This document shows, in pieces, positions 1-64,000 of a stretch of 64,000 bases of DNA. The notes under the pieces are model-generated. The model was not told where the DNA came from and searched no databases. It saw only the letters and a program-made list of their open reading frames with translations. The DNA is taken from the IMG/VR virus record IMGVR_UViG_3300043811_000226. The stretch is one strand, 5' to 3'. A program made the translations under genes and the position numbers. Source of the stretch: a virus. Numbering within the stretch: the stretch's first letter is position 1; every line of letters starts with the position of its first letter.

Positions 1-364
1 ACTGCAGCCAGTTCATGAGCATCGGGGTCTTGTCGTTCACCCCCACGTTGATGCCGCCGTTCGAGTAGTTGATGTGGTTGCGCGTCTGGAGCAACCCAAC
101 CGACTCGATGAGGGAGATGGTGGCCATCCGCAAGATGAGCGCATGCTGGTTTCGCTGAAGAATGTCCTCGAGCGTGAACGACGTGAAGTGTGGCGTCCCG
201 TTGAAGTCCGCCATCGCGTCGTAGACGGCCCAGGCGATTTGCCGGTCGCTCGACTCCTCGCCGGCGACGATGCGATTGAGCTCAGGGAAGTCCCGATGGT
301 AGAGCCGGACCAACTGGACGAAGTCCCGGAAGGTCTGGCTCATGTTCGGGATGCCCTGGAGCAT
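1..364 (-). CDS. Partial CDS running off the window; putative head-tail adaptor/neck protein
   Basis: Hand translation from ATG 364 is open to base 1 (MLQGIPNMSQTFRDF...NHINYSNGGINVGVNDK). It is absent from the ORF track. The product is inferred from its position downstream of the capsid genes. Confidence 0.5.
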   Translation of the reverse strand, partial: MLQGIPNMSQTFRDFVQLVRLYHRDFPELNRIVAGEESSDRQIAWAVYDAMADFNGTPHFTSFTLEDILQRNQHALILRMATISLIESVGLLQTRNHINYSNGGINVGVNDKTPMLMNWLQ

Positions 365-367
365 GGA

Positions 368-688
368 TCAGCCTCCGAACGACTTCCTGCGCACCCCCGG
401 AGACGTGGTCGGCTCGGTGAGCTTGGGTGGAAGGGAAGGCGGGCGTGCCGCCTTCACCTCGAGCGCCTTCTTCCTGGCCAGGTAGGCCGGTGGCAGCTCG
501 TTGGCTGACAGCGCGCCGAGGCCGACGAGCCGCTGCAGCTCCGTACGTAGCGCGCTCTCTTTCTCGGAGGGCAGGTCACCCGAGTCACCAGGCCCGAGCA
601 GGAGCGCTCCCACGGCGAAGGTGTGGTTGACCATGCCGTGCTGCTTGAGCACCGGCGTCTCGACGTCCGTCAGGTTGAAGACCTTCAT
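368..688 (-). CDS. Hypothetical protein in head operon
   Basis: 106 aa; overlaps the upstream stop; phage-like codon usage. Confidence 0.7.
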   Translation of the reverse strand: MKVFNLTDVETPVLKQHGMVNHTFAVGALLLGPGDSGDLPSEKESALRTELQRLVGLGALSANELPPAYLARKKALEVKAARPPSLPPKLTEPTTSPGVRRKSFGG

Positions 689-1305
689 CGCCTGTTTCTC
701 CTACCCTTGCGGGGCTGACCCTCAGAGGATACTTGTTCCTGGGCAGAAGGAGCAGAGCCCTCCACTTCTCCCCCCTCTTCACCATCGGCCTGCGCCGCAG
801 CAAGGGCCTCCTCGAGCTCGGCGTCGGTATCGACCGCCTGCGAGGGAGGAACCGGTACGTCGGGTGTGTCGTCGATGGCCTTCTGCTCGGCGGCGTCGGT
901 CAGAAGGGAAGGCTTCTGCCCGGGAGGCATGACCTGTGGCATGGCCGTGTCGTCACCGACGTAGGGCGGGATGTACTGACCTACCTGCTTGTCGTCGGCG
1001 ACCGAGTCGAGCTTCGGGTGGGGGAGCAGCGGCGTGGGCGCGGCGGGTCCTGGTTCGAGGGTCGCGAGGTCGACGACGCGACCGTCCATCATGCGCACCT
1101 CGAGGATGTGAAGGGCCGCCTTGCTCCGAAAGTCCTCGAGGTTCCGGCGGAGCATGTCCTCCGTGATGATCAGAGGGCGGCCTGGCATGAGGCGCACCTG
1201 CTCGGTGCCGAGGTAGTGCTTCTTGCGAAGGGCCGCCGGCAGCTGCGCTCGGTGGGTGCGGTGTGCCGCGGCGCGCACAACGCTGTGGACTGCGTACTGG
1301 GTCAT
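685..1305 (-). CDS. Hypothetical protein with acidic C-terminus
   Basis: Start moved to MTQYAV (ATG 1305), preceded by GGAGG. Confidence 0.7.
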   Translation of the reverse strand: MTQYAVHSVVRAAAHRTHRAQLPAALRKKHYLGTEQVRLMPGRPLIITEDMLRRNLEDFRSKAALHILEVRMMDGRVVDLATLEPGPAAPTPLLPHPKLDSVADDKQVGQYIPPYVGDDTAMPQVMPPGQKPSLLTDAAEQKAIDDTPDVPVPPSQAVDTDAELEEALAAAQADGEEGGEVEGSAPSAQEQVSSEGQPRKGRRNRR

Positions 1306-1321
1306 GGGGTGTCCTCCAAAC

Positions 1322-1362
1322 GGAACGGGCGCCGGCACCGATCCGGCACCGACGCCCGCTCA
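1322..1362 (-). terminator. Long hairpin after the major capsid gene (terminator or mRNA-stabilising stem)
   Basis: GAGCGGGCG...CGCCCGTTC arms enclose a tandem TCGGTGCCGG x2 that can also pair using G-U; followed by CGTTT. Confidence 0.5.
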
Positions 1363-1391
1363 TCTTCGCGCAGAACTGGGGCGGCGTCGCC

Positions 1392-2516
1392 TTAGAACTG
1401 CGTGACGTTCGGGAACTTGAGACCGGCGTCGACTTTGTTATTCGGCGTGCCGAGCGAGTCCTCGGACACCGGCACGAAGTTCGTGAGCAGGCTGTCGGCG
1501 TTCGTGGTCGGGTTCGCGTCCGCCGAGTACAGCTCGAGCTTGCGCACCGAGGCGATGTTGATGACCGCCATCGCGATGTCCTCCCAGGCCTGGAAGGTGA
1601 TGATGTTCGCGATCTTGTCGATGTAGAACTTCGTGTTGTTCAGGACGTAGAACTTCCCGAAGAACTCCGGCTTCGTGAAGACGTACACGTTGCCGGGACG
1701 CAGGATGTCCGTCTTGACGGTACGGATGTACGCACGCCCGAAGAGGGTGTTGTACTTGTACCCGTCGACCGCCGTCTCCGACTGGAGACGGTCGCCGAAG
1801 TCCTCGAGCGTCCACTGGAGGATGTCGTCCCAGTCGACCTCCGTCATCAGCAGGCGTTCGCTGCGCAGGCGGTTGCCGTCGAGCAGCTTGAAGAGGTTGA
1901 TGACGTCGGGCCGCTGGACGGGGCGGACCGTCGCATCGTTGGTGCTGGCCGCACGCGCGAGCTCGCCCTTGCGGATCGAGAACTCGACGACGCCGGGTCC
2001 TTGGATCTGCGAGGTGTTGAGCGGGGTCGCGACGCCGCCATTCGCCTGCAGCTGCAGGGCCTGAACCGAGGCCTCGATGTTCACCGTGAACTCGCGGTCC
2101 TCGACCTCCTGGATGTCCTTCACCGAGTTCTCCTCGATGATCTTGGTGATGGGCATCTCGTAGGCGAGAAGCTCCTGCTCCGTCTTCTGGAAGATCTCCG
2201 AGCTGACGGTGTAGAAGCCGACCTCTGCCTTCGAGCCGCGGATGAACCGCGCCGTCGGGCTGCCTCGGAAGGTCATGGTGAGCGCGCGGGACTGCGGCTC
2301 GACGTCCACGATCTTCACGAGTGTGTCGTGGTTGACCGACCGCTGGCAGTCACTGCGCGTGACTTGCTCCGGCGGGATCACCTTTCGGGCGTAGGAGACC
2401 TCGCGCAGTCGGTCGCGGATGTACGAGCCACCGTACTCCGCCATCTTCTCTTTGCCCTCGGACGAACCGAGCTTCTGCGTGAAAAGCTCGTTGAGTACCC
2501 TTGCCGGAACGCTCAT
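1392..2516 (-). CDS. Major capsid protein (HK97 fold, putative)
   Basis: 374 aa from MSVPARV with AGGAG SD. Last large gene of the protease-scaffold-decoration series. Capsid-like segments (IRDRLREVSYARKVIPP, KIIEENSVKDIQEVEDREF). Confidence 0.75.
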   Translation of the reverse strand: MSVPARVLNELFTQKLGSSEGKEKMAEYGGSYIRDRLREVSYARKVIPPEQVTRSDCQRSVNHDTLVKIVDVEPQSRALTMTFRGSPTARFIRGSKAEVGFYTVSSEIFQKTEQELLAYEMPITKIIEENSVKDIQEVEDREFTVNIEASVQALQLQANGGVATPLNTSQIQGPGVVEFSIRKGELARAASTNDATVRPVQRPDVINLFKLLDGNRLRSERLLMTEVDWDDILQWTLEDFGDRLQSETAVDGYKYNTLFGRAYIRTVKTDILRPGNVYVFTKPEFFGKFYVLNNTKFYIDKIANIITFQAWEDIAMAVINIASVRKLELYSADANPTTNADSLLTNFVPVSEDSLGTPNNKVDAGLKFPNVTQF

Positions 2517-2547
2517 GGTCTTCTCCTCTCTTTTCCTGTCGTTCCGG

Positions 2548-3096
2548 TTACGAGCGCCAGCCCGAGATGAACCGGAGCTGCCCACCGTTGTTGGTGGACA
2601 AGCGAGTGACGTAGCCGACGACCGGGTCGGTGTCGGAACCCGAGAGGGCGCCGTGACCGACCAGGCCCGTGAAGTTGCGACCGCCGAACGTGATGGTGGC
2701 GATCTTCAGCGGCTGCATGACGGCCGTGATGGCCGCGCCACCATGGACGACTGCCGACGCGTCGAAGATGCGGGTGTCGCACTCGTAGTCGCCGCGCCAC
2801 AGGATGGGCATCTTGGGAGAGGAGAGGGCCTGCACGTCGTAGCGACCACGCTCGGCGAAGAGCGGGAAGCTGCGGGGCGGGAAGGCGGCGCCCGCGGGCT
2901 GGTAGGCGCCGACGGACGTGATGTCCGATGCCCGGACGATCTGGTAGGAGGAGTTGAGCGTCATCCACTCGCCATCGACCAGTGCGACGGCGTTGAGTGG
3001 ATTCGCCAGCGTGGGGTCAGAGAGGGGAAAGTCCCTGCGCTGAACCGGGAGGATGTCCGAGATGGGCGTGAAGTTGATCTTCTGCAGAGTCGACAT
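2548..3096 (-). CDS. Putative capsid decoration/cement protein
   Basis: 182 aa, beta-rich, immediately upstream of the MCP gene. Confidence 0.5.
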   Translation of the reverse strand: MSTLQKINFTPISDILPVQRRDFPLSDPTLANPLNAVALVDGEWMTLNSSYQIVRASDITSVGAYQPAGAAFPPRSFPLFAERGRYDVQALSSPKMPILWRGDYECDTRIFDASAVVHGGAAITAVMQPLKIATITFGGRNFTGLVGHGALSGSDTDPVVGYVTRLSTNNGGQLRFISGWRS

Positions 3097-3137
3097 GGCC
3101 TAGTTTCTCCTATCCGTTGGTCGTTGGTCGGAGCGGT

Positions 3138-3509
3138 TCAGCCCACGCCCCCGACGATGAACCGCTCGAGATCCGACGATGTGGCGGGAGACGAACCCGA
3201 CTCGGCGTCGTTCGTGAGTGATGCGAGCTTCTGCCCCATGTCGGGGCCTACGAGGTCGACGGCCTGTTCGACGGCGTCGAGCTTGCCCGCCTCGGCCGCC
3301 TTCTCCAGACGGGTGGCCAGGTCGTCGACGCTCGTGTCGAGCTCGAGGCCCTTGCGGTGCATCTCGCTCGCGAGCTTCTCGACCCGGTCACGTCGGTCTT
3401 TCGAAGCGAGCTTCTCTTCGAGCTCGCCGATGTACGCGCCCTGCGCTCGGAGCGCAGCGGAGGCATCGGTCAGAACCTCCGCAATCTGAGCGTGGCTGAT
3501 CTTATCCAT
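3138..3509 (-). CDS. Helical scaffold-like head protein with K-x-A repeats
   Basis: Start MDKISH (ATG 3509, AAGGAG SD); coiled-coil character; KLAS x3 and KAAE. Confidence 0.55.
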   Translation of the reverse strand: MDKISHAQIAEVLTDASAALRAQGAYIGELEEKLASKDRRDRVEKLASEMHRKGLELDTSVDDLATRLEKAAEAGKLDAVEQAVDLVGPDMGQKLASLTNDAESGSSPATSSDLERFIVGGVG

Positions 3510-3519
3510 GTGCTCTCCT

Positions 3520-4932
3520 TCACACTCTACCAGGCGCTGCCGCACGGGTGGAAGTACCCGGAGCCTGCTTCTCGTCGATGGATGCTGCGAGCTTGGTGAG
3601 AAGAACGCGCGCGGCGGCGGTCTTCACACTGGCCGCGGCGGGAGTGACGATGACCTTCTCCTCGGGAGCGGAGGCGATCTTCGGTCCGGCCTTGCCTGTG
3701 TTCTCGAAGGCGACCTGCAAGACGTTGTCGTGTTCGGCACTGAGCGCAGGCTCCTGGAAGTACTGACGCAGGTCGTTCTTCCGGTTCGCGTAGGCCGTGC
3801 CCTTGGTGTAGTCGCGCGCGGCCTCGGACGATGCAACGAGTCCAGTCGGTCCCTGCGGTGCACCGCCGGCGGGAGCGCCTCCCGACTCGCCCGCTGCGGA
3901 CGTGTCCGGGGGAACCGCGGCGCCCGCGGAGATCTGCGCCGGGTTGATGGCGTCCTCTGCCTGCTTGACCCGCGTGAGCATGTGGTCGACGAGCGATACG
4001 GGCGCGGCGCCCGCCTCCTTGCCCTTGTTCTCGGGCTCACTCTTGTGCGCGGCCTCAGCGGTCTCGAGGCCCTTCTTGGCCTCCTCGAGTCCCTGGGTCT
4101 CCTTCTTCTCGTGCTCGTCGGACGCGATCTTGGCGCGGATGAGCGAGACGACGTTCGCGTGCTTCTTGCCGTAGTTGGTCTCGATCATCTTGCCAGCGAC
4201 GGGGTGCGCCTGGTTGTTCTCCATCTGCGTGCCGCCGTGCTCGGACTTCATGGCCTTCTGCTCACCAGGGTGCATCGGCACGGTGTGCACACCCTGACCC
4301 TTGTGATCGGGCAGAGGCTTGGATGCCGTCGCCTGCGACACGCCAGAAGGGCTCGTCTGCAGGTGCTCGGTCAAGTTGTGGGGGCCGGCGAGGCTCGCGC
4401 CCTCCTTCAACAGGACCTCGGCGCAGAAGTCGAGCGCACTGGCGAGCTTCTCGACATCGAAGCCACCGAGCTTCACGCCCGACGACGAGGCCGTCTTCTT
4501 TTTGCAAGTCCCATCGTGCTTGTCCATGCCGCACGAAGCGCACTTCTCCTCGGCGGTCTTCTCCTGTTGAATGCGGGCCTCCTCCGAGACGCGCACGCGG
4601 TCACCCGAGGCGACCATCGCCTGCTTCACCAGGTCTTGCAGCATCGGACGAGCAGCCATCGATCCAGCCATGTTCTCTTCTCCTGCGGACGCCCGCTTCG
4701 GCAACATCTCAGCGCCCCGAGGGGCCATGGACTTCTGTTCGGAGGCGCCCGCGTCCATCTGTGGAGGAGCGCCCGTGTTCACCCGGGAGTAGTTCTGCCG
4801 CGGCGAGACCCCCGCCGGCCCCCGCTTCCCGGGAGCGAAGGTCGGGTCGATGCTGGGGGTCGGAACCGGGGAGGCTGCGGTCGCACCTGTGGAAGACGCC
4901 AGCGTGTCCGCGGCGCTCTTCAGATGGGACAT
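3520..4932 (-). CDS. Low-complexity K-x-A-rich head/scaffold protein
   Basis: 470 aa, GGAGGT SD, about 14 K-x-A motifs (KTAS, KLAS, KIAS, KTAA...). Confidence 0.6.
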   Translation of the reverse strand: MSHLKSAADTLASSTGATAASPVPTPSIDPTFAPGKRGPAGVSPRQNYSRVNTGAPPQMDAGASEQKSMAPRGAEMLPKRASAGEENMAGSMAARPMLQDLVKQAMVASGDRVRVSEEARIQQEKTAEEKCASCGMDKHDGTCKKKTASSSGVKLGGFDVEKLASALDFCAEVLLKEGASLAGPHNLTEHLQTSPSGVSQATASKPLPDHKGQGVHTVPMHPGEQKAMKSEHGGTQMENNQAHPVAGKMIETNYGKKHANVVSLIRAKIASDEHEKKETQGLEEAKKGLETAEAAHKSEPENKGKEAGAAPVSLVDHMLTRVKQAEDAINPAQISAGAAVPPDTSAAGESGGAPAGGAPQGPTGLVASSEAARDYTKGTAYANRKNDLRQYFQEPALSAEHDNVLQVAFENTGKAGPKIASAPEEKVIVTPAAASVKTAAARVLLTKLAASIDEKQAPGTSTRAAAPGRV

Positions 4933-4968
4933 GACCGAAACCTCCCACGATTCTTCACCGTTCCTTGG

Positions 4969-5718
4969 TTACTTCCACTCGACGGGGTAGCCCGCCGCTT
5001 CGAGCAGCTCGAGTGCTCGCAGACCGACAGCTGCGTCGACGTTGGGCGCCGAGGCGACCTTGCTCTTGCTGTCGGGAGCGAGGCCGAGGGTGACGACGGC
5101 AGCGACCTTGCGGCCGGCGAGGTCCGCATCGAAGCCGCCGTCGGCCGCGAGCTTCTTCGCCTGCTCGATGGCCATCTGATCGAGGGCCGAAGCCGCGGCC
5201 TCCTTCTTCTCCTCTTTCTTCTCTTCCTTCTTCTCCTCGGGCTTGCCCTCTTCCTTGCCCTTCATGTGGGCCTTGAAGGCCTCGGGGATCTCGGCCACCT
5301 TCGGCGTGCCGGCGGCGGCTGCCGCAGCAGCTCCCGGAGTGGCCGCGTCGGCCGCGATCTTGCGCAGCTCCTGGACGTAGGCGTGGGCCATGGTGCGCCC
5401 GAGGAAGTCTGCCTCCGCGACCTTCTCGGCAGCGGCCTTCTTCTCCTCGTGCTCCTTCTCGGCCTTCTCGCGCTTCTCCTTCTCCTCGTCCTTCTTCTCT
5501 TCGTGCTTGGGAGGAGGGAACTCGGCCGACTTCTGGACCCAGTTGTCGTAGAGCGCCTGGACCTGCTCGTCGGGCATCGACTTGAGGTCGATCTTCTGCT
5601 CGCTCGCGAGCTTGAAGAAGAGCTCCACAGAGGCCTGCTTCTCGAGGTCCTCGGCGGGGGCCGACGCGGTCTTGTTGGTGCCGTAGTGCTCGGCGAGGAA
5701 TGCGTCCATGGTGGTCAT
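4969..5718 (-). CDS. K/E/A-rich K-x-A scaffold-like protein
   Basis: 249 aa, GGAGG SD, about 12 K-x-A motifs, EEKK runs. Confidence 0.6.
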   Translation of the reverse strand: MTTMDAFLAEHYGTNKTASAPAEDLEKQASVELFFKLASEQKIDLKSMPDEQVQALYDNWVQKSAEFPPPKHEEKKDEEKEKREKAEKEHEEKKAAAEKVAEADFLGRTMAHAYVQELRKIAADAATPGAAAAAAAGTPKVAEIPEAFKAHMKGKEEGKPEEKKEEKKEEKKEAAASALDQMAIEQAKKLAADGGFDADLAGRKVAAVVTLGLAPDSKSKVASAPNVDAAVGLRALELLEAAGYPVEWK

Positions 5719-5721
5719 GAT

Positions 5722-7482
5722 TCAGTGTCCTCCAGCAATCTTGCTGCGCATGGCCTGCGTGTTCCTCGAGGGGAATCCCCTCTCCACGACGGCGTGTTGT
5801 GTCTCTTCTCCCACTTCATCCCAGAAGGCGAGCTTCAAGTAGCCCGCCGACAGAGGGGTGAAGAGGCTGTCCACCTCTGCGGCTGCGAGCTTGTGCAAAC
5901 GCTCATCGGACGGCAGCGCCGTCGAAGCGATGAGTGACTGAGCGTGAGCAACAAGTTCCATGATGCCGGTTCGGTACGCGTTGTACGCAGACCCTATCTT
6001 ACGCAAGAGTGGAGAATAAAGGGAAGAAGCGGACGAGCGCTTTTCTTTGAGGGGCTCGGAGGCAACCAGTACCCTCTTCTCGACAGCCGGTCCTAGTGCT
6101 GACCGAGACGACAACAAAGACATCAGGAGTCGCGCCAGAACGGGAGAGAAGAACTCTTCTCCCATGGGTACGGGCAGAGCCTCATCGCTCTTTGGAAAGA
6201 CGGTGCCTTCACGTTCCAGCTTGTCGGCGAGAGGACGCTGTCCCATCTGAATGAGGATGATGCGCTGAAATTCCCGAGGCCTCAGCACCATCCCGAGCCC
6301 TGATGGCGTGGAGAGGGCGCTCTCCAGAGAAGAAGCGCCTAGCGCATCGAGCACTTCCTTGGGCAGGTCCTTCTCATTCTTCGTGAGCACAGGCACCGCC
6401 TTGCCTACGAACTGGCTCGGCATGACGTCCTTCACGATCTCGGCGTCCTTGTCCTTCGCCTGCTTGCCTAGGAAGGCCATCTTGAGTGCGTCGGTCGGTG
6501 CACTGGCTGTCTTGCCAACAACACCCTCCGGAGCGAACTCCGGCAGAAGAAGCTCGTCTCCATCGGAATAGCCGAGCTTCTCCGCGAGCTCGGCGCCGCT
6601 CAAAAACCAGTAGCTCTGTCCTGCTCCTGCAATCTTCATCATCGTCTTGGCTGTCTTGTCAGCGCCGATGAAGACGAAGCTGATGTCGAAGAAGCTCGGG
6701 TAGTCGTTGTAGACGAAGATCTTCCTGCCGTCGGGCAGGATGCGATTCATTGCGCGCTTGGCGTGGTCGCAGTAGTCGTTGCGCGTGATGGACACGCCAC
6801 GGATGCCCTTGCCGTTCTTCTGGATGAGGGCCTTGTGGTAGCGCAGCACGGCGTCACCAGGTGCCTTGTCTCGTCCAGGAGAGAACATGGACTGCGCTTT
6901 TCGATACGTGTCCCAGTCCAAGCAGATGCTGCACGTGTCGAAGGGCACCTTGCAGCCCATCGATACATCCGGGTACTCACCTGCCTGGAGCTTGTCCCAG
7001 ACGCCAGTGCCTCCAAACTTCTGGCAGCGCTCGGAGTCGACGCGCGCTACGAGTTCGACGCGCTTCATTCGCGGGTTCCACGCGGCGAGCTCCACCTCAC
7101 CAAAGGCGCGAGAGGCGTCCTTGTTCCGATGGTGCGCGTACGGGTGAGCGGAGTAGAACGTCGGGAACCCGTACGGCCAAGTCTTCGCTCGGATCTTGTC
7201 GATGAGCGGATTGCCGGTCCACTCGTCGGGACGGTGAATGAGCGCGGTCTCCGGGAAGTAGTCGCCGTTGATGTTCGAGCCCCAGTACTCGCCCGCGCCC
7301 ATGGCGTTGAGCAGCACGTACTGCGCATCCTTCTGCGGCTTGAGCGTATCGATGTACCGGACCACTTCCGGTAGCAAGTAAGGCGCGGCCGTCTTCTCGA
7401 AGACGGGGGCAGAAGGACCGAACAGCGGGATGGCGTTGTGCCCGTCTTCGTCCTCGCCCTGGAAGAAGGCAACCTTGAGCAT
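5722..7482 (-). CDS. Prohead (capsid maturation) serine protease, assemblin/HK97-type clan SH, with C-terminal extension
   Basis: His region YAHHRNKD, catalytic-Ser-like DVSMGC, and FDISFVFIGADKTA resembling the EvSlV..PA segment; canonical position in the head module. Confidence 0.72.
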   Translation of the reverse strand: MLKVAFFQGEDEDGHNAIPLFGPSAPVFEKTAAPYLLPEVVRYIDTLKPQKDAQYVLLNAMGAGEYWGSNINGDYFPETALIHRPDEWTGNPLIDKIRAKTWPYGFPTFYSAHPYAHHRNKDASRAFGEVELAAWNPRMKRVELVARVDSERCQKFGGTGVWDKLQAGEYPDVSMGCKVPFDTCSICLDWDTYRKAQSMFSPGRDKAPGDAVLRYHKALIQKNGKGIRGVSITRNDYCDHAKRAMNRILPDGRKIFVYNDYPSFFDISFVFIGADKTAKTMMKIAGAGQSYWFLSGAELAEKLGYSDGDELLLPEFAPEGVVGKTASAPTDALKMAFLGKQAKDKDAEIVKDVMPSQFVGKAVPVLTKNEKDLPKEVLDALGASSLESALSTPSGLGMVLRPREFQRIILIQMGQRPLADKLEREGTVFPKSDEALPVPMGEEFFSPVLARLLMSLLSSRSALGPAVEKRVLVASEPLKEKRSSASSLYSPLLRKIGSAYNAYRTGIMELVAHAQSLIASTALPSDERLHKLAAAEVDSLFTPLSAGYLKLAFWDEVGEETQHAVVERGFPSRNTQAMRSKIAGGH

Positions 7483-7491
7483 GAACGCGCG

Positions 7492-7974
7492 TTACTTCTT
7501 CTTGCCGCCAAGCGCGGCGCGCGTGACCATGTCCCCCATCGGAGAGCGCATCTTGTCGCGAAAGTTCAACGTCTCGACGACCTTGCCACCCGCATGCACG
7601 GGGTCTTCCATCATCTGACGTACGTAGCTACCGGCCACCGTGGGGTCCTTCGAGAACTGCGGGTTGAATGTGCGCAGCGTCGAGAACATCCGGTTTACCA
7701 GCCGAGGGTCCTCCTCGTGCTTGGCTGCAACATCCGGGTTGACCTCGAGCATCGCACGGAAGTCGCGGCTCTTGGTGGCGGCGTCGTAGATCGCCCCGGC
7801 AGCAGCAACTCCGCCCCCAACGGCAAGCGCGCCGGCGGCGCCCATGGCACCACGGCCGAGCGCGGCGCCCATGCGCCCCGGGTTGCTGAGGCCGGAGCCT
7901 GCCATGAGCCCTTGCCCGAACGACGCGGCCGTCTTCGTCTTCAGGTACTCCGTGACGGGATTCTCACTGCCCAC
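7492..7974 (-). CDS. Small Gly/Ala-zipper virion protein
   Basis: Start moved to GTG 7974 (GAGGT SD); KTKTAAS near the N-terminus; hydrophobic GAALGRGAMGAAGALAVGGG segment. Confidence 0.6.
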   Translation of the reverse strand: MGSENPVTEYLKTKTAASFGQGLMAGSGLSNPGRMGAALGRGAMGAAGALAVGGGVAAAGAIYDAATKSRDFRAMLEVNPDVAAKHEEDPRLVNRMFSTLRTFNPQFSKDPTVAGSYVRQMMEDPVHAGGKVVETLNFRDKMRSPMGDMVTRAALGGKKK

Positions 7975-9163
7975 TTTGGACCTCGTACTTGTGCCGGAGG
8001 TGCGCCGTCGTCCCCGGGATGTTGCGCGCGACGAGGTCGACCGCGCCTCGCGCGCCACGCGCCGGAAGGCTCGGGCTGTTCTGCATGTGGGTGTAAGCCT
8101 CCATGCCACCGATGCCGATGGCAGCTTCCGGCAAACGTGAAACCACCTTCTCGGCCACCGCACCCGCTGTAGGGCCGACTGTCTTCTCAACGAAAGGGCG
8201 GATGGCCTTGCCTGCCCCCGTGCTCACTCGAGAGGCTGTGTTGTACATGTCGGCGAGAGACGCCTGCTTGAGGTAGTGATCGAGATGCGCGGCGTGCTGG
8301 CGGAGCTCGCGCTGCGCTCCGCGCGTCTCGGCGAGCTTGGAGAGCACCGTGCAGAACTCCTCGAACTCGACGATGAGCGGGTGCTCGGTGTTCACCACCC
8401 TGGCGCTGGCGGTCTTGTCGACCGACGCGACCGCGGCTTCGAGCGTGTGAAAGACCCCGTCACGCAGCAGCCGCGGCGTGATCAAGGAGAAGGCCACCTT
8501 GATGTGATCCGCGCTCGGAGCCACCGTCGACCAGGCCTGCATCACATCACCCAGGCTGACGTCAGAGAGCGCCGCCTGCTTGACCTGGTGGTACACCCGG
8601 TCCCCGAGGTCGGCGTACATGACCTCTAGGCCATCGAGCTGCGTCTGCAGATGGTCCTCGGCGCCGGCGAGCTTGTCCTTCAGCTCGATGACTTCCGAGT
8701 GCGGATTGGCGTAAGGCAGCTCCGTCTTCAGGTCCGCACCGAAGATGGCACCGAGCTCACGCTCCGCGACGTCCGACTCGATGCTGGCCGTCTTCGGCGG
8801 TGCGTCGTAGTCTCCGGTGCCGCGATCGAAGACCGAGCCCCCACCCCCATCGTTCAGGTCCTGCAGGATGGCCGCCGGGTCGGCGGGTCCGCCCGGGAAG
8901 TCGACCACATGGTGCGTGGCGCCTTCCTTCTTGAAAGCCTCGAGGTAAGCCGCCGTGTTGGCAAACTCCGCTACCCTCTTCACCTGCTCGGGAGAGAGCT
9001 GCGCCTGCTTGACCGTGGTGACGACAGCGTCGGTCAGGGTCTTGTGCTCCCCCGCAGTCCAGTCGGCAGCCGCCTTCTTACCCAAAACCTCGAGGTACTC
9101 GCCCGAGTGGGAGTGTGCGTTCATTTGCTGCATCAGGCCGTGCCGGGGAAGGTCACTCATCAC
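7964..9163 (-). CDS. K-x-A-rich head protein
   Basis: 399 aa, about 9 K-x-A motifs; first gene of the head operon. Confidence 0.65.
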   Translation of the reverse strand: MMSDLPRHGLMQQMNAHSHSGEYLEVLGKKAAADWTAGEHKTLTDAVVTTVKQAQLSPEQVKRVAEFANTAAYLEAFKKEGATHHVVDFPGGPADPAAILQDLNDGGGGSVFDRGTGDYDAPPKTASIESDVAERELGAIFGADLKTELPYANPHSEVIELKDKLAGAEDHLQTQLDGLEVMYADLGDRVYHQVKQAALSDVSLGDVMQAWSTVAPSADHIKVAFSLITPRLLRDGVFHTLEAAVASVDKTASARVVNTEHPLIVEFEEFCTVLSKLAETRGAQRELRQHAAHLDHYLKQASLADMYNTASRVSTGAGKAIRPFVEKTVGPTAGAVAEKVVSRLPEAAIGIGGMEAYTHMQNSPSLPARGARGAVDLVARNIPGTTAHLRHKYEVQSGQ

Positions 9164-9185
9164 TCACCAGTCCCTTCACAAGGAC

Positions 9186-9192
9186 TAGAATA
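9186..9192. promoter_or_regulatory. Overlapping divergent -10-like hexamers (TAGAAT on +, TATTCT on -)
   Basis: Both hexamers lie in the 45-nt gap between divergent genes 9163(-) and 9209(+). Confidence 0.4.
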
Positions 9193-9208
9193 GACCAGGG
9201 CTAAAAAC

Positions 9209-9895
9209 ATGGGAAGACAACCGCCCAGTGACTACGTCGACAAGGTCGAAGCAGCGAAGACGTTGGGCGTGTCCGTACGCACGCTCGACAACATGATCCA
9301 CAAGAACATGATCGTGCCGCACTCCTTTGCCGGCAGCAGGAAGGTCGTGTTTCTACGCTCCGATGTCTCTGCCTTGATGCAGGCCACAGGTGATGGAGGA
9401 CTCGACCTGGCCCAAGTGAAAGCGCTGGCCTTGGCTGCGCTGTCGACCTCCCGTCGCAACGAGCAGCGTATGGTGGAGCTCTATGCGCACCTGGGCATGG
9501 AACTTCTACCCCTCGCGCGTGATACGCATTCGGTGCGTTCGCTCTACGAAGAGGTGAAGCTCGGTGTAGAACCCTCGAGCGTCCACGACGCCGACTGGCT
9601 GCAGTTCTGGACCAACACCTTCTTCTCGATGGACGAGGTCTACCTTGAGCTCGTCACGCATCTGACTGGGGACGTAGAGCCGTGGTTGGTGTTCCACGAC
9701 TTAGCGAACGCCATCTTGCGAGAGCTGGATTCTTACGGACTGACACGCCCTGTGCGCATCTTCCGCGCCAGCCGAAACCACCTACGCCATGTGAGTTACA
9801 TGCACTGCCGCAGAGTGAAGGGGGTAGAAACCGCCGGCATCGTATTCGACGGCCGCGCGCGTGCGGTCGATGAGTTGAACGCCCTCATTGGTTAG
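9209..9895 (+). CDS. Excisionase/MerR-like HTH DNA-binding protein
   Basis: N-terminal EAAKTLGVSVRTLDNMI...RKVVFLRSDV matches the HTH_17-type pattern; helical C-terminal domain of unknown function. Confidence 0.7.
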   Translation: MGRQPPSDYVDKVEAAKTLGVSVRTLDNMIHKNMIVPHSFAGSRKVVFLRSDVSALMQATGDGGLDLAQVKALALAALSTSRRNEQRMVELYAHLGMELLPLARDTHSVRSLYEEVKLGVEPSSVHDADWLQFWTNTFFSMDEVYLELVTHLTGDVEPWLVFHDLANAILRELDSYGLTRPVRIFRASRNHLRHVSYMHCRRVKGVETAGIVFDGRARAVDELNALIG

Positions 9896-11748
9896 CCCTG
9901 ATCGATGGGACCGCGGTACCCGGTACGAAGCGGACCCTGACCAGGCATCTCCCTGATGGGGCTGATTATATCCGGACGCGGCACGAGGATCATCGAGACC
10001 ATCATGCAGTAGAGGATGGAGTGGAATGTGTCGTCGGGCCGGTCCGGACGGTGCGTGTACTGCAGCATCCTCAGCGCGTTATTGTACTCCGAGAAGATGT
10101 TCAGACAGTCGTTGCCGTAGGGATCCTCGAACTCTTCCCAGCACGGCAAGTCCACCTGCTGGCGCTTGATGGCGTTGAAGATGTCGCTCATCACCTCAGT
10201 GCGCACCATCTGCCAGCGGCGGAAGTTCGGGTTCCAGAAGACCTTCTTCTTTCCGCGCGCCATGTACTGGTACTTGTGTACGCGCTTTGGACCGAACTTC
10301 CGGGTCAGGTGGTCATTGCGATCGAAGCCGCCACCGTAGTCGGCGCCGATGAGGCGCACGTTGAAGTACTGCATCATCTCGTCGATCTTTGCGAGCTGCG
10401 GCTCGGGGTCGACGTCTTCTCCTGTGAAGCGATGCACGTAGAAGATGCGGAAGCGCTGGTGCACGTACGTGCCGAGGGAAAGCACCGTGTACGTATTTTC
10501 GCCTGTGCCCCAATCGATTCCAGCGAAAATAGGCTGCCCTGCACCAAGTGAGTGGTACGCATCGAGCGCGTCCATGTTCATGTGCAAGTCGGGCTTGCAG
10601 CACTCCTTGACCTGGGCGCGTGTCAGCGGACGAAGACCTGAATCGTACGAGACGCCGAGCACCTCGTTGTAGAACTTGGCGCGGTCGTAGCGTCCGTAGT
10701 CGAGCATGATCTCGTCCCACGACCGCCACGGGACCATCAGCTGCGGGATGCGGTAGCACTCGAAGATGCCACCCTCCTGCATCTCGGCCCACTGCGCATC
10801 CTCGTGCATCGGGTTGATGAGCTGACCGCACTTCTCGCAAGACAGACCCCGCCTCTGGATGTTCTTCTCCCCCAGGATGTTCCAGTAGCGACCCGCACCA
10901 TCGGCCGAGCCGCAGCGGTCGCAAGGCACAACCCACTCGCCCATCGTGCTCATGGCTCGCCCGCGAGAAGTCCCGCTACGGTAGAACTCGAGGACGTTGT
11001 CGAGTCCCTTGGGCGTACCGGCGTAGAGGAAGCGGCGCCACTGCTCAGGAGCGTGGCTGAGTGATTGCTCGATGACGGGGATGTTGTCCGAGAGCACGTC
11101 CTGCAACTCATCGACGGCCAGGCACCAGGCAGGAATGCCTCGGGTACGGTCGGCGTTCAGGAAGGCGTAGCGCATCGTAATCTTCGAGCGGTTGACGAAC
11201 TGCTTCTCGAAGACGTTCTGCTGAAGGAGGGTGGTCGTGTAGGCCTTGAGGATGTCGCTAGTCTCGAGCGGTTCCTTGATGCGGTCGACTGAGAAGGTCT
11301 TGGTCTGTGTGGCTGACGGCGACACGTAAAGCGTACGGAAGCCCTGCACCATGCACGAGTAAGTAATGATGCGGTTGCCGAGCAGCGTGGACTTCTCAAC
11401 CTGCCGTCCGCAGAAGAGGAGGACGCGCTTGGCTGGCGTGTCGTAGACCCGGCGCATGTGCCGGCGACCTTCGAAGGTAAAGTTCTCGTAGCCCATGCCG
11501 TCGACACGCGGCATGCGGAAGGCGAACTCAGTGAACTGTGAGGGGAGCACCGCCGGGATGACGGCAGGAGCCTTGCGATCGTCATCCAGAAACGTGAAGT
11601 CGTCGAAGAGGTCTGGCTCTGGGCACCAAGGCTGGCCGTTCTCCGCGTTGTAGAGTTCCTCGTCGGATAGCTCCTCCTCGAGTGCTTCGAGATCGAGCTC
11701 GAAAGACTTCGGCACATGATTGTGCCCGTGGTAGTTGGTACCCAACAT
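9892..11748 (-). CDS. Terminase large subunit (GpA-like)
   Basis: Walker A GRQVEKST, Walker B LAVDE, CxxC..CxxC finger, RNase H-like AGIDWG and PDDTFHS. Confidence 0.9.
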   Translation of the reverse strand: MLGTNYHGHNHVPKSFELDLEALEEELSDEELYNAENGQPWCPEPDLFDDFTFLDDDRKAPAVIPAVLPSQFTEFAFRMPRVDGMGYENFTFEGRRHMRRVYDTPAKRVLLFCGRQVEKSTLLGNRIITYSCMVQGFRTLYVSPSATQTKTFSVDRIKEPLETSDILKAYTTTLLQQNVFEKQFVNRSKITMRYAFLNADRTRGIPAWCLAVDELQDVLSDNIPVIEQSLSHAPEQWRRFLYAGTPKGLDNVLEFYRSGTSRGRAMSTMGEWVVPCDRCGSADGAGRYWNILGEKNIQRRGLSCEKCGQLINPMHEDAQWAEMQEGGIFECYRIPQLMVPWRSWDEIMLDYGRYDRAKFYNEVLGVSYDSGLRPLTRAQVKECCKPDLHMNMDALDAYHSLGAGQPIFAGIDWGTGENTYTVLSLGTYVHQRFRIFYVHRFTGEDVDPEPQLAKIDEMMQYFNVRLIGADYGGGFDRNDHLTRKFGPKRVHKYQYMARGKKKVFWNPNFRRWQMVRTEVMSDIFNAIKRQQVDLPCWEEFEDPYGNDCLNIFSEYNNALRMLQYTHRPDRPDDTFHSILYCMMVSMILVPRPDIISPIREMPGQGPLRTGYRGPIDQG

Positions 11749-12067
11749 GAGTGCTCAGCCTACTTCAAGACCGGAGGAGATGCTCAACAACCTCTTCGCC
11801 AGCGTGCAACGAGCGGGCCCTGTCTTCACAGGCAACGCTACCTTGGTGCCTGAAGGAGAGGGCTTCCACATCACGTTGCAACTCGCGCAGGGCGCGTTCA
11901 ACCGCAACGATGTCGGCGTGCGCACGCAGAAGGCTTTGAACAGCTACGTCCGTGAGTACTTGAAGACGGCCGGCTGGCGTGTGAAGCACGCGGGCTTCAA
12001 GAAGAACTACTTCGAGCTTTTCACCGCACCGTCCAGAGCTGCGTCGAACTCGTCCAGGAACTTGTAG
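11747..12067 (+). CDS. Hypothetical protein
   Basis: 106 aa from MSAQPT with native codon usage; head-to-head with the terminase gene. Confidence 0.45.
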   Translation: MSAQPTSRPEEMLNNLFASVQRAGPVFTGNATLVPEGEGFHITLQLAQGAFNRNDVGVRTQKALNSYVREYLKTAGWRVKHAGFKKNYFELFTAPSRAASNSSRNL

Positions 12068-12432
12068 ACGAAGAGGTGCGGGTCGAGGACGTGCCCGAAG
12101 CCGTAGGCGCGCATCCACCAGCTTGCCTTCTCCTCGGTGTACGCGGCCTTGATGCGGGGGTAGGTCGCCTTGAAGTAGCTCTCGACGCACGTGGACAACG
12201 TGTTCGGGAAGGTCTCCTTCCAGTAGGTCGTCGGGTCAGGCAGCGCATTGATTTCGTCGGTCACGTAGAAGTGAAAGACGATGTCACCCTCGGTGATTGC
12301 AAACTCGAGGGCGAAGGTCGTGTAGTCGGTGCACTGGATGAAGTGCAGCGGCAGTACGGGCAGTGTGCCCTTCGCTTCACTTTCGATCTTCGCCTGGGCC
12401 TGGTCCCGGCTCAAGGGTGCTTGGGTCGTCAT
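12007..12432 (-). CDS. Hypothetical protein
   Basis: 141 aa, AAGGA SD. Confidence 0.65.
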   Translation of the reverse strand: MTTQAPLSRDQAQAKIESEAKGTLPVLPLHFIQCTDYTTFALEFAITEGDIVFHFYVTDEINALPDPTTYWKETFPNTLSTCVESYFKATYPRIKAAYTEEKASWWMRAYGFGHVLDPHLFVYKFLDEFDAALDGAVKSSK

Positions 12433-13351
12433 GCTTGGGATCCTTCAAAGGTGCGAGGTCCACGGTGTGCTGCCCGGCACTCAGCGCCTTGATGTTGGGC
12501 AGCGGTTTGTTCTCCGTACGCAGCGCGATGGACTCGAGCTGACCGAGAAGCTGGTTCTGCGGGTTCGAGGTCATTTGTAGCATCTCGGAGCTACCGCGTG
12601 CGATGTTCAAGTAGTTCAGGGCCTTCTGGCTGTCGCCAGGTCCGTCTTGGTACACCGCCTCAACAGCGCGGCGCGACGAAACATGCTGCAGGTCGTAGAG
12701 CAGGATCTCGAGGTCCTGCTTGCTGCCTGACATGCCGAGGCGCATCTGCGCCAAGGTGGCCGCCGAAGGGGAGTGCGGCAGATCGGCCGCGACCTTTCGG
12801 GCGCTCTTGTAGTAGGCACCACGGAGCGCGCGGCCCATGCCCTTGAAGACCGGGATGTTGTTGGCCGCGTTGTCGACCCGCCACTGCAGAAGGATCCGCA
12901 TCGTGTCGTTGTCGAGCAGGTCGATGTTCCAGTAGTAATGCTTGTACACCTCAAGCACTTCCACAGTGCAGTACGTCTTGTACTTACGCGTCACGCAGTC
13001 GGCGATGGCGGCGTAAGGGACCTGCGCCAACATCATCGACTCGATGAACTCCCTGACGCGTGGTTTGTCTTTGGCCTCACCTGCAGCACGCATCGAGAGG
13101 TCCGTTTGAAACGCCCGGTTGATGCGTTCTCTGTGGATGAACTGCGACGAAGCCAGGTGCAGACAGTCGTGGGGGTAGAAGGGCTCAGGCCACGGCGGGA
13201 TGCGCGTGCGCACCCAATCGATGTAAGCGAGCGACAGCCAGTCGAGGTCCTCTCCTTCGACGCGCTCCTTGATCTCTTCCGTGGTGTAGGCGTCGGGGTG
13301 GACGATCAGCGCCTTGATGAAGTATTCGGCTGGCGAACGAAGTCGGAACAT
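12377..13351 (-). CDS. Hypothetical protein
   Basis: 324 aa; starts 1 nt after the upstream stop. Confidence 0.7.
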   Translation of the reverse strand: MFRLRSPAEYFIKALIVHPDAYTTEEIKERVEGEDLDWLSLAYIDWVRTRIPPWPEPFYPHDCLHLASSQFIHRERINRAFQTDLSMRAAGEAKDKPRVREFIESMMLAQVPYAAIADCVTRKYKTYCTVEVLEVYKHYYWNIDLLDNDTMRILLQWRVDNAANNIPVFKGMGRALRGAYYKSARKVAADLPHSPSAATLAQMRLGMSGSKQDLEILLYDLQHVSSRRAVEAVYQDGPGDSQKALNYLNIARGSSEMLQMTSNPQNQLLGQLESIALRTENKPLPNIKALSAGQHTVDLAPLKDPKHDDPSTLEPGPGPGEDRK

Positions 13352-13352
13352 C

Positions 13353-15572
13353 TCACGACTTCTGAAAAGCGAGAATTTTCAAACCTTCGAGCACCTCCTC
13401 GGTGCATCGAATGGCGCGCTCGAGGGCAGGGATGGGGGTCTCCCGGAGACCGAGACGCGCCGCGAGAAGTAGCTCGCACATCTTGAGCTGCGCTTCGTCG
13501 ATGACGGGCATGTACGCGATGAAGGCGCCGAGGTTCTCAGGATTCAGGAACCCAAGAGACAACACCGTGTCGACAGCAACCGGGTCGGGGATGACGGCCG
13601 CTTCCTTGACCAAGTCCTGCTTGAGGTCAGGCATGGTCGAGAGCACTTGCGCGGCCTTCTCGAGCGCCTCGTTCAGCTGGTCGGTGGCGAGCTTGATGTA
13701 CCGTCCAACGCGCACGTCGACGGGAGTGCTCCACGCGGCGGCCTCCCCCAGCTTCTTCTGTGCGTAGCCGAGGTCGGTACCGAGACCGCCGAGAAGAAAC
13801 AGCGTGTCGTCGAGCGACAAGAAGCTCTTCTCGTCGTGCGCGAGCTTGTCGACAGGGAAGCCTCTGAGAGAGAACGTGCTATCCCCTCCACAGCGCACCT
13901 GCACCGTGTGCAGCGCGCGGGCGACAGCGGCCTCTTTGTTGAAGCCCTGCGGGTCGCCGACGAGCTCCGTTTCCTCGGCCTTGTCGAGGGGGAGCCAGCA
14001 GAACGAGTCCGGGACGATGAGCATCGACCCATCCGGCGTCGGAGTGACCGCCTCGAGGTTCGGCTGGACGCTGACCTGGATGGGTCGCCCGTCGAACGTC
14101 TCGGCATGGAAGACGACCCCGCCGGCGCCGTCCGCGCCTTCCTCGGGAGCATCCATCGAGGCCTTGAGCGTCATGGGGACGGTCGCCTCAGCACGTCCGT
14201 TCGAGAGCAGGTGGTAGAAGACTCCCATTCCCGACGGCTTGCCTTCGAACAGGCTCGCCCCTCCGCCCACATTGATGCCGGCGATGTCGCCTTGAAGCGC
14301 CATCTGGCTGCCGTTGGTGAAGAGGGCGATGGGCAGTGCCGTCCCATCGATGTCGATGAGGTTCGGGAAGACGTAGCCGATGAGGTGACATCCCTGACTG
14401 TCCTGCACCTTGTAGATGCCGAACTGGCTGACGAGCTCCGCCTTGTCCGCTTCGGGGCTCTCCTTCTCCGCCACGCCCTCCCCTACCGTCAGCGTGGCCG
14501 AGCCGGTCGTATCGGCCGCGAGGACGACCTTCTCCCCGAGAAGGCGAACGGCCTGCCCGCGGTCGAGGGTCTGCTCTTCTGGCAGCCAGCAACCAAACGA
14601 CGCCGTCTTGAGCGAGTAGCCCTCGTCTTCTTTGCGAAGCTGCGCCACCGTCGGCTTGAGCTGGATGAGCGCCGCGGCGGCGAGCTTGCGCGACTCGACG
14701 GGCGTGAACTCCGACAGCACCTTCAGGGAATCACGCGTAGCCGCGCCGTTGGCGAGGTACTGCGCCTGCAGCCCATGGTCGTCGGCGAGCTTCTGAAAGA
14801 AGGCCTCGTAGTCGCGCGCATTGATGGTCGGCAGGATGCTCTCGAGGATGGAGGCTGCCTTGGTCGCGCGCTGCGCTGCAATGTTGCCAGCGAGCAGGTA
14901 CTTCTGCCCTTTGGCAGCCTCGCCTCCTGCGACTTGCTGCGCACCACGACCAAGCAGCGAACGCGAAGCGCTAGCCAAGGAGTGCGGGTCAGTCTGCTTC
15001 TTCAGATAGGAACCGAGCGTGGAAGGGGAAAGGGCTTCCTTGTTCTCCCCCTCCTTGCCCATGCCCACGTTCATCGTGGCGCCACCACCACCGAAGCCGT
15101 AGTTCTGGCGGTACGGCGGGTAGAGCTGGCCGATCATCGACATGTCGCCGGGCCCACGGCCCGTGATGTCGAAGACCTGCGGGCGGAAGATAGCCTGGCG
15201 AAGGCGCGGCTCGGTGAGCGGCATGACCTTCGAGTCAGTTGTGACAACGAGGTCGAGTGGCTGGAGCTTGCGGTCCTTGATGATGACCGGAATGCGCGCG
15301 CTGCGAATGCCGGCGGCGTCCATCGCCTCGGGCTCGGCGCCGTGCTGGATCTCCGTCTTGTTCTGGATCTCGACGTGGCCAAACCCATAGCCTCGCTCGG
15401 CGTCGACGCGGTCCATCGTCACGTGCGGCTCGAAATCCGCGGCGTAAGGAACCTGCTTGAACAGCTCCTGCATCAACTCGTTCGGCCACGCGTTCGCGTC
15501 CTCCGGAAGCATGACCTCTGTGGCCACCTTCTCGAAGTGGACGTCGGGCTCGAAGAACAAAGGCTGGGCCAT
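13353..15572 (-). CDS. Large K-x-A-containing virion (probably head) protein
   Basis: 739 aa, about 10 K-x-A motifs spaced between folded-looking blocks. Confidence 0.65.
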   Translation of the reverse strand: MAQPLFFEPDVHFEKVATEVMLPEDANAWPNELMQELFKQVPYAADFEPHVTMDRVDAERGYGFGHVEIQNKTEIQHGAEPEAMDAAGIRSARIPVIIKDRKLQPLDLVVTTDSKVMPLTEPRLRQAIFRPQVFDITGRGPGDMSMIGQLYPPYRQNYGFGGGGATMNVGMGKEGENKEALSPSTLGSYLKKQTDPHSLASASRSLLGRGAQQVAGGEAAKGQKYLLAGNIAAQRATKAASILESILPTINARDYEAFFQKLADDHGLQAQYLANGAATRDSLKVLSEFTPVESRKLAAAALIQLKPTVAQLRKEDEGYSLKTASFGCWLPEEQTLDRGQAVRLLGEKVVLAADTTGSATLTVGEGVAEKESPEADKAELVSQFGIYKVQDSQGCHLIGYVFPNLIDIDGTALPIALFTNGSQMALQGDIAGINVGGGASLFEGKPSGMGVFYHLLSNGRAEATVPMTLKASMDAPEEGADGAGGVVFHAETFDGRPIQVSVQPNLEAVTPTPDGSMLIVPDSFCWLPLDKAEETELVGDPQGFNKEAAVARALHTVQVRCGGDSTFSLRGFPVDKLAHDEKSFLSLDDTLFLLGGLGTDLGYAQKKLGEAAAWSTPVDVRVGRYIKLATDQLNEALEKAAQVLSTMPDLKQDLVKEAAVIPDPVAVDTVLSLGFLNPENLGAFIAYMPVIDEAQLKMCELLLAARLGLRETPIPALERAIRCTEEVLEGLKILAFQKS

Positions 15573-15581
15573 GAGCGTCTC

Positions 15582-16205
15582 CTATACCGTTCGGATGATA
15601 CCAGCCAGGGCGACCGAGGCAGAAGGGACCTTGGTCAGCATGATGACACCGAACACCTGCTCGAAAGGCAGGATGCCACCGATACCGCCAGAAACAAGAG
15701 CTGCGTACTCCGCCACCGAGCTGGCGAGAGTCGAAGGCGAAGCGTAGCCCACCGATAGAAGAACAAGAGGACCCGCCGATAGGTTGAAGCCTGCAAGCAG
15801 GTTCACCAGCGGCAGCTTCACGGACAGAACCGCTTCGATGAGGAACTTGATGCCGCCTATGCGAAGAGAGATCGCACCACCGAGGGAGAAGGACACACCG
15901 AGCGGAGGCAAGATGGGAAGACCGAGAGACAACGCGGCAGCGATGCTCGCCTGCACCTGCAACACCGACGCAAGAAGCGTCTTCAAGTAGGCGATGGGGT
16001 CGACGATCTGCAAAGAGAATGTGACCTGCGCCGCAAGGGCAGCTTGAAGCTGTGCTTGCAAGTCCGCGATGAGAGAACCGAGCCCGAAGGGACCCGTCAG
16101 CATCAGGTCGACTTGTGCCAGCAAGGGACCGATGAGCCCTACCGTTGTGCTCAGCCCGACGTTGATACCTCCAAGGGGCAGGTCGGCGATGAAGACGGTG
16201 CTCAA
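15582..16205 (-). CDS. Very hydrophobic protein coupled to the spike gene
   Basis: 207 aa, almost all L/A/G/I/V/S with few charged residues; ATGA overlap with the spike gene. Confidence 0.65.
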   Translation of the reverse strand: MSTVFIADLPLGGINVGLSTTVGLIGPLLAQVDLMLTGPFGLGSLIADLQAQLQAALAAQVTFSLQIVDPIAYLKTLLASVLQVQASIAAALSLGLPILPPLGVSFSLGGAISLRIGGIKFLIEAVLSVKLPLVNLLAGFNLSAGPLVLLSVGYASPSTLASSVAEYAALVSGGIGGILPFEQVFGVIMLTKVPSASVALAGIIRTV

Positions 16206-17452
16206 GCAAGAACCTTGTTGTTACCTGTGGCGATGGTGCCGGGTAGAGGCAACGCCGGCGGACACTGAATCGTTGCCGCACACGGGGTTCCTGGTGTAGG
16301 CGGATTGGAAAACGTGAGGATGACTGGGGCTGGTACAAGTAGAGGCAAAATGACCTGGTCGCCTAGACGGGCCACGGCTGTCAGTCCCGCCCCCAGACGA
16401 ACGGTGTCTCCCTTGATGTGCGAGTACGCACCTCCATCGATGTCGAAGCCGCTTCCCGCCGTCATCTGCGCGTTGCCGCCGAAGTGCCCCTCGAAGTCGC
16501 CCTTCACCTTGAAGGTGAGCTTCTTGTCGACCTGGAGGAGCATGTTGCCCTCCGTGCGCATGAGCGTGTTGCCTGTGCGGTCGAACGTGAACTTGAAGAC
16601 CGAGTTGGCGATGGTGGCCTGACTCGCTGTCTCCCCGCTCTCCGCCACGAAGCCTTTGGGGCTGACGGTCACCTCAAAGATGATGGGGTTCTTGCCCTTG
16701 CCGTCATCGCCTTGACCGACCCCCGCCTCCGCCAAGTTCTGCCCCCCATCCGGTTCGGGTATGGGCGCGAAGACCTTGCCGCAAGCGAGCTTCACATCAG
16801 CAAACTGGTCGGTCGAGAAGACCCGAAAGGTCTGCATGTACTGACCGGGGATCTGTGTCTGGGAGGGTCCTTCCTGGATGCCCCACACAACGGAGCCCGC
16901 AGAGTTGTGGTGCTCGTAGTTCTCGCTGATGTCCTCGACCAGGTTGTTGAGCGGGATGAAGATGCGCTGAGCGAGCTCGGTTGCACCGATCTGCAGTACA
17001 CCCCCTCGATGCAGGATGACGAAGTTGCCGTCACGCGTGCGCATGACGATGTCACCGGGCTTGGGCTGCAGGCGTCCGCCGGCGAAGGTGGCGTCGGTTG
17101 TGTTGGCAGGCTGCTGTGCATGTGATGTCGTACCGGCCGGCGCGTCGTCACTCGCGTCGTCGATGGTCTCGGACGCCATGAGGAACATGCTGACGTACGG
17201 CGGTGAGCTGTCCGATGGGACGGTGACCGTGCACGTCGCGCCGACTTCTGGAAAGACGTACACGCCCTCCCCGTTCGAGTGGTGCAAGTAGAGACCACCC
17301 ACCTGGATGTCGAAGTACTTCTTGCGGTCGAACTGTGCGTTGACGTCGACCGTCCACTTCACGAGGTTGATGTTCGTGATCCGTCCCTGAATTACGCGCG
17401 CTGGGTCGTGACCCTCTACGTGCGTGAAGGACGTTCTGAACTTCGAGGCCAT
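16202..17452 (-). CDS. Baseplate central spike (gp5/GpV/VgrG-like) with PAAR-like tip
   Basis: N-terminal OB-fold-like segment (GRITNINL..PEVGATC), beta-repeat stalk (GNMLLQVDKKLTFKVKGD), C-terminal VARLGD...GTIATGNNKVLA. Confidence 0.7.
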   Translation of the reverse strand: MASKFRTSFTHVEGHDPARVIQGRITNINLVKWTVDVNAQFDRKKYFDIQVGGLYLHHSNGEGVYVFPEVGATCTVTVPSDSSPPYVSMFLMASETIDDASDDAPAGTTSHAQQPANTTDATFAGGRLQPKPGDIVMRTRDGNFVILHRGGVLQIGATELAQRIFIPLNNLVEDISENYEHHNSAGSVVWGIQEGPSQTQIPGQYMQTFRVFSTDQFADVKLACGKVFAPIPEPDGGQNLAEAGVGQGDDGKGKNPIIFEVTVSPKGFVAESGETASQATIANSVFKFTFDRTGNTLMRTEGNMLLQVDKKLTFKVKGDFEGHFGGNAQMTAGSGFDIDGGAYSHIKGDTVRLGAGLTAVARLGDQVILPLLVPAPVILTFSNPPTPGTPCAATIQCPPALPLPGTIATGNNKVLA

Positions 17453-17455
17453 CGG

Positions 17456-20400
17456 CTAGTAGTGGTGGGACGGTACAGCCTTCAGGTGCTCTCGCCCAGG
17501 CACCAGAGAGTCCTTCTTCGTCAGCCCAAACTCGGCCCCAAAAGCCACGCCCGGCACAGGATGCGTTCCGTGGAGGTGCGATACGCCGGCAGTTGCTGCT
17601 GCATCCAGCAACGTCGCACGAAGCTTCTCGTGCTGCAACTTCGCCATCCAGTCTTCTTGCATCTCGAGGGGTAGGGCCGTGATGCCCTTGAGCACGGGGG
17701 TGTGTTCTATGGGAGTGAGTCCTTGCGCCGCGAGCTCCTTGTTCCTCTTGTTGACCGAGGTCAAAGGACGGTACTCCCCTGGTAGAACATCTGGGTGACC
17801 ACCGGGGTCGACGACGCGGGTGAGGTTACTCATTGCCTTGACCACGGTCTCGACCGCGCGACGCTTGATGTCGGTCTCCTTGTACAACCCGTAGATCTCG
17901 TTGGACAGATGGTTCTGCACCTTCTCCATGGAACCGGTGGCCTCATAGATGCGGTGCGGGTTGGCGAACGTGCGGTTCGGGTCCGAGAGATGATCTCCTG
18001 CTGTTACGTGCATTCCTACAGCAGGAGGCTTCCATGCCTTGTAGCCGACAAGTGCCTCGGCGTTGGGAAGATTTTTGTGCAAGGGCAGACCACTGTCGTC
18101 CTTGCCGACGTGGTGCCGCCGATTGTTCACGAAGACGTCGACGCCCGTAGCCGTTGGCTGCACCTTGTCGATGGTCCCGGAAACCATGGCGAGCGATGCC
18201 TCGTTCGGCAGCTCGTCGTGAAGCTCCATCAGTTGCTTGAACCGAGAGAAGGAGGAAAGAAGCTTCGAGCCGTGTTGTTCGCCAACGCCCCCCATGTGGA
18301 AGCTCTTGAGCGTGAGTTGCATGGCACGTTCGCCGACCGCATGCGCTGAATGCACGCCCACGTTCGTTCCGAGGTCGTGATGCTGCCCGCCGGCACTGAG
18401 CCCCATACACTTTTGGCAGATGCCCTTCTCGCTCTCGCACTTGAGCGGTGAGCGAACAAGAAGCGTTCCGTTAGGCTTGGCGGCCTTCACCTTACTGACG
18501 AGGTCCGGTGTCAGAAGCGTTCCGGCAGGAATGTGCAGCTTGCCGTGAGAGAAATCCTGCTGCAAGTAGCGGTCGTGTATGTCCGGCTCGTTGATATCGA
18601 GCGCGATGCCTTTGCTGGTACCGCAATCGTGCTCGTCTACGAGCATGTGCATCATGTTGTTCATGAGCCGCTTGGACATGTACCCAGGCTCGCTCACTTC
18701 CTGCACCTTCATGACCGCACCGCGCCGTGCGCCGTGCATCTGCGTCCAGTAACCGCCCAGATCCAGGCCTTCGGAGTAGCTCCTGGTGACTGGAGTCGCG
18801 ATCTCCTTGTCGTTCGAATCCTTGTAGATCATAGGAGCGATGACCATCTGCTTGTAGTTGTCCCAGCCCGGCTTCACACCCGCACGGTACATCGTGAAGA
18901 GGTTGGTCGGATCCTTGTCCTGCTTCTTCTCATGCAGGGCACGCATCTCCTTGTCCGCCTTCTTGTAGAGGACGAGAGCCTGCTGATCCTTCTCAGCCTG
19001 GGAGAGACGCGAGTTGTGCTCGATGACGTCGACCTGCTTCATCACCGGGGCGAGTACGTGGTCACGCACCTGAGTGTCGGGCGTGAAATCGGCCAAGGAT
19101 AGCGTGTGCGCTCCCATGGGAACGAAGACCGACTTCTCCTTGATCGCCACGGGCGTCTTATCGAGCGTTTTGAAGAGGAGCTTGTGACCTGCACTCGTAG
19201 GCTGCGGTATGTCGACCACGCCAAAGGCCGCGCCGTTGCCCAGGTCCTTCAGCTTGTTGACGGCCTCCCCATACTGCGGTGCGTGCTCTTTGGCGACCTG
19301 TGTGAGTAGGGTGTCGAGACCACCTTTGTTGATGCGGTAGTCGAGGTTGTGCAACGTGTGCGTCTGCATGTCCGCGGGCAGGGCGCTCGAGAGCAGAACA
19401 CGACCTGCCGTGGTCTTCTTTCCACCCAGGTGCACCACATCGTTCACGTGCAAGCTGCCGCTACGTACGGCATCGAGGATGCTGCCGGGGTGGTCGAACT
19501 TTTTTCCCGTGTCCTTGCCAACCAACGACAGCTTGTAGAGGCCGAGGGCGCTCTCGAGCGTCGGCTGGTACATGACCTTGCCGCTCGCCTCGCTGAAGAG
19601 GTTGTTCGACGGGAACATCTTGTGCGCCTCTTCGAGCGCTTCGCGCGTGATGGGCACGAAGGCACTCATCGTGTCGCCGTCGAAGTCGGCGTTGAAGCCG
19701 CCAGTCACAAGCGGGTGGATCTTGATGGCGCTGCCCTCGACTGGACGGGCCTTGAAGGCCTGCACGCTGTACTTGTGCAGGGCCGGGTCGCGCTTCAGAA
19801 GGAGAGGGCGCTTGTCCATCACCCGGTCAAGAGCACGCCAGACCTGCGGCGTCTTCTTGGCGAGAGCCGCAGGTCCCTGCATCTCGTTCTGAATGGCGCC
19901 CATCTCCTTGAGCTCGCGCACGACGAAGGGGCGGTACAGGTCCAGTGCGGCATGCCTGGGGATCCCCACTTCATCAAGTCCGAGCGCGGGCTCCGGAACG
20001 ATGGTGGACCGCATCGTCAGGTCCTGACGCCGGTTGATGAGAACGTCCTGGAAGAAGCCATGCTTAGGCGAGCTCCCCGTGATCTCGTGGAGAAGCCCCT
20101 TGTGCGGAACCTCCGCATACGTGCCGAAGCCCATGATGGCCTTGACGCCATCGTAGTAGTCGCGGCGTAGATCCTTCTTGCCCTCGTCGGTGAGGTTCTT
20201 GGAGAGAACCGGGTCCTTCAGCTTGTCGTTGACCTTGGCGAAGTCCGAGTAGAGCGAGTTGATGTCGTGGAACCGTACGTTGCCATCAGGCAGCATCGAG
20301 ACCGGACGCATGATGGGTGGCAGCACAGGTAGCTGGTGAAGTACGTACGCCTCGCTCGGCTTCATGCCTGTCTGGCTGAGTGCACGCAAGTACTTCACCT

Positions 20401-23400
20401 TTTTCAGGCCCTGGTCGAGCTTGGCGCCCTTGACTCCCTTGAGAGCCGCGGTCGCCTTGGGGAGCTCCTTGTTCACGTCGACGCGGTTCAGAAGAAGCTC
20501 GATGCCGGCGCCGCCAGTGACACCGGCGTCGACGCTCGTGACGTGACCGTTCGCCGTAACTCCCTTGTCTCCGTGTACGACCGCCATGAAGTCGTTCTTG
20601 GAGAGGCCCGTCAGAGCACGAATGGGCGTCTCGAAGATGGGGTTGGGCACTGGCTCGGAGAGACGAATGCGTGACCAGCGACGGCCTCCATGGCCTCCTG
20701 TGATCCCCTCGTCGAACAAGCCACCCGGCTTGACTTTCGGGATGCCACTCTTGTCTAGCTTCGAAGAGAGGATGTCGGCGGGGTTGGGCAGCTCTTTCTT
20801 CGCCAGGTTGAGCACGTGCTCGTCTGTCATCGGCGTCAGAACGAAGTCGTTGCCCTTCTTGTCCATGTTCACACCCATGCCGCGAAGCATGTCGGTGAAC
20901 TTCTGGAAGGCGAAGGCGGGCTTCGGCGTGGGCAGAGGAGCACCTGTCTGAATGGCCGCCCAGATCTTGTCGTGGTCACTCGGCCAACGCTTGCTCGGAT
21001 CAGACTGCGGATCGCGCCCCTCCGACTTGTACGTCTGCATCTCGCGGATGTTCGCCTTCGCTCCATGCGCGAGGAGCGCGTAGAGGCCGAGCGTGCCCAT
21101 GGACTGGCCTCCTGTACCGGAACCACCTGTAGGCTGCAGATTCGTATCGTAGTGCTCCTGCGCTCCTCCGCGCAGGTCCATACCGCTTCGTACTGAGAGC
21201 TTCTTCTCGACCTGGTGGGCCAGCTTCAAGTGGTGCTGTGGTCCCACCATCACCTTGCCCAGACTCTGCTTGGTGGCCGGATCGAAAAGCTCCTCGGTGT
21301 CTGAGAGACCGTGCGCTTTGAGCGCGGCGCGCACCTCCGCCAAGCTGTCGACGTTCGGTGCGAAGTTGCGGACGATGTAGGGCTTATGTGTCTTCTCTGC
21401 AATCTTGCCGGCCGCCGTCTCGAGCAGCTGGCCAACGTTCATGCGCCCCGGCACGCCGCTAGGATTGAGCGCCACTTCGACGTGCTTGCCGTCCTTGGTG
21501 TGCGGCATCTCCTGGTCAGGCAGGATCATCGTGACGATGCCCTTGTTGCCGTAGCGCCCGGCCATCTTGTCGCCGACCTGCATCGGCTCGACCGTACGTA
21601 CATGCACGGACAGGCCGTCTTTGCCTTTGTGCACCCCAACGACCTCACCCTCGAAGTCGCTGTCCCAGAGAAGACTCTTGTTCGTGTGCCCTCCGCTCAT
21701 GCTCTTGCGGATGGCAGCGAGGCCGGTCCTGTCTTTCAGGTTGTACGGCTTCATCGCCGCGATGAGCGGGTCGCCAGGCTTGACCTTGGTGCCCACTTTT
21801 ATGACGCCATCGTCGTCGAGGCGTGCGTACTGCTCCTTGCTAAAGAGACCTGGATGCTCGAGGTGGAACTTCTTCTTGCTCAGCACCAGGTCCGAATCGA
21901 GCGGCAGCGAGTGCTTCTGCAAGTGCTCGCTCGAGAGCTTCTCGGCAGCACTCTCTGAAATGACGATGCCGTCCTCGAAGTTGTATCCCTTGAAGGGAAT
22001 GTACGCGGTGCGCAAGTTGGTACCAAGCGCGAGGTCGCCGTTCTTCGAGTAGTTCGTGTCCGCGATGATCTGCCCCGCCTTCACCGAGTCTCCGGCTTTC
22101 ACGAGAGTCGTCGAGTGCATGACCCCCTTCGCATCATTGAGCGGGTAGTTGTTGTAGAGCTGCACCTCGTGCTTCTGTCCGCCCTTGTCCTCGAGGATGA
22201 TGGCGTCCTTCTTCACGTCGAGGACCTTGCCGTCGACAAGGGACGCATGTGACGACTGCCGCCCCATCATCCCTTCGAACGTCGGCGAAGACTTCATCCC
22301 CGTTCCCACCTGCACGAGTGGTGCTTGCCGATGTACGAGGGAGACGGCTTGCTCCATCTGACGACTGGCCATCGAAGCCCGCCCGCCGCTCGTGTTGCCG
22401 AGGAAAGGGATGAGGTTCGACGTCGGGTTGAACAGCTGCCATGCGTGCGGCATCACGTAAGTGGCATCCTCGAACTTGCCGTCTCGGATCTCGTTTCCGG
22501 GCGTGCTCATTCGAACGGTCTTGGCGATGGGCTTCGGCTTGCCGCCCTCCCAGGTCACTTGATCAGGAAGAACAACACTCGCGTGCATAAACTTCGTGGG
22601 CGAGACGAGCTCCGTCTCGCCTGTGCGAAGGTTGTGCAGACGAATCTTGACCTCGTGTCCCTCCTTCTTGATCCCGATGGGCATGCGCAGCGTGACGCCC
22701 GTCTTCTCCCCTTCCGGTGTATTGATGGGATCGAGGAACCCGAGATGGCTCGGGTCGACGAACTTGGCGTTGTAGGTGATGGAGCGCTCGTTCTTGATGC
22801 CGCCCGTCCCCATCACGGTCGTCTGCAGCGCCGACGAGATCATTTCGACGGGGTTGTACTGAGACGGTACGCGCGCAGAGCTGTTCTTGTGGAAGGACTC
22901 CTTGAGCGGCCGGTTGAACAAGTCGAACTTGATGACGTCTCGGATGTCCTTGGCGGTGTTGATCTTGCGCGACGTCTTCTCCTGGATGTTGCGGTTGGCG
23001 TAGCGAAGGGCGTCGTTGGCGTAGTCGCCCACCGTACGCAGATCCTTGAAGACGAGTGAGTCGCGGTCGTCCTCAGGATGTCCAGCGTGCACCTTCAGTA
23101 ACTTCTGCGTCGCGAGGCGCAGCGCTTCACCCGTCACGTTGGTGAACGGCTTGCCGACCGTGACTTCGGTCGCGTCAGGACGAAGCGTCGACGCGGACAT
23201 CCGGTCGTAGAAATGCGTCGCTGCAGTCTCTCGATCCGGAGCTGCGGTCTTCTTGGTCGTTCGGTAGAAAGAATCGAGCACGCCGGACGCACCACGCGCG
23301 TTCTTGTTCGCCTCGAGCACTTCTTTGCCCCAGGCCTTCTCGAGGTCGTGGTCCTCCACCCCCATCGTCTTGAGCAGGTGGTAGAGCGGCATGTGCGTCT

Positions 23401-23899
23401 TGCTCGGCTCGTACTGCATCGAGAAGACCTTGCTCGCAGGATCGAGCAAGAGGTCGAACTGGCGCACACCCTTGGCAGTCGCACTGCCGGTCACGTTGAA
23501 GTGGCTCTCGAGCTCACCGCTCGCGCGCCGGCGCGTGTAGATGCCAGGCTTGAGCTGCCACTGGTTGTCGACCTGGTACTCCTGCCCGTTGATGATGTAC
23601 GAGTAGCGTCCCGTGATCTTCGGGATGTCCACGAGGCGGATGCGTCGCTGGTCGACGACCTTACCGCTGGCGTTGTCTTTGAGCGTGAGGTGCGCGTAGA
23701 CGGGTACGGCCCACGTATCCCCGCTCACTTTCGCCGCGTGCTGGCTGCGGATGTCGTCAGGGTGCTTGTCGTCCTTCACCTCAATCTTGTCGAGGTGAAC
23801 AGTCTGCAACTTTCCCTTGAGGGGGAACTGTCCTGAGATGCCTTCCAGGACGCGTCCTTGAAGTTGCTCGGACGCTTCCTGCAGGTCGAGGTAGGCCAT
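17456..23899 (-). CDS. rpoBC: DNA-directed RNA polymerase, beta and beta' fused in one ~2147-aa chain
   Basis: Beta motifs TPEGEKTG, GYNFEDGI, GDKMAGRYGNKG, LNPSGVPGRMNVGQ and GGQSMG. Beta' motifs LPVLPP.MRP, RDPALH, FNADFDGD (19673-19693), HGARRG and trigger loop QLTLKSFH. Start moved to MAYLDL. Confidence 0.95.
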   Translation of the reverse strand: MAYLDLQEASEQLQGRVLEGISGQFPLKGKLQTVHLDKIEVKDDKHPDDIRSQHAAKVSGDTWAVPVYAHLTLKDNASGKVVDQRRIRLVDIPKITGRYSYIINGQEYQVDNQWQLKPGIYTRRRASGELESHFNVTGSATAKGVRQFDLLLDPASKVFSMQYEPSKTHMPLYHLLKTMGVEDHDLEKAWGKEVLEANKNARGASGVLDSFYRTTKKTAAPDRETAATHFYDRMSASTLRPDATEVTVGKPFTNVTGEALRLATQKLLKVHAGHPEDDRDSLVFKDLRTVGDYANDALRYANRNIQEKTSRKINTAKDIRDVIKFDLFNRPLKESFHKNSSARVPSQYNPVEMISSALQTTVMGTGGIKNERSITYNAKFVDPSHLGFLDPINTPEGEKTGVTLRMPIGIKKEGHEVKIRLHNLRTGETELVSPTKFMHASVVLPDQVTWEGGKPKPIAKTVRMSTPGNEIRDGKFEDATYVMPHAWQLFNPTSNLIPFLGNTSGGRASMASRQMEQAVSLVHRQAPLVQVGTGMKSSPTFEGMMGRQSSHASLVDGKVLDVKKDAIILEDKGGQKHEVQLYNNYPLNDAKGVMHSTTLVKAGDSVKAGQIIADTNYSKNGDLALGTNLRTAYIPFKGYNFEDGIVISESAAEKLSSEHLQKHSLPLDSDLVLSKKKFHLEHPGLFSKEQYARLDDDGVIKVGTKVKPGDPLIAAMKPYNLKDRTGLAAIRKSMSGGHTNKSLLWDSDFEGEVVGVHKGKDGLSVHVRTVEPMQVGDKMAGRYGNKGIVTMILPDQEMPHTKDGKHVEVALNPSGVPGRMNVGQLLETAAGKIAEKTHKPYIVRNFAPNVDSLAEVRAALKAHGLSDTEELFDPATKQSLGKVMVGPQHHLKLAHQVEKKLSVRSGMDLRGGAQEHYDTNLQPTGGSGTGGQSMGTLGLYALLAHGAKANIREMQTYKSEGRDPQSDPSKRWPSDHDKIWAAIQTGAPLPTPKPAFAFQKFTDMLRGMGVNMDKKGNDFVLTPMTDEHVLNLAKKELPNPADILSSKLDKSGIPKVKPGGLFDEGITGGHGGRRWSRIRLSEPVPNPIFETPIRALTGLSKNDFMAVVHGDKGVTANGHVTSVDAGVTGGAGIELLLNRVDVNKELPKATAALKGVKGAKLDQGLKKVKYLRALSQTGMKPSEAYVLHQLPVLPPIMRPVSMLPDGNVRFHDINSLYSDFAKVNDKLKDPVLSKNLTDEGKKDLRRDYYDGVKAIMGFGTYAEVPHKGLLHEITGSSPKHGFFQDVLINRRQDLTMRSTIVPEPALGLDEVGIPRHAALDLYRPFVVRELKEMGAIQNEMQGPAALAKKTPQVWRALDRVMDKRPLLLKRDPALHKYSVQAFKARPVEGSAIKIHPLVTGGFNADFDGDTMSAFVPITREALEEAHKMFPSNNLFSEASGKVMYQPTLESALGLYKLSLVGKDTGKKFDHPGSILDAVRSGSLHVNDVVHLGGKKTTAGRVLLSSALPADMQTHTLHNLDYRINKGGLDTLLTQVAKEHAPQYGEAVNKLKDLGNGAAFGVVDIPQPTSAGHKLLFKTLDKTPVAIKEKSVFVPMGAHTLSLADFTPDTQVRDHVLAPVMKQVDVIEHNSRLSQAEKDQQALVLYKKADKEMRALHEKKQDKDPTNLFTMYRAGVKPGWDNYKQMVIAPMIYKDSNDKEIATPVTRSYSEGLDLGGYWTQMHGARRGAVMKVQEVSEPGYMSKRLMNNMMHMLVDEHDCGTSKGIALDINEPDIHDRYLQQDFSHGKLHIPAGTLLTPDLVSKVKAAKPNGTLLVRSPLKCESEKGICQKCMGLSAGGQHHDLGTNVGVHSAHAVGERAMQLTLKSFHMGGVGEQHGSKLLSSFSRFKQLMELHDELPNEASLAMVSGTIDKVQPTATGVDVFVNNRRHHVGKDDSGLPLHKNLPNAEALVGYKAWKPPAVGMHVTAGDHLSDPNRTFANPHRIYEATGSMEKVQNHLSNEIYGLYKETDIKRRAVETVVKAMSNLTRVVDPGGHPDVLPGEYRPLTSVNKRNKELAAQGLTPIEHTPVLKGITALPLEMQEDWMAKLQHEKLRATLLDAAATAGVSHLHGTHPVPGVAFGAEFGLTKKDSLVPGREHLKAVPSHHY

Positions 23900-23972
23900 C
23901 GGGTGCGCCCTAAGGGAGGCACGTGCAGCGTACCGCGCAGGCGCAAACGCGTGCAAGGCTGTCGCGCCGAAG

Positions 23973-23980
23973 GGCATAAG
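23973..23980 (+). promoter_or_regulatory. GGCATAAG candidate promoter element
   Basis: 38 nt before ATG 24019; the motif recurs at three other operon starts. Confidence 0.55.
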
Positions 23981-24018
23981 AATTGTGAAGGTGCACGTTC
24001 ACTTCTCGAGGAGAAACG

Positions 24019-24150
24019 ATGGGACCAAAGACGAACGACAACTCGGGAGCGCGCTTCGAAGAGGAGATCGACACGCTGTTTGTACCGCCACAAGAAGAGG
24101 AAGACGAGCAAGGAGAAGACGAGCAGGGGGATAAGAAGCTCGGTGACTAA
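24019..24150 (+). CDS. 43-aa acidic microprotein (not in ORF track)
   Basis: GAGGAG SD; MGPKTNDNSGARFEEEIDTLFVPPQEEEDEQGEDEQGDKKLGD. Confidence 0.65.
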   Translation: MGPKTNDNSGARFEEEIDTLFVPPQEEEDEQGEDEQGDKKLGD

Positions 24151-24252
24151 GTGAGGAAGACGTTCTTCTGGTTTGTGGTCGCGGGCATCTTCAACGGCCT
24201 GCTCCTCTGGGCACGAGAGCACCTCAAAAAGGAGGAAGAAGGGCAGCGATGA
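24151..24252 (+). CDS. 33-aa single-TM microprotein (not in ORF track)
   Basis: GTG directly after the upstream TAA; MRKTFFWFVVAGIFNGLLLWAREHLKKEEEGQR; ATGA overlap with the next gene. Confidence 0.55.
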   Translation: MRKTFFWFVVAGIFNGLLLWAREHLKKEEEGQR

Positions 24253-24833
24253 TCATCAACGTGTTCAGGGACCGGCCCTTGGTCATCCCAGGGACGCGCC
24301 TTTGTGAAGCAACCTTCGGCATCGTCGGAGCACGCATACCCGACCCGCACAACATGCAACGCATCTGGGAAGTGCAGAGCGTGTTCGCCCCTCTCGAAGG
24401 CAGGGCACTGAACGGAGTGAGGACGAAGCTCATCGACCAGAAGGGCTTCGTTGGCTTCTGTAACCAGCGCGACTTGGAAGTGCTGCTCGGTATGGCGCTG
24501 CCAGGAACCTACTGTCCATGGGCTGAAGAAGAGTACGTAGGTCCGGAGGACGAAGGATGGTTCGGTCTCTGCTGCGACGATGAAGACTTGCTCGACGACT
24601 TGTACGAGCGAGAGATGCTGCTCCGCGCACAGGTGCCCGGCGGCGTCATCACCACCGATTACGACATCGAACGTCGTGTGCACCTCGACAAGAACGACGA
24701 CCATGAAGAACTGTTCGTTCTGCTAGGTGACTACGACATGGAGACAGGGATGTTCCCCGACCAGCGCTTCGAAACGCTCGAGCGAAGATGGATTCGCTCG
24801 GAGAGAAGAAGGGTGCGATGGAACCGAATCTAG
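24249..24833 (+). CDS. Hypothetical acidic protein
   Basis: 194 aa, GGAGG upstream, coupled. Confidence 0.7.
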   Translation: MIINVFRDRPLVIPGTRLCEATFGIVGARIPDPHNMQRIWEVQSVFAPLEGRALNGVRTKLIDQKGFVGFCNQRDLEVLLGMALPGTYCPWAEEEYVGPEDEGWFGLCCDDEDLLDDLYEREMLLRAQVPGGVITTDYDIERRVHLDKNDDHEELFVLLGDYDMETGMFPDQRFETLERRWIRSERRRVRWNRI

Positions 24834-25414
24834 TGGCTGAGCTGACTATGCAGCCCTCCGGCCAGGTCTGTGCGGACTGCGGCGAAAACATCCGCTACAC
24901 AGAAGAAGCGTGGCTGGTGCAGGTCGTTCAGCTGCAGAAGGTCGGCGACCAGCTTCAGTACACGCCAGTCATCGATGAAACAGACCCAGCGCGCGACTTC
25001 CTGTTCTCACCGTACTTCTTCTGCTTCAACTGCTGGGAGAACAGCTACGAAGATCTAAAGGACGAGCTGGAAGACCAGCCGCCCAACGAAGACCCCCACA
25101 GCATCGCTGAGTGCACCTGCTGCGGTAGCAGCATTCGGGCTGGTGAGTACACAGGGCTCTTCATGGTCGGAGAGTTCCACTTGTCGCGTAGGTCGCCGAA
25201 CGGCGTGTCGGGAGGGACCTTCCAACCAAACGCTGCGCCTGAGGCGCTCTGCTTCTACTGCCTCTACATCCTCAACGACAACTTCATCGAGATGTGGGAC
25301 GAAGTCTCGCAATTCGGTGAGTGCGCAGACTGCATCTTCGTTCGCTGCTGGAGAGGTGCTTCCTGCTCCTGCGGCTGCCATACACCTGCACTCGAGACCA
25401 CGGAGACAACCTGA
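24818..25414 (+). CDS. Acidic Cys-rich multi-zinc-finger protein
   Basis: CADC, CFNC, CTCC, CFYC and CADC..C..C.CGCH; start moved to MEPNLV. Confidence 0.65.
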   Translation: MEPNLVAELTMQPSGQVCADCGENIRYTEEAWLVQVVQLQKVGDQLQYTPVIDETDPARDFLFSPYFFCFNCWENSYEDLKDELEDQPPNEDPHSIAECTCCGSSIRAGEYTGLFMVGEFHLSRRSPNGVSGGTFQPNAAPEALCFYCLYILNDNFIEMWDEVSQFGECADCIFVRCWRGASCSCGCHTPALETTETT

Positions 25415-26598
25415 TGGCGACCAACCCTGAGAACCTGCTGACCATTGCTTTGCTCACGCCGCAAGACGACCCGCGCGACCCTGTCTGCCGATGGGGAGGT
25501 CCAGTCCTTCTCTGGGGGCCGCCGGGCATCGGCAAGTCAGGCATCATCGAGCAGACCGGCGAAGGCCTCGACCTGTCTGTCGAGACGCTTTACCTCTCAA
25601 CCCTGCAACCGGAGGACATCTCAGGCATTCCGATGCCAGACGCTAAGTTCGGTGCGAGGCGCGTGTGCGACCTGCCGCAGATCCAAGGTCTCTACGAAGC
25701 AGGTCGAGGCATTCTCTTTCTCGACGAGCTCACTACAGCGCGTCCCGCAGTCCAGGGAGCAGGTCTCGGCATCGTCTACAACCGCAAGATCGCCGGCAAG
25801 CACCTACCTCCTGGTGTCAGGGTCGTCGGTGCTGCCAACAAGGCCGAAGACGCCGCCGGCGGCTGGAACTTGGCTGCCCCCATGGCCAACCGCCTGCTTC
25901 ACTTCGACCTAACCGCACCGTCTCCCGAGAAGTGGGCCTCCTGGTTGCTCACAGGTCCCAACGAGATGCCCATCTCCATCACCGCAGGCGAGGAGATGGT
26001 ACGAGAACAATGGGGCAGCATCTGGCCCAAGTACCAGGGTCTCGGTGCAGGCTTCGTCAAGAGCAACGGTGCCAAACTCTACGCCATGCCGGCAGCGGGT
26101 CACAAGGACCGAGGGCGTGCATGGGCGTCTCCGCGCAGCTGGGTTAGTGCACTTCGTTGCATGGCCACTGCTGAAGCGCTCGACATGAAGGAGTACGCGC
26201 TCGACATGCTCACCGGCGCAGTGGGTGACGGTCCTGGAGCGGAGTGGGCAGAGTGGGTCGCGAAAGCGAACCTGCCAGACCCGAAGGACATCCTCGAGAA
26301 CGGCTGGCACCCGGATCGATCTCGGCTCGATGTCGCGTTCGCTGCCTACTCGTCGGCCATCGGATGGGCCTTGTGCAAGGTCGACAAGGCCGAACAGGAG
26401 AAGTACGCCGTCATGGCCTGGGACCTCATCGCGATGGCCATCAAGGACCGCGTGGCCGACATCGTGCTGCCCTGCGGCGCGTCGCTGATGCGCGCCGGGT
26501 ACACCACCAAGAAAGGCGGTGCCATCGCCAAGGCTGCCATGGGTCCCACAGTGCACTTTGGCGAGACGAACCTCGCCAACTACGTGAGTAAGAGATGA
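25414..26598 (+). CDS. MoxR-like AAA+ ATPase
   Basis: Walker A GPPGIGKS, Walker B LFLDE, sensor GAAN, APMANR; ATG overlaps the upstream TGA. Confidence 0.85.
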   Translation: MATNPENLLTIALLTPQDDPRDPVCRWGGPVLLWGPPGIGKSGIIEQTGEGLDLSVETLYLSTLQPEDISGIPMPDAKFGARRVCDLPQIQGLYEAGRGILFLDELTTARPAVQGAGLGIVYNRKIAGKHLPPGVRVVGAANKAEDAAGGWNLAAPMANRLLHFDLTAPSPEKWASWLLTGPNEMPISITAGEEMVREQWGSIWPKYQGLGAGFVKSNGAKLYAMPAAGHKDRGRAWASPRSWVSALRCMATAEALDMKEYALDMLTGAVGDGPGAEWAEWVAKANLPDPKDILENGWHPDRSRLDVAFAAYSSAIGWALCKVDKAEQEKYAVMAWDLIAMAIKDRVADIVLPCGASLMRAGYTTKKGGAIAKAAMGPTVHFGETNLANYVSKR

Positions 26599-27977
26599 CG
26601 ACGCACGAAGAGAAGATCGAACTGGCGAGGGCGTGCGCAGTCTTCGGTGCGCCCTACTTCGCAAGCGTCATCTACGGGTTCATCTACACACCCGTGGAAG
26701 GCGCGCGAACCATGTTCTGCACACCGAGAATGATCCTCGGCTACGACCCAGAATGGGCCATGGAGGGTACGGTTGAAGAGCTGGCCGCGGACATCGTGCA
26801 CGAAGTCCACCACTTCCGACGAGAGCACTTCGTACGCGGCGCGCTCGTAGAAGACAAGAAGCTCTTCAACCTCGCCGGCGACCTCGCCATCAACCCGGAC
26901 CTGAAAGCGGGGGGGTGGAAGCTCGCTACTACAAAACGACCCGCTGTCTTTCCGGAACACTACGGTTTGCCTCCAGGGCTGACAACCGAGCAGTACTACG
27001 AGCTGCTCTTGCAGCAGAAGCACAAGACGGGTCAGCGTCCGAAGCCGAAGAACGCGCAACCAAAGGACGGCAAAGGTCCACCGCAGCCGAACGCGGGAGG
27101 AGGCGAGGAACAAGACGAGTCCGAAGAAGCGCAGGAGGGCATCTGTCAGGGCAGCTGCGGAGGCATTGCAGGCAACCCCAGTAGTTCTGGACTCGAGGCG
27201 AAGCTCGATGCACAGAAGAACGTCGGCCGAAGCGAAGCCGAGATCAAGGGCATCGAAAAGAAGCTGGCGAATGACATCAAGGAGTTCGCGGCCAAGAACG
27301 GCCGCGGCTCCGTTCCCAGCTCCCTTCTCGACTGGGCCACCACCTTCGAGACGGAGTCTTACGTCCGCTGGCAAGACGAGCTTGCGCAGGTCCTTCGCGA
27401 CAACACGGGGCGCATCCAGTCCGGCGGCGATGACTTCTCGCTGCAGAGGCCTGCGAAGCGGTCCATCATGCGAGGTATGCCGCGGCCAGGTCTTGTAGAA
27501 CACCTGCCGGAGGTGGCCATCCTTCGCGACAGCTCCGGGTCGATGGGCTCCAAACAGCTAACGGATGCCTGCCGTGAGGCGTACTACGTCATGGAAGCAC
27601 TCGGCATCGACGAGGTCTGGTTCGCCGATGCTGACACGGCCATCTCCGTTCCTTGGAAGCGTGTAGGCGCGCAGTTCTTCAAGGAGCTGACGGAAGTGTA
27701 TGGGCGCGGCGGCACCGACTTCCGCCAACCCATAGAGAGCGCGCTCGCACTCAACCCACACCCGGACATCATCGTGTACACCACTGATGGAGATGGTTCG
27801 GTCGCGCGCATGCCGCCCCCTGACGCCGCTGTCATCTGGTGCATCGTACCAAGCCACTACAACAAGGCACCCGCACGCTGGGGCCACACAGTTATCATCA
27901 GCGACGACCCGAAGAAGAGGAACGCGCCCATCCAGTACGCCGGCGAAATAGAGGAGACAGAGGAGGATGACGACTAG
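26595..27977 (+). CDS. HEXXH metallopeptidase-like + VWA protein (DUF2201-type)
   Basis: HEVHH, NLAGDLAIN, MIDAS DSSGS, GGTDF, TTDG. Confidence 0.85.
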   Translation: MTTHEEKIELARACAVFGAPYFASVIYGFIYTPVEGARTMFCTPRMILGYDPEWAMEGTVEELAADIVHEVHHFRREHFVRGALVEDKKLFNLAGDLAINPDLKAGGWKLATTKRPAVFPEHYGLPPGLTTEQYYELLLQQKHKTGQRPKPKNAQPKDGKGPPQPNAGGGEEQDESEEAQEGICQGSCGGIAGNPSSSGLEAKLDAQKNVGRSEAEIKGIEKKLANDIKEFAAKNGRGSVPSSLLDWATTFETESYVRWQDELAQVLRDNTGRIQSGGDDFSLQRPAKRSIMRGMPRPGLVEHLPEVAILRDSSGSMGSKQLTDACREAYYVMEALGIDEVWFADADTAISVPWKRVGAQFFKELTEVYGRGGTDFRQPIESALALNPHPDIIVYTTDGDGSVARMPPPDAAVIWCIVPSHYNKAPARWGHTVIISDDPKKRNAPIQYAGEIEETEEDDD

Positions 27978-28203
27978 CGGAGACGGCCCCGCTCAACCGA
28001 AATTCACCGAGGGTCAACTGCTCGTGGTCGGGCGACTGCTTGTAGGGGGACAGAAAGAGAAGGTACTCGAGTACCTCTACAAGCACTACGGCATCCTGAT
28101 CACGTGCGAGATTCACGACAGCGCTACAATCGAGGTTCCGACGTCAGTCACGGCCACGGACGCAAGCGTCATCGTGACGGAGCTGCAGGCTCTGTTCGGA
28201 TAG
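27967..28203 (+). CDS. Hypothetical protein
   Basis: 78 aa; last gene before the terminator. Confidence 0.6.
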   Translation: MTTSGDGPAQPKFTEGQLLVVGRLLVGGQKEKVLEYLYKHYGILITCEIHDSATIEVPTSVTATDASVIVTELQALFG

Positions 28204-28242
28204 AAAGAAGTAGCCGGCCCGAAAGGGCTGGCCTTCTTTCTA
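28201..28242. terminator. Bidirectional intrinsic terminator
   Basis: TAGAAAGAAG-TA-GCCGGCCC-GAAA-GGGCTGGC-CTTCTTTCTA between convergent operons. Confidence 0.8.
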
Positions 28243-28253
28243 GCTTCTGCTTG

Positions 28254-28517
28254 CTAAGCGACCTGCTGCTTTCGCACCTCGCCATGCGCCAGGCAGCTCG
28301 CAGCAACTGTGCGAGCGCGCGCAGCCAAAGCAGGCTCGCCACACCTGCGTGCCTGTCGCAGTTGAACAACAGCCAGGGCACCAATAGTCGTGCGATCAGC
28401 AGCGCATACAGCAGTGGCTTCTGCGTGCTCGAGGCTGCTTATGCTCTGACGTAACACTTCTCGAAGGTTGGGCATGAAGCTGCCCAAGAGCACGAGACGT
28501 GCCCATGCAAGAATCAA
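28254..28517 (-). CDS. Possible small protein after the portal gene
   Basis: Fills the gap between the portal stop and the terminator; TTG start overlapping the portal stop, no SD. Confidence 0.3.
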   Translation of the reverse strand: MILAWARLVLLGSFMPNLREVLRQSISSLEHAEATAVCAADRTTIGALAVVQLRQARRCGEPALAARARTVAASCLAHGEVRKQQVA

Positions 28518-30580
28518 CCACCAGCGCGGCGCGCGGGCAGCTGTTCTGGCTGAGGGCGCATATCGACGGCGTTGGCGGTGCTCTTGCCACCAGCCTGCGT
28601 TGCAGGAGCTGCGCCCATCGCGGTCAGCATCTGCTCGACGAGGTCGGCAAGGTCGGGACTCTGAAGGCGCAGGTTCTGCAGGGCGATGGTCTTCTGCTTG
28701 TCCGGCATCTGCGCAATCATGTGCGCCTGCGCCTGGGCGAACGACGGGAGGTCGACGTTCAGGCCACTCGAGGGCGTCATCTTCTGGTTGCCCTTCAGCT
28801 GACTCGCGACGTTCGACAGGAAGTCCTGCGGGCCGTTGCTGTTCGCAGGTTGCCCTGCTGGAAGTTGCGGTGCGGGCTGCGCGGTTTCTAGCTGTTGCTG
28901 CTCATCAGGTACCACACCTGCGGCTGCCATCTCACCGCCAGGTACTCCTCCGCCTGCTGCGTCGGGTCCACCGGGTTCGCCTGGCGCGTTCGGCGCACCC
29001 TGCGCTGCCATCATCGCTTCCTGGGCCTTGGCCTGGAACTTCATCATGACGAGCTGCGCTTCGCCCTGGATCTCGGCTATCGCGAGCTGCTGCTTCTTGG
29101 TCGCCTCGAGACGCGCATCGGTCTCGCGGATCATGATCTGGTTCTCCTCATCCTGCGAGAGGTCGCTATCGGCGAGGAGCGTCGTGTCCGAGACCTTGTT
29201 CGACTGGTTCAACTGGAAGAGGTAGGCCTTACGCTGCAGGTCGTCGGCCATCTTGAACGGCTTGAAGCGGATCTGCGCCTCAGGCCACCCGAGATATGCA
29301 GCCACCTGCTTCATCACGAACTTGGCCAGCGCCTTGTGTCTCAGGATGTACCCGAGGAACATGTTCTCCATCATGCGCATGGAGACGTTGGTGCCCGCGT
29401 AGCTCATGCCGCCAAGCAGAAACTCGCGTGGCACGCCCATGCCTGTCATGATCTGCTCGGACCATGCCTGAATTTCGGCCGTGAGGAGAAGCGCGCGCCC
29501 ATCCCCACCAATGGTCTGGTTGCCCATCGGAAGCGGCAGAATGGGGATATAGTTGTTGTCGTAGCGCCAGCGCGCAATCTCGGCGGCGATCTGATCACGC
29601 CAGTCGACGAGGTTGATGGTCGTGTACGGATCCGAGCTCCCGCTGCCTGCCTGCGGGAAGAGCACCCGAAGGGGCACGATGTGCTCTAGCAGGATGGCCT
29701 CCTGCGCCTTCTTCATCACTTGCAGGTAGAACGTGTCCTTGAGCACTGGCAAAAGGAGCGGCGTTCCCCATCCGCGGTCCTGCGTCGCCAGCGTCGGCCG
29801 GCGCATGTGGAAGAAGTTGTCCTTCGAGAAGATGACGCCCTTCTGCTCCTGCATGGCCTGGATGAAGACCTGCGGTACGCCCTCGACCACGTCCTTGCGC
29901 CCGATGACGATGTCATTCCGTACGGTCGAGGGGATGGTGTAGAAGTACGTGTACTCTCCCGAGATGTCGTTGTACGTGATCTCGATGTCCTCCGGGTTCC
30001 ACCGGATGGTTTTGATGCCGCTCGCGTTCTTGTAGTAGAAGTCCTTCGCGAGCGCGTCGCCGACGTACCGGCACTTCGGGCACGTCATGCGGAACTGGAA
30101 GCTCGTGAAGATCCAGTTGGCTCGGATCTTCGCGGCTTCGTCGCGGAAGTCGCAGTTCTTGCAGTAGAGGTACTTCTTGAACGGGAAGCCGAGGCTCACA
30201 CACCCGTTGCCGTACGCGTGGTAGTCGAGACCGCACTCTATCTGAAACGCCCGGTAGCGAAGGTGGTCCTGGAAGTACTCCGTCCACCGTTTCTTCACCT
30301 CAGGGCTCTCGTGGTCGATGATGATGTCGGTGACGGGATACTCCGAGAGCTTGAAGACCGTCGCGTTGATGAGCGGGTTGGTGAGAAAGTAGTACCGGCA
30401 CCACTTGAACAGTTGCTTGACCGTGACGGGCAGGTACGTGTGTGCAACGTCGAAGAAAGGGCTCGGGTAGTTGACCCCTTGCACCGGTGAGCCCTGAATG
30501 CGTCCTCGCGTTGCGGCGAACCGCAGACCGCTCGCCGGCCCGGTCGCAACACCCATTCCGCCGCCGCCGATGAAACTCAT
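28514..30580 (-). CDS. Portal protein (putative) with Zn-ribbon insertion and Q/P/A-rich tail
   Basis: Portal-like segments NPLINATVFKL, YHAYGNG, WNPEDIE, FHMRRP..GWGTPLL and GVPREFL. Confidence 0.7.
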   Translation of the reverse strand: MSFIGGGGMGVATGPASGLRFAATRGRIQGSPVQGVNYPSPFFDVAHTYLPVTVKQLFKWCRYYFLTNPLINATVFKLSEYPVTDIIIDHESPEVKKRWTEYFQDHLRYRAFQIECGLDYHAYGNGCVSLGFPFKKYLYCKNCDFRDEAAKIRANWIFTSFQFRMTCPKCRYVGDALAKDFYYKNASGIKTIRWNPEDIEITYNDISGEYTYFYTIPSTVRNDIVIGRKDVVEGVPQVFIQAMQEQKGVIFSKDNFFHMRRPTLATQDRGWGTPLLLPVLKDTFYLQVMKKAQEAILLEHIVPLRVLFPQAGSGSSDPYTTINLVDWRDQIAAEIARWRYDNNYIPILPLPMGNQTIGGDGRALLLTAEIQAWSEQIMTGMGVPREFLLGGMSYAGTNVSMRMMENMFLGYILRHKALAKFVMKQVAAYLGWPEAQIRFKPFKMADDLQRKAYLFQLNQSNKVSDTTLLADSDLSQDEENQIMIRETDARLEATKKQQLAIAEIQGEAQLVMMKFQAKAQEAMMAAQGAPNAPGEPGGPDAAGGGVPGGEMAAAGVVPDEQQQLETAQPAPQLPAGQPANSNGPQDFLSNVASQLKGNQKMTPSSGLNVDLPSFAQAQAHMIAQMPDKQKTIALQNLRLQSPDLADLVEQMLTAMGAAPATQAGGKSTANAVDMRPQPEQLPARRAGG

Positions 30581-31602
30581 CAGATGCCGATCTCCGGCGC
30601 CTGGCCGGCTGCGTTCGGGCTCATGACACGCTCACTGGGCGTGTGCTGCCCTTCCGAAGGCTCGAGGGTGCGCGGTGTCATGCCTGGCGTCGAGAGGTGC
30701 GAGCGAAGCTTGTCCACACCGCGTCCCACGAGTTTCCCTGCCTTGCCGAGTACACCACCCACAATCCCCTGACCTACTACGGGCATCGCACCACCAGCAA
30801 TGCCGCCGACCGCGCGCCCCACTTCTTCCCCTACACGCTCCCCCCTCCCACGTCCCTGGGCATCGACCTCCTGAGGACCAAGAAGCGCCTTGCCTGCAGC
30901 AACCGTGGGAGCGCCGATCATCAGGGCGGAGACTGCTGCGGGTGCATTGGAGATCTGCTCTCTGGCACCTGCCGCCAACACCTTTCCGGCGCCGTGCTCC
31001 TTCACCGACTTCACGTAGCCGGGGATGCTCGTGAGGTTCATGCCAGAACCGACGCCTGTCGCAGCTTCCGAGGCACGCAGGCCCTTCGAGGCCTTCGCCA
31101 CCGCACGCTCGTTCCCACCTGCCAGCGCGCCCTGCAAGTGCTCGCGAGCATCCCACGCACCACCGCGGATACCCTCCAGCTCCTTGGGTGACAACATCCC
31201 AGTCAAGGAGTGAACCTGCCGCTGACCAAAGCGCGCACCGGCGCCGACGGGGCCCCCCATGTTCGTCAGATTCCCTGCAGCCGACGGACGAACGAAGCCG
31301 CTGGCCAGTGCGCCGGCGCCACCTCCAAGAAGCGCCCCTTTCCCCGCACCACGGAGGGCTCCTCCGAGGCCTCCAAGCACCGTGCCGCCTACATCAGCGC
31401 CCTGCTCTTTTGCTTCACGGGCACCGTGCAGAGCTCCCAGACCCGCGCCACCGAGAGCTCCAAGAGTCAACCCGGCACCCCCCAGCGCCCCGAGGCTCTT
31501 CAGGCGAGGCGCGGCCCGTTCAACGAGCGCGTCGAAGCCGGCGGCTTCCTTTCGAAGGCCTTCACGAAACGACTGGAGTACGGGCTCGTCAATGAGAGGC
31601 AT
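30580..31602 (-). CDS. Gly/Ala-rich glycine-zipper virion protein
   Basis: Start moved to MPLIDEP; SFREGLRKEAA near the N-terminus; repeated GxxxG hydrophobic segments. Confidence 0.6.
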   Translation of the reverse strand: MPLIDEPVLQSFREGLRKEAAGFDALVERAAPRLKSLGALGGAGLTLGALGGAGLGALHGAREAKEQGADVGGTVLGGLGGALRGAGKGALLGGGAGALASGFVRPSAAGNLTNMGGPVGAGARFGQRQVHSLTGMLSPKELEGIRGGAWDAREHLQGALAGGNERAVAKASKGLRASEAATGVGSGMNLTSIPGYVKSVKEHGAGKVLAAGAREQISNAPAAVSALMIGAPTVAAGKALLGPQEVDAQGRGRGERVGEEVGRAVGGIAGGAMPVVGQGIVGGVLGKAGKLVGRGVDKLRSHLSTPGMTPRTLEPSEGQHTPSERVMSPNAAGQAPEIGI

Positions 31603-32389
31603 GGAGCTGGAGCTGGCTGTGCAAACGCGCGCGGCTCTCCTCGAGGTACTCGGTTGCAGATAGAAGACGACGTAGCTGCTCGTCGACGGGAGTCTCCCCT
31701 GAAGGAGGTCGACCGCTCGAGCGAACGTCAGGCCACCGTAGAAGAAGGGCGGGACGGTCGATCTCCTCAGGCGTCTCGAGGGCGACGGCATCGAGGGGTG
31801 GCAGAGGCAGGAAGATGCCGTCGTGCTGGTAGACCGCCTGGAAGTAGGCCTTCATCTCGCTCGACCATTCGACATCCGAGCGAATGCGCGCCGCCACGTC
31901 GGCAGCAACCAAGCACTGCGCTACAGAAGGCACGGGCATTGTGGTGAAGTCGGGGAACTCGCCGTTGAAGGGCAGCATGCAAGCAACGAACACCTCCCAG
32001 CGCTGCCAGAACGAGTCGACCAGATGCAACGCCTTGCAGGCCTGCAGCTTAGCGATGGTGAGCTCGCTCACCGATGCCGTCCGGAAGTCGTCCGGGATGC
32101 TGAGTCGCCAAGTGTCGGCCTCCCACCCGAGCCACTCCGGCCCGTAATGGCGAAGCATCAAGAGATCGAGCACGATGGGGTGCGCGTCGGGATGGCGCCA
32201 GAGGTTCTCTGCCGTCACGTGCGACGGCGGCGTCGGTGCAGTAAGGGTGGTCTGCGGCTTGTCCTTGCTCGCGCCCTCGACCACCTCCTGTGAGTCAGCG
32301 TCGAGCGACGGAAGAGGACGCGCGTCGGGCCTGAGGCCGACTGACTTCAGCGCCTCGAGGAACGCCTGCTCGTGGTCCGGTCCCGGCAT
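31589..32389 (-). CDS. Hypothetical protein
   Basis: 266 aa, AGGAG SD. Confidence 0.7.
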   Translation of the reverse strand: MPGPDHEQAFLEALKSVGLRPDARPLPSLDADSQEVVEGASKDKPQTTLTAPTPPSHVTAENLWRHPDAHPIVLDLLMLRHYGPEWLGWEADTWRLSIPDDFRTASVSELTIAKLQACKALHLVDSFWQRWEVFVACMLPFNGEFPDFTTMPVPSVAQCLVAADVAARIRSDVEWSSEMKAYFQAVYQHDGIFLPLPPLDAVALETPEEIDRPALLLRWPDVRSSGRPPSGETPVDEQLRRLLSATEYLEESRARLHSQLQLHASH

Positions 32390-32398
32390 GCCGGACTC

Positions 32399-33886
32399 CT
32401 AGTAGTAAGTGCGCTCGACGCCAGGCTGCGTGCTGTTGGCCATCCGCATCATCATCTTCTTCTGCGCGAGCGGCATGCTCTTGAAGACGCCGACGGGGTT
32501 GGCCAGGAACTTCTCCTGGAAGGCGAGACCGAAGGTGGTCTTGACGCTCGCGGCGCCGACCCGCGCCAGCCGGTGCAGGTCCTCTGCCGTGACCATCTCG
32601 TTGCCGACCACTTCGCTGAAGTCGGGTTCCTCGGCGACTTTCTCGAAGCCGTAGATGGAGTAGAAGGGGTCCGGGATGGTGCGGTCGTAGTGGTGGTCGA
32701 GGCCCGCGACCTTGTCGAACTCGGCGAGCAGCTCGACGACCTGGTGAGGTTCGAACGCTTGCGCCGTCTCGGCGCTCGCCTCCTTCCACATCCTAATGCG
32801 TGCCACCTTCTCGACCTCGCCAAGCAAGGCCAGAGCCTCTTCGTTACCGTCCACCTCGAGCCGGCGCGCGTCGAACGCCGCCTTGATCTCAGCTTCGGGC
32901 GCGAACGAGTCGGCGCCGTACTTGCGCGCGAGGTCACTCACCGGAACGGAGATGACCGCGGCGCGCTTGACGAGATTCGCGGCGTACTCACGACGCATCG
33001 GCGGCGCCATGTGCCTGGAGTATTCGTCAAAGTAAGAGCTTGCCGCCTTCACCTGGGCATAGTTGTCGAGCGGGTACTTCTGCTCCGCGGGCAGCGCAAA
33101 GAGGGAAGCCTTCTTCTCATGGATGACCCGAGGCGGCTCCTTGTTCGAGACGTCGACTGTCGGGTTCATGTGCTTGGCTTGCGGGTGGCTGGCAGGCTGC
33201 TCGTGGGTCGGCGGGCGCACCACATCAGGAGGCACTTCCTTATCCCCCTTCGAAGCGCCAACGAGGCGACCAATAGCCGCGGTCTTGTTCACCACAGTCT
33301 TGGACGTGGAGGGCTTGGTGATCGAGGCCGTTGACTGGTTCGGCATGAGGTCGGTGCCGCTCACCTCGGCGGATTTGCCGAGGTACTGGTTGGTCATCGA
33401 CGGAGTCACGACGCCCACGCCGGCATTCGAGAGGTCTCGGTGCGCTGCGAGGTTCTCCTTGATGGCCTGGTGCGTCCCCTTGGCGATGGGGATGGCAGAG
33501 AGGGCCGTCATGGCACCCTGCATTCCGATGGCCACCTTCTCGAGAGGCTCAGGGACGACGAGGTCGTACCAGCCACAAGCCACCTTGAGGTTCTCGGCGG
33601 TCTGCTGCTGAGCCTCGAGGGGCAACTTGTGCGCATTCTTCAGGAAGTACTGCACCGCGAGGATGGTGTTGCCTTTGTCGACGCACGCGTACTTACGGAG
33701 CTTCTCGCCGTTGTTGACGAGCACGAGGGCGAAGTCGTCGTCAGGTAGCTTCACGCGGTCATCGGGAGAGATGGCCTGCGCGGTCTTCACCGACTCCGGA
33801 ACGCCGGAGAAGTCCGGGTAGATCTCGCGAAGCACATGCCCGCCAAAGTCGTCGTAGACGTCGAGAACCAGGCCACTGGTGCGCAT
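32399..33886 (-). CDS. K-x-A-rich virion protein
   Basis: About 14 K-x-A motifs; start moved to ATG 33886 (leaderless candidate). Confidence 0.65.
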   Translation of the reverse strand: MRTSGLVLDVYDDFGGHVLREIYPDFSGVPESVKTAQAISPDDRVKLPDDDFALVLVNNGEKLRKYACVDKGNTILAVQYFLKNAHKLPLEAQQQTAENLKVACGWYDLVVPEPLEKVAIGMQGAMTALSAIPIAKGTHQAIKENLAAHRDLSNAGVGVVTPSMTNQYLGKSAEVSGTDLMPNQSTASITKPSTSKTVVNKTAAIGRLVGASKGDKEVPPDVVRPPTHEQPASHPQAKHMNPTVDVSNKEPPRVIHEKKASLFALPAEQKYPLDNYAQVKAASSYFDEYSRHMAPPMRREYAANLVKRAAVISVPVSDLARKYGADSFAPEAEIKAAFDARRLEVDGNEEALALLGEVEKVARIRMWKEASAETAQAFEPHQVVELLAEFDKVAGLDHHYDRTIPDPFYSIYGFEKVAEEPDFSEVVGNEMVTAEDLHRLARVGAASVKTTFGLAFQEKFLANPVGVFKSMPLAQKKMMMRMANSTQPGVERTYY

Positions 33887-33892
33887 GCCGAC

Positions 33893-33898
33893 ATAGTA
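33893..33898 (-). promoter_or_regulatory. TACTAT -10-like hexamer, 6 nt before ATG (leaderless candidate)
   Basis: GGTG TACTAT GTCGGC ATG; no SD. Confidence 0.5.
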
Positions 33899-33949
33899 CA
33901 CCGCTCAGCTTGCGACCCGCTACCCCAGAACAATCACAACGCGAAGGGC

Positions 33950-33957
33950 GGCATAAG
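33950..33957 (+). promoter_or_regulatory. GGCATAAG candidate promoter element
   Basis: 38 nt before ATG 33996. Confidence 0.55.
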
Positions 33958-33995
33958 GACGATGGACAGCTAGGCGACTAGCTCAGGAGGACAGC

Positions 33996-34613
33996 ATGGT
34001 CATGCCGACGAATGTCAGAAGAGAAGACCTACCCGGATGCTTCGGGAAGGACTGGGATGCCGGCGCCGCAGAGTGCGCAGGCGGTGCTGACGCCGGCTAC
34101 GTTCATCCAACTACAAAACAAAACGTACGCGACAGGTGCAACTACTTCAGTTCCTGCGGCGCCCGGACACAAGCAAGCAAACAAGCAGCAGGGAGCACGG
34201 TCATCCCACCGAGTCATCTCGTAAGGCCGCCGGTGGTCACGCCGCCGCCGGCCGAGACGTTCGCGGACTACTTGCGGAAGAGAAACTCCGAGTATGCGGA
34301 GTCGATGCGGCAAGCCGCGTTCACACAGCAACAACCGCAGCCAGGAGTCGTGCCGAGAACCGTCCCCGTCGTGGGTCAGCCACAACCGCAACCACAGGTC
34401 GTAGTGGCGCACCACCCAGGGCAGGTCTATCACCTGAACTACACAATGCCGGGGTATCTCTCGACGCCCGAAGAGAGGTTCCCGGGAGAGAGCCTGGGAG
34501 CAGTACTGCTGCGAGAGCTCATTCGGTCGGTTCTGAAAGCAGCGGGCCACGCCATCGCACACTTCTTCGATTCCCGGAGGATCAAGGAGAAGAATGGACC
34601 TTCTAATCCGTAA
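33996..34613 (+). CDS. Hypothetical protein with N-terminal 4-Cys cluster and P/Q/V-rich linker
   Basis: CFG...EC...RC...SC; AGGAGG SD. Confidence 0.7.
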   Translation: MVMPTNVRREDLPGCFGKDWDAGAAECAGGADAGYVHPTTKQNVRDRCNYFSSCGARTQASKQAAGSTVIPPSHLVRPPVVTPPPAETFADYLRKRNSEYAESMRQAAFTQQQPQPGVVPRTVPVVGQPQPQPQVVVAHHPGQVYHLNYTMPGYLSTPEERFPGESLGAVLLRELIRSVLKAAGHAIAHFFDSRRIKEKNGPSNP

Positions 34614-36369
34614 GCCGGACACCGGCTACCTCGACAGCATGCTCTGGGTGCCGAAGTCGGCCATCAACGTGGAAGGAACCAAGCGCGCGCTGACCTTCCA
34701 GTTCTTCGAGCAGAAGAAGATGGTAGTGCTCTGCCTCTACAAGGAGACAGGGCATCACCTTCTAGTGCCGCGGGAGTTCTGGAAGCCGAGCGACTTCCAG
34801 TTCTCGGTCATCGACTGCAGGCCGCGGCTGTACGAGAAGGTCGACATCCACAGCCGCATACAGCTCGACCACACGCTAGAAAACGGCGTGCTGGTACCTA
34901 CAGGAGAGAGCGTGCAGCAGGAGGCCCTCGGGTCCCTGCTGCGCTCTCGCGGTGGCATCCTTCAACTCGCCTGCGGCAAAGGCAAGACCGTCGTCGCACT
35001 CGAGTACATCGCCCGACGTGGCGTTCCAACCATCATCATCCTGGACACAACCCAGCTGATGAAGCAGTGGAAGGAGGCCATCGAGCAGTTCCTCGATGTG
35101 CCGGGAGGCGTAGGCCTCATCCAAGGACCCAAGAGGGACTGGAAGAAGTCCATCGTTCTGGCGACGTACCACTCACTCGCAGAGTGGGCGCCCACAATGC
35201 CCGAAGAAGTGCGCCGATGGTTCGGCGTAGCGGTGTGGGACGAAGCGCATCACGTCGCGGCTCCAAAGTTCTCACGAACCGCCGATCTTTTTTACGGTGC
35301 GCGGATAGGGCTCACCGCCACCCCCGACCGAGACGACGGCATGCACGTCGTCTACAACTTCCACCTGGGGCCCGTCTTCTACAAGAACCTCGATCAGGAC
35401 TTGAAGCCGCGCATCTACTTCGTCTGGACTGGTGTCGGCCTCAACATGGAAGATCCCCACGTGCAGCTGGCGGTCAACGACGTAAACGGGGAGCTGCACA
35501 TCGGCAAGGTGGCGAGCCACCTCGGTGCGCAGCCCTCCCGCGTCGACTTCGTTCTGGACCAGGTGCGACAGGCCATCGCCAACGACCGCAAGGTCATTGT
35601 TCTCTCCAAGAGCGTCGACGCGCTAGTGAACATGCTGGCCGGGTGGAACAACTACTCCCACCTCATCACTGACATCCCCTTCCCAGCAGCGTCGGACGTA
35701 GGGGAGACAGTGCCTCCTATCGAGCTCTCCGACGCCCAAATCGCGAAGCTTCTACGCGAATACCACATTACCCAAGCCAACCTGCTCAAGATGCCGTCCA
35801 ACTTCCAGGCGGAGCAGGCCAAACTGGCGCTCATCCAGCAGGCGCTCGAGGGGCACCGCGTGTACAAGAAGTGCGAGTCTTTGTGGAACAAGACCCGTGC
35901 GGACTACTTGAAGGACCTCCTGGCGGTGGGAGGTACCGCAGGGCTGATGATCCACAAAGTGGACGCGGACGAGCGAACTAGGATGCTGCGCTCGTGCCAG
36001 GTCACCTTCGCCATCGCGAAGTACGGTCGAGAGGGTCTGGATGAACCCAACCTCGACACCATCATCGTCAACGAGCCGCTCTCCAGCAAAAACTCGCTGC
36101 AGCAACTTCTCGGTCGCATCCTGAGGCGAAGGCGGGGTAAGAAGGAGCCTGTCGCCGTCTTCCTCGAGGACAACATCGGGCCGTTCATTGGCATGTGCCA
36201 GAAGCTCCGGCGTCACCTGACAGAGTGGTCCCACGACGAAGGTGGACCCTTCGAGTACGAGAACATCGGGCACACAACCATCTCACGTAGAAAGAGTCCC
36301 TCATGGAAAACCACGACGAGCAGCACGTTCACGAACAGGACGACCACGATTCGGGCACCTGGGTCCTGA
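34594..36369 (+). CDS. Superfamily 2 helicase (UvsW/DExH-like)
   Basis: ACGKGKT, DEAH, TAT, EGLDEPNLD, QLLGRILR. Confidence 0.9.
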   Translation: MDLLIRKPDTGYLDSMLWVPKSAINVEGTKRALTFQFFEQKKMVVLCLYKETGHHLLVPREFWKPSDFQFSVIDCRPRLYEKVDIHSRIQLDHTLENGVLVPTGESVQQEALGSLLRSRGGILQLACGKGKTVVALEYIARRGVPTIIILDTTQLMKQWKEAIEQFLDVPGGVGLIQGPKRDWKKSIVLATYHSLAEWAPTMPEEVRRWFGVAVWDEAHHVAAPKFSRTADLFYGARIGLTATPDRDDGMHVVYNFHLGPVFYKNLDQDLKPRIYFVWTGVGLNMEDPHVQLAVNDVNGELHIGKVASHLGAQPSRVDFVLDQVRQAIANDRKVIVLSKSVDALVNMLAGWNNYSHLITDIPFPAASDVGETVPPIELSDAQIAKLLREYHITQANLLKMPSNFQAEQAKLALIQQALEGHRVYKKCESLWNKTRADYLKDLLAVGGTAGLMIHKVDADERTRMLRSCQVTFAIAKYGREGLDEPNLDTIIVNEPLSSKNSLQQLLGRILRRRRGKKEPVAVFLEDNIGPFIGMCQKLRRHLTEWSHDEGGPFEYENIGHTTISRRKSPSWKTTTSSTFTNRTTTIRAPGS

Positions 36370-36848
36370 TTACGACGGGTCCGGGACGCGTCATCGGACT
36401 GGTGTGGGGCCTGAACATGATGCCCATCAGTGAGCTCTACGACAGCAGTAACGTCAAGGAGGTGCCCGTCGCGGACGTGGTGCGCGCGGACATCGTCACA
36501 CTGATGCCGACCTATGACTTCTTCGCGCCTCTACGGCAAGTGCAAGCGCAAGGTCCCGACGGGAAACCAATGATGGGCATGACGCGAGACCCGCTCATCA
36601 CAGCGCGCGACTTCACAAGCAAGCCATACAAGACCCACATCAAGAACGGACCGGGCGTCTTGTTCGACTTCTTCAGCCAGATGGACGCCGAGGATCGAAA
36701 GATCTACCGGGGCTTCGTTGCGCAAGCGCGTGAGCACGCGAAGGACAAGTACGATCAGATGACAAAGGCACAGAACGGTCCGCGCGTGGAACTCGCAGAT
36801 GCCTCTGCTCTCTCCGCCATCGCACGTGCCCATGGACGTCGCGGTTAG
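36303..36848 (+). CDS. Hypothetical protein
   Basis: 181 aa, native codon usage. Confidence 0.65.
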   Translation: MENHDEQHVHEQDDHDSGTWVLITTGPGRVIGLVWGLNMMPISELYDSSNVKEVPVADVVRADIVTLMPTYDFFAPLRQVQAQGPDGKPMMGMTRDPLITARDFTSKPYKTHIKNGPGVLFDFFSQMDAEDRKIYRGFVAQAREHAKDKYDQMTKAQNGPRVELADASALSAIARAHGRRG

Positions 36849-37719
36849 ACCTGACGCACGAAAGACACTTCCGGAGCTGCGTGAGGAATGGCGCAGCTGC
36901 GTGAAGTGCACGCTGGGGGAACGCCGACTCAATGTCGGGGGGCAGTTTGTCTTCGGCCAGGGCGTGACCAACAGCATCATGCTCATCGGAGAAGGTCCGG
37001 GAGTAGAAGAAGAACAGGAAGGCACGCCGTTCGTCGGAAAGAGTGGCACGCTGCTGCGTCGCATCCTCGAACGTATCGGGATGGATGAGGTCTACATCAC
37101 CAACCTCGTGGCGTGCCGCTCGTGCGTCCCGCAGGTAGACGGCTCAGGGCAGCCCGTCTTCCGAAAGAATTACCAGACCAAGCAGATGGAGCCGGCGTAC
37201 AAAGACGAGCCTCCTACACCGCCGGAGTACCTCGCTTGTGCACCTCGTCTCTACGAGGAGATTTATCTCGTCGACCCCATCGTTATCGTCGGGCTCGGCG
37301 GCAAAGCCTGCGAGGCGCTGCTCGGCAAACCTATCACCATCACAAGGGATCGCGGCGACACGCACCAGATCTCCATTCCCGGGGCGAGCTTCACACCCAA
37401 CCTGACCGATAAGAAGCAGGAGTGGGCCCGCAAGACCAAGCAGGGACTGGTAACGCCGACGAACCAGAACCTCGTCAGGTACCACTTCATACCGACATTG
37501 CACCCGGCCTACGTCATCCGCAAACTGGAAGACCAATCGCCCGACAGTCCGTTCCGACAGCTCGTCAGTGACCTGCGAAAAGCACTGAAGACCTACGAGA
37601 CGTACCGCGAGCTGGTCTACGGCATCGTGCCGACCCAGCGCGCGGACGATGGAAGCGATAGCGCCGACCAGGCGCTACACAGCCAGCTTCGAAGCGAAGA
37701 CGAAGGACAACAGGAGTAG
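36832..37719 (+). CDS. udg: Uracil-DNA glycosylase, family 4 (Fe-S)
   Basis: CVKC, IGEGPG, PFVGKSG, ITNLVACR, LHPAY; four cluster Cys. Start moved to MDVAV. Confidence 0.9.
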   Translation: MDVAVRPDARKTLPELREEWRSCVKCTLGERRLNVGGQFVFGQGVTNSIMLIGEGPGVEEEQEGTPFVGKSGTLLRRILERIGMDEVYITNLVACRSCVPQVDGSGQPVFRKNYQTKQMEPAYKDEPPTPPEYLACAPRLYEEIYLVDPIVIVGLGGKACEALLGKPITITRDRGDTHQISIPGASFTPNLTDKKQEWARKTKQGLVTPTNQNLVRYHFIPTLHPAYVIRKLEDQSPDSPFRQLVSDLRKALKTYETYRELVYGIVPTQRADDGSDSADQALHSQLRSEDEGQQE

Positions 37720-37721
37720 CC

Positions 37722-38159
37722 ATGCAGAAAAAGACAGCGCCGCGCAGAGAGCCGGTGGAAGTACCCGAAGTCGTCGAGTTCCTCGACGCGCAGGACGCTA
37801 TCCAGGCCTTCAAAACCGAACACGCAGAAGTGTTCGACCAACTGGCGCAGCTCGTCGAACGCTACAACACCGCGCTCGAACAGGCAGACAAGGCCTGTCG
37901 CTCTAAGGAGGTCAGCTGCGGACCGTTCGATCTCTACCAGTTCACGACCAAGTACAACGCCGAGGCGCTCTTCAACGCCGTCGGCCGGGACAACTTCCTG
38001 ACAATGGGAGGGAAGATGGAGACCATCACGCAGTTCTCCGTCGACCGAGGTCGCCTCGAAGCCTGCATCGCGCAAGGCAAGCTCCCCAACGACGTCGTCG
38101 AGCACGTGCGCAAGGAGACCCCGAACTTCCACAAGCCCGATCCGCTGGTGGTGCCGTGA
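37722..38159 (+). CDS. Hypothetical protein
   Basis: 145 aa, AGGAG SD. Confidence 0.7.
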   Translation: MQKKTAPRREPVEVPEVVEFLDAQDAIQAFKTEHAEVFDQLAQLVERYNTALEQADKACRSKEVSCGPFDLYQFTTKYNAEALFNAVGRDNFLTMGGKMETITQFSVDRGRLEACIAQGKLPNDVVEHVRKETPNFHKPDPLVVP

Positions 38160-38443
38160 GCTCTGCGCGCGTAGAAACGGAAGACGCCAACGGTGACAAG
38201 CGCGTGCTCAAGAAAGAGACGAGCCCTCCCATGGACTTCTGGAATCCCGGTCCGCACCCACACGCCCGTGTCGGTATGCAGGTCGGCACGCAACAGAACT
38301 TTGGCGAGGTCAAGATCACGGCCTACGTCGAGATGGAGTGCAACCAGGACGCCAAGTCCATCGACGAAGCAGGTCTGGCCGCGTTCACCAAGGCCGTCGA
38401 GTTCATGAACGACGGCCTATCGCTGCTCGCAGCAGGAAAGTAG
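38156..38443 (+). CDS. Hypothetical protein
   Basis: 95 aa, GTGA overlap. Confidence 0.65.
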   Translation: MSSARVETEDANGDKRVLKKETSPPMDFWNPGPHPHARVGMQVGTQQNFGEVKITAYVEMECNQDAKSIDEAGLAAFTKAVEFMNDGLSLLAAGK

Positions 38444-38450
38444 AAGTCAC

Positions 38451-38783
38451 ATGATTCGAGGCAACGCGCGGTTCGACGGTGTGGCTGTGCTCGAGGGAAG
38501 CTTCAGCTTCCTCGGAGCAAGCAACGGTCTCGAAGGAAAGGCCGCCTTCGTGAACTCAAAGACCGGAGACACGCACGGCTGGACCACGAACAAACAGTGG
38601 TCGCCTCAAGTGCTTGAAAAGCTGAAGGAGCTTCGGGCGCTGATGGAGGTTGACCTAGGTCAGCTCCACCTCGAAGGAGGCGGGGAGGTGCTCGTAGCCC
38701 CCACGGGAGCGGGCACCGTGCTCTCTGAAAGCAGGGGTACGGGGGGTCTAGGGGAGCACTTGGAACGCGTGCCCTCGGTCTGA
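38451..38783 (+). CDS. Hypothetical protein
   Basis: 110 aa. Confidence 0.65.
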   Translation: MIRGNARFDGVAVLEGSFSFLGASNGLEGKAAFVNSKTGDTHGWTTNKQWSPQVLEKLKELRALMEVDLGQLHLEGGGEVLVAPTGAGTVLSESRGTGGLGEHLERVPSV

Positions 38784-38796
38784 CCCACCACAACAT

Positions 38797-38825
38797 CTTG
38801 GGGGCTTTTTCCTCCTACCCCCAAG
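38797..38825 (+). other. Short inverted repeat (possible terminator)
   Basis: CTTGGGGG-13 nt-CCCCCAAG just after a stop codon. Confidence 0.4.
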
Positions 38826-38830
38826 CCATA

Positions 38831-38898
38831 GTTGCGCACGATGGACGTGTTGACGCTCTCCACCGAGGAGGGCATGTTGACCGTCCGTCGTGCGCGGC
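38831..38898. repeat. 68-nt imperfect palindrome / long hairpin
   Basis: GCGCACGATGGACG (38834-38847) vs CGTCCGTCGTGCGC (38882-38895), plus an inner GCTCTC/GAGGGC stem. Confidence 0.7.
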
Positions 38899-38924
38899 GA
38901 AGAGCAAACTTTTAGCCTCTCGTT

Positions 38925-38932
38925 GGCATAAG
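38925..38932 (+). promoter_or_regulatory. GGCATAAG candidate promoter element
   Basis: 35 nt before the DnaB-like ATG. Confidence 0.55.
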
Positions 38933-38967
38933 GCAGTTGCTCTACCCGTACGTCCCAGGGAGGAAGA

Positions 38968-40413
38968 ATGTCCTGCCAATTGGCCATCTGCGCACGCGTC
39001 GTAAAGACGGGCAACATCGCCCCCGTCCTCAACTACGGCCTGACACTCGACGACTTCACGCAAACCGAGGCCAAGAACTTCTGGAACTTGATCCTCACGT
39101 ACTTCTTGCAGCAGGAGACGGCTGGCGCCGTCCTCGACAAGAACGTCTTGCAAGCCTGGCTTCCAACACTCGTCGTCTCCGACGACTACCCGGGCATGAG
39201 CCTCGAGGCGCTCTGCTACGAGGTGCGCCGCCAACGCATCGTCACCATGGCCAACGAAGCCGCCGTGAAGTGCGCTGAGCTAATCATGGTGCCGACGCAG
39301 AACCCGACGGTGCCACTCGCCATCCTGCACAAGAACATCTCGGACCTCATCGCGCTCGGTACAGCTGCCAACACCGACGTCACCTTGAAGCAGGGCATCA
39401 CAGGCATCATGCGCAAGATCGAGCTTGCGCGCCGCGGTGAGAACTTCGCCGTTGCCAACTGGCCCTGGGCTGTCTTGAACAACGTCACCTTCGGCCTGCA
39501 GCCTGACGACTACGTCATCTTCTATGGCAGACCCAAGTCGATGAAAAGCTGGGTGCTCGCCTACTTGCTCTCCTGGTTCTTCAACGAGAACAAGAAAGTG
39601 CTGGTCTACACGAAGGAGATGACGCCCGACAACGTGTACATGCGCGCCATCGCCTGCATCTGCAAGCTGGCCTACAGCAATCTGCGCGAAGCCACCTCGC
39701 CCATCGGCAAGCAGCTGACTCCAGAAGAAGAGTTCCGGCTCATCGAGCTTGAGGACAACATCGGCAGCGACCCGTACTACTCGGACCGGCTCACGGTACT
39801 GAGCGGTCGCGACGTCCCCGCCGGCGGGGACAACGTGGCCTGGTTGAACAGCAAGATCGACCAATACAAGCCCGAGCTCCTGGTTGTCGACGGCCTCTAC
39901 CTCTTGAAGGACCAGAACAAGGCACAGAGCGACCACGTACGCGTAATGAACATCTCCCGTGACCTTCGGCAGATGAACCTGCACACCGGGGTGCCCATCA
40001 TCGCCACGATGCAGGCCAACCGAAAAGCAGCAGGTCACAACGACGCAAACCTGGACGAGATTGCGTACTCCGACGCGCTCGCGCAAGACGCCACCATCGC
40101 CGCACGCGTCATCAACGACAAAGTCTCGCCGACCATCAGCATCGTCATCGGCGGCAGCCGGGAGTTCAAGCTGCACGGCTTTCGCATCAACGCTGTGCCC
40201 GCCGTGGACTTCTCTTACCACTCGACGCTGACCGAGAAGGACATCGAGAAGGCCAAAGAAGGCGACGTCAGCGAAGTCGAGGAGAAGAACGGCAAGGCTA
40301 AGAGCAAAGACAAGGAGACAGTACGAGCTCCAAACCGAACACCCAAAACCAACACTGACAACCACGTCAACGTCGATAGCCAGATAAACACTGCGCTCAA
40401 GAACCTCGCTTAG
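38968..40413 (+). CDS. dnaB: DnaB-like replicative helicase
   Basis: Variant Walker A GRPKSMKS, VVDGLYL, ATMQANR, YSDALAQDA. Confidence 0.85.
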   Translation: MSCQLAICARVVKTGNIAPVLNYGLTLDDFTQTEAKNFWNLILTYFLQQETAGAVLDKNVLQAWLPTLVVSDDYPGMSLEALCYEVRRQRIVTMANEAAVKCAELIMVPTQNPTVPLAILHKNISDLIALGTAANTDVTLKQGITGIMRKIELARRGENFAVANWPWAVLNNVTFGLQPDDYVIFYGRPKSMKSWVLAYLLSWFFNENKKVLVYTKEMTPDNVYMRAIACICKLAYSNLREATSPIGKQLTPEEEFRLIELEDNIGSDPYYSDRLTVLSGRDVPAGGDNVAWLNSKIDQYKPELLVVDGLYLLKDQNKAQSDHVRVMNISRDLRQMNLHTGVPIIATMQANRKAAGHNDANLDEIAYSDALAQDATIAARVINDKVSPTISIVIGGSREFKLHGFRINAVPAVDFSYHSTLTEKDIEKAKEGDVSEVEEKNGKAKSKDKETVRAPNRTPKTNTDNHVNVDSQINTALKNLA

Positions 40414-40421
40414 GAAAGAAG

Positions 40422-41420
40422 ATGAGCGACGACATCCTGCAGATCGCCCACCAGCACCTGCGCAAGGTGAAGAAGTCGGGCAACGAAGACATCATGGCCG
40501 TCTGTCCGTTTCACCGGAAGATGGACGGCACCGAAGAGAAGAACCCATCCTTCTCCATGAACGTGTTCAGCGGGTTGTGGTACTGCCACTCGTGCCACGC
40601 GCGAGGGAACCTGTACTCGTTTCTTCGAGACGTGGGCCTGCCTCGCGGCGAGATCGAGATGCTCTACAAGGGCATCATCGAAGAGGCTGAGAAGTACGCA
40701 CCGAAGAAGTACGACCCCCTCAACGTCACCGAACCCACGACCGACGTACTCCCAGAGAGCTTCCTCGGACTGTTCGATCAGTGCCCTGTGCAGCTACTTG
40801 AAGAAGGCTACCCCGAAGACCTTCTGCGCAAGTTCGACGTAGGCTACGACGCTGTACACAACCGCATCACCTTTCCCCTGCGGGACTGGCGTGGGCGGCT
40901 GATAGGCATCAGTGGACGGGCCACGCGAGAAGATCAGAACCCGCGCTACAAGGTCTACGACTGGGAGTACAAAGACTACGGGATGCCAGAGAGAGCTACC
41001 CAGAAGCGGGCCCTTCTCTGGAACGCGCACAAAGTCCTGCCGCAACTTCTCTTCACCACTAGCCTGGCCGACCGGTACGTCGTCCTCTCCGAGGGCTTCA
41101 AGGCCGTCATGCGAATCACCCAAGCCGGTATAAGCAATGTGGTCGGCCTACTCGGCTCCTACATGTCCAAGGAGCAGCAGCAGCTCATCGAGAACATGGG
41201 CTGCACCGTCATCCTCATGCTCGACAACAACGACGCCGGTCAGCGCGGACAACTTGATGCTGGCCTTCGTCTCGTGAAAACAGTAGAACGTCTGTACGTC
41301 GCCACGTACGACGGCAGCCAGCCAAGCGAGTTACAACTTCCAGCCATCACCGATTCTCTCCTCGGAGCGCAGTCCTTTCAGCGTTGGTTCGTACAGCAAT
41401 CCACCCTACAGCCATCCTAA
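40422..41420 (+). CDS. dnaG: DnaG-like primase
   Basis: CHC2 finger CPFH...CHSC; TOPRIM SEG and MLDNNDAG. Confidence 0.9.
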   Translation: MSDDILQIAHQHLRKVKKSGNEDIMAVCPFHRKMDGTEEKNPSFSMNVFSGLWYCHSCHARGNLYSFLRDVGLPRGEIEMLYKGIIEEAEKYAPKKYDPLNVTEPTTDVLPESFLGLFDQCPVQLLEEGYPEDLLRKFDVGYDAVHNRITFPLRDWRGRLIGISGRATREDQNPRYKVYDWEYKDYGMPERATQKRALLWNAHKVLPQLLFTTSLADRYVVLSEGFKAVMRITQAGISNVVGLLGSYMSKEQQQLIENMGCTVILMLDNNDAGQRGQLDAGLRLVKTVERLYVATYDGSQPSELQLPAITDSLLGAQSFQRWFVQQSTLQPS

Positions 41421-41433
41421 GTAAGAGGTTCCC

Positions 41434-42744
41434 ATGGCCTTCGGCAAAGACGCACGCACACTGAACGCAGTCAGTGCGTTCGGTTCTCTTCGGCAGCAAA
41501 CCGCAGCAGCCACCAAGCAAGCCGGCAAACGAGCAAGTAGGGGCGGTCCGCCTTACTTCGTCGACATGTATCAGCCCAGCATGACGGACATCGACACGAT
41601 CCGTCTCGTACCTGGCGAGTACCTGCAGGACTACATTGAGGGAGAAGGGGACAACGCCCAGCTCGTGCAGAAGCTCGCGACCTTCGTCAAATTCGTCGAC
41701 CATTTTGACGGACACATGCAGCGCGGCGCCATCTGCAGCGCAGGAGCCTGGGCCAACGACAGAAACAAGCGCTCCCCCTGTTACGGATGCGACATCTACT
41801 GGGAGACGGCGGCGCGCAACACCGAAGGTCGTTTCACCTCGACGCGCATCAGCAGGCAAAACAAGTACGCGTTCTGCGTCTTCGACTACGCCCGCTACCA
41901 CAAGATGGAGCAGATCTACCGGTCGAACGGCCAGGTGCGAAGAGACAACAAGGGCCAACCCTTCTACAACTGGGTCAAGTGCCAAGGCCAAGGCTGCGAC
42001 GCGTGCCGCGCACCCAACATCGAGACCAAGCAGGGCAACATGAGCCACTGGCCCATGAATTACACCCAGCTGCAGGTTCTGCGCGCTGCCGAAACGAACA
42101 TCGGCAAGTCCTGCACGACGTGCGGGTCGGTCAACAGCATCAACAGCATGGCCTGGCTCTGCTCGAATTGTAAGGAGTGCGCCATCGACATGGCGACGAC
42201 GCACCTGAAGAAGGACGAGCTCCTGCAGATCACCGACAACCTCTGCCAGTGCGCCTCGTGTGGGCAGCAGGTTCTTCTGACTGAGGTCTACGAGTGCAGC
42301 GTCTGCGCCCAACGCGGGCAGCAGGGAGTGCGCGCCACGCTCTTCGACGTCGACTTGCAGGTGCAGCTCATTCCGATGCCCAACGACCAGAAGAACCTGC
42401 AGATCTCAGGCTGGTCGCAACCATACCCGATCCCGGCGCAGTTCGCCGAAGCGGCCAAGCCCCTCGACCTCGTGGCGAAGTACAAGCCGGACTCGCTCGA
42501 GTACCAGGCTTCTCGTTTCGGCATCAAGGTCAATGCGCCTGCCCCCGGTGCCACCGCTCCACAGCGGCAGCCGCAGACAGGCCCACAGCAGGGGTACCAG
42601 CAACCTCCGATGCAACAAGCCCCTCAGGGCTATGCGCCGCAGCCACAGCAAGGCTACACCCCGCCGCAGTACCAGCCTCCGATGCAGCAAGCTCCCGCAC
42701 GCCCCTACCAGGTTCCGTACGGGAACAAGCCTGCCGGGCAGTAG
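41434..42744 (+). CDS. Putative T4 gp32-like ssDNA-binding protein with extra Zn ribbons
   Basis: FVDHF..ICSA..CYGC core pattern; location between primase and polymerase; several further CxxC pairs; Q/P/Y tail. Confidence 0.55.
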   Translation: MAFGKDARTLNAVSAFGSLRQQTAAATKQAGKRASRGGPPYFVDMYQPSMTDIDTIRLVPGEYLQDYIEGEGDNAQLVQKLATFVKFVDHFDGHMQRGAICSAGAWANDRNKRSPCYGCDIYWETAARNTEGRFTSTRISRQNKYAFCVFDYARYHKMEQIYRSNGQVRRDNKGQPFYNWVKCQGQGCDACRAPNIETKQGNMSHWPMNYTQLQVLRAAETNIGKSCTTCGSVNSINSMAWLCSNCKECAIDMATTHLKKDELLQITDNLCQCASCGQQVLLTEVYECSVCAQRGQQGVRATLFDVDLQVQLIPMPNDQKNLQISGWSQPYPIPAQFAEAAKPLDLVAKYKPDSLEYQASRFGIKVNAPAPGATAPQRQPQTGPQQGYQQPPMQQAPQGYAPQPQQGYTPPQYQPPMQQAPARPYQVPYGNKPAGQ

Positions 42745-42753
42745 CCCGTCTCT

Positions 42754-42790
42754 AGCCCCCCACCCGTGTGGTGGGGGGCTTCTTGTTTTC
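42754..42790 (+). terminator. Intrinsic terminator between SSB-like gene and polA
   Basis: AGCCCCCCAC-7 nt-GTGGGGGGCT then TCTTGTTTTC. Confidence 0.7.
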
Positions 42791-42807
42791 TTACGGAGGT
42801 CACGCCT

Positions 42808-44859
42808 ATGGGATGGAACATCAACCTCCCCGATGCGGGGTGGTACGACCGCGGTACGTACGGCCTTGAGGGCCTCGTCCGCGAAGTGCTCGATCAAGAC
42901 GTCGTCGCCATCGACACAGAGACGACGGGGCTGAAAGTCTGGAAGGACACGCCGCTCTTCTGGTCTCTCGCCTGGGGAGAGCACCGTCGGGTGTGCATGC
43001 CCATCACAACGCTCGACTGCTTCAAGCAGTCCTTCGGCGACGAGAGCAAGCGATGGATCTTCGCCAACGCGAAGTTCGACATGCACATGCTGGGAAACGT
43101 CGGCATCGAATTCGCCGGCGACTGCATCGACACCCAAGTCATGCACGGGCTTCTGCACGAAGAAGAGAGCCACTCGCTCAAGGACATGGCCAAGAGTGTC
43201 CTTGGATGGCGGTGGACGGACTTCTTCGACACGTTCAACCCGCTCAACGTGCCCGACCCAACCAAGCAACCGAAGAAGCTGAGAAGCGGGCTGATGTCGC
43301 AGCCCACGCGGCGAGAGACCATCCAAGAGATGCTCATGCGCTGCTACCGCGACGACCTGCCCAAGCTCGTCGATTACGCCTCCAACGACGCGTACGGCAC
43401 ACTGCGCCTCTACGAGAAGCTGAAGGAAGAACTCGAGAGGACGGGCATCTATTCGCTCTACCCCGCGCAGCTGCCAACGATGGCACACATCTTCTTTCTG
43501 ACCGAGGTGCCGTTCACCAAGGTCCTCTACACCTGCGAGCGCAACGGCGTGTATGTCGACAGGCCGTACTTGCAGAACCTGCGAGGTCCCATGTGGGACG
43601 AGCACGAGCAGCTACTGCGTGAGATGGTGCAGCTCTCGGGAGACCCCAACTTCAACCCGAACTCGGTCGAACAGAAGCGCGACTACTTCATCAACCACGA
43701 GGGGCTGAAGCCGCTCATGCTGACCAAGGGGGGAAAGAGCGGCATCAAGCAACCCTCCATCGACAAGGGGTTCCTTGAGCACTACGAGCACGAGAGCCGC
43801 ATGGCCGCGCTGGTCCTGCGCGACTCCAAGCTCACGAAACTCATCGGCACGTACATCGACGGCGCCGACGAGCACTTCGACCCCCACAGCCGCATCCACA
43901 CACGGTTCAACCAGGACGTCGCGCGCACGGGGCGACTCTCCTCGAGCGACCCGAACCTGCAGAACATCCCTACCCCAGAGAAGGACAAGTTCCAGCTGCG
44001 CGGGGCTTTCCAGGCGCAGCCCGGCGCAGGCACGGACCTCATCGTCGGCGACTACGCGCAGCTCGAGATGCGCCTTCTCGCCTGCGCCACGGTGACAGAC
44101 AAGAACCCCGAGGGCGCCCGGGAGATGATCCAGATCTTCCTCGACGGCAAGGACATCCACATGGGCAACGCCGCCATGGTGTACGGGCCCATCTACGAGA
44201 AGCAGCACGGGTGGAAGCTCACCTACGACTTCCTCAAGGAGGCGAAGAAGATCGACGGCAAGGTGAAGAGCGGAGAACTTCCCGCCACCGCACGTACCCA
44301 CCAGGTCGAGTTGGCCCTCTTCGCCAGAAATGCCATAAAATCCGTTGGCTTTGGACTCAATTATGGAATGAAAGAGAACAAGCTTGCCAGGCAACTAGGC
44401 ATAACCAAAGAGGAAGCGAAAGCCATCATCGACGCGTACCTAGGCACCTACCCCGCCGTCCAGGGCTTCTACGACGCCGCCATCGAGGAGACGCGCGCGA
44501 CGGGCTTCTCCTTCACGCTCCTCGGCCGCCGCCGCTACCACCCCTCCATCAACAGCCCGAACGCGGGGGACCGGTGGAGCGAGGAGCGCAAGGCGGTGAA
44601 CATGCAGATCCAGGGGACGGCCGCGGATGCGGTGCGGCTCTCGATGATCCGCATCTGGCGGGCGGGGCTCGACAAGAAGTACGGGTGCCGGATGCTTCTT
44701 CAGATCCACGACGAGCTCATGTTCGAGTGCCCCAAGGAGACGGTGGCCGAGGCGAGAGCCGAGATCACCGCCATCATGGAGCACCCGTTCCCCAACGACC
44801 TCGCGGTACCCCTCGAGGTCTCTATCGGCTCAGGGCCGAGCTGGAACAAGGCGAAGTGA
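42808..44859 (+). CDS. polA: Family A DNA polymerase with 3'-5' exonuclease (no 5' nuclease domain)
   Basis: Exo motifs DTETTG, NAKFD and YASND; TGRLSS; motif A DYAQLEMR, B K..GFGLNYG, C QIHDE. Start ATG 42808 with GGAGGT. Confidence 0.95.
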   Translation: MGWNINLPDAGWYDRGTYGLEGLVREVLDQDVVAIDTETTGLKVWKDTPLFWSLAWGEHRRVCMPITTLDCFKQSFGDESKRWIFANAKFDMHMLGNVGIEFAGDCIDTQVMHGLLHEEESHSLKDMAKSVLGWRWTDFFDTFNPLNVPDPTKQPKKLRSGLMSQPTRRETIQEMLMRCYRDDLPKLVDYASNDAYGTLRLYEKLKEELERTGIYSLYPAQLPTMAHIFFLTEVPFTKVLYTCERNGVYVDRPYLQNLRGPMWDEHEQLLREMVQLSGDPNFNPNSVEQKRDYFINHEGLKPLMLTKGGKSGIKQPSIDKGFLEHYEHESRMAALVLRDSKLTKLIGTYIDGADEHFDPHSRIHTRFNQDVARTGRLSSSDPNLQNIPTPEKDKFQLRGAFQAQPGAGTDLIVGDYAQLEMRLLACATVTDKNPEGAREMIQIFLDGKDIHMGNAAMVYGPIYEKQHGWKLTYDFLKEAKKIDGKVKSGELPATARTHQVELALFARNAIKSVGFGLNYGMKENKLARQLGITKEEAKAIIDAYLGTYPAVQGFYDAAIEETRATGFSFTLLGRRRYHPSINSPNAGDRWSEERKAVNMQIQGTAADAVRLSMIRIWRAGLDKKYGCRMLLQIHDELMFECPKETVAEARAEITAIMEHPFPNDLAVPLEVSIGSGPSWNKAK

Positions 44860-44861
44860 CC

Positions 44862-45206
44862 ATGGAGAGAGTGAAGAAGAGTCAGATCGACGCGCAAGTC
44901 GCTGTACTGCTCGGGAAGAAGAGGAGCGAGGTCTCCGGCATCACCGCCACGTTCTTGCGGGAGGTGGTCCGGGGACTCTCAGAGAAGGGGGAGGTCAACA
45001 TGGATGGGCTGGGGAGGCTGAAGGTGATCTGCCGCCGCGGTACCCGTCAGACGACCTACACCCGCATCGGCCACAAGAAGTCGAAGCCTGCTCGTGTACA
45101 CGTCCCCGAGAAGTACTATGTGTCCTTCAAGAAGGCGGAACCACTTACGGTCGCCATCAAGGAAGCAAGAACCGGAGGTCACCATGGACAAGTTCGGAGT
45201 GGATGA
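44862..45206 (+). CDS. HU/IHF-like DNA-binding protein
   Basis: GEVNMDGLGRLKV...VHVPEKYYVSFKKA pattern. Confidence 0.75.
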   Translation: MERVKKSQIDAQVAVLLGKKRSEVSGITATFLREVVRGLSEKGEVNMDGLGRLKVICRRGTRQTTYTRIGHKKSKPARVHVPEKYYVSFKKAEPLTVAIKEARTGGHHGQVRSG

Positions 45207-45348
45207 AGGCGTGAACCAGGAAGAACTGGAGAAGGCAGCTACAGATGGCTGCCCCGTATGCGGCAAGAAGCCCACGAGGCACGGCAACGTTCTGCTGTGC
45301 CCCGTGCACGGCTCGGAGCCCTTCGAGCAGAACAAGAAGAAGACCTAG
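45184..45348 (+). CDS. 54-aa zinc-ribbon protein
   Basis: GGAGGT SD; CPVC...CPVH. Confidence 0.65.
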   Translation: MDKFGVDEGVNQEELEKAATDGCPVCGKKPTRHGNVLLCPVHGSEPFEQNKKKT

Positions 45349-45356
45349 GAGAGACC

Positions 45357-46646
45357 ATGCCGCGAATGCCCGTCACAGATCTGAACAAGGGAATCGCGCA
45401 GCTCGAAGCTGCGCTCAACAAGAAGCCGGCTGTGAAGGGCGCCCAGGTGATGACGGACATCGATCTGGCGCCCAACACCTACTTCCTCCGGCGACCGTCA
45501 GGCATCATGTCACTCGACATCCACACAGGCGGGGGGCTCCCGGCGGGCGGGCTCACCTACCTGAGTGGTCCGGACGGCGCAGGGAAGACGTTCCTTCTCT
45601 ACAAGTACCTCGCAATGAACCAGAGGCTCTACGGCCTCCGCTCAAGCCTCGCTATCGGCGTGAGCGAAGCAGCGCCGGACCACTTCTTCATGAGGAAGTG
45701 CGGCGTGCAGATCTGCATCCCGGAGCAGATGATCGCCGAGCGCGTCGCCGAACGAAAGGACCGCGGAATGCCTTCCTTCACCAAGGATCAACTGAAGGAG
45801 TTTAGGACACCAACCGTCGGTCAGCTGAAGATCCTGCGTGGCGCGAATGGTGAGGAGCTCCTCATGGCCATCTTGGCCTGCTTCGAGTCGGGTCTCTTCG
45901 ACATCGTAGGCCTGGACTCTGTCTCTGCAGTACTTCCTGAAGCCGACGCCGGCAAGGACCTCGACGAGGCAGCCAAGCGCGCCGCGGCGGCGAGTATGCT
46001 CACGAGGTTCTTCCAGCACTACCTCAACGGCACAACCGGCTACTACGGCCAGAACCCGACCACGGTCATCTTCACCTCCCAGGTGCGCTCGAACTCGAAG
46101 AAAGCCGAGGCGCCGGCGAACATCGCCAAGTACTTGCCGGACTACGCTCCCCAAGGCGCGTGGGCGGCCAAGCACGGCAAGCTCATCGACATCCTTGTGA
46201 AGGGTGGTGCCAAGGACAAGGAAGAAGTCGAGACCAACTCACAGCCTTCTTCCCTCGGCCAGGCCGTGGCGCAGAAAAAGAAGCGTGTGCAGGTCGGCAA
46301 GGTCATCAACTACGAGGTGCTCAAAGGCAAGGCTGGCGTGCACGAGGGCATCACCGGGGAGTTCGACTTCCACTTCCCCGGCAACGCTGCCGAGATGTAC
46401 GACCCAACCAAGCTGCTCACCGAGGACCAGCGCATGCTTGTCATTGCTGCCATCCAAAGTGGGCTAGCAGAAGAGAAGAACGGGTTCGTGACCTTCTACG
46501 ACATGATGGGTGCTCCTAGACCCGGACTTACGAAGGTCGCTGGTATCGAACGCGTCGTCGACATCATGAAGCAGAACTTCGACGTCGAGCTGACAGTACG
46601 ACGTGACCTACTCTCCGATGCAGGCATCGAATGCGCGTATCGCTGA
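45357..46646 (+). CDS. recA: RecA/UvsX-like recombinase
   Basis: SLDIHTGGGLPAG, GPDGAGKT, LDSVSA, FTSQVR. Start moved to ATG 45357. Confidence 0.88.
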   Translation: MPRMPVTDLNKGIAQLEAALNKKPAVKGAQVMTDIDLAPNTYFLRRPSGIMSLDIHTGGGLPAGGLTYLSGPDGAGKTFLLYKYLAMNQRLYGLRSSLAIGVSEAAPDHFFMRKCGVQICIPEQMIAERVAERKDRGMPSFTKDQLKEFRTPTVGQLKILRGANGEELLMAILACFESGLFDIVGLDSVSAVLPEADAGKDLDEAAKRAAAASMLTRFFQHYLNGTTGYYGQNPTTVIFTSQVRSNSKKAEAPANIAKYLPDYAPQGAWAAKHGKLIDILVKGGAKDKEEVETNSQPSSLGQAVAQKKKRVQVGKVINYEVLKGKAGVHEGITGEFDFHFPGNAAEMYDPTKLLTEDQRMLVIAAIQSGLAEEKNGFVTFYDMMGAPRPGLTKVAGIERVVDIMKQNFDVELTVRRDLLSDAGIECAYR

Positions 46647-47215
46647 GCGCCGAAGCACGCAACGGCATTTGCTCCAAGTGCGCCGCGGGTAGTCACGGCA
46701 TCCCCATCCTCGTCATCCCTTTCATGCTCACTGTCGAAGGGCACGCCGGCGAAGCAGGGGCTCTCTGCCAGGGTTGTCTCTTCGAACCTGGGGGTCTGTC
46801 CGTTCAAGTACCCATGGAGAACTTGGCGCCCGGTCCAGCGCCTCGCAGGAAGTCGCTGAAGAAGGCAAAGAAGGCTTCCCAGCGCCTCGAACTTGACGTG
46901 GCTATCGAGCTGAGCGAGGTCTACGGCGAGGGCTCTGTCCGCACCCAGCCAGGCTCCGGCAACCAGAGGGGAGCCAAGGGCGACTTGCGCATGAAGGGTG
47001 GCCTGCGCGTGGAAGAGAAACACACGCAGGCCGAATCGTTCTCCCTCAAGCTCGACGAGCTCTACAAGATCGCCGGCGAGGCAGGAGCAGGAGAGATGCC
47101 TCTCTTCGTCATTGACTTCGTCGAACAAGGAACAAGGAAGCTGAAAGACCGCTTCGCCGTCTTGCACTTCCACGACCTGAAGGGACTCCTGCATGTCGCT
47201 CGCGAGCATCGCTGA
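46631..47215 (+). CDS. Zn finger + PD-(D/E)XK nuclease (Hjc-like resolvase)
   Basis: CSKC/CQGC; PGSG...GDL...VEEK. Confidence 0.7.
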   Translation: MRVSLSAEARNGICSKCAAGSHGIPILVIPFMLTVEGHAGEAGALCQGCLFEPGGLSVQVPMENLAPGPAPRRKSLKKAKKASQRLELDVAIELSEVYGEGSVRTQPGSGNQRGAKGDLRMKGGLRVEEKHTQAESFSLKLDELYKIAGEAGAGEMPLFVIDFVEQGTRKLKDRFAVLHFHDLKGLLHVAREHR

Positions 47216-48065
47216 CCTGAACAAGCCCATCGAGGTCCTCACCCCCTACATCGAGATGGCGAAGAAGCTCTCCGCCGTCTACGACGACTTCGTCCTGCTC
47301 GAGCAGGATGGCCACGACCGCGAGCCCGGCATCCACGCCTCCGAGCTCTATCCGTGCCTGCGAAAGCCCGTCTACTCGCTGATGGGCGTACCGCGAAAAC
47401 CGATGGTGTCGAAGTTCTGGAAGCAGCGCTTCAAAATCGGCAAGGCCACACACAAGATGCTGCAGGATGACTTCCACGCCATCGCAACGCGCTCCCAGAA
47501 GGGACACGCCATGCGCGTGGCGGCGTCGATGGCCCAGGAGATGGACTGCACTGTCGAGTTCGAGGACGAGGTGCCAGTCAACCCCAAGCACCAGCCGCTC
47601 GCCGCGCACTACCAGATCTTCTCCTCAGCGGACGGCGTCTTCGTCTTTCGCAGCAAGGCCACCAGCGAGGTCGTTTTGCGCGTGGGACTCGAGATCAAGA
47701 CCGAGTCACCGGACGAGTACGCAAAGCTCAAGGAGCCGAAGAAGGAGCACGTTCGCCAGGCCCACCTGTACATGGCGAACCTAGACCTGCCCTTGATGTG
47801 GTTCTTCTACATCAACAAAGGCAACCAGAACAACACGCCGTCGACCTCCCCGTGGCTCATCACATGGCAGCCGCAAGTCTGGGAAGAGATCGAAGCGCGC
47901 ATCCAGACCGTGCACGCCTTCGCCGCTCGCGGTGAGCAACCTGAACGAAATGAGGGCATCTACTGCGAGTTCTGCCCGTGGAAGTACACATGCCAGCCGT
48001 CGAACATGACGCAGTCTCAGCGACCCCCCAGCCGAAAAGAAGACGTCCGCAGACCAGGAGCCTGA
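47193..48065 (+). CDS. Cas4-like PD-(D/E)XK exonuclease
   Basis: ASELYPC, GKATH, ADG, EIKT, QAHLYM, CEFCPWKYTC. Confidence 0.8.
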   Translation: MSLASIADLNKPIEVLTPYIEMAKKLSAVYDDFVLLEQDGHDREPGIHASELYPCLRKPVYSLMGVPRKPMVSKFWKQRFKIGKATHKMLQDDFHAIATRSQKGHAMRVAASMAQEMDCTVEFEDEVPVNPKHQPLAAHYQIFSSADGVFVFRSKATSEVVLRVGLEIKTESPDEYAKLKEPKKEHVRQAHLYMANLDLPLMWFFYINKGNQNNTPSTSPWLITWQPQVWEEIEARIQTVHAFAARGEQPERNEGIYCEFCPWKYTCQPSNMTQSQRPPSRKEDVRRPGA

Positions 48066-48066
48066 C

Positions 48067-48699
48067 ATGAGAGAGCCCCAGACTGGCGGCCTCCAGCTAC
48101 CGAAGGACATCGGCATCTCGGACACCGAAGTCCAAGTCATCGCCGGCCGATGGAACACCGTCGGCGACGTCGACGCCCGACTCAAAAGGTTCGGCATCCA
48201 CGAAAACCAGGAGCCCGACGTCGTCTGTCCCATTGTTACCGCGGAGGAGCTCGTCAACCCAGATCTCCAGCGGTACACCATCGTCTACGCAGCGCAGCTG
48301 CGCTGGTACAACTACGCCGTCCGTCTGCACGCGGACATCAAGGCCGTCCTCCTGGGCGTGCAAAACGAGATGTCCGACATCGAGTCCGCCAAGCGCATCC
48401 ACTTCCGGCAGCGCGACGAGGGCAAGAAGGACAAGGACAAGATGTCGGCGACCGAGATGAAGGACCTCATCAACATGGACCCGGTCTACCGCGAGCTGCG
48501 TGTACAGGAGCAGCACTTCTCGCAGCAGAACCTCAAGATGAGCGCCTGGGTCGAGTCGCTCGACCGAAACCTCAAGGTCGTCTCGAGGCAGATCGAGAAC
48601 CGCAAGGCGGAAGCCGCCGGCGGCATGCGTGAAGGCAACATGCCTGGCGCCACCATCGGCACTTGGGAGCAGCGGCAGGCAGCTCGTGGCGTTAGATGA
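48067..48699 (+). CDS. Coiled-coil protein, possibly UvsY-like recombination mediator
   Basis: Helical; LINMDPVY...SLDR...SRQIENR; lies in the recombination cluster. Confidence 0.45.
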   Translation: MREPQTGGLQLPKDIGISDTEVQVIAGRWNTVGDVDARLKRFGIHENQEPDVVCPIVTAEELVNPDLQRYTIVYAAQLRWYNYAVRLHADIKAVLLGVQNEMSDIESAKRIHFRQRDEGKKDKDKMSATEMKDLINMDPVYRELRVQEQHFSQQNLKMSAWVESLDRNLKVVSRQIENRKAEAAGGMREGNMPGATIGTWEQRQAARGVR

Positions 48700-49142
48700 T
48701 CCGCCTTGAGCTGCCCTGGGTCCCGCCCACCTCGAACCTGGCCTACTTCAATCTCCCAAGAGGAGGTAGGGCGCTCACAAAGAAGGGTCGAGCCTTCCTC
48801 ACGGAGACCAAGGCGCACATCGCTCAGCACTACCCGACCGCTCTACGCTTCTTTCGCCCGAACAAACCCTACGCGATGCTCCTACGCTTCTTCTTCAAGG
48901 ACATCGAGAACAAGGGCTACGCGAAAGGAAAGGCCGATGCGAGGTATAAGGTCTTCGACGGCGGCAACCGCACCAAGCTCCTCGAGGACGCTCTCAAGGA
49001 CGCAGGAGGCATCGACGACTCGCAGACCATGATCTCCATGTGGCAGAAAGTCTACGGGACACCCGAACGAACCGTCGTCTTCGCATGGAGCATGGAAGAA
49101 GAAAGCACCCCATTCGATGAACTCCTACGACAGCTCACCTGA
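48696..49142 (+). CDS. rusA: RusA-like Holliday junction resolvase
   Basis: PPTSN, DGGNRTKLLEDAL, IDDSQ. Confidence 0.8.
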   Translation: MIRLELPWVPPTSNLAYFNLPRGGRALTKKGRAFLTETKAHIAQHYPTALRFFRPNKPYAMLLRFFFKDIENKGYAKGKADARYKVFDGGNRTKLLEDALKDAGGIDDSQTMISMWQKVYGTPERTVVFAWSMEEESTPFDELLRQLT

Positions 49143-49494
49143 CGAGTTCTACGAGCTCTTCAACCGCTGCAATCACAGTGAGCTCTATCAGATTGCGCGG
49201 CGCAACGGGCATGTAGTATTCCCCAACGCCTCGCGCGAGACACTCATCCGACTCATCATCGGCCAAGAGATCTCTACAGCCATCGACCATGACATCGACG
49301 AGTGGCGCCTCGCCATCATGCGGTTTCTCATCGACCACCGGCGGATGCTCGAGACCCAGATCACCTGCCCCGCCAAGTCCTTCGACCCGCATGCCTGCTT
49401 CGGGTGCGTAGACGTCCAAGTCATCAGCTGCATCACCAGCAACGGCCACGAAAACCAACGACTCATCCAGCTTCGCAAGAAGAAGACCTTGTAA
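49117..49494 (+). CDS. Hypothetical protein with C-terminal Cys cluster
   Basis: 125 aa; CP...ACFGC...C. Confidence 0.65.
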   Translation: MNSYDSSPDEFYELFNRCNHSELYQIARRNGHVVFPNASRETLIRLIIGQEISTAIDHDIDEWRLAIMRFLIDHRRMLETQITCPAKSFDPHACFGCVDVQVISCITSNGHENQRLIQLRKKKTL

Positions 49495-49503
49495 GGAGAG
49501 ACC

Positions 49504-50397
49504 ATGTCCGAATCGACGATGACCCCACAGACCGCTCCCCGCGACCGCAACCGCCTCTTGACGGAGTCGCCCTTCCAGCTGCGCATCCTCGTCCAGAAAC
49601 TCGGCGGTCTGTCGACCGACGAGCAGAAGATGAGCTGGCACGACATGAAGTCGAAGGAAGCGCAGGTCGACTACGTGCTGAAGCTGCTGCTGCAGTGGGA
49701 CCAAGCCAATCCCGGCGCCGCGCAAGCGCCCCCTCCTGCCGGTCCGGTTCCCACCTCGAACGGAGCGATGCCTTACCAGCCGCCTCCCATGATGCAGGCA
49801 CCTCCGCAGCAGATGGTGCCACAACAGCCGCAGCAATCGATGCAGCCCGCACCACACTACGCTCCCCCTGGCGTGATGCCGCACGCTCCCATCCCTGGAG
49901 CGATGATGCAGGCACCTCCGCAAGTTCCGCAGGTCAACCCCGCCGCCGCGCAGCAGGTCCAGCAGGCCACAACCGAGACGACCAAAGCGCGCCGACAGCC
50001 GAGGACGCCCTCTGACGCACAGGCACCGCAACCCACCGCAGACATCGGCGTCGAGATCGTCGGACTGCTAACCACGCTCAAGGCCAGCGCCGATGCACAG
50101 GTCGCTCGCTACGATCAGTTCCAATCGTACCTCACCTCGTTGCTGCAAGAAGCGTCCGACTCCAAGAACAGTCGCGTCACCGCCCTCGAAGCCAAGTACG
50201 CCGATGTCCATGCGACGCTGCAGCAGACCAACCAGTACCTGCAGTCCATCTCGCAGGTGCAGACCTGGACGCTCCTGGCTTTCCTCACCTTCATGCAGGA
50301 GAACATGGGCGCGTCGATGACTGACCTCCTCGGAGCTGCCATCAGTGACAGCGCCACCTTCCAGCAGCTGGTGAACAAGGCCACGGGAAAAGTCTAG
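49504..50397 (+). CDS. Hypothetical protein: N-domain, P/Q linker, C-terminal coiled coil; ends at a slippery site
   Basis: 297 aa, AAGGAG SD; last codons ACG GGA AAA GTC TAG. Confidence 0.8.
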   Translation: MSESTMTPQTAPRDRNRLLTESPFQLRILVQKLGGLSTDEQKMSWHDMKSKEAQVDYVLKLLLQWDQANPGAAQAPPPAGPVPTSNGAMPYQPPPMMQAPPQQMVPQQPQQSMQPAPHYAPPGVMPHAPIPGAMMQAPPQVPQVNPAAAQQVQQATTETTKARRQPRTPSDAQAPQPTADIGVEIVGLLTTLKASADAQVARYDQFQSYLTSLLQEASDSKNSRVTALEAKYADVHATLQQTNQYLQSISQVQTWTLLAFLTFMQENMGASMTDLLGAAISDSATFQQLVNKATGKV

Positions 50398-50597
50398 TCG
50401 CCGTACTCGAAGACACGTGGCCTGGGTGCGTACGCCCCTCGACCGTAGACATTCTGCGCTACGACGAGGCTGCCATCGATGCTCTGAGCGACGCGTCGGT
50501 CCTACTACTCGCCCGCCAGGTCGGGGTTCTGGTTGATGAAGAGATCCAGTTCCCTGCCCTGGTGCGAGTGCGGCTAAAGCGCAACACCTACCAATAG
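50385..50597 (+). CDS. Putative -1 frameshift extension (68 aa) of the 49504 gene
   Basis: GGGAAAA at 50385-50391; the -1 frame is open to TAG 50595-50597, right before the terminator, and has no usable start codon. Confidence 0.65.
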   Translation, partial: GKSLVAVLEDTWPGCVRPSTVDILRYDEAAIDALSDASVLLLARQVGVLVDEEIQFPALVRVRLKRNTYQ

Positions 50598-50633
50598 AAA
50601 GGGTCGCTCTCCTTCGGGAGGGCGGCCTTTTTT
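50598..50633 (+). terminator. Intrinsic terminator between convergent blocks
   Basis: GGTCGCTCTCC-TTCG-GGAGGGCGGCC-TTTTTT. Confidence 0.85.
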
Positions 50634-50638
50634 CTTAG

Positions 50639-53600
50639 CTATTCGTCGCTAGGCTTGCCTCGACGGATGTAGATGGGTGCGTTGTCGCTGCTGTCCGACG
50701 AGGGCTGCGGGGCTACTTGGAGTGCTGGTATAGTCGTTATTGGGGCGGGCTTGCCAACGACGCGCGCCGAGACAGGCAACGTACTCGGAACGGCCGGAAG
50801 TACCAGAGGCCCAAGCTGTCCTGGAAGGAGTATGACAGGCGGTGGTGGTGGCGGCCCTGGGGGCGCCGGCGTGATCACGAGGAAGTAACTACCTACCCCC
50901 CAATCGTCGAAGATGCCCGCACCGAGCTCATAGTGCGGCGCCACAAAGGGCTGCGTACTGCCTTCGCCTGAAGCTACACCCGCAGGCGTCAAAAGCAGGG
51001 AGAGAGAAGATGTCGGCAGCGCTTCACCAGAGGAAACTCCCGCAGGCGTCAAGCTCAATGTGAGAACCGGGCGCGTCTGACCTTCTGCTCCTTCAATGCC
51101 TGCAACGAAGAACACGTGTGAGACTTCAGCAGGAGACAACACCTCCGCACTCGAGAGACCTGTGAGCGTAAAGGTGCTGCTCAACGTCTCGGCTCCGACG
51201 GCGCCTTCTCCTGTACCTGCAGGAGTAAGAACAAGGGCCACATCGCCAGCACCCACGTGTTCCTCCGACGCAACGCCGGGCAGCGTCGTAGTGAGCGTAG
51301 AAGTCTCGGGGGATAGGACTTCACCTGAAACAACACCGGTCAGCTTCCCTGTGGACGATGCAGTCGTACTTCCCACATCTCCACCGACGACTCCTGCAGC
51401 CGAAACAACAGGGCCGACCACAGGCCTGCCGACAGCTTCACCTGATGCAAGTCCTGGCAAGGTCGTCGTCTGTGTAGAAGTTGTGGGAGAAGTAGCCTCC
51501 GACGATTCAATGCCAGCCGGCGTTGCTGCAAACGAGATACGAGGAGAACCCAGGGCCTCGCTCGAGGCAACGCCTGACATTGTCACGATGATGCCAGTCT
51601 CCATGGCACCCTTGCCCACCTGCTCGTCGGACGGGACACCGGGAACGGTCGCAGTGAAGGAACTCGTTGGGGGAGACACGGCTTCGTCGCTCACGATGCC
51701 AGCAAGCTGAGAGACAACTGCGTGGACGACCCCGTGTCCCACCTGGTCGTCGCCGAGCGCACCCGGAGCCGTCGCGCCGAGGGTCGTCGAGGCGGGGCCC
51801 TCCTGCTCGTCGCTGGCGGCCCCCGAGAGGGTCCACGAGAGGTTCGTCGTCTCCCTCCCGAGCGCCTCGCCGGAGGCCACTCCGGAGGGGGCCAGGACCG
51901 CCGTAGCGGTCTCGGTGCCGACCGACCCCCCGTCGATGCCCGCCGCCGTCGTCCCGGACGTCGTGGAGGCCCCCGGGAGCCCCTCCGCACCCTCCACGCC
52001 GGTCAGGATCGAGGTGGCGCTCATCGTCTCGGGCGATAGCGTCTCGCCGCTCGGAACGCCGGCGGGGCCCACGGTGGGGCCGACCGCCGCGGGGCCCGCC
52101 TGCTCGTCGGAGGGCAGTCCCGCCAGGGTGCTCGTCTGCGAAGACGTCTCGGGCCCCACGTCGCCGCCGTCGATCCCGGATCCCGACAGGACCGCCGCCG
52201 TAGTCTCCGCACCCACACCCTCGCCCGACGGGACGCCCGCGATCGAGAGGTCCATCATCGTCGACGCCGGAGGAGACGCCTCGCCGCTGTCGACCCCCGC
52301 GAGGGTGGACGTGGTCGAGGACGTCTCGCTCCCGACACCGTCGTCGTAGACCCCGACCATGGTCCCCGCGACGACCTCGATGACCTCGGATCCGAGCGCC
52401 TCGCCGGAGCCGATGCCTGGGACCGCTAGCGTCGAGGTGATCGTCTCCTCGCCGACCACTTCTGCAGGTGGGACTCCCGCCGGCGCGACCACCGAGCTCA
52501 CATTCGGAGGACTCATCACCTCATCCGAGGCAGCACCTGGTTGCGAGAGATCTAGGGTGACGAGCGCACCCGCCGCCTGTCCTTCCTCTCCCGGAACGCC
52601 AGCGAGAGTGCTCGCGATAGAGAGCGTCTCCGGACTCAGCGCCTCCGCAGAGGTGACGCCGGCAGCAGATACGCTCGGACCAACCGAGGCCGGCGGCAGA
52701 GCCTCGCCGCTCGTCAGACCCGGAACGGTGAAGGTCGACGTCTCGGTGACGGACCCCGCCTGCTCCGCCGAGGGCACCCCAGCGGGGGACGGAGACGGAC
52801 CCACGTTCTCCGCGCCGACCGACTCGGCCGAGTGGACTCCAGCGACAGAGACGCTCGGTCCGACGTTTCCTGGTCCCACTTCCCCACCCGCGACCCCGGC
52901 AGGTCCAAGACCCATCGTCGTCGACGCAGGTCCGAGAACCTCCGCAGAGTCCACCCCCGAAGGAGACAGAGCGGGACCAACGTTCGCCGAGCCGACAGTC
53001 TCCGCCGAGTGGGCGCCCGCCGTGGAGACGTTAGGCCCGACGTTGCACGAGCCGTCCCCCTCGCCGCTCGCGACGCCAGAGGGACCGAGTCCGAGCGTCG
53101 TCGAGGCGGGACCGAGAACCTCCGCCGAGTCGATGCCCGTCAGGATGTTCGCCGCCGCCGCGGCCTTCACCGTGGGCTGCGTCGAGCCCTCCTCACTCGA
53201 GATCCCGGCGCCCTTCGTCGCGACGGTCGTCGTGGGCGCGCCGACGGTCTCGGCGCTGTGCACCCCTGAAGGCGCCAGTCCCAGCGTAATCAGGCGCACC
53301 GACGCGGGCGACTGTACCGCGAGGATCACCTGCACCCAGGTGGCACCCGGGCTGATCGGCGTCGTGGCCGTCTTCACCGTGCCCGCGATCGGCGCTGACT
53401 GCGTCTCGAGCATCGAGCCATAGCCTGTGACGCTGTTCGAGTCGGGGCTCCACCCAGCGCCGGCTCCCGTGGCGTTCGAGTAATTGAAGCAGTAGCCGAA
53501 GAGCAGCTCGTTGGGGGCTGCGGTGGTCGCAGGGCCAGCGGACGCGAGGCTGCTGTTGCCGCTGCCGAAGAGCACCGTGGGAGCGTCGATCATCGTGGCG

Positions 53601-54364
53601 GACTGCCCGCTCACCTCGACCACGTAGACCTCGGGCGCCGCGACGCCGCCGCCCCACGTGGCCTTTACCTTGTTGCCGGCGGCCCAGCGGTTGATCGATG
53701 CGCACTTGTAGACGGAGACCGATATGTTGTCGGTGCCGGGCGAGTACGTCGTCGATCCGACGAGCGTGTAGACGTTGCCGGCGTCGTCGGTGGGCGCGCC
53801 GGTCAGCACGTTCGTCGTGTCGCCCCAGCCGATGAAGACGAGGTTGCCGTTGCCGAGCGTCTGGGCCAGCGCAAAGGTCGCCGTGACCGAGCTTGGCGCG
53901 CCGTCGGTCACCGCCGTCTGCACGACGGCCGGCACGACTGGCGGCACGGGGGCGGTGCCCCCCTCGTAGGAGTGCAGACCCGCAGGCAACGGCGCCGGGC
54001 CCACGTTCGACGGCCCCACCTGCTCGCTCGAGTGGAGACCGGGCAGCGTCGTCGTGAGTGTGGAGGTGACGGGGCTCTCGGCCCCGCCCGAAGTGAGTCC
54101 GGGGAGCGTGCCGATGTGGTCCGCGATCGTGTCCGCTCCGACCTGCTCGGCGGAGGGGACGCCTGGGACCGAGAGGGCGACCGTCGTCGTCTGCGCCCCC
54201 AGGACCTCGTCCGAGGCGCTCCCCGGGATGGTCGCGTTCCCGACGGCCATCACGGTCGGCTCGGTCGCTCCCTCGTCCGACGGGATTCCCGCCGGGGCTA
54301 CGAAGACGGTCGGACCGATCTCCGCGACCGAGAAGCTCGCGATGGAGTTGTCCGCGATGGGCAC
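50639..54364 (-). CDS. Repeat-built fibre/filament protein (~45 units of ~20 aa)
   Basis: Recurrent G[VI]xSxE(x)xG unit; one inserted globular domain; Pro-rich C-terminus. Start moved to GTG 54364. Confidence 0.7.
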   Translation of the reverse strand: MPIADNSIASFSVAEIGPTVFVAPAGIPSDEGATEPTVMAVGNATIPGSASDEVLGAQTTTVALSVPGVPSAEQVGADTIADHIGTLPGLTSGGAESPVTSTLTTTLPGLHSSEQVGPSNVGPAPLPAGLHSYEGGTAPVPPVVPAVVQTAVTDGAPSSVTATFALAQTLGNGNLVFIGWGDTTNVLTGAPTDDAGNVYTLVGSTTYSPGTDNISVSVYKCASINRWAAGNKVKATWGGGVAAPEVYVVEVSGQSATMIDAPTVLFGSGNSSLASAGPATTAAPNELLFGYCFNYSNATGAGAGWSPDSNSVTGYGSMLETQSAPIAGTVKTATTPISPGATWVQVILAVQSPASVRLITLGLAPSGVHSAETVGAPTTTVATKGAGISSEEGSTQPTVKAAAAANILTGIDSAEVLGPASTTLGLGPSGVASGEGDGSCNVGPNVSTAGAHSAETVGSANVGPALSPSGVDSAEVLGPASTTMGLGPAGVAGGEVGPGNVGPSVSVAGVHSAESVGAENVGPSPSPAGVPSAEQAGSVTETSTFTVPGLTSGEALPPASVGPSVSAAGVTSAEALSPETLSIASTLAGVPGEEGQAAGALVTLDLSQPGAASDEVMSPPNVSSVVAPAGVPPAEVVGEETITSTLAVPGIGSGEALGSEVIEVVAGTMVGVYDDGVGSETSSTTSTLAGVDSGEASPPASTMMDLSIAGVPSGEGVGAETTAAVLSGSGIDGGDVGPETSSQTSTLAGLPSDEQAGPAAVGPTVGPAGVPSGETLSPETMSATSILTGVEGAEGLPGASTTSGTTAAGIDGGSVGTETATAVLAPSGVASGEALGRETTNLSWTLSGAASDEQEGPASTTLGATAPGALGDDQVGHGVVHAVVSQLAGIVSDEAVSPPTSSFTATVPGVPSDEQVGKGAMETGIIVTMSGVASSEALGSPRISFAATPAGIESSEATSPTTSTQTTTLPGLASGEAVGRPVVGPVVSAAGVVGGDVGSTTASSTGKLTGVVSGEVLSPETSTLTTTLPGVASEEHVGAGDVALVLTPAGTGEGAVGAETLSSTFTLTGLSSAEVLSPAEVSHVFFVAGIEGAEGQTRPVLTLSLTPAGVSSGEALPTSSLSLLLTPAGVASGEGSTQPFVAPHYELGAGIFDDWGVGSYFLVITPAPPGPPPPPPVILLPGQLGPLVLPAVPSTLPVSARVVGKPAPITTIPALQVAPQPSSDSSDNAPIYIRRGKPSDE

Positions 54365-54368
54365 GCGG

Positions 54369-55514
54369 TCACCACCACGCGATGTAGAGGAACCCGTTCC
54401 CTCCGGCGCCACCAGGACCGAACGTCACGCCGGCCCCGCCCCCCCCCCCGCCGCAGCCCCAGGATCCGTTGCCGCCCGTACCACCCGTACCCGCCGTCGC
54501 GCACGCGCCGCCCCCCGTACCGCCCCACATGAAGAACGGGTGTCCACGATCCCCGAAGAGAAACGATCCCGTGTGGCCCGCTCCTCCTGGACCACCCGCT
54601 ACCCCGGTCCCGCCGGGCACCGTCGCAGGGTAGTTGCTTCCCACGCCCGTCAGCGCGCCACCGGCGCCGACCGAGTTGCTCGAGCTGGCCGCGCCGCCGC
54701 CCGTGCCCGCGTTGGTAAAGGCGCCCGTCGCGCCTAGCGTAAGGGCGCTGCCCGCGACGGTGCCCGCCGCGTTTCCCCCGCCGGCCCCCTGCACGCCAGC
54801 ATTCGCGCTCCACGCCCCCTTCGGCGAAAAGCTCGTCGAGAGCGTTATGCCACCGCCCCCGCCGCCCGAGGCCGACCCGGAAGCGCCCCCGCCCGTTCCG
54901 CCCGAGGCGTTGCTCGCGGCGCTGATCAGGATGAGCCCACCCACCGACTGCGACGGAGAGTCCGCCACGTACGTCGTCGCGGGCGAGGACCCCGTCGCGC
55001 CGCTCGTGGACCCACCCGCCCCTCCGGCGCCGATCGAGTAGTAGAGCGCCGATGGCAGCATGGTCGCCATGAAGGTGATCGAGGTGACACCGCTAGACCC
55101 TCCGCCTCCACCTCCGCCCTTCGCCGTGCTCGTCGCCGCCGTCAGGCCCGCTCCGCCCCCTCCGCCTCCCCCGCACGCGACCATGTAGACGCTGGACGCC
55201 GACTTCGGCTTGACCCACGAGTTGTACCAGTTGCTCCCGTTCGGGACCCAGCCAGGGATGAGGACCTCGCGCGCCTTCGGGTTCGGCTTACCGTCGCCGA
55301 GCGCCGCCATGATGAACGGCATGAGGATCGGCGCCTGACCGATCTCGGGGTCCATCGGCGGCATTTCGCCGCGCCCCCAGTGCCACCAGAACTCCTCGTG
55401 CTGCCGCGGGATGGGGGCTCGCGCCAGCGCGACGAGCCGGTCGCGATCCGGCGTCCACAGGCGTCCTCCGCCGTCGTAGCGGTACGCCCTCGCCAGGCTC
55501 TCGCGGAGGCGCAT
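54369..55514 (-). CDS. Glycine-rich tail-fibre-type protein
   Basis: WVKP..VYMVACGGGGGGG ... GGAGGNGFLYIAWW pattern typical of phage Gly-rich domains. Confidence 0.7.
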   Translation of the reverse strand: MRLRESLARAYRYDGGGRLWTPDRDRLVALARAPIPRQHEEFWWHWGRGEMPPMDPEIGQAPILMPFIMAALGDGKPNPKAREVLIPGWVPNGSNWYNSWVKPKSASSVYMVACGGGGGGGAGLTAATSTAKGGGGGGGSSGVTSITFMATMLPSALYYSIGAGGAGGSTSGATGSSPATTYVADSPSQSVGGLILISAASNASGGTGGGASGSASGGGGGGITLSTSFSPKGAWSANAGVQGAGGGNAAGTVAGSALTLGATGAFTNAGTGGGAASSSNSVGAGGALTGVGSNYPATVPGGTGVAGGPGGAGHTGSFLFGDRGHPFFMWGGTGGGACATAGTGGTGGNGSWGCGGGGGGAGVTFGPGGAGGNGFLYIAWW

Positions 55515-55517
55515 CGG

Positions 55518-55970
55518 TCAGTAGTCCCTCGCGAAGGCCGTCGCGTCCCACTGCGTGCTCGCGGCCGGCGACGCGCTCTGCTGCACGAGGAGAAACGTTC
55601 CGGTCGGGAGTCGCGAGAACGGAGGGATCCAGACGACGGGCGTCGTCTGGTTGGTCGCGTGGTCAGCCGACTGCGACGCGCACGACTGCTCGCCGATGAG
55701 CTTCGTGTTGCTGCTCGTCGTCGACCCGCTCGAGACCGTGGAGAGGTAGAAGCGCGCGACGCACGCCTGCGTGCTCGTGGCTGCCGCCGTCGACGTCGGC
55801 ATCAGGATGACGCCGTCGAGCTCCGAGTCGTTCGCCCCCGCCGACGTCAGGAGGAACGTGTCGGTGCCGATGGTGCCGCCGCCCTCGGACGAGTTGTTGC
55901 CGGCGGTGATGATGGCGGAGACGACGTTCGCCTTCGCCGCCCACTGCGGCTGCGTGTTGGCGGTGCTCAT
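55518..55970 (-). CDS. Small S/T-rich virion protein
   Basis: 150 aa, beta-rich, in the fibre cluster. Confidence 0.55.
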   Translation of the reverse strand: MSTANTQPQWAAKANVVSAIITAGNNSSEGGGTIGTDTFLLTSAGANDSELDGVILMPTSTAAATSTQACVARFYLSTVSSGSTTSSNTKLIGEQSCASQSADHATNQTTPVVWIPPFSRLPTGTFLLVQQSASPAASTQWDATAFARDY

Positions 55971-56380
55971 TGTTCAACCTTCGGCGCAGCCGCCTCTTCC
56001 TTCTCCCTGGCGTAGCGCACCCTCTCGGACGCGTTCCACGCGACCGACGCCTCGTAGCGCCCTCGGATCACCGCGACGTCTGGTACACGCTGGAAGGGGT
56101 CTCGAGTCGGACCCATCGACCAGTGGAACCGCCCGACGAGCGGCTCGAGGAAGCTGATCGACAGCGGGTCGGCGAGGCAGTCCATGAAGACGCCCGACGG
56201 GTGGTGCGGTCCAAGTACGAGCCCCAGGCCCTCGAGCTCCGCGCGGTCCGAATCCTCCCCGCTCACCCAGCCGTAGAGGTTGCCCACCATGGGCCGGTTG
56301 GCCTCTAGCTTCGTGCGCTCAGCAGCCCAGGCCCGCATCTCCTGCTGCCACTTCTGAACCGCCTCGGTGTTCTCTGCCAC
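55967..56380 (-). CDS. Hypothetical protein
   Basis: Start moved to GTG 56380 (GGAGG SD). Confidence 0.6.
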   Translation of the reverse strand: MAENTEAVQKWQQEMRAWAAERTKLEANRPMVGNLYGWVSGEDSDRAELEGLGLVLGPHHPSGVFMDCLADPLSISFLEPLVGRFHWSMGPTRDPFQRVPDVAVIRGRYEASVAWNASERVRYAREKEEAAAPKVEQ

Positions 56381-56390
56381 GTCCTGCCTC

Positions 56391-56753
56391 CTAGTTGCTC
56401 GGGTACTGGTGCGAGGCAAAGGCCGCCGCGTACGAGTTGTCCCACTCCGTCTCAGCAAGCTTCGCACAGGCGACCGTCGTCGTGGGCCCAGGGAAGTTCA
56501 CGAGGGCGCCCGAGTTGCTCGACGAGGTCACGAGCAGACGCTGGAGCGTCGTCCCGCTCAGCGTGTAGAGGCCGATGCCCGTCTCCCAGTTGGTCCCGTC
56601 GGAGGCCGAGTAGGCGACGACCGACGTCGTGTTCGGGAACGCCGTCGAGAACGGGATCCAGGGTCCGGGAGTGACGGCGCCCGCCAGGGTCCACGTGCCC
56701 GTGCCCGTGGTGGCCGTCGTCTCCTTGACCCAGTCTGCGTAGCGGCCGGGCAC
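56391..56753 (-). CDS. Tail-fibre N-terminal-type domain protein
   Basis: WVKETTATTGTG...WETGIGLYT...SSSNSGALVNF pattern common in phage fibre proteins. Confidence 0.6.
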   Translation of the reverse strand: MPGRYADWVKETTATTGTGTWTLAGAVTPGPWIPFSTAFPNTTSVVAYSASDGTNWETGIGLYTLSGTTLQRLLVTSSSNSGALVNFPGPTTTVACAKLAETEWDNSYAAAFASHQYPSN

Positions 56754-56765
56754 CGCGGCCTCCTC

Positions 56766-57908
56766 CTACAGCTTGTAGATGCCGGTCGGCGTCGTCGGGG
56801 CGTAGATGCTCCCGATGTTGAAGCTGATGTTGCCGCCCGAGGGGGTGACCGGAAGACCGCCACCGAAGTCGCTCATGTCGGCCGTCGACCCCACCGCGAC
56901 GCCGCCCGCGGCCTGCGAGGTGATGGTGATCGAGCGGTCACCCTGGTTCGCCGCCGCGTTGAGCGTGCTCGCGTGACCGTCGCTCCAGTGGAACACCGGG
57001 GCGCCGCCCGTCGATCCGTCCCAGAGCTGGGCCTTGAGCGGCTCGACGTAGATGACGGTGTCGGTCGCGACGACCGCCTTGTCGACGACGACGCGCACCT
57101 TGCCGTCCTGGAACGCGATGAGCTTGTTCGTCGAGTCCGAGCCGCCCGCCGCGTCGTAGAAGCAGATGAACTGCCCAGGGTTACCCGCAGGCACCGTCGT
57201 CCAGGTCACGGGGCTCGTCGCGTTCGCAACGCCGCGGCTCGAGGTCGTTCCGGACACGGTCGGGTCGGTCCCGATGCGCGTGCCGAGGATGTCGACGACG
57301 AACTGCGCGAGCGTCAGGTCTACCGCGTAGCCTCCGCTCGCGTACGCGCCGGAGGTCTGGACCGCGAGACCCTCGAGTGTGTTGAGGTCGAAGGTGTTCG
57401 TGGCGACCGATGCGGCGAGGCCCGTCTGGTTCGCGGACTGGATACCAGCCGACGAGGTGATGCCGCCGCACACAAGCACATCGTTGTTCGAGAAGCCGTG
57501 GGTCGCCGACGTGTACACAGCCGGGTTCGCGTTCGTGACGTTCGTAATGAGCTTGAGCGAGTTTCCGGTGCTCGCAGTCGCGTCGATCAGGATCGCCTTC
57601 TGCGTGTCGCCGGTCCACGACAGGGCCTTCGTGTTGAAGCCGTCGCGTCCCTTGTCGAAGAGGTACGCGGCCCCAACGGCCCCGAGCGGCAGGTGGTGCC
57701 CGAACTCGACGTGGCGCATGCGCGCGCTTCGCAGGATGCGGTCGCGCGTCGTGCTGCTCTTGCGCTTCGCCTCGTGGTGCCGCCGCGCAACGCCCTCGTT
57801 GATGTGCCCGCGCATCAGGGCGTCGATCTCGACGCCGATGAGGCTCACGTCGGCGCGAGCGACGTAGGGACGCCCAACCCTGCGAATCCCGAACGGCAGT
57901 GCACTCAT
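56766..57908 (-). CDS. Virion structural protein with inserted small beta domains
   Basis: LFDKGRDGF..WTGDTQKAILID ... GLPVTPSGGNI core, interrupted by an ITNVTNANPAV..HGF module. Confidence 0.55.
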   Translation of the reverse strand: MSALPFGIRRVGRPYVARADVSLIGVEIDALMRGHINEGVARRHHEAKRKSSTTRDRILRSARMRHVEFGHHLPLGAVGAAYLFDKGRDGFNTKALSWTGDTQKAILIDATASTGNSLKLITNVTNANPAVYTSATHGFSNNDVLVCGGITSSAGIQSANQTGLAASVATNTFDLNTLEGLAVQTSGAYASGGYAVDLTLAQFVVDILGTRIGTDPTVSGTTSSRGVANATSPVTWTTVPAGNPGQFICFYDAAGGSDSTNKLIAFQDGKVRVVVDKAVVATDTVIYVEPLKAQLWDGSTGGAPVFHWSDGHASTLNAAANQGDRSITITSQAAGGVAVGSTADMSDFGGGLPVTPSGGNISFNIGSIYAPTTPTGIYKL

Positions 57909-58240
57909 CGCGTCATGCTCCCAGTGAAGGTCCGACCCTTGAGCGCCTCGAGCTCGTCGAGCCGCTTCTTCTCCTGCTCGGCTTTCTCCTCGTCCGTCGC
58001 GCCCTCCCCAGAAGACTCGCCCAGCGTCGCGAGGTCGCGCGCGTGGTAGGACTTGGCAGCCTGGCTCACGGCCGCCTGCGCCATCTCGCAGACCTCCGCC
58101 GCCGTCCGCCTCGGGCCGGTCGTGAACGGGTACGCGTGAACGTTCTTCCCGTCCGCATCCTCGATCACCATGTCGACGTGGATGCCATCCGCGTCATGTA
58201 CGACCGACCTTACGGTGCCTTGGAATGGCAGCTTGTACAT
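57905..58240 (-). CDS. Hypothetical protein
   Basis: 111 aa; leaderless candidate. Confidence 0.65.
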   Translation of the reverse strand: MYKLPFQGTVRSVVHDADGIHVDMVIEDADGKNVHAYPFTTGPRRTAAEVCEMAQAAVSQAAKSYHARDLATLGESSGEGATDEEKAEQEKKRLDELEALKGRTFTGSMTR

Positions 58241-58246
58241 GCGAAA

Positions 58247-58276
58247 AGGCTACCAGCTCCACAGGTGAATTGGCAA
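58247..58276 (-). promoter_or_regulatory. Sigma70-like promoter TTGCCA-N18-TAGCCT, 6 nt before ATG
   Basis: Read directly between the terminator and ATG 58240. Confidence 0.55.
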
Positions 58277-58293
58277 CGCAGTCACTGGAGGCT

Positions 58294-58316
58294 AAAAAGA
58301 GGGCCCGCAGGCCCTC
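58294..58316 (-). terminator. Intrinsic terminator
   Basis: GAGGGCC-TGCG-GGCCCTC-TTTTT on the minus strand. Confidence 0.8.
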
Positions 58317-58319
58317 CCC

Positions 58320-58601
58320 TCACTGGGCCACTACTTCTGCCTGGTGAAGTTCTTCTTCTAGTAAGTCCAGAGCCTTGGAGAGCTTGCCCTTGGACTCACC
58401 GTCAAGCTGGCCCACAGCGCGGGCAACGATGGTTGCAGCCCTGCGGAAGCCTTCTGCGTAGCGCTTGTCGCCCATCTTCTTGATGAGCGTTCTGACCTGG
58501 TCGAACGGGTCGGGCTCCGACGTCTTGGTAGGCGGCGGCTGCAGAGCGCTTGCTGCAAGAAGAGCGTGCCCGACTTGCCCATTCGACTTGGTCTTGTCCA
58601 T
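58320..58601 (-). CDS. Hypothetical protein
   Basis: 93 aa, AAGGAG SD. Confidence 0.65.
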   Translation of the reverse strand: MDKTKSNGQVGHALLAASALQPPPTKTSEPDPFDQVRTLIKKMGDKRYAEGFRRAATIVARAVGQLDGESKGKLSKALDLLEEELHQAEVVAQ

Positions 58602-58604
58602 GTT

Positions 58605-59489
58605 CTACTCCTTGTTCGCCCAGCCTGCGGGAAAGAGGTTCGCCCAACGCTCCCCACAGATGCGCCGCCACTTGCGGGCGAAACGCTGGATCTCGAGGTC
58701 GGCGTGGATATTGTCCCGCTCCTTGACGAACTTCATGATGGCCGCGGGATTTGTTGTCCAGATGAATGACGTCTCCGCCTGGTGCGGCAAGAAGCTCGAG
58801 GCGGCCTCGTAGATGCGCTTCTTGTCGAGGCTCGTCGGCGGCCTGCCGTAGTGCTGATGAAACGCTTCGCACTCCACCTGCACAGCGTCGAGGTAGTGCT
58901 CATAGGCCGACTGCATTGCTCGACGGAAGATGTCCTGCATCAAGCCGCGATGGTGGTCGGTGGCGTATTCGAACGCGGTCGACGTGTATTTTGGTGGCTC
59001 GATGAAGTAGCCGTAGTGGTGGGTGAAGCGGGTCGACTCCTGGCTCGGGTTGCCTTCTTCACTCCGGTCCGCACCGACGTAGTTGCGGATGATCTCGTGG
59101 CTAACCCGGCGACTGATGCCCGCGAAGAAGAAGCTCATCTTCGCGTGGTAGAGAATGCTGGCATGCGGGATGTCGCCTTGCTGCGTATTGGCGATGTACT
59201 CGGCGTTGCTCTTCCGCCCTGCCTTGTCCCCGAAGGAGTCGTAACACTTTCGTCCCGCGAGCTCGACGAGCAGCTCGTTAGCGGTGAGCTCTCGGCCTGT
59301 CGCCTCATCGATGCCGCCGTGCGGGAAGAGCACCATGCCATCCTCGGCACCTTCCGGAATGCACTCTGGACGGTGCTCACGGACCCACTCCAGCATGCCC
59401 TCGACGCCCATCATCGACAGGCTCATTTCCGCGATGGGAATGATGGTCGGGGCATCGGTGCCCCTCAAAATCGTAACTTTGTTTGCCAT
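58605..59489 (-). CDS. thyX: Flavin-dependent thymidylate synthase, divergent
   Basis: ELAGRKCYDS, HASILYH, ISRRVSHEIIR, SQESTR, LPHQAET, ADLEIQ. Start ATG 59489 (GGAGGT). Confidence 0.8.
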   Translation of the reverse strand: MANKVTILRGTDAPTIIPIAEMSLSMMGVEGMLEWVREHRPECIPEGAEDGMVLFPHGGIDEATGRELTANELLVELAGRKCYDSFGDKAGRKSNAEYIANTQQGDIPHASILYHAKMSFFFAGISRRVSHEIIRNYVGADRSEEGNPSQESTRFTHHYGYFIEPPKYTSTAFEYATDHHRGLMQDIFRRAMQSAYEHYLDAVQVECEAFHQHYGRPPTSLDKKRIYEAASSFLPHQAETSFIWTTNPAAIMKFVKERDNIHADLEIQRFARKWRRICGERWANLFPAGWANKE

Positions 59490-59524
59490 GCTGACCTCCA
59501 CGTGCGCGTGTCTGCGCCGTGGCG

Positions 59525-59532
59525 CTTATACC
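59525..59532 (-). promoter_or_regulatory. GGTATAAG candidate promoter element
   Basis: 35 nt before the thyX ATG. Confidence 0.55.
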
Positions 59533-59589
59533 CTGCGCACATAGGAACTTCACAACCTACCGCTGGCTCATCGGAAAGAGAAGCCAGTA

Positions 59590-59973
59590 CTACTCGAGGT
59601 CGAGTGGAGGTACATCCACGTTCCACTTCTTCTTCACGACGAAGGCGACGCTCGAGTAGGTCGACGATGCGAACCAGCCAGTGACCACGCCGAAGATGAT
59701 GCGCGCGCCGGGTGTACTCGTGGCCACCTGAGGCAGCGGGTAGAAGACCATGATGCGCGCGAGGAGCGCACCTAGGAGGCACGGCAAGAAGGGAAGAACA
59801 AACTCTTCCCACACGCGCTCCTCCACCGTCAATGGCGTCGACTTCGAGAGAGAAGGCCAGATGGCCTCCACAAGACGGCGCACACCAAAAGAGACGATGA
59901 CTAGAAAGAGGCTGAACAACCCGACTGCGGGTGTCAGTATGTTGGTCAGGTCGGCCAAGAGAGCAGCCTCCAC
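59590..59973 (-). CDS. Three-TM membrane protein, holin-like
   Basis: 127 aa; three hydrophobic segments; basic KKK near the C-terminus. Confidence 0.5.
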   Translation of the reverse strand: MEAALLADLTNILTPAVGLFSLFLVIVSFGVRRLVEAIWPSLSKSTPLTVEERVWEEFVLPFLPCLLGALLARIMVFYPLPQVATSTPGARIIFGVVTGWFASSTYSSVAFVVKKKWNVDVPPLDLE

Positions 59974-59979
59974 ACAACC

Positions 59980-59985
59980 AGTATA
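59980..59985 (-). promoter_or_regulatory. TATACT -10-like hexamer, 6 nt before GTG (leaderless candidate)
   Basis: TAG TATACT GGTTGT GTG; no SD. Confidence 0.5.
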
Positions 59986-62900
59986 CTACGGGCTCAGCAG
60001 GACGGCCTGGTTGAACATCATGTTCTGCCCACTGACGAGGTCCGTGCTGGCTGCATTTCCGAAGGCGGCGATGCCCGTCTCGACTCCCAGCAAGGGGTAG
60101 TCGCCCGGAGTACCGAGACCCGTAGGTGTGGTCGCGAGGTTGGCTGTGACCTGGATGTGCGCAAGAGATCCGTCCGCTGCCTTGAAGCACTTGTTGCCGA
60201 AGATCTCGAACCGAGGAACCTGCCCCTCAGCCCCGATGGCGATCTGCGCTCCATCCGAGAAGTTGCCCAGGCAGTAATTGTCTCGGATGGAGATCATCTG
60301 GTCCAGAACGGTGCTGTAGATTCCTGTGGTCTGGAAGATGCCGATGATGCCCGCGCCGCCGTTGTTGACGCAGCGGGTGCCGATGACTTGCACGTCCCCC
60401 ATGTTCCAACCACCAAGCAGGATGCCTGCCCCTGCGTTGTTGGAGTATTCGCCGCCAAGGATCCTCAAGTTGTCCAGCGTCGCGCTGCTGCTCGAGCCGG
60501 TCGGAACAACGAGGCCGACGCCGGTGTTCAGAGCCTTGCAGTTGCGCAGCACGATCCCGTAGGACGCACTCACGGCGCCGTAGTTGATGTAGTAGCCCGT
60601 CTCAAGGTTCGAACCAGAGCCTGGACGGAAGTACGACGAATAACAATGCACCAGCTCAACGCCGGACATGGGCTGGATGCCGAAGACGCCGTTGGTTGCC
60701 CACCGCGTTGTCCCAGACCCTGCAATGCCCTGGATGACCACGTTCTCGAGGGTGGCGTTGACCTCTCCTGAAATGCCGAACGTACTGTCGATGTTGAGTC
60801 GATAGTTCGGCGCAGCACCGCTGCCCGTGGTCACGTAGTTGCTGAACCTGACGTTCTTGATCTTCGTCGACGTGGACCGGCTAAGCGTGGTCGGTGTAGG
60901 AGGCAGCTCGAAGCGCACGTCGCACGCACTCGACTGCTGGTTGAACGCAGAGAACGAGACGTTGTCCATCTCGAAGCCGAGGTCTCCTGGAATGAAGAAG
61001 CCGGAGAACCCGATCGAGAAGGTGAACTGACCCCAGTCCGCTGCGGAGAAGGTGTTGCCTACGGCCAGCCCTGCAGAGACGGTCTGCGCATTGCCTCCAT
61101 GCTGGGTGCCCGTGAAGTTGGTGTTTCGGATCCGGATGACCTGCGCACAGATGAATCCCGGCGAGAAGGCACTGGCGGCCAGCGGCGACAACCAGTTGCA
61201 GTTGTCCATCGTGACCGTGCCGATGTTGGTCAGGTGCGCGAGGTTCGTGTTCCCCGGCGCCACGGGGCTGATGTAAAACAAGATGGAGTTGGCGAGCGAC
61301 GTCACTACGGTCGCGTTGCACTTCTCCCAGGTGACGTCGGTAACCGTGAAGACGCTCGCCGGTTCCGCTGCCCCCGTGATGGCAATGAGCCCCGTGTTGT
61401 ACTGGAGGTCGCTGGTGAGCGTCGCCGTACCACCAAGGATGTACGCGCAGTCCCGGAAGCGAACGTTGCTTACCGTACCGCCTGAAGCACCGTTCGGACC
61501 CATGACCACTGGGGCTGTTCCATCCGAGCACCAGAAGAAGCACTCGTCGAAGAAGAACCCGCTGTGGACCAGGCCATCACCAAGCTCGACGAAGACACCT
61601 GCATTGGCCGCCGTGAGCACACGGAACGTGCAGCGCTGCGCATGGAAGCTGATGCCTCCAGGCAGAAGACCTGGGTTGGCGACCAAGATAGCGAGGTCCA
61701 CAAGGACCATATCGGTGAGCCGAACGCCGCCCAGCAAGCACTCGACCGCAACGCCTCCTGAAGCCGTGCTGGTCATCGTCATGCTGCGCAAGTCGATGAC
61801 GCCCGCAGTGTCCATGACCAGAAGGTCGCCGACCCCTACGTTCAAGAAGGTCGTGTACGCGTGGTGCCCTTCGATGACGAGGTTGCCCGTCACCGTGTAG
61901 GTGTTGTTCATCGTGTACGTGCCAGACTTGACGGAAATGTGCCCAGAAGCGGCACCCGAGGCGACGTAGAAGGCGATGGCGTGATCCAGCCCGAGCGCTC
62001 CGTTGAAGTCCCCGAAGGTGTTCACTCCATCGCCGACCGTGCAGCTCCAGCGTGCATTCAGCTTCTTCAGAAGGGAATCGGGAGACGTCAGCGAACCCGC
62101 CGTCGGAAGCTGCTCGAGAGTCCGTACCCACTGGTCCCCTTCGGACGCCGTGGCCGACGTCAGAGGAATGGCGGCAACGAAGTGCGTCGGGGGTGTGAGA
62201 TTGCCGTCCTCGAGAAACAGCGTCCCGTTCGGCACGCCGAAAGCGCCGCCGCCCGTAGGCTGGAGGTAGCTGCCGGAGATGATGCCGGGGTGGACGGTGC
62301 CAGTGGGGTCATCGAGCAGCTGGTGAAGAATGAGCGCGTGGATCGTGTTGTCACGCGTGAGCGTCAGAACGGACCGAGTCGGCGAGCCCGAGTCGTTGGG
62401 GTCGACCGAGAAGGTCATGAGTGGGCTCTGCGCGAGCCTCGTACCGTCCGGCGTGGTGAAGATGCTGGCCGAGAGTGATGTGACGGTCGCGCCCACTACA
62501 CCTGGCGTCGAGACCTGCTTGACGAAGTCCTCGAAGTCCGCCGTATCTCCGCGGCCAAGTCGGTCAGCAAAGAAGGCGTCCGCCGGCAGCGTGGCGAGGT
62601 TGGTTCGACTCCCGTAGTAGACGCGGTACGTCGCACCTGTCGGGATGGAGAGGTTGAGCGTGAGCGTCACGTTGCCTGCGGAGAAGCCACCGCCCACAGA
62701 GCCACCCGAGATACTCGCAACGACGATCTTCGCACCCCCGACCTGGATGTCGTTGTCGTTCGCGTCGGTGATCTGAAAGAGTTCGGTCAGCGGTGTGAAA
62801 GCCGAGATGCCGAGGAAGATGCCGGGGCCGACAAGCGTGACGCTCGGGGTGGGGCTACCGGTAGGACCGACATTCGCTGTTACCGTGACTTCTGCGAGGT

Positions 62901-63135
62901 CCCGATGCAGCAAGTCGTCGATGAAGTCCGTGTTCGTCGCCAGCGCCTGGCTGGCGCGGTTTGCATCTGCGCTCGTCGCGTCCTCTCCGAAGGCCACGAA
63001 GTAGGTGCCGGCGTTCGGTCCACCCGACTTCTGCCCATCAGCAAACGCCGGCGTGCCGGAGACGGCATTGTTGATGTAGTCGTACCCGGCAGGCAGTCCG
63101 CCGAAATAGGAAGGAGTCGTCAGTCGATGGAACAT
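59986..63135 (-). CDS. Tail spike/fibre with parallel beta-helix (possible depolymerase)
   Basis: 1049 aa; TVGDG..GDF..AI..VKSGTY entry motif followed by N/G-rich beta-helix rungs. Confidence 0.7.
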   Translation of the reverse strand: MFHRLTTPSYFGGLPAGYDYINNAVSGTPAFADGQKSGGPNAGTYFVAFGEDATSADANRASQALATNTDFIDDLLHRDLAEVTVTANVGPTGSPTPSVTLVGPGIFLGISAFTPLTELFQITDANDNDIQVGGAKIVVASISGGSVGGGFSAGNVTLTLNLSIPTGATYRVYYGSRTNLATLPADAFFADRLGRGDTADFEDFVKQVSTPGVVGATVTSLSASIFTTPDGTRLAQSPLMTFSVDPNDSGSPTRSVLTLTRDNTIHALILHQLLDDPTGTVHPGIISGSYLQPTGGGAFGVPNGTLFLEDGNLTPPTHFVAAIPLTSATASEGDQWVRTLEQLPTAGSLTSPDSLLKKLNARWSCTVGDGVNTFGDFNGALGLDHAIAFYVASGAASGHISVKSGTYTMNNTYTVTGNLVIEGHHAYTTFLNVGVGDLLVMDTAGVIDLRSMTMTSTASGGVAVECLLGGVRLTDMVLVDLAILVANPGLLPGGISFHAQRCTFRVLTAANAGVFVELGDGLVHSGFFFDECFFWCSDGTAPVVMGPNGASGGTVSNVRFRDCAYILGGTATLTSDLQYNTGLIAITGAAEPASVFTVTDVTWEKCNATVVTSLANSILFYISPVAPGNTNLAHLTNIGTVTMDNCNWLSPLAASAFSPGFICAQVIRIRNTNFTGTQHGGNAQTVSAGLAVGNTFSAADWGQFTFSIGFSGFFIPGDLGFEMDNVSFSAFNQQSSACDVRFELPPTPTTLSRSTSTKIKNVRFSNYVTTGSGAAPNYRLNIDSTFGISGEVNATLENVVIQGIAGSGTTRWATNGVFGIQPMSGVELVHCYSSYFRPGSGSNLETGYYINYGAVSASYGIVLRNCKALNTGVGLVVPTGSSSSATLDNLRILGGEYSNNAGAGILLGGWNMGDVQVIGTRCVNNGGAGIIGIFQTTGIYSTVLDQMISIRDNYCLGNFSDGAQIAIGAEGQVPRFEIFGNKCFKAADGSLAHIQVTANLATTPTGLGTPGDYPLLGVETGIAAFGNAASTDLVSGQNMMFNQAVLLSP

Positions 63136-63137
63136 GG

Positions 63138-63785
63138 TTAGAACCTCACCGTCCAGGCGACCTCGAAGTCGAAGGCGTTGGTCTTGGAGATAGTATCGAA
63201 CGTGTCAAACGCGACACCTGTGTTGTTGAACACGTTGGGGTTCGCTGCAGAAGTGAAGAGCATGACTTCGGAGAGAGGCACCGTCAGAAAGGGCGAGTAG
63301 CTGACGTCGGTCTGCCCGAAGAGGATGCTGAAGGTCACCTCCGTGGCCGTGGCATGCGTAGCTGGTGCCTGCACCTGGCCCAGCCAGACATCTCCACCAA
63401 GACCTGGGTAGGGGTTCGAGGAGCCGCTGATGCGCACGGGGCGCTCGAGTACCGTAACCGTGGGGTCGGTGTCGGTCTGCAGGTTCGAGCCGGGGTACGC
63501 CGTACTGAGGGGAGGGGAGTTGGCCGTCGTCAGAGCCAGCTGCCGCGTACCGCCGATGCCGAGACCCATATACTTGATGCGGTCGTTTCGCTCGGGTGTG
63601 TCCGGACCGAACGACACGTAAGCGATGAGGCTCGCCAAATACTCCCGCCCGAGGTTCAGCCAGATGTTGTGGCCCGCGCGTCGAGCGACAATCTTGCCGC
63701 GTTCTCGGGCGATCAGAACGAGGTTGTTTCGAACCTCGACGGTCGCTCCTCGCCGCACCCCCAGCCGCATCCTCTGTTTCCTCAT
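63138..63785 (-). CDS. Baseplate/tail-fibre attachment-type protein
   Basis: HNIWLNLGREYL, YMGLGIGG, LSEVMLF pattern. Confidence 0.5.
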   Translation of the reverse strand: MRKQRMRLGVRRGATVEVRNNLVLIARERGKIVARRAGHNIWLNLGREYLASLIAYVSFGPDTPERNDRIKYMGLGIGGTRQLALTTANSPPLSTAYPGSNLQTDTDPTVTVLERPVRISGSSNPYPGLGGDVWLGQVQAPATHATATEVTFSILFGQTDVSYSPFLTVPLSEVMLFTSAANPNVFNNTGVAFDTFDTISKTNAFDFEVAWTVRF

Positions 63786-64000
63786 GAAGCGCTCCCGACT
63801 ATGTTACCGAGTTCCTCGAAGAAGGACGACTGCATCACCGACGAAATCTTGGTGAGCTTCTTCTTCGACGCAATGAGCTCCTTCAGGCGCTCGATGGTGA
63901 CCTTCGAGATGGGACCGAGGAAGCGATCCGTGTTGTAGTGCTGCAAGTAGAGCTTCTTTGCCTCCTCCTTGCTGCCCACACCTAGAATCACCTTGTCCTC
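63782..64000 (-). CDS. Partial CDS (3' end) with inorganic-pyrophosphatase-like phage domain signature
   Basis: Open from the window edge: EDKVILGVGSKEEAKKLYLQHY. Confidence 0.45.
   Translation of the reverse strand, partial: EDKVILGVGSKEEAKKLYLQHYNTDRFLGPISKVTIERLKELIASKKKLTKISSVMQSSFFEELGNIVGSAS

Follow-up and report, generated by a model that had tools for sequence, protein, structure and literature searches.

This locus raises the question of whether, in an uncultured phage with a genome of approximately 171 kb, one long gene accounts for both beta and beta' of a bacterial-type RNA polymerase and, if so, how such an enzyme would work. The whole stretch of DNA analysed, 64,000 nucleotides, is called here the window. 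A single minus-strand reading frame in it, from 23977 to 17456, corresponds to 2173 amino acids (ORF listing and translation). We place the true start at the ATG at 23899, as in the earlier note, because homologues begin there (their N-termini, MAYL(D/N)P, align at this position), because the ATG at 23977 has no ribosome-binding site and because the JGI gene call likewise gives 2147 aa. Both large subunits are contained in this single 2147-residue protein. In what follows, residue numbers of motifs follow the 2173-aa translation.

17456..23899, minus strand: fused beta-beta' RNA polymerase gene, 2147 aa plus stop (ORF, translation, Pfam, homologue N-termini, JGI call)
20852..23899, minus strand: beta half, a complete small beta including the N-terminal lobes, residues 27-1042 (AlphaFold, VIA-align)
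17459..20851, minus strand: beta' half, residues 1043-2173 (phmmer, Foldseek)

Pfam places Rpb2_3 and Rpb2_6 (residues 372-931; E 2.7e-59 for Rpb2_6) ahead of Rpb1_1, Rpb1_2 and Rpb1_5 (residues 1183-2061), and a phmmer comparison of the beta' half with PDB beta' chains gives E 3e-93. Structure prediction, which had been proposed as a check, was run, and the AlphaFold models of both halves match the bacterial folds. The beta-half model (pLDDT 79.4, pTM 0.74) aligns with bacterial beta with VIA-align Z values of 30-33 (approximately 860 residues, rmsd 3.3-4.0, model residues 1 to approximately 912-1026), and the beta'-half model matches bacterial beta' with a Foldseek TM of 0.55-0.62. Motifs were read from an alignment with beta and beta' of E. 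coli, S. aureus and Myxococcota:

21680..21760, minus strand: flap-tip region, residues 740-766, recognisable
21539..21574, minus strand: beta active-site motif GDKMAGRYGNKG with lysines K804 and K812 (clade identity 0.74)
20060..20323, minus strand: lid, clamp coiled-coil and rudder, residues 1219-1306
19673..19693, minus strand: catalytic NADFDGD, residues 1429-1435 (clade identity 0.86)
18653..18772, minus strand: bridge helix, residues 1736-1775
18407..18625, minus strand: second zinc site, kept (C1785, C1847, C1854 and C1857, invariant in A1)
18209..18376, minus strand: trigger loop without the SI3 insert, His1894 kept

The NFED pair (E668, D669) and His921 of beta are also present, and all catalytic elements of the fused chain are intact. 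The earlier note had described essentially all conserved blocks of beta followed by those of beta' in one ORF, with NADFDGD, both beta lysines, the flap tip, the bridge helix and the trigger-loop His; domain order and alignment confirm this order and recover every one of these motifs. This single chain makes up a two-barrel core of the bacterial type.

20831..20872, minus strand: beta-beta' junction hairpin, strands 1036-1041 and 1044-1049 around a K-x-G turn

At the junction, GVNMDKKG (the end of beta, residue 1042) continues into NDFVLTPMTD (approximately residue 18 of E. coli beta'). The join had been described as a linker of approximately 6 aa. Its position and sequence stand, but it is not a loose linker, since it forms a conserved beta-hairpin: DSSP assigns both strands in both AlphaFold models, and all 23 sequences compared keep the K and G of the turn. 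In the models the hairpin couples the last beta strand to the first conserved beta' strand. The alignment places here the pattern G-x-N-x-x-K/R-x-G/N that is common to the Arash/D69 type, and the junction is identical in Arash, D69 and L150; by sequence, then, the same beta-beta' junction is already present in the cultured phages Arash and D69, which the earlier note did not mention.

The phage origin of the locus is borne out by genes for a large terminase, a spike, DnaB, a primase and PolA in the window. The polymerase gene is the first of a co-directional run in which the terminase gene is the last, and the spike gene lies 3 nt downstream of it in the same direction.

16202..17452, minus strand: 416-aa central tail spike or baseplate hub (gpV/gp5/VgrG-like; Atlas feature scores, structure rows)

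The spike assignment is based on Atlas feature scores of 0.93-0.96 and on structure rows to the Phage_base_V and Gp5_OB families; the gene also has a weak match to the baseplate family phrog_9992.

The same continuous ORF recurs in 72 or more IMG/VR contigs and, once proteins are clustered at 50% identity, in over 150 clusters, and it is unbroken in all of the best 150 representatives; the C-terminal third of beta' is continuous here and in all 24 aligned clade members. To judge from these sequences, the fused layout is common to hundreds of related phages. We found no published description of it in the literature. The clade consists of uncultured tailed phages with genomes of approximately 170-200 kb (complete relatives are 186-196 kb with terminal repeats) and occurs abundantly in metagenomes from soil, sediment and aquatic sites. 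One relative is classed as a provirus by IMG/VR and a copy occurs in a Pendulispora chromosome, so some members of the clade may be temperate.

Phylogenetic analysis, also proposed earlier, places the fused clade outside the bacterial clades sampled: the bacteria, a thin sample of three or four phyla that includes the candidate host phylum Myxococcota but neither Campylobacterota nor Wolbachia, group together on one side of the tree (100% support), and the Pendulispora host copy lies among them. Arash together with the Vibrio phages D69, D148 and D181 forms the sister clade of the fused clade in both trees (100% SH-aLRT). In the beta' tree a separate mReC-like clade, including the listed mReC contig L129, takes part in an unresolved three-way split between Bacteria, mReC and Arash plus the fused clade.

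The closest known relatives are Salmonella phage Arash (Gp206 and Gp216, with sigma Gp10; OQ632216.1, PMC10585845) and D69, D148 and D181. Arash and D69 share the identical junction and the loss of a zinc-binding domain described below, the Arash/D69-group genomes are of similar size (approximately 180-187 kb), and Arash has a homologous FliA/WhiG-like sigma and a polymerase gene that lies among particle genes, adjoining the portal gene. They differ in having only 31-33% identity to the fused chain, a beta' that is split after approximately residue 1522 (the remainder is a separate protein of approximately 606 aa encoded several genes away), the catalytic motif AADYDGD and a trigger loop that does not align with the FH motif of the window. 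In the available text of the Arash report, Gp206 is named merely 'subunit beta' and the fusion is not mentioned (PMC10585845).

Deep-branching RNA polymerase phages from metagenomes had been suggested as a possible home for this lineage. These are the mReC phages (Weinheimer and Aylward 2020, PMC7481178), which are likewise uncultured and tailed, come partly from the same metagenomes and carry alignable bacterial-type beta and beta'. They appear to be a different lineage: they form the separate clade noted above and, in the available portion of that report, beta and beta' are two separate proteins, with two sets on some contigs. The mReC terminase and capsid belong to PF03237 and PF07068 (PMC7481178), whereas the terminase here matches PF05876; PF07068 matched none of ten structural-region proteins in a Pfam scan, the ORF at 32399-33901 having been scanned with PHROGs only.

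Other systems share single features. The phiKZ/AR9 jumbo phages also encode a two-barrel enzyme without alpha and omega, and one of their two sets is virion-borne; however, these enzymes comprise four or five polypeptides, with two sets per genome and no recognisable sigma (PMC7598289), whereas the fused clade has one chain, one gene and, in relatives, a recognisable sigma-70-family factor. Both barrels are also found in one polypeptide in crAss-like gp66, YonO and the P23-45 tape-measure fusion, and some of these divergent single-chain polymerases are virion-borne (PMC7481178, PMC10770324). They are too divergent for cellular beta/beta' profiles (PMC7481178), whereas the fused chain has strong Pfam Rpb1/Rpb2 matches and aligns end to end with the bacterial subunits. 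The rpoB-rpoC fusions of Helicobacteraceae and Wolbachia also have beta then beta' in one chain (PMC7483510), but these are normal cellular polymerases that have alpha, omega and a housekeeping sigma. The phage clade lies outside the sampled bacteria.

What might such a core work with? No alpha, omega or sigma gene had been seen in the window, and this holds: tblastn with the sigma factors of relatives found no sigma in it, and none of the 30 window ORFs scanned against family libraries matched any of the three. Alpha and omega (PF01000, PF01193, PF01192) likewise had no Pfam match in five near-complete relatives (positive controls 14/14). Each complete genome has one Rpb2_6 match and no second polymerase. 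The picture of a minimal machine without sigma is not supported by the comparison, given a FliA/WhiG-like sigma in 7/7 complete clade relatives and in Arash, together with bipartite promoter-like motifs. The sigma of G003 and G006 has a homologue in Arash Gp10 (E 1e-27), and a sigma of this type is found in 5/5 further genomes (E 1e-45 to 1e-71); the best family for the relatives' sigma is FliA/WhiG, within the sigma-70 family. Some relatives have additional small sigma factors.

23973..23980, plus strand: GGCATAAG box of the divergent plus-strand operon (motif count, sequence context)

The bipartite promoter-like motifs precede replication operons. The box listed above falls within the 119-nt gap that precedes the polymerase gene and is one of three copies of an intergenic CAA-N19/20-GGCATAAG, the others being at 33950 and 38925; GGSATAAG occurs 5 times against 1.05 expected. 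Sigma-70-type sites are almost absent, with none upstream of operons in the 29 kb scanned, and no promoter of the polymerase gene itself was found.

20660..20725, minus strand: site of the missing zinc-binding domain, where GGLFDEGITGGHGG abuts RRWSRIRL (alignment)

In bacteria the flap tip is the docking site of sigma region 4 and the clamp coiled-coil that of sigma region 2, and an N-terminal zinc-binding domain of beta' helps the holoenzyme to grip promoter DNA. The first two elements are kept. Bacteria and Rhizobium phage TM30 have the third (E. coli beta' 68-99, with four Cys), but it has no counterpart here, throughout the clade or in either Arash or D69; beta' also lacks any lineage-specific inserts.

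The best explanation, which we consider probable, is that the fused chain is the only RNA polymerase of its clade and acts as a single-chain core with a phage sigma, possibly carried in the virion. The covalent link, instead of an alpha dimer, would keep the beta and beta' halves together. Promoter recognition would come from the phage's own FliA/WhiG-like sigma, known from relatives, which may dock on the clamp coiled-coil and the flap tip that the fused chain has kept, and the holoenzyme would then read the bipartite CAA-N19/20-GGCATAAG promoters. Co-occurrence of sigma and fused chain does not by itself tell binding to the fused chain from binding to the host core. Two observations weigh against this explanation: the zinc-binding domain is missing, and conservation of the flap tip and the clamp helices does not exceed that of the whole protein (within-clade identity 0.43 and 0.51, respectively, against 0.52 overall).

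Virion packaging of the polymerase, which would be made together with the late particle proteins, seems to us evenly poised. The lead comes from the place of the gene at the head of the run that the terminase closes, from the spike gene 3 nt away and from the Arash homologues: in the available text of that report, mass spectrometry of particles detected Gp206 (with the highest number of spectra), Gp216 and sigma Gp10. The preparation contained 116 proteins, and the authors allow for carry-over of abundant enzymes, so on that text packaging is unproven even in Arash (PMC10585845). A packed polymerase might enter the cell alongside the DNA and permit early transcription without the host polymerase.

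22772..22897, minus strand: counterpart of rifampicin cluster I and fork loop 2 (alignment)

Key residues of cluster I are altered relative to E. coli (D516 to S, H526 to S and S531 to T), and the fused polymerase may be insensitive to rifampicin. The fullest version of our explanation is a self-sufficient holoenzyme in the particle, that is, a single-chain core without alpha and omega plus a sigma-70-family factor, which would serve its own promoters from the first minute, would need no host polymerase, would probably not be inhibited by rifampicin, and would represent a third deep branch beside Bacteria and mReC. This we regard as possible but doubtful.

Somewhat below an even chance is the alternative that the enzyme is not packaged: the host polymerase would transcribe the first genes and the phage enzyme would be made later for middle and late transcription. 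Packaging is, after all, deduced just from gene position and from one proteome, listing 116 'particle' proteins in the available text, of a relative with 31-33% identity; a folded protein of approximately 240 kDa would be a hard cargo, and possible temperate members (the provirus-classed relative, the Pendulispora copy) would fit the same view. It is less easily reconciled with a scan of 29 kb in which no operon is preceded by a sigma-70-type promoter, with a single polymerase gene per genome that is co-directional with and 3 nt before the spike gene, and with the detection of the Arash homologues and sigma in particles.

It is unlikely that the phage sigma instead redirects the host core, as in T4-like or SPO1-like phages, and that the fused polymerase finds its promoters with a different factor or unaided. 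Phage sigmas usually work with the host core (PMC7598289), and the unremarkable conservation of the docking surfaces, the missing zinc-binding domain and the extra small sigma factors of some relatives would agree with this. Sigma and polymerase are nevertheless co-inherited across Arash and the fused clade (7/7 genomes), both were found in Arash particles according to the available text (PMC10585845), and the clamp coiled-coil and flap tip are kept.

Rather improbable is a continued need for a host alpha dimer, and perhaps omega, in assembly or activity. Alpha is universal in cellular enzymes and is still used by the Helicobacter and Wolbachia fusions (PMC7483510), but known phage multisubunit polymerases function without alpha and omega (PMC7598289), and identity to host beta' is only 31-37% even in conserved stretches, so host alpha contacts are unlikely to have been kept. 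A spurious ORF created by misassembly or a frameshift, contaminating cellular DNA and a recently captured host rpoBC can all be dismissed as extremely improbable, because the same continuous ORF and junction recur in so many contigs and clusters, phage hallmark genes surround the gene, complete relatives have terminal repeats and the bacteria, Pendulispora host copy included, lie together on one side of the tree, and no evidence for any of these was found.

If the proposed mechanism is correct, these phages have a two-polypeptide, sigma-dependent RNA polymerase that assembles without alpha and omega and, if the self-sufficient reading is also true, the simplest sigma-dependent RNA polymerase known. 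The fused enzyme is near enough to the bacterial one for residue-by-residue alignment, and would then provide a compact model for the folding and assembly of the large subunits, for sigma docking and promoter opening and for the contribution of the zinc-binding domain and inserts. Reviews present phages as having a multisubunit polymerase of their own or else a sigma that serves the host enzyme (PMC7598289); a very large uncultured family with both a fused polymerase and a sigma alters this picture. The cultured relatives Arash and D69 make the predictions testable now, and the family touches Myxococcota genomes.

The polymerase gene has tailed-phage surroundings and is the first in a series of minus-strand genes whose last member is the large terminase. 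A helicase, DnaB, a primase, PolA and a UvsX-like recombinase are encoded by operons on the plus strand. The principal features are as follows:

9892-11748, minus strand: large terminase, at the end of the gene run headed by the polymerase gene
23977-17456, minus strand: fused beta-beta' polymerase, one open frame of 2173 amino acids
23973-23980, 33950-33957 and 38925-38932, plus strand: CAA-N19/20-GGCATAAG bipartite promoter-like motif, intergenic

The earlier note had described a near-complete beta-beta' fusion in one ORF, and the single frame, the order of the Pfam domains (Rpb2_3, Rpb2_6, then Rpb1_1, Rpb1_2 and Rpb1_5) and the aligned motifs all agree with this. The true start is placed at the ATG at 23899, giving a protein of 2147 amino acids, because the N-termini of homologues, MAYL(D/N)P, fall there and because the JGI gene call of an identical protein, carried on a contig of 170,766 bp, is also 2147 amino acids long. 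The ATG at 23977 has no ribosome-binding site and overlaps the promoter-like box of the divergent operon. In an alignment of 24 clade members, Salmonella phage Arash, Vibrio phage D69 and nine bacterial beta-plus-beta' pairs, the beta half retains the fork region, NFED, the two-lysine motif GDKMAGRYGNKG, His921 and a recognisable flap tip, and is without the SI1 and SI2 inserts of E. coli. The beta' half retains the lid, clamp coiled-coil, rudder, NADFDGD, bridge helix, second zinc site and trigger-loop histidine; SI3 and the N-terminal zinc-binding domain (E. coli 68-99) are absent. Within rifampicin cluster I the protein carries D516 to S, H526 to S and S531 to T, and with these changed residues the enzyme would be expected to be insensitive to rifampicin.

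At the junction, the last conserved beta strand (...GVNMDKKG) continues directly into beta' at about E. coli residue 18 (NDFVLTPMTD). Structure prediction, suggested in the earlier note, was carried out for each half using a 23-sequence alignment, and the models match bacterial beta and beta', respectively. The beta-half model (pLDDT 79.4, pTM 0.74) aligns with bacterial beta at Z 30-33 over approximately 860 residues. Since the match starts at residue 1, the N-terminal beta lobes missed by Pfam are present. The beta'-half model (pLDDT 74.9) gives a TM of 0.55-0.62 with bacterial beta'. Both models show the junction as a hairpin of two strands (residues 1036-1041 and 1044-1049 of the 2173-amino-acid translation); the K and G of its turn are invariant throughout the alignment, so the join is a conserved part of the structure rather than a loose linker. 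It had originally been read as a linker of about six residues, and its position (GVNM-DKKGND-FVLTP) stands.

The fusion is no artefact, and it is not rare. A word-indexed protein search gave, among the matches listed, 120 clusters (at 90% identity) that are 55-74% identical to the window protein; nearly all are either full-length (2120-2170 amino acids) or longer because of inteins, with three shorter ones (1952-2045 amino acids), and members occur on contigs of up to about 200 kb. At least 72 IMG/VR contigs carry homologues (39-73% identical), and wherever the ORF is not truncated by the end of its contig, both halves are present. With the beta' half as query, an exhaustive HMMER search identified 2472 proteins at E ≤ 1e-30. 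The best 150 representatives (at 50% identity) all belong to the fused family, and in full-length matches the beta' part begins near residue 1000. The recurrence of the same continuous ORF across IMG/VR contigs and protein clusters speaks against the stop or frameshift at the junction that had been envisaged as a possible flaw. A more divergent fused polymerase (IMGVR_UViG_3300005265_000857, here L150; ORF 3058-8847, 1930 amino acids, 35% identical) has the same junction; in the beta' tree it branches as sister to the main fused clade.

In many family members the polymerase is interrupted by inteins (PF14528), often by several of them, which bring it to 2400-4739 amino acids (for example, homologues P0013, P0029, P0049, P0061 and others, and P0123-P0196). 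The window's own copy has none.

Among cultured phages, Salmonella phage Arash and Vibrio phages D69, D148 and D181 come closest (31-33% identity). In the Arash/D69 type, a protein of about 1525 amino acids comprises beta and the first third of beta', and the remainder lies on a separate protein of about 606 amino acids, whereas the window polymerase is one chain. The junction and the loss of the zinc-binding domain are the same in both, which places the fusion before the split of the fused clade from the Arash/D69 group. At the nucleotide level, a search against isolated phages returned only a chance-level match of 179 nt.

In a concatenated tree (2005 columns, with bacteria from three phyla including the Pendulispora host copy), the bacteria make up one side, the fused sequences are monophyletic and their sister is Arash plus D69, all with 100% support. 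Nesting within a cellular clade, a possibility raised in the earlier note, is therefore not what the phylogeny gives: the fused clade lies outside the sampled bacteria. A beta' tree under a site-heterogeneous model, rooted on giant-virus RPB1, contains three lineages without a settled order: Bacteria; an mReC-like clade including a contig listed by the authors who described multisubunit-RNAP-encoding Caudovirales (mReC; PMC7481178); and Rhizobium phage TM30 together with the Arash-like, L150 and fused groups. A deep-branching position for the fused lineage is supported, but not settled, by these trees, whose cellular sequences all came from three or four bacterial phyla. Recent capture from a host can be rejected, as host beta' is only 31-37% identical locally across 201 Myxococcota genomes.

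It had also been suggested that RNAP-encoding phages from metagenomes might already represent this lineage. The mReC appear to be a different group: in every supplement entry examined their beta and beta' are a pair of separate proteins, whereas the window polymerase is fused. Their terminase family (PF03237) differs from that of the window, and none of the ten structural-region proteins of the window scanned with Pfam matched their capsid family (PF07068). The parts of the supplement examined include no fused entry and no protein of the length typical of the fused clade. In those same parts, several mReC contigs list two different beta/beta' pairs (for example, about 1364/1005 and 1011/904 amino acids), so that genomes of that lineage may hold two polymerases each, compared with a single gene in the fused clade.

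The Pendulispora rubella chromosome (L004/G009, CP089983.1) carries a 60% identical copy as an intact ORF of 2147 amino acids (C1:9200431-9206928), with the same neighbours as in the window on both the MoxR/VWA and the spike side. This is not an intact prophage: the terminase homologue (C1:9115219-9116949) is 85 kb distant and on the opposite strand, and a phage PolA is missing. It is probably a rearranged prophage remnant. Phage-type copies occur in 2 of 201 Myxococcota genomes, the other being a metagenome-assembled genome that holds fragments (the contig scan of genomes gave one fragment of 2 kb). Myxococcota may be the host phylum of some members of the fused family.

The next gene begins 3 nt past the polymerase stop. 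Its product may resemble central spike/baseplate-hub proteins (Phage_base_V, Gp5_OB and VgrG, scores 0.93-0.96), a lead based on protein-language features and structure, together with a weak PHROG baseplate match. The structural neighbours (739 and 416 amino acids) had no match in isolated phages, and most particle genes have no Pfam or PHROGs match. On the other side, a divergent operon (25321-27977, plus strand) encodes an AAA+ ATPase (phrog_1297) and a 460-amino-acid protein; their Pendulispora counterparts carry AAA_5 and DUF2201 (VWA-type), and the pairing with the polymerase gene is conserved. Beside the terminase on the opposite strand (9209-9895, plus strand) is a 228-amino-acid HTH_17 protein, possibly a regulator, which is kept in the relative G003 (28% identity, E 1e-14). 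In G001, the closest complete relative, the terminase lies in a 1014-amino-acid frame (C1:84536-87382, minus strand) and the match is split (residues 22-425 and 414-618), suggesting an intein or other insert.

Partner genes were sought in seven near-complete relatives in place of the rest of the window's genome. Five of these each have exactly one polymerase gene and no match to the Pfam families for alpha or omega (control genomes were positive in 14 of 14 cases). The earlier observation that no sigma gene is visible holds for the 64-kb window, where searches with sigma factors from relatives found none, but does not extend to the lineage, since all seven relatives carry a sigma like Arash Gp10, a protein annotated as a sigma factor and found in particles (PMC10585845). 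Gp10 is homologous to a 248-amino-acid protein of G003 and a 336-amino-acid protein of G006, and its like is present in all five other complete genomes searched (E 1e-45 to 1e-71; 269 amino acids in G001). Pfam detects regions 3 and 4; the best NCBIfam models are FliA/WhiG, at scores far under the curated cut-offs, which makes it a divergent member. Some relatives have further small sigma factors with regions 2 and 4. One of these, from G004, found no match in G001-G003 or the window; the conserved sigma is the Gp10-like protein. Two weak Sigma70_r4 matches (G001 and G007) are HNH-HTH proteins and were dropped.

A two-box promoter of fixed spacing is what a sigma-70-family factor reads. The three CAA-N19/20-GGCATAAG copies lie 35-38 nt ahead of the ribosome-binding sites of plus-strand operons at 24019, 33996 and 38968, and GGSATAAG occurs 5 times in the window compared with 1.05 expected. 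Sigma-70 consensus sites in the 29 kb scanned numbered 0 and 1 (1.7 and 3.0 expected), the single site being intragenic. No such bipartite box was found upstream of the polymerase gene, which would place it in another promoter class. At operon ends are two strong hairpins resembling intrinsic terminators (42754-42780 and 28213-28232, plus strand; 11 and 8 pairs, GC-rich, with a T-rich tail after each).

According to reviews, the multisubunit polymerases of phages are split, have no alpha and come with no recognisable sigma factors, and jumbo phages that encode a sigma have no polymerase of their own (PMC7598289; PMC7824862). A limited literature search found no published description of the fused lineage. 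The enzyme is an intact, compact, single-chain core of bacterial type. The hairpin link would take over from the alpha platform, and the phage sigma would dock at the clamp coiled-coil and flap tip, both of which are retained. The details of this docking may be different, since conservation of the two surfaces does not exceed that of the whole protein and the zinc-binding domain has been lost. The polymerase gene stands at the head of the particle genes and, in Arash, Gp206 (beta and part of beta') gave the most spectra in the particle proteome, where Gp216 (the rest of beta') and Gp10 were also found; that preparation contained 116 proteins and its authors allow for carry-over (PMC10585845). 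Together, these points tentatively suggest that the polymerase may be delivered in the particle.

Follow-up and report, generated by a model that had tools for sequence, protein, structure and literature searches.

In tailed phages, -1 frameshifts are routinely annotated only in tail-chaperone genes, with a few known in capsid and tail genes. The shift in Escherichia coli dnaX sets the ratio of two isoforms; the shifted ribosome stops almost at once, and the shifted product is the short one. Among slippery heptamers, G_GGA_AAG is highly shift-prone in E. coli (PMC5009743), and in Microbacterium phage Bush the annotated shift site of the tail chaperone is GGGAAAA (PMC11749239). The efficiency of the shift in T7 gene 10 depends on terminator sequence more than 200 nt downstream, the 3' structure of IS911 is a three-way junction, and in some IS3 members a second element lies 44-104 nt downstream (PMC5009743).

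The locus described here lies in a 64,000-nt stretch of viral DNA (IMG/VR record IMGVR_UViG_3300043811_000226), referred to as the window. Comparison with related loci makes it very probable that the gene beginning at position 49504 contains a conserved programmed -1 ribosomal frameshift.

Genomic setting and geometry of the gene end

The 49504 gene is the last of a replication/recombination operon. Its upstream neighbours are RecA/UvsX-like, resolvase, Cas4-like exonuclease, UvsY-like and RusA genes and a 125-aa ORF, its downstream neighbour is a convergent gene for a 1257-aa repeat protein, and this synteny is conserved in relatives. The original prediction spoke of a replication-operon protein; the placement at the end of the replication operon stands, and the neighbours are more precisely described as a recombination set. 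Since the 297-aa product (P0001) has no assigned function, the label "replication protein" derives from position only. The gene does not lie between the major tail and tape-measure genes, where tail chaperones are encoded, and no tRNA genes were found in the window. The gene end comprises the following features.

49504..50397, + strand: 0-frame gene for P0001, 297 aa, from the ORF and its translation, ending ...ATGKV
50385..50391, + strand: slippery heptamer G_GGA_AAA (pattern X_XXY_YYZ), with GGA and AAA as 0-frame codons
50395..50397, + strand: 0-frame stop TAG, end of the short isoform, one codon past the heptamer
50385..50597, + strand: -1 frame extension ORF, from translation, with its stop TAG at 50595-50597
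50597..50633, + strand: intrinsic terminator hairpin and U-tract between the convergent operons, beginning at the -1 frame stop

The 3' end of the gene reads ACG GGA AAA GTC TAG, exactly as first described, in a register at which tRNA-Gly (on GGA) and tRNA-Lys (on AAA) are able to re-pair on GGG and AAA. In the window, the -1 frame is open from position 50349 to the TAG at 50595-50597; counted from GGG AAA, the extension ORF has 70 codons and supplies 68 new residues past the shared G-K. The predicted long isoform has 364 aa, with the junction ...ATGK/SLVAV..., and its extension peptide is predicted to begin SLVAVLEDTWPG right after the shared lysine. The original prediction had further stated that these 68 codons are protein-like, run to the terminator and have no usable start. 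All three statements were confirmed: the -1 frame is coding-like in its GC content at the three codon positions (0.73/0.39/0.69) and in the selection measure given below, the frame ends at the foot of the 50597-50632 hairpin, and the first canonical start (ATG, GTG or TTG) in the window's extension is codon 59. The homologue comparison likewise supports its reading that isoforms of 297 and about 364 aa would arise by a programmed -1 frameshift.

Folding of the terminator hairpin (50597-50632) gave -26.8 kcal/mol with a z-score of -5.1; a simple terminator scan had missed this hairpin, which folding shows clearly. A hairpin with a T-run was also seen by eye 3' of the extension in loci L001, L004, L010 and L011.

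Taken alone, the heptamer and open frame of the window are within chance. The window has two copies of GGGAAAA where 3.6 would be expected, and by our estimate from base composition an open frame of 68 codons would arise by chance with a probability of about 0.13 at 62% GC. The significance of the site rests on its conservation in 13 other distinct loci. The second GGGAAAA, at 19502-19508 on the - strand, is also in slippery register, inside the RNA polymerase gene; it was treated as adventitious because its -1 frame stops after 15 codons.

Conservation across related loci

We compared 14 distinct loci, the window included, all from metagenomes or uncultivated phages of about 100-195 kb and drawn from JGI, Logan/SRA, NCBI and IMG/VR assemblies, with different samples and assemblers. 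The upstream proteins of the related loci are 34-80% identical, two loci sharing the N-terminal domain only, and 13 homologues of P0001 (36-100% identity) each end in GK plus one or two residues. Conservation of the heptamer and of the -1 ORF in homologues was the check put forward with the original prediction, and both were kept throughout: GGGAAAA is identical in 14/14 distinct loci, and a -1 ORF of 69-72 codons lacking a usable start is present in the same 14. Between the heptamer and the 0-frame stop there are 6 nt in L005 and 3 nt in the other 13 loci. The body of the L017 and L021 proteins is no longer recognisable outside the N-terminal domain (hhalign, 98.5%), and these loci still keep the G-K codons, the heptamer, the stop and the extension.

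The codon preceding the heptamer varies (ACG, CTG, ATG or CCG, encoding Thr, Leu, Met or Pro), and its last base is always G. Both codons within the heptamer are rare here, GGA accounting for 16% of the codons used for Gly and AAA for 13% of those used for Lys. The last 100 codons contain nine invariant residues, of which only GGA, AAA and the preferred codon GAC are fixed at the codon level in 12/12 loci; most of the other invariant residues vary synonymously while GGA and AAA stay fixed. Conservation of the heptamer could partly reflect protein constraint, the G-K dipeptide being invariant, but such constraint would not explain the choice of rare codons.

Neither the homologues nor 1.8 billion representative proteins included a version with both parts fused in one frame. 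A search with P0001 spanning 163-520 aa returned only proteins of 164-313 aa, and an exhaustive HMMER search with the extension returned only ORF fragments of 37-80 aa.

Among GenBank phages, neither blastn with the locus nor tblastn with P0001 gave a match, and the GenBank phage relatives of the polymerase gene are all below 31% identity, indicating that there is no cultured relative. Searching IMG/VR with P0001 or its alignment yielded no locus; the IMG/VR loci were recovered instead with the extension alignment and a DNA pattern. A metagenome scan added one new partial locus, and the queries P0021 and P0022 gave no further loci. A scan of prokaryote genomes returned no match and thus no host or prophage lead.

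Coding potential of the extension

A signature of constraint had also been proposed as a check, and across the 12 loci measured pN/pS was 0.51 in the -1 frame compared with 1.2 and 1.5 in the other frames, which indicates that the -1 frame is under purifying selection as protein in these loci. Third-position variation in the extension alignment is typical of coding sequence, the peptide is conserved, with the motifs AVLDDxWPG and LVRVRLKRN, and an AlphaFold2 (AF2) model of the extension reached a pLDDT of 84.5.

In each of 12 loci, the -1 frame is devoid of ATG, GTG and TTG over the stretch that starts 40 codons before the heptamer and ends at the WPG motif, and the extension of L009 has none at all. 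The WPG motif is itself under protein-type constraint, since the third position of its Pro codon varies freely. The overlap of the two frames is only 46 nt in the window and in L014, and GGGAAAA was the sole slippery heptamer identified by eye within it.

Downstream RNA structure

The conserved structure past the heptamer is a predicted long-range helix, P1, with inner helices between its arms.

50392..50399, + strand: 8-nt spacer from the heptamer to the 5' arm of helix P1, from the alignment of 12 loci
50400..50409, + strand: helix P1 5' arm, GCCGTACTCG, from RNAalifold and from single-sequence MFE and centroid folds
50412..50564, + strand: predicted inner helices and three-way junction, from the RNAalifold consensus
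50565..50574, + strand: helix P1 3' arm, CGAGTGCGGC, in the R-V-R codons near the end of the extension

P1 is GC-rich and comprises 10 bp. It begins 8 nt past the heptamer, a distance within the roughly 5-9 nt expected of a canonical -1 frameshift cassette, has its 3' arm 174 nt past the end of the heptamer, and closes a structured domain of about 175 nt; a helix closing a 155-nt loop is an unusual stimulator. The spacer is fixed at 8 nt, as columns 1-26 of the 12-locus alignment contain no indels. P1 is kept in 12/12 aligned loci, with 98.3% of cells paired compared with 26-53% when the partner was slid, and in L017 and L021, which diverge most, the pairing seems to be displaced in register. 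For the whole structure, which was scored on the same alignment from which it was derived, 90.7% of cells were paired compared with 36-48% with slid partners, and 0/500 shuffles reached the observed values. The inner helices (approximately 50412-50427 with 50481-50497, and 50514-50532 with 50546-50564) had 83-92% of cells paired per helix and seven pairs changed on both sides; their support is weaker than that of P1. The fold z-score of the window sequence alone was -1.8.

Covariation in P1 comes from L009 alone, in which two U-A pairs became G.U through changes on both sides; these compensatory changes sit where the peptide encoded by the 5' arm is not conserved. Both arms of P1 also encode conserved residues. 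The 5' arm uses the rare Val codon GTA in 11/12 loci, and the 3' arm uses the rare codons CGA and CGG, together with GTA in seven loci and GTG in the window.

The original prediction had instead suggested a local stem downstream of the heptamer (GTCG at 50397 with CGAC at 50440, and CGTAC with GTACG). This stem exists in the window sequence only and was rejected because it is broken in the homologues. A search of Rfam with 50300-50700 gave nothing near threshold.

Protein domains of the two predicted isoforms

The AF2 model of P0001 featured an N-terminal helical domain of about 60 aa (residues 13-73), a P/Q-rich disordered linker (approximately 75-180) and a C-terminal helical hairpin or coiled coil (179-294). 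Structural comparison of the N-terminal domain with the Rho N-terminal domain 1a62_A gave a Z-score of 6.0 and an rmsd of 2.0 over 48 aligned residues, and residues 26-70 of the predicted extension aligned with the same structure with a Z-score of 4.2 and an rmsd of 2.0 over 43 residues. The extension also aligned with many SAP and LEM domains at Z-scores of 2.5-3.5. All these structural scores are within the chance range for small helical motifs. Its top matches in BFVD were phage proteins annotated "Rho termination factor N-terminal domain", at weak E-values of 0.18-0.5. The extension is confidently modelled as a small helical domain, and its resemblance to Rho-N/SAP motifs, like that of the N-terminal domain of P0001, is weak.

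Profile searches did not assign either part to a family. The SAP, Rho_N and HeH models of Pfam gave no match at E<=1 with 19 extension and 11 N-terminal sequences, and neither did any other Pfam family for these two domains. With the 297-aa protein as the query, Pfam returned only sub-threshold SOG2 and Tropomyosin, and it returned nothing for the extension at E<=0.1; PHROGs contained no family for either at E<=0.01. A PDB profile search gave nothing significant for P0001 or the extension, the extension had no Foldseek match in the PDB, and the ESM Atlas gave no usable match. A duplication relating the N-terminal domain to the extension was considered and is unsupported (hhalign probability 2.6%).

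Proposed mechanism

When ribosomes arrive at G_GGA_AAA, tRNA-Gly would occupy the P site and tRNA-Lys the A site, and helix P1, 8 nt downstream, would be placed to resist unwinding at the mRNA entrance. Some ribosomes would slip back one base onto GGG AAA, and the helix would presumably stimulate the slipping. Those that do not slip would add one more residue and stop, giving the 297-aa protein; those that slip would continue across the structured domain for a further 68 codons, ending at the terminator with the 364-aa protein. That ribosomes slip, and at what rate, is inferred.

Both isoforms would share the N-terminal Rho-N/HeH-like domain, the P/Q-rich linker and the coiled coil, and only the long one would carry the second small SAP/Rho-N-like helical domain. 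If HeH-like domains bind nucleic acid, as the modeled folds lead us to suppose, the shift may set the ratio of one-headed to two-headed molecules. It is also conceivable, although in our view unlikely, that the shift sets the ratio of one- and two-HeH forms of a coiled-coil recombination protein acting on DNA or RNA, and that the long-range helix, clamping the whole extension ORF, is a new type of stimulator. Ribosomes translating the extension would then melt that stimulator, so frameshifting would be self-limiting and traffic-sensitive.

Discussion

The extension could be a separate small gene of about 50-65 aa, expressed through non-canonical initiation or through termination-reinitiation after the TAG, with no frameshift. 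In several relatives, the gene callers of the source databases do report ORFs of 37-63 aa that begin at an internal GTG, TTG or ATG. On L016, a short contig, the extension domain forms an 80-aa ORF by itself, with its own GTG overlapping the upstream stop (GTGA), from which it follows that the domain can be expressed without a shift in some lineage. However, the lack of a canonical start before codon 59 in the window, anywhere in the extension of L009, and up to the protein-constrained WPG motif in all 12 loci speaks against a separate gene, and such a gene would give no reason for the rare GGA AAA to be fixed at the codon level; we regard this explanation as improbable. Very improbable is that the 200 nt past the stop form an untranslated, structured 3' region, serving mRNA stability or processing or as part of the terminator, with the open frame incidental. 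The conserved long-range helix and the predicted inner helices would suit such a region, and the arms are more conserved at the nucleotide level than the peptide requires (rare GTA, CGA and CGG), but the frame is open in 14/14 loci, the low pN/pS (0.51, 12 loci) is confined to the -1 frame, third positions vary as in coding sequence, the pLDDT is 84.5, and the version in L016 is coding and stands alone.

Two isoforms from one gene would also result from transcriptional slippage, with RNA polymerase gaining or losing a base at the A run. Slippage of this kind is known to need runs of about seven or longer to be productive, and the run here is only A4 after G3. Although some bacteria and phages use A or T runs (PMC5009743), slippage would need neither the full X_XXY_YYZ register, including the upstream G, nor a structure at ribosomal spacing, and both are conserved; this origin is even less probable than an untranslated region. 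An indel from sequencing or assembly, or a recently broken gene, would make the true gene one 364-codon ORF, an outcome that had been named as a refutation of the original prediction. Only the generic possibility of such errors speaks for it, against an identical frame layout across JGI, Logan/SRA, NCBI and IMG/VR assemblies (14 distinct loci) with no in-frame version found, and its probability is close to negligible.

With a programmed -1 ribosomal frameshift as the preferred reading, the locus would represent a deeply conserved frameshift in a non-structural, replication/recombination-linked family of uncultivated phages of about 100-195 kb. Gene callers do not annotate it, and databases show either nothing past the stop or spurious fragments of 37-63 aa; the comparison would expose a missed protein isoform together with a missed small domain family. 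The two isoforms would differ by one putative nucleic-acid-binding module, which offers a handle on an uncharacterised protein. The candidate long-range, three-way-junction stimulator, with its fixed 8-nt spacer, would also provide a natural test case.

Comparison with known systems

The 49504 gene resembles lambda gpG/gpGT and other tail chaperones in its type of heptamer, in the location of the shift near the end of the upstream ORF and in the conservation of the site in distant phages (PMC5009743; PMC11749239). As in lambda-type chaperones, the long form would be the short form plus a C-terminal domain encoded in the -1 frame without a start of its own. Unlike the chaperones, it is not a tail gene and has no chaperone match in Pfam or PHROGs, the 0-frame stop follows after a single codon, and a long-range RNA helix is conserved.

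With E. coli dnaX (tau/gamma), the locus shares a replication-associated gene, two isoforms, a -1 shift at a Lys codon and a downstream structure. In contrast to dnaX, the shift here would lengthen the protein, the -1 frame running for 68 codons and the 0 frame stopping after one, and no conserved Shine-Dalgarno-like stimulator was evident by eye upstream of the heptamer. IS911 and the IS3 orfA-orfB genes likewise place an elaborate 3' structure after the heptamer, and a three-way junction is also predicted here; however, the insertion sequences use A_AAA_AAG and fuse two large ORFs into a transposase, whereas here a 68-residue domain would be added to a phage protein.

Gene 10 of T7 and T3 (capsid proteins 10A/10B) is similar in that the shift occurs at the very end of the gene and would place a short C-terminal extension on a minority of the molecules. 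The distal position of the T7 element also has a counterpart, as the 3' arm of P1 lies 174 nt past the heptamer's end and just before the terminator. The T7 site differs in being G_GUU_UUC in a capsid gene with an unexplained long-range effect, whereas here an explicit 10-bp helix follows an 8-nt spacer. The locus reveals no new recoding mechanism; it is a well-supported new example of a known recoding trick in an unusual gene.

Putative shift site and open frame in the window

The gene for the 297-aa protein P0001 ends in ACG GGA AAA GTC TAG, which places G_GGA_AAA (50385-50391) in the X_XXY_YYZ register. The -1 frame was open only from 50349 up to the TAG at 50595-50597, and reading through it would yield a product of 364 aa with a 68-residue C-terminal extension. 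The original prediction of a -1 frameshift had described the heptamer, register, stop, and open frame accurately. The window sequence alone does not put this cassette beyond chance: GGGAAAA occurred twice against 3.6 expected, and a 68-codon open frame has a chance probability of about 0.13 in 62% GC DNA, estimated from base composition. The sole internal hint was GC content, which at the three codon positions of the -1 frame (0.73/0.39/0.69) resembled that of real genes of the window; the case depends on comparison. The other GGGAAAA (19502-19508, - strand), also in X_XXY_YYZ register, lies within the gene for a 2173-aa RNA polymerase and is probably adventitious, because the -1 frame there stops after 15 codons.

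Features surrounding the putative frameshift gene
+ strand: tightly packed operon encoding a DnaB-like helicase, primase, family-A DNA polymerase, RecA/UvsX-like protein, resolvase, Cas4-like exonuclease, UvsY-like protein, RusA, and a 125-aa ORF
41434-42744, +: 436-aa ORF between primase and DNA polymerase, no Pfam or PHROG match
49504-50397, +: P0001 gene (297 aa), last of the operon, good ribosome-binding site ahead
50597-50633: terminator, strong hairpin and U-tract, beginning at the -1 frame stop (folding: -26.8 kcal/mol, z -5.1)
50639-54412, -: convergent gene past the terminator, 1257-aa repeat protein, four stretches matching PHROG 13352 (minor tail protein)

The terminator hairpin, with an A-rich 5' flank and the U-tract on its 3' flank, lies between convergent operons and may be active in both directions. 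Gene order ahead of the frameshift gene (window 45258-49494, +) was conserved in the related loci L001, L004, L005, L006, L010, and L011, running from RecA/UvsX-like through resolvase, Cas4-like exonuclease, UvsY-like, and RusA to the 125-aa ORF. Downstream, the relatives differed, with a large repeat protein, small ORFs, Thy1, or patatin; counterparts of the 1257-aa repeat protein measured 1176-1249 aa and occupied the same location.

Conservation of the cassette in homologues

Apart from its own database entry (100% identical), P0001 had 12 relatives in metagenomes (36-76% identity), all 164-313 aa long and none of the ~365-aa fused form; at the C-terminus, all had G-K followed by one or two further residues, with G295 and K296 invariant. 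No fused form turned up either when the extension was searched exhaustively with HMMER against 1.8 billion representatives; the only hits were seven ORF fragments, 37-80 aa long. Locus DNA was collected by exact-protein look-ups, one metagenome scan, an IMG/VR scan with the extension alignment, and a DNA-pattern scan, giving 14 distinct loci, window included. GGGAAAA was present in 14/14, with the 0-frame stop 3 nt after it (6 nt in L005), and so was a -1 ORF of 69-72 codons encoding a conserved peptide with the motifs AVLDDxWPG and LVRVRLKRN. Both elements on which the original prediction turned were kept at every distinct locus.

The codon 5' of the heptamer was ACG, CTG, ATG, or CCG, so that the amino acid varied and the last G was constant. 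Among the last 100 codons, which include 9 invariant residues, fixation at the codon level was confined to GGA, AAA, and one preferred GAC; in the phage, GGA accounts for 16% of Gly codons and AAA for 13% of Lys codons. A divergent subfamily of 370-aa proteins (L017:2799-3911, +; L021, - strand, heptamer at 429) shared with P0001 the N-terminal ~70 residues alone (hhalign 98.5%). These proteins end in P-G-K-x-stop, and their genes retain the same heptamer, a stop one codon past it, and the extension, which makes the recoding cassette better conserved than the rest of the protein.

Predicted RNA structure

RNAalifold analysis of 12 loci predicted a 10-bp helix, P1 (50400-50409 with 50565-50574), that encloses two inner helices and also appeared in the MFE and centroid folds of the window; the heptamer-to-P1 spacer was 8 nt in 12/12 loci. 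Scored on the same alignment from which RNAalifold derived the structure, P1 was 98.3% paired versus 26-53% with a slid partner (observed values reached in 3/500 shuffles), and the entire structure was 90.7% paired versus 36-48% slid, with 9 pairs changed on both sides (0/500 shuffles). Both compensatory pairs in P1, whose two arms are coding, came from one sequence, L009, in which the 5'-arm peptide is not conserved and pairing is retained through two double-sided changes (U-A to G.U). The P1 arms contain the rare codons GTA, CGA, and CGG. The fold z-score of the window was only -1.8, and Rfam gave no match at the locus. The corresponding regions of L017 and L021 could pair either with the register shifted (11 bp, one bulge) or at 7/10 positions in the original one. 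The local stem proposed originally (GTCG/CGAC and CGTAC/GTACG) was not conserved in homologues.

Probable translation of the extension and alternative explanations

Across 12 loci, pN/pS was 0.51 in the -1 frame, compared with 1.2 and 1.5 for the remaining frames, the selection signature sought for this ORF. The WPG motif is constrained as protein, because any of the four bases occurs at the third position of its Pro codon. This open frame and selection signal contradict the idea that the region after the stop is an untranslated RNA element. Initiation of the extension as its own gene is contradicted as well: in 12/12 loci, the stretch of the -1 frame that begins 40 codons 5' of the heptamer and extends to WPG contained no ATG, GTG, or TTG, the earliest start codon in the -1 ORF of the window was codon 59, L009 had none, and such initiation would not account for the heptamer being fixed at the codon level. 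An indel splitting one continuous gene, which would have undone the original prediction, is contradicted by the same arrangement in 14 independent assemblies. Polymerase slippage could in principle yield the long form but is unlikely with an A run only four long.

Programmed -1 frameshifting is the best reading and, on comparison of the 14 loci, very probably correct, in support of the original interpretation. tRNA-Gly and tRNA-Lys would slip in tandem on G_GGA_AAA in the canonical manner, P1, 8 nt downstream, would help the slip, and 297-aa and 364-aa isoforms would result in a fixed ratio.

At L016:51-293 (+), an 80-aa ORF encodes the extension domain by itself; it lacks the heptamer, begins at a GTG that overlaps (as GTGA) the stop codon of an unrelated ORF upstream, and is closest in sequence to the L015 extension. 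This suggests a module able to work as a separate protein, on a single contig of only 618 nt that could be chimeric.

Predicted folds

In the AF2 model of P0001, residues 13-73 formed an N-terminal helical domain predicted with confidence (pLDDT about 87), followed by a P/Q-rich disordered linker and a helical hairpin of lower confidence, which matched only generic coiled coils. The N-terminal domain aligned with the Rho N-terminal domain 1a62_A (Z 6.0, rmsd 2.0, 48 aligned). Residues 26-70 of the extension (pLDDT 84.5) aligned with Rho-N (Z 4.2, rmsd 2.0) as well as with numerous SAP and LEM domains, and the top BFVD matches of the extension were phage proteins named 'Rho termination factor N-terminal domain', all with weak scores. 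Since scores were weak and Pfam, PHROGs, and PDB profile searches matched no sequence family for P0001 or the extension, HeH class membership of both domains is a lead from predicted models and not a result. No relationship between the two domains was detectable by hhalign.

Comparison with known systems

The signal is of the type used in the chaperone shifts of lambda G/GT. A high tendency to shift has been documented for G_GGA_AAG (PMC5009743), and GGGAAAA is annotated as the shift site in phage Bush (PMC11749239). By both position and sequence, the P0001 gene is not a tail chaperone. The end-of-gene geometry and putative long-range dependence recall T7 gene 10, and the predicted three-way junction recalls IS911 (PMC5009743). 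New features are the gene family, the setting, and the predicted stimulator architecture; the mechanism itself is a known one.
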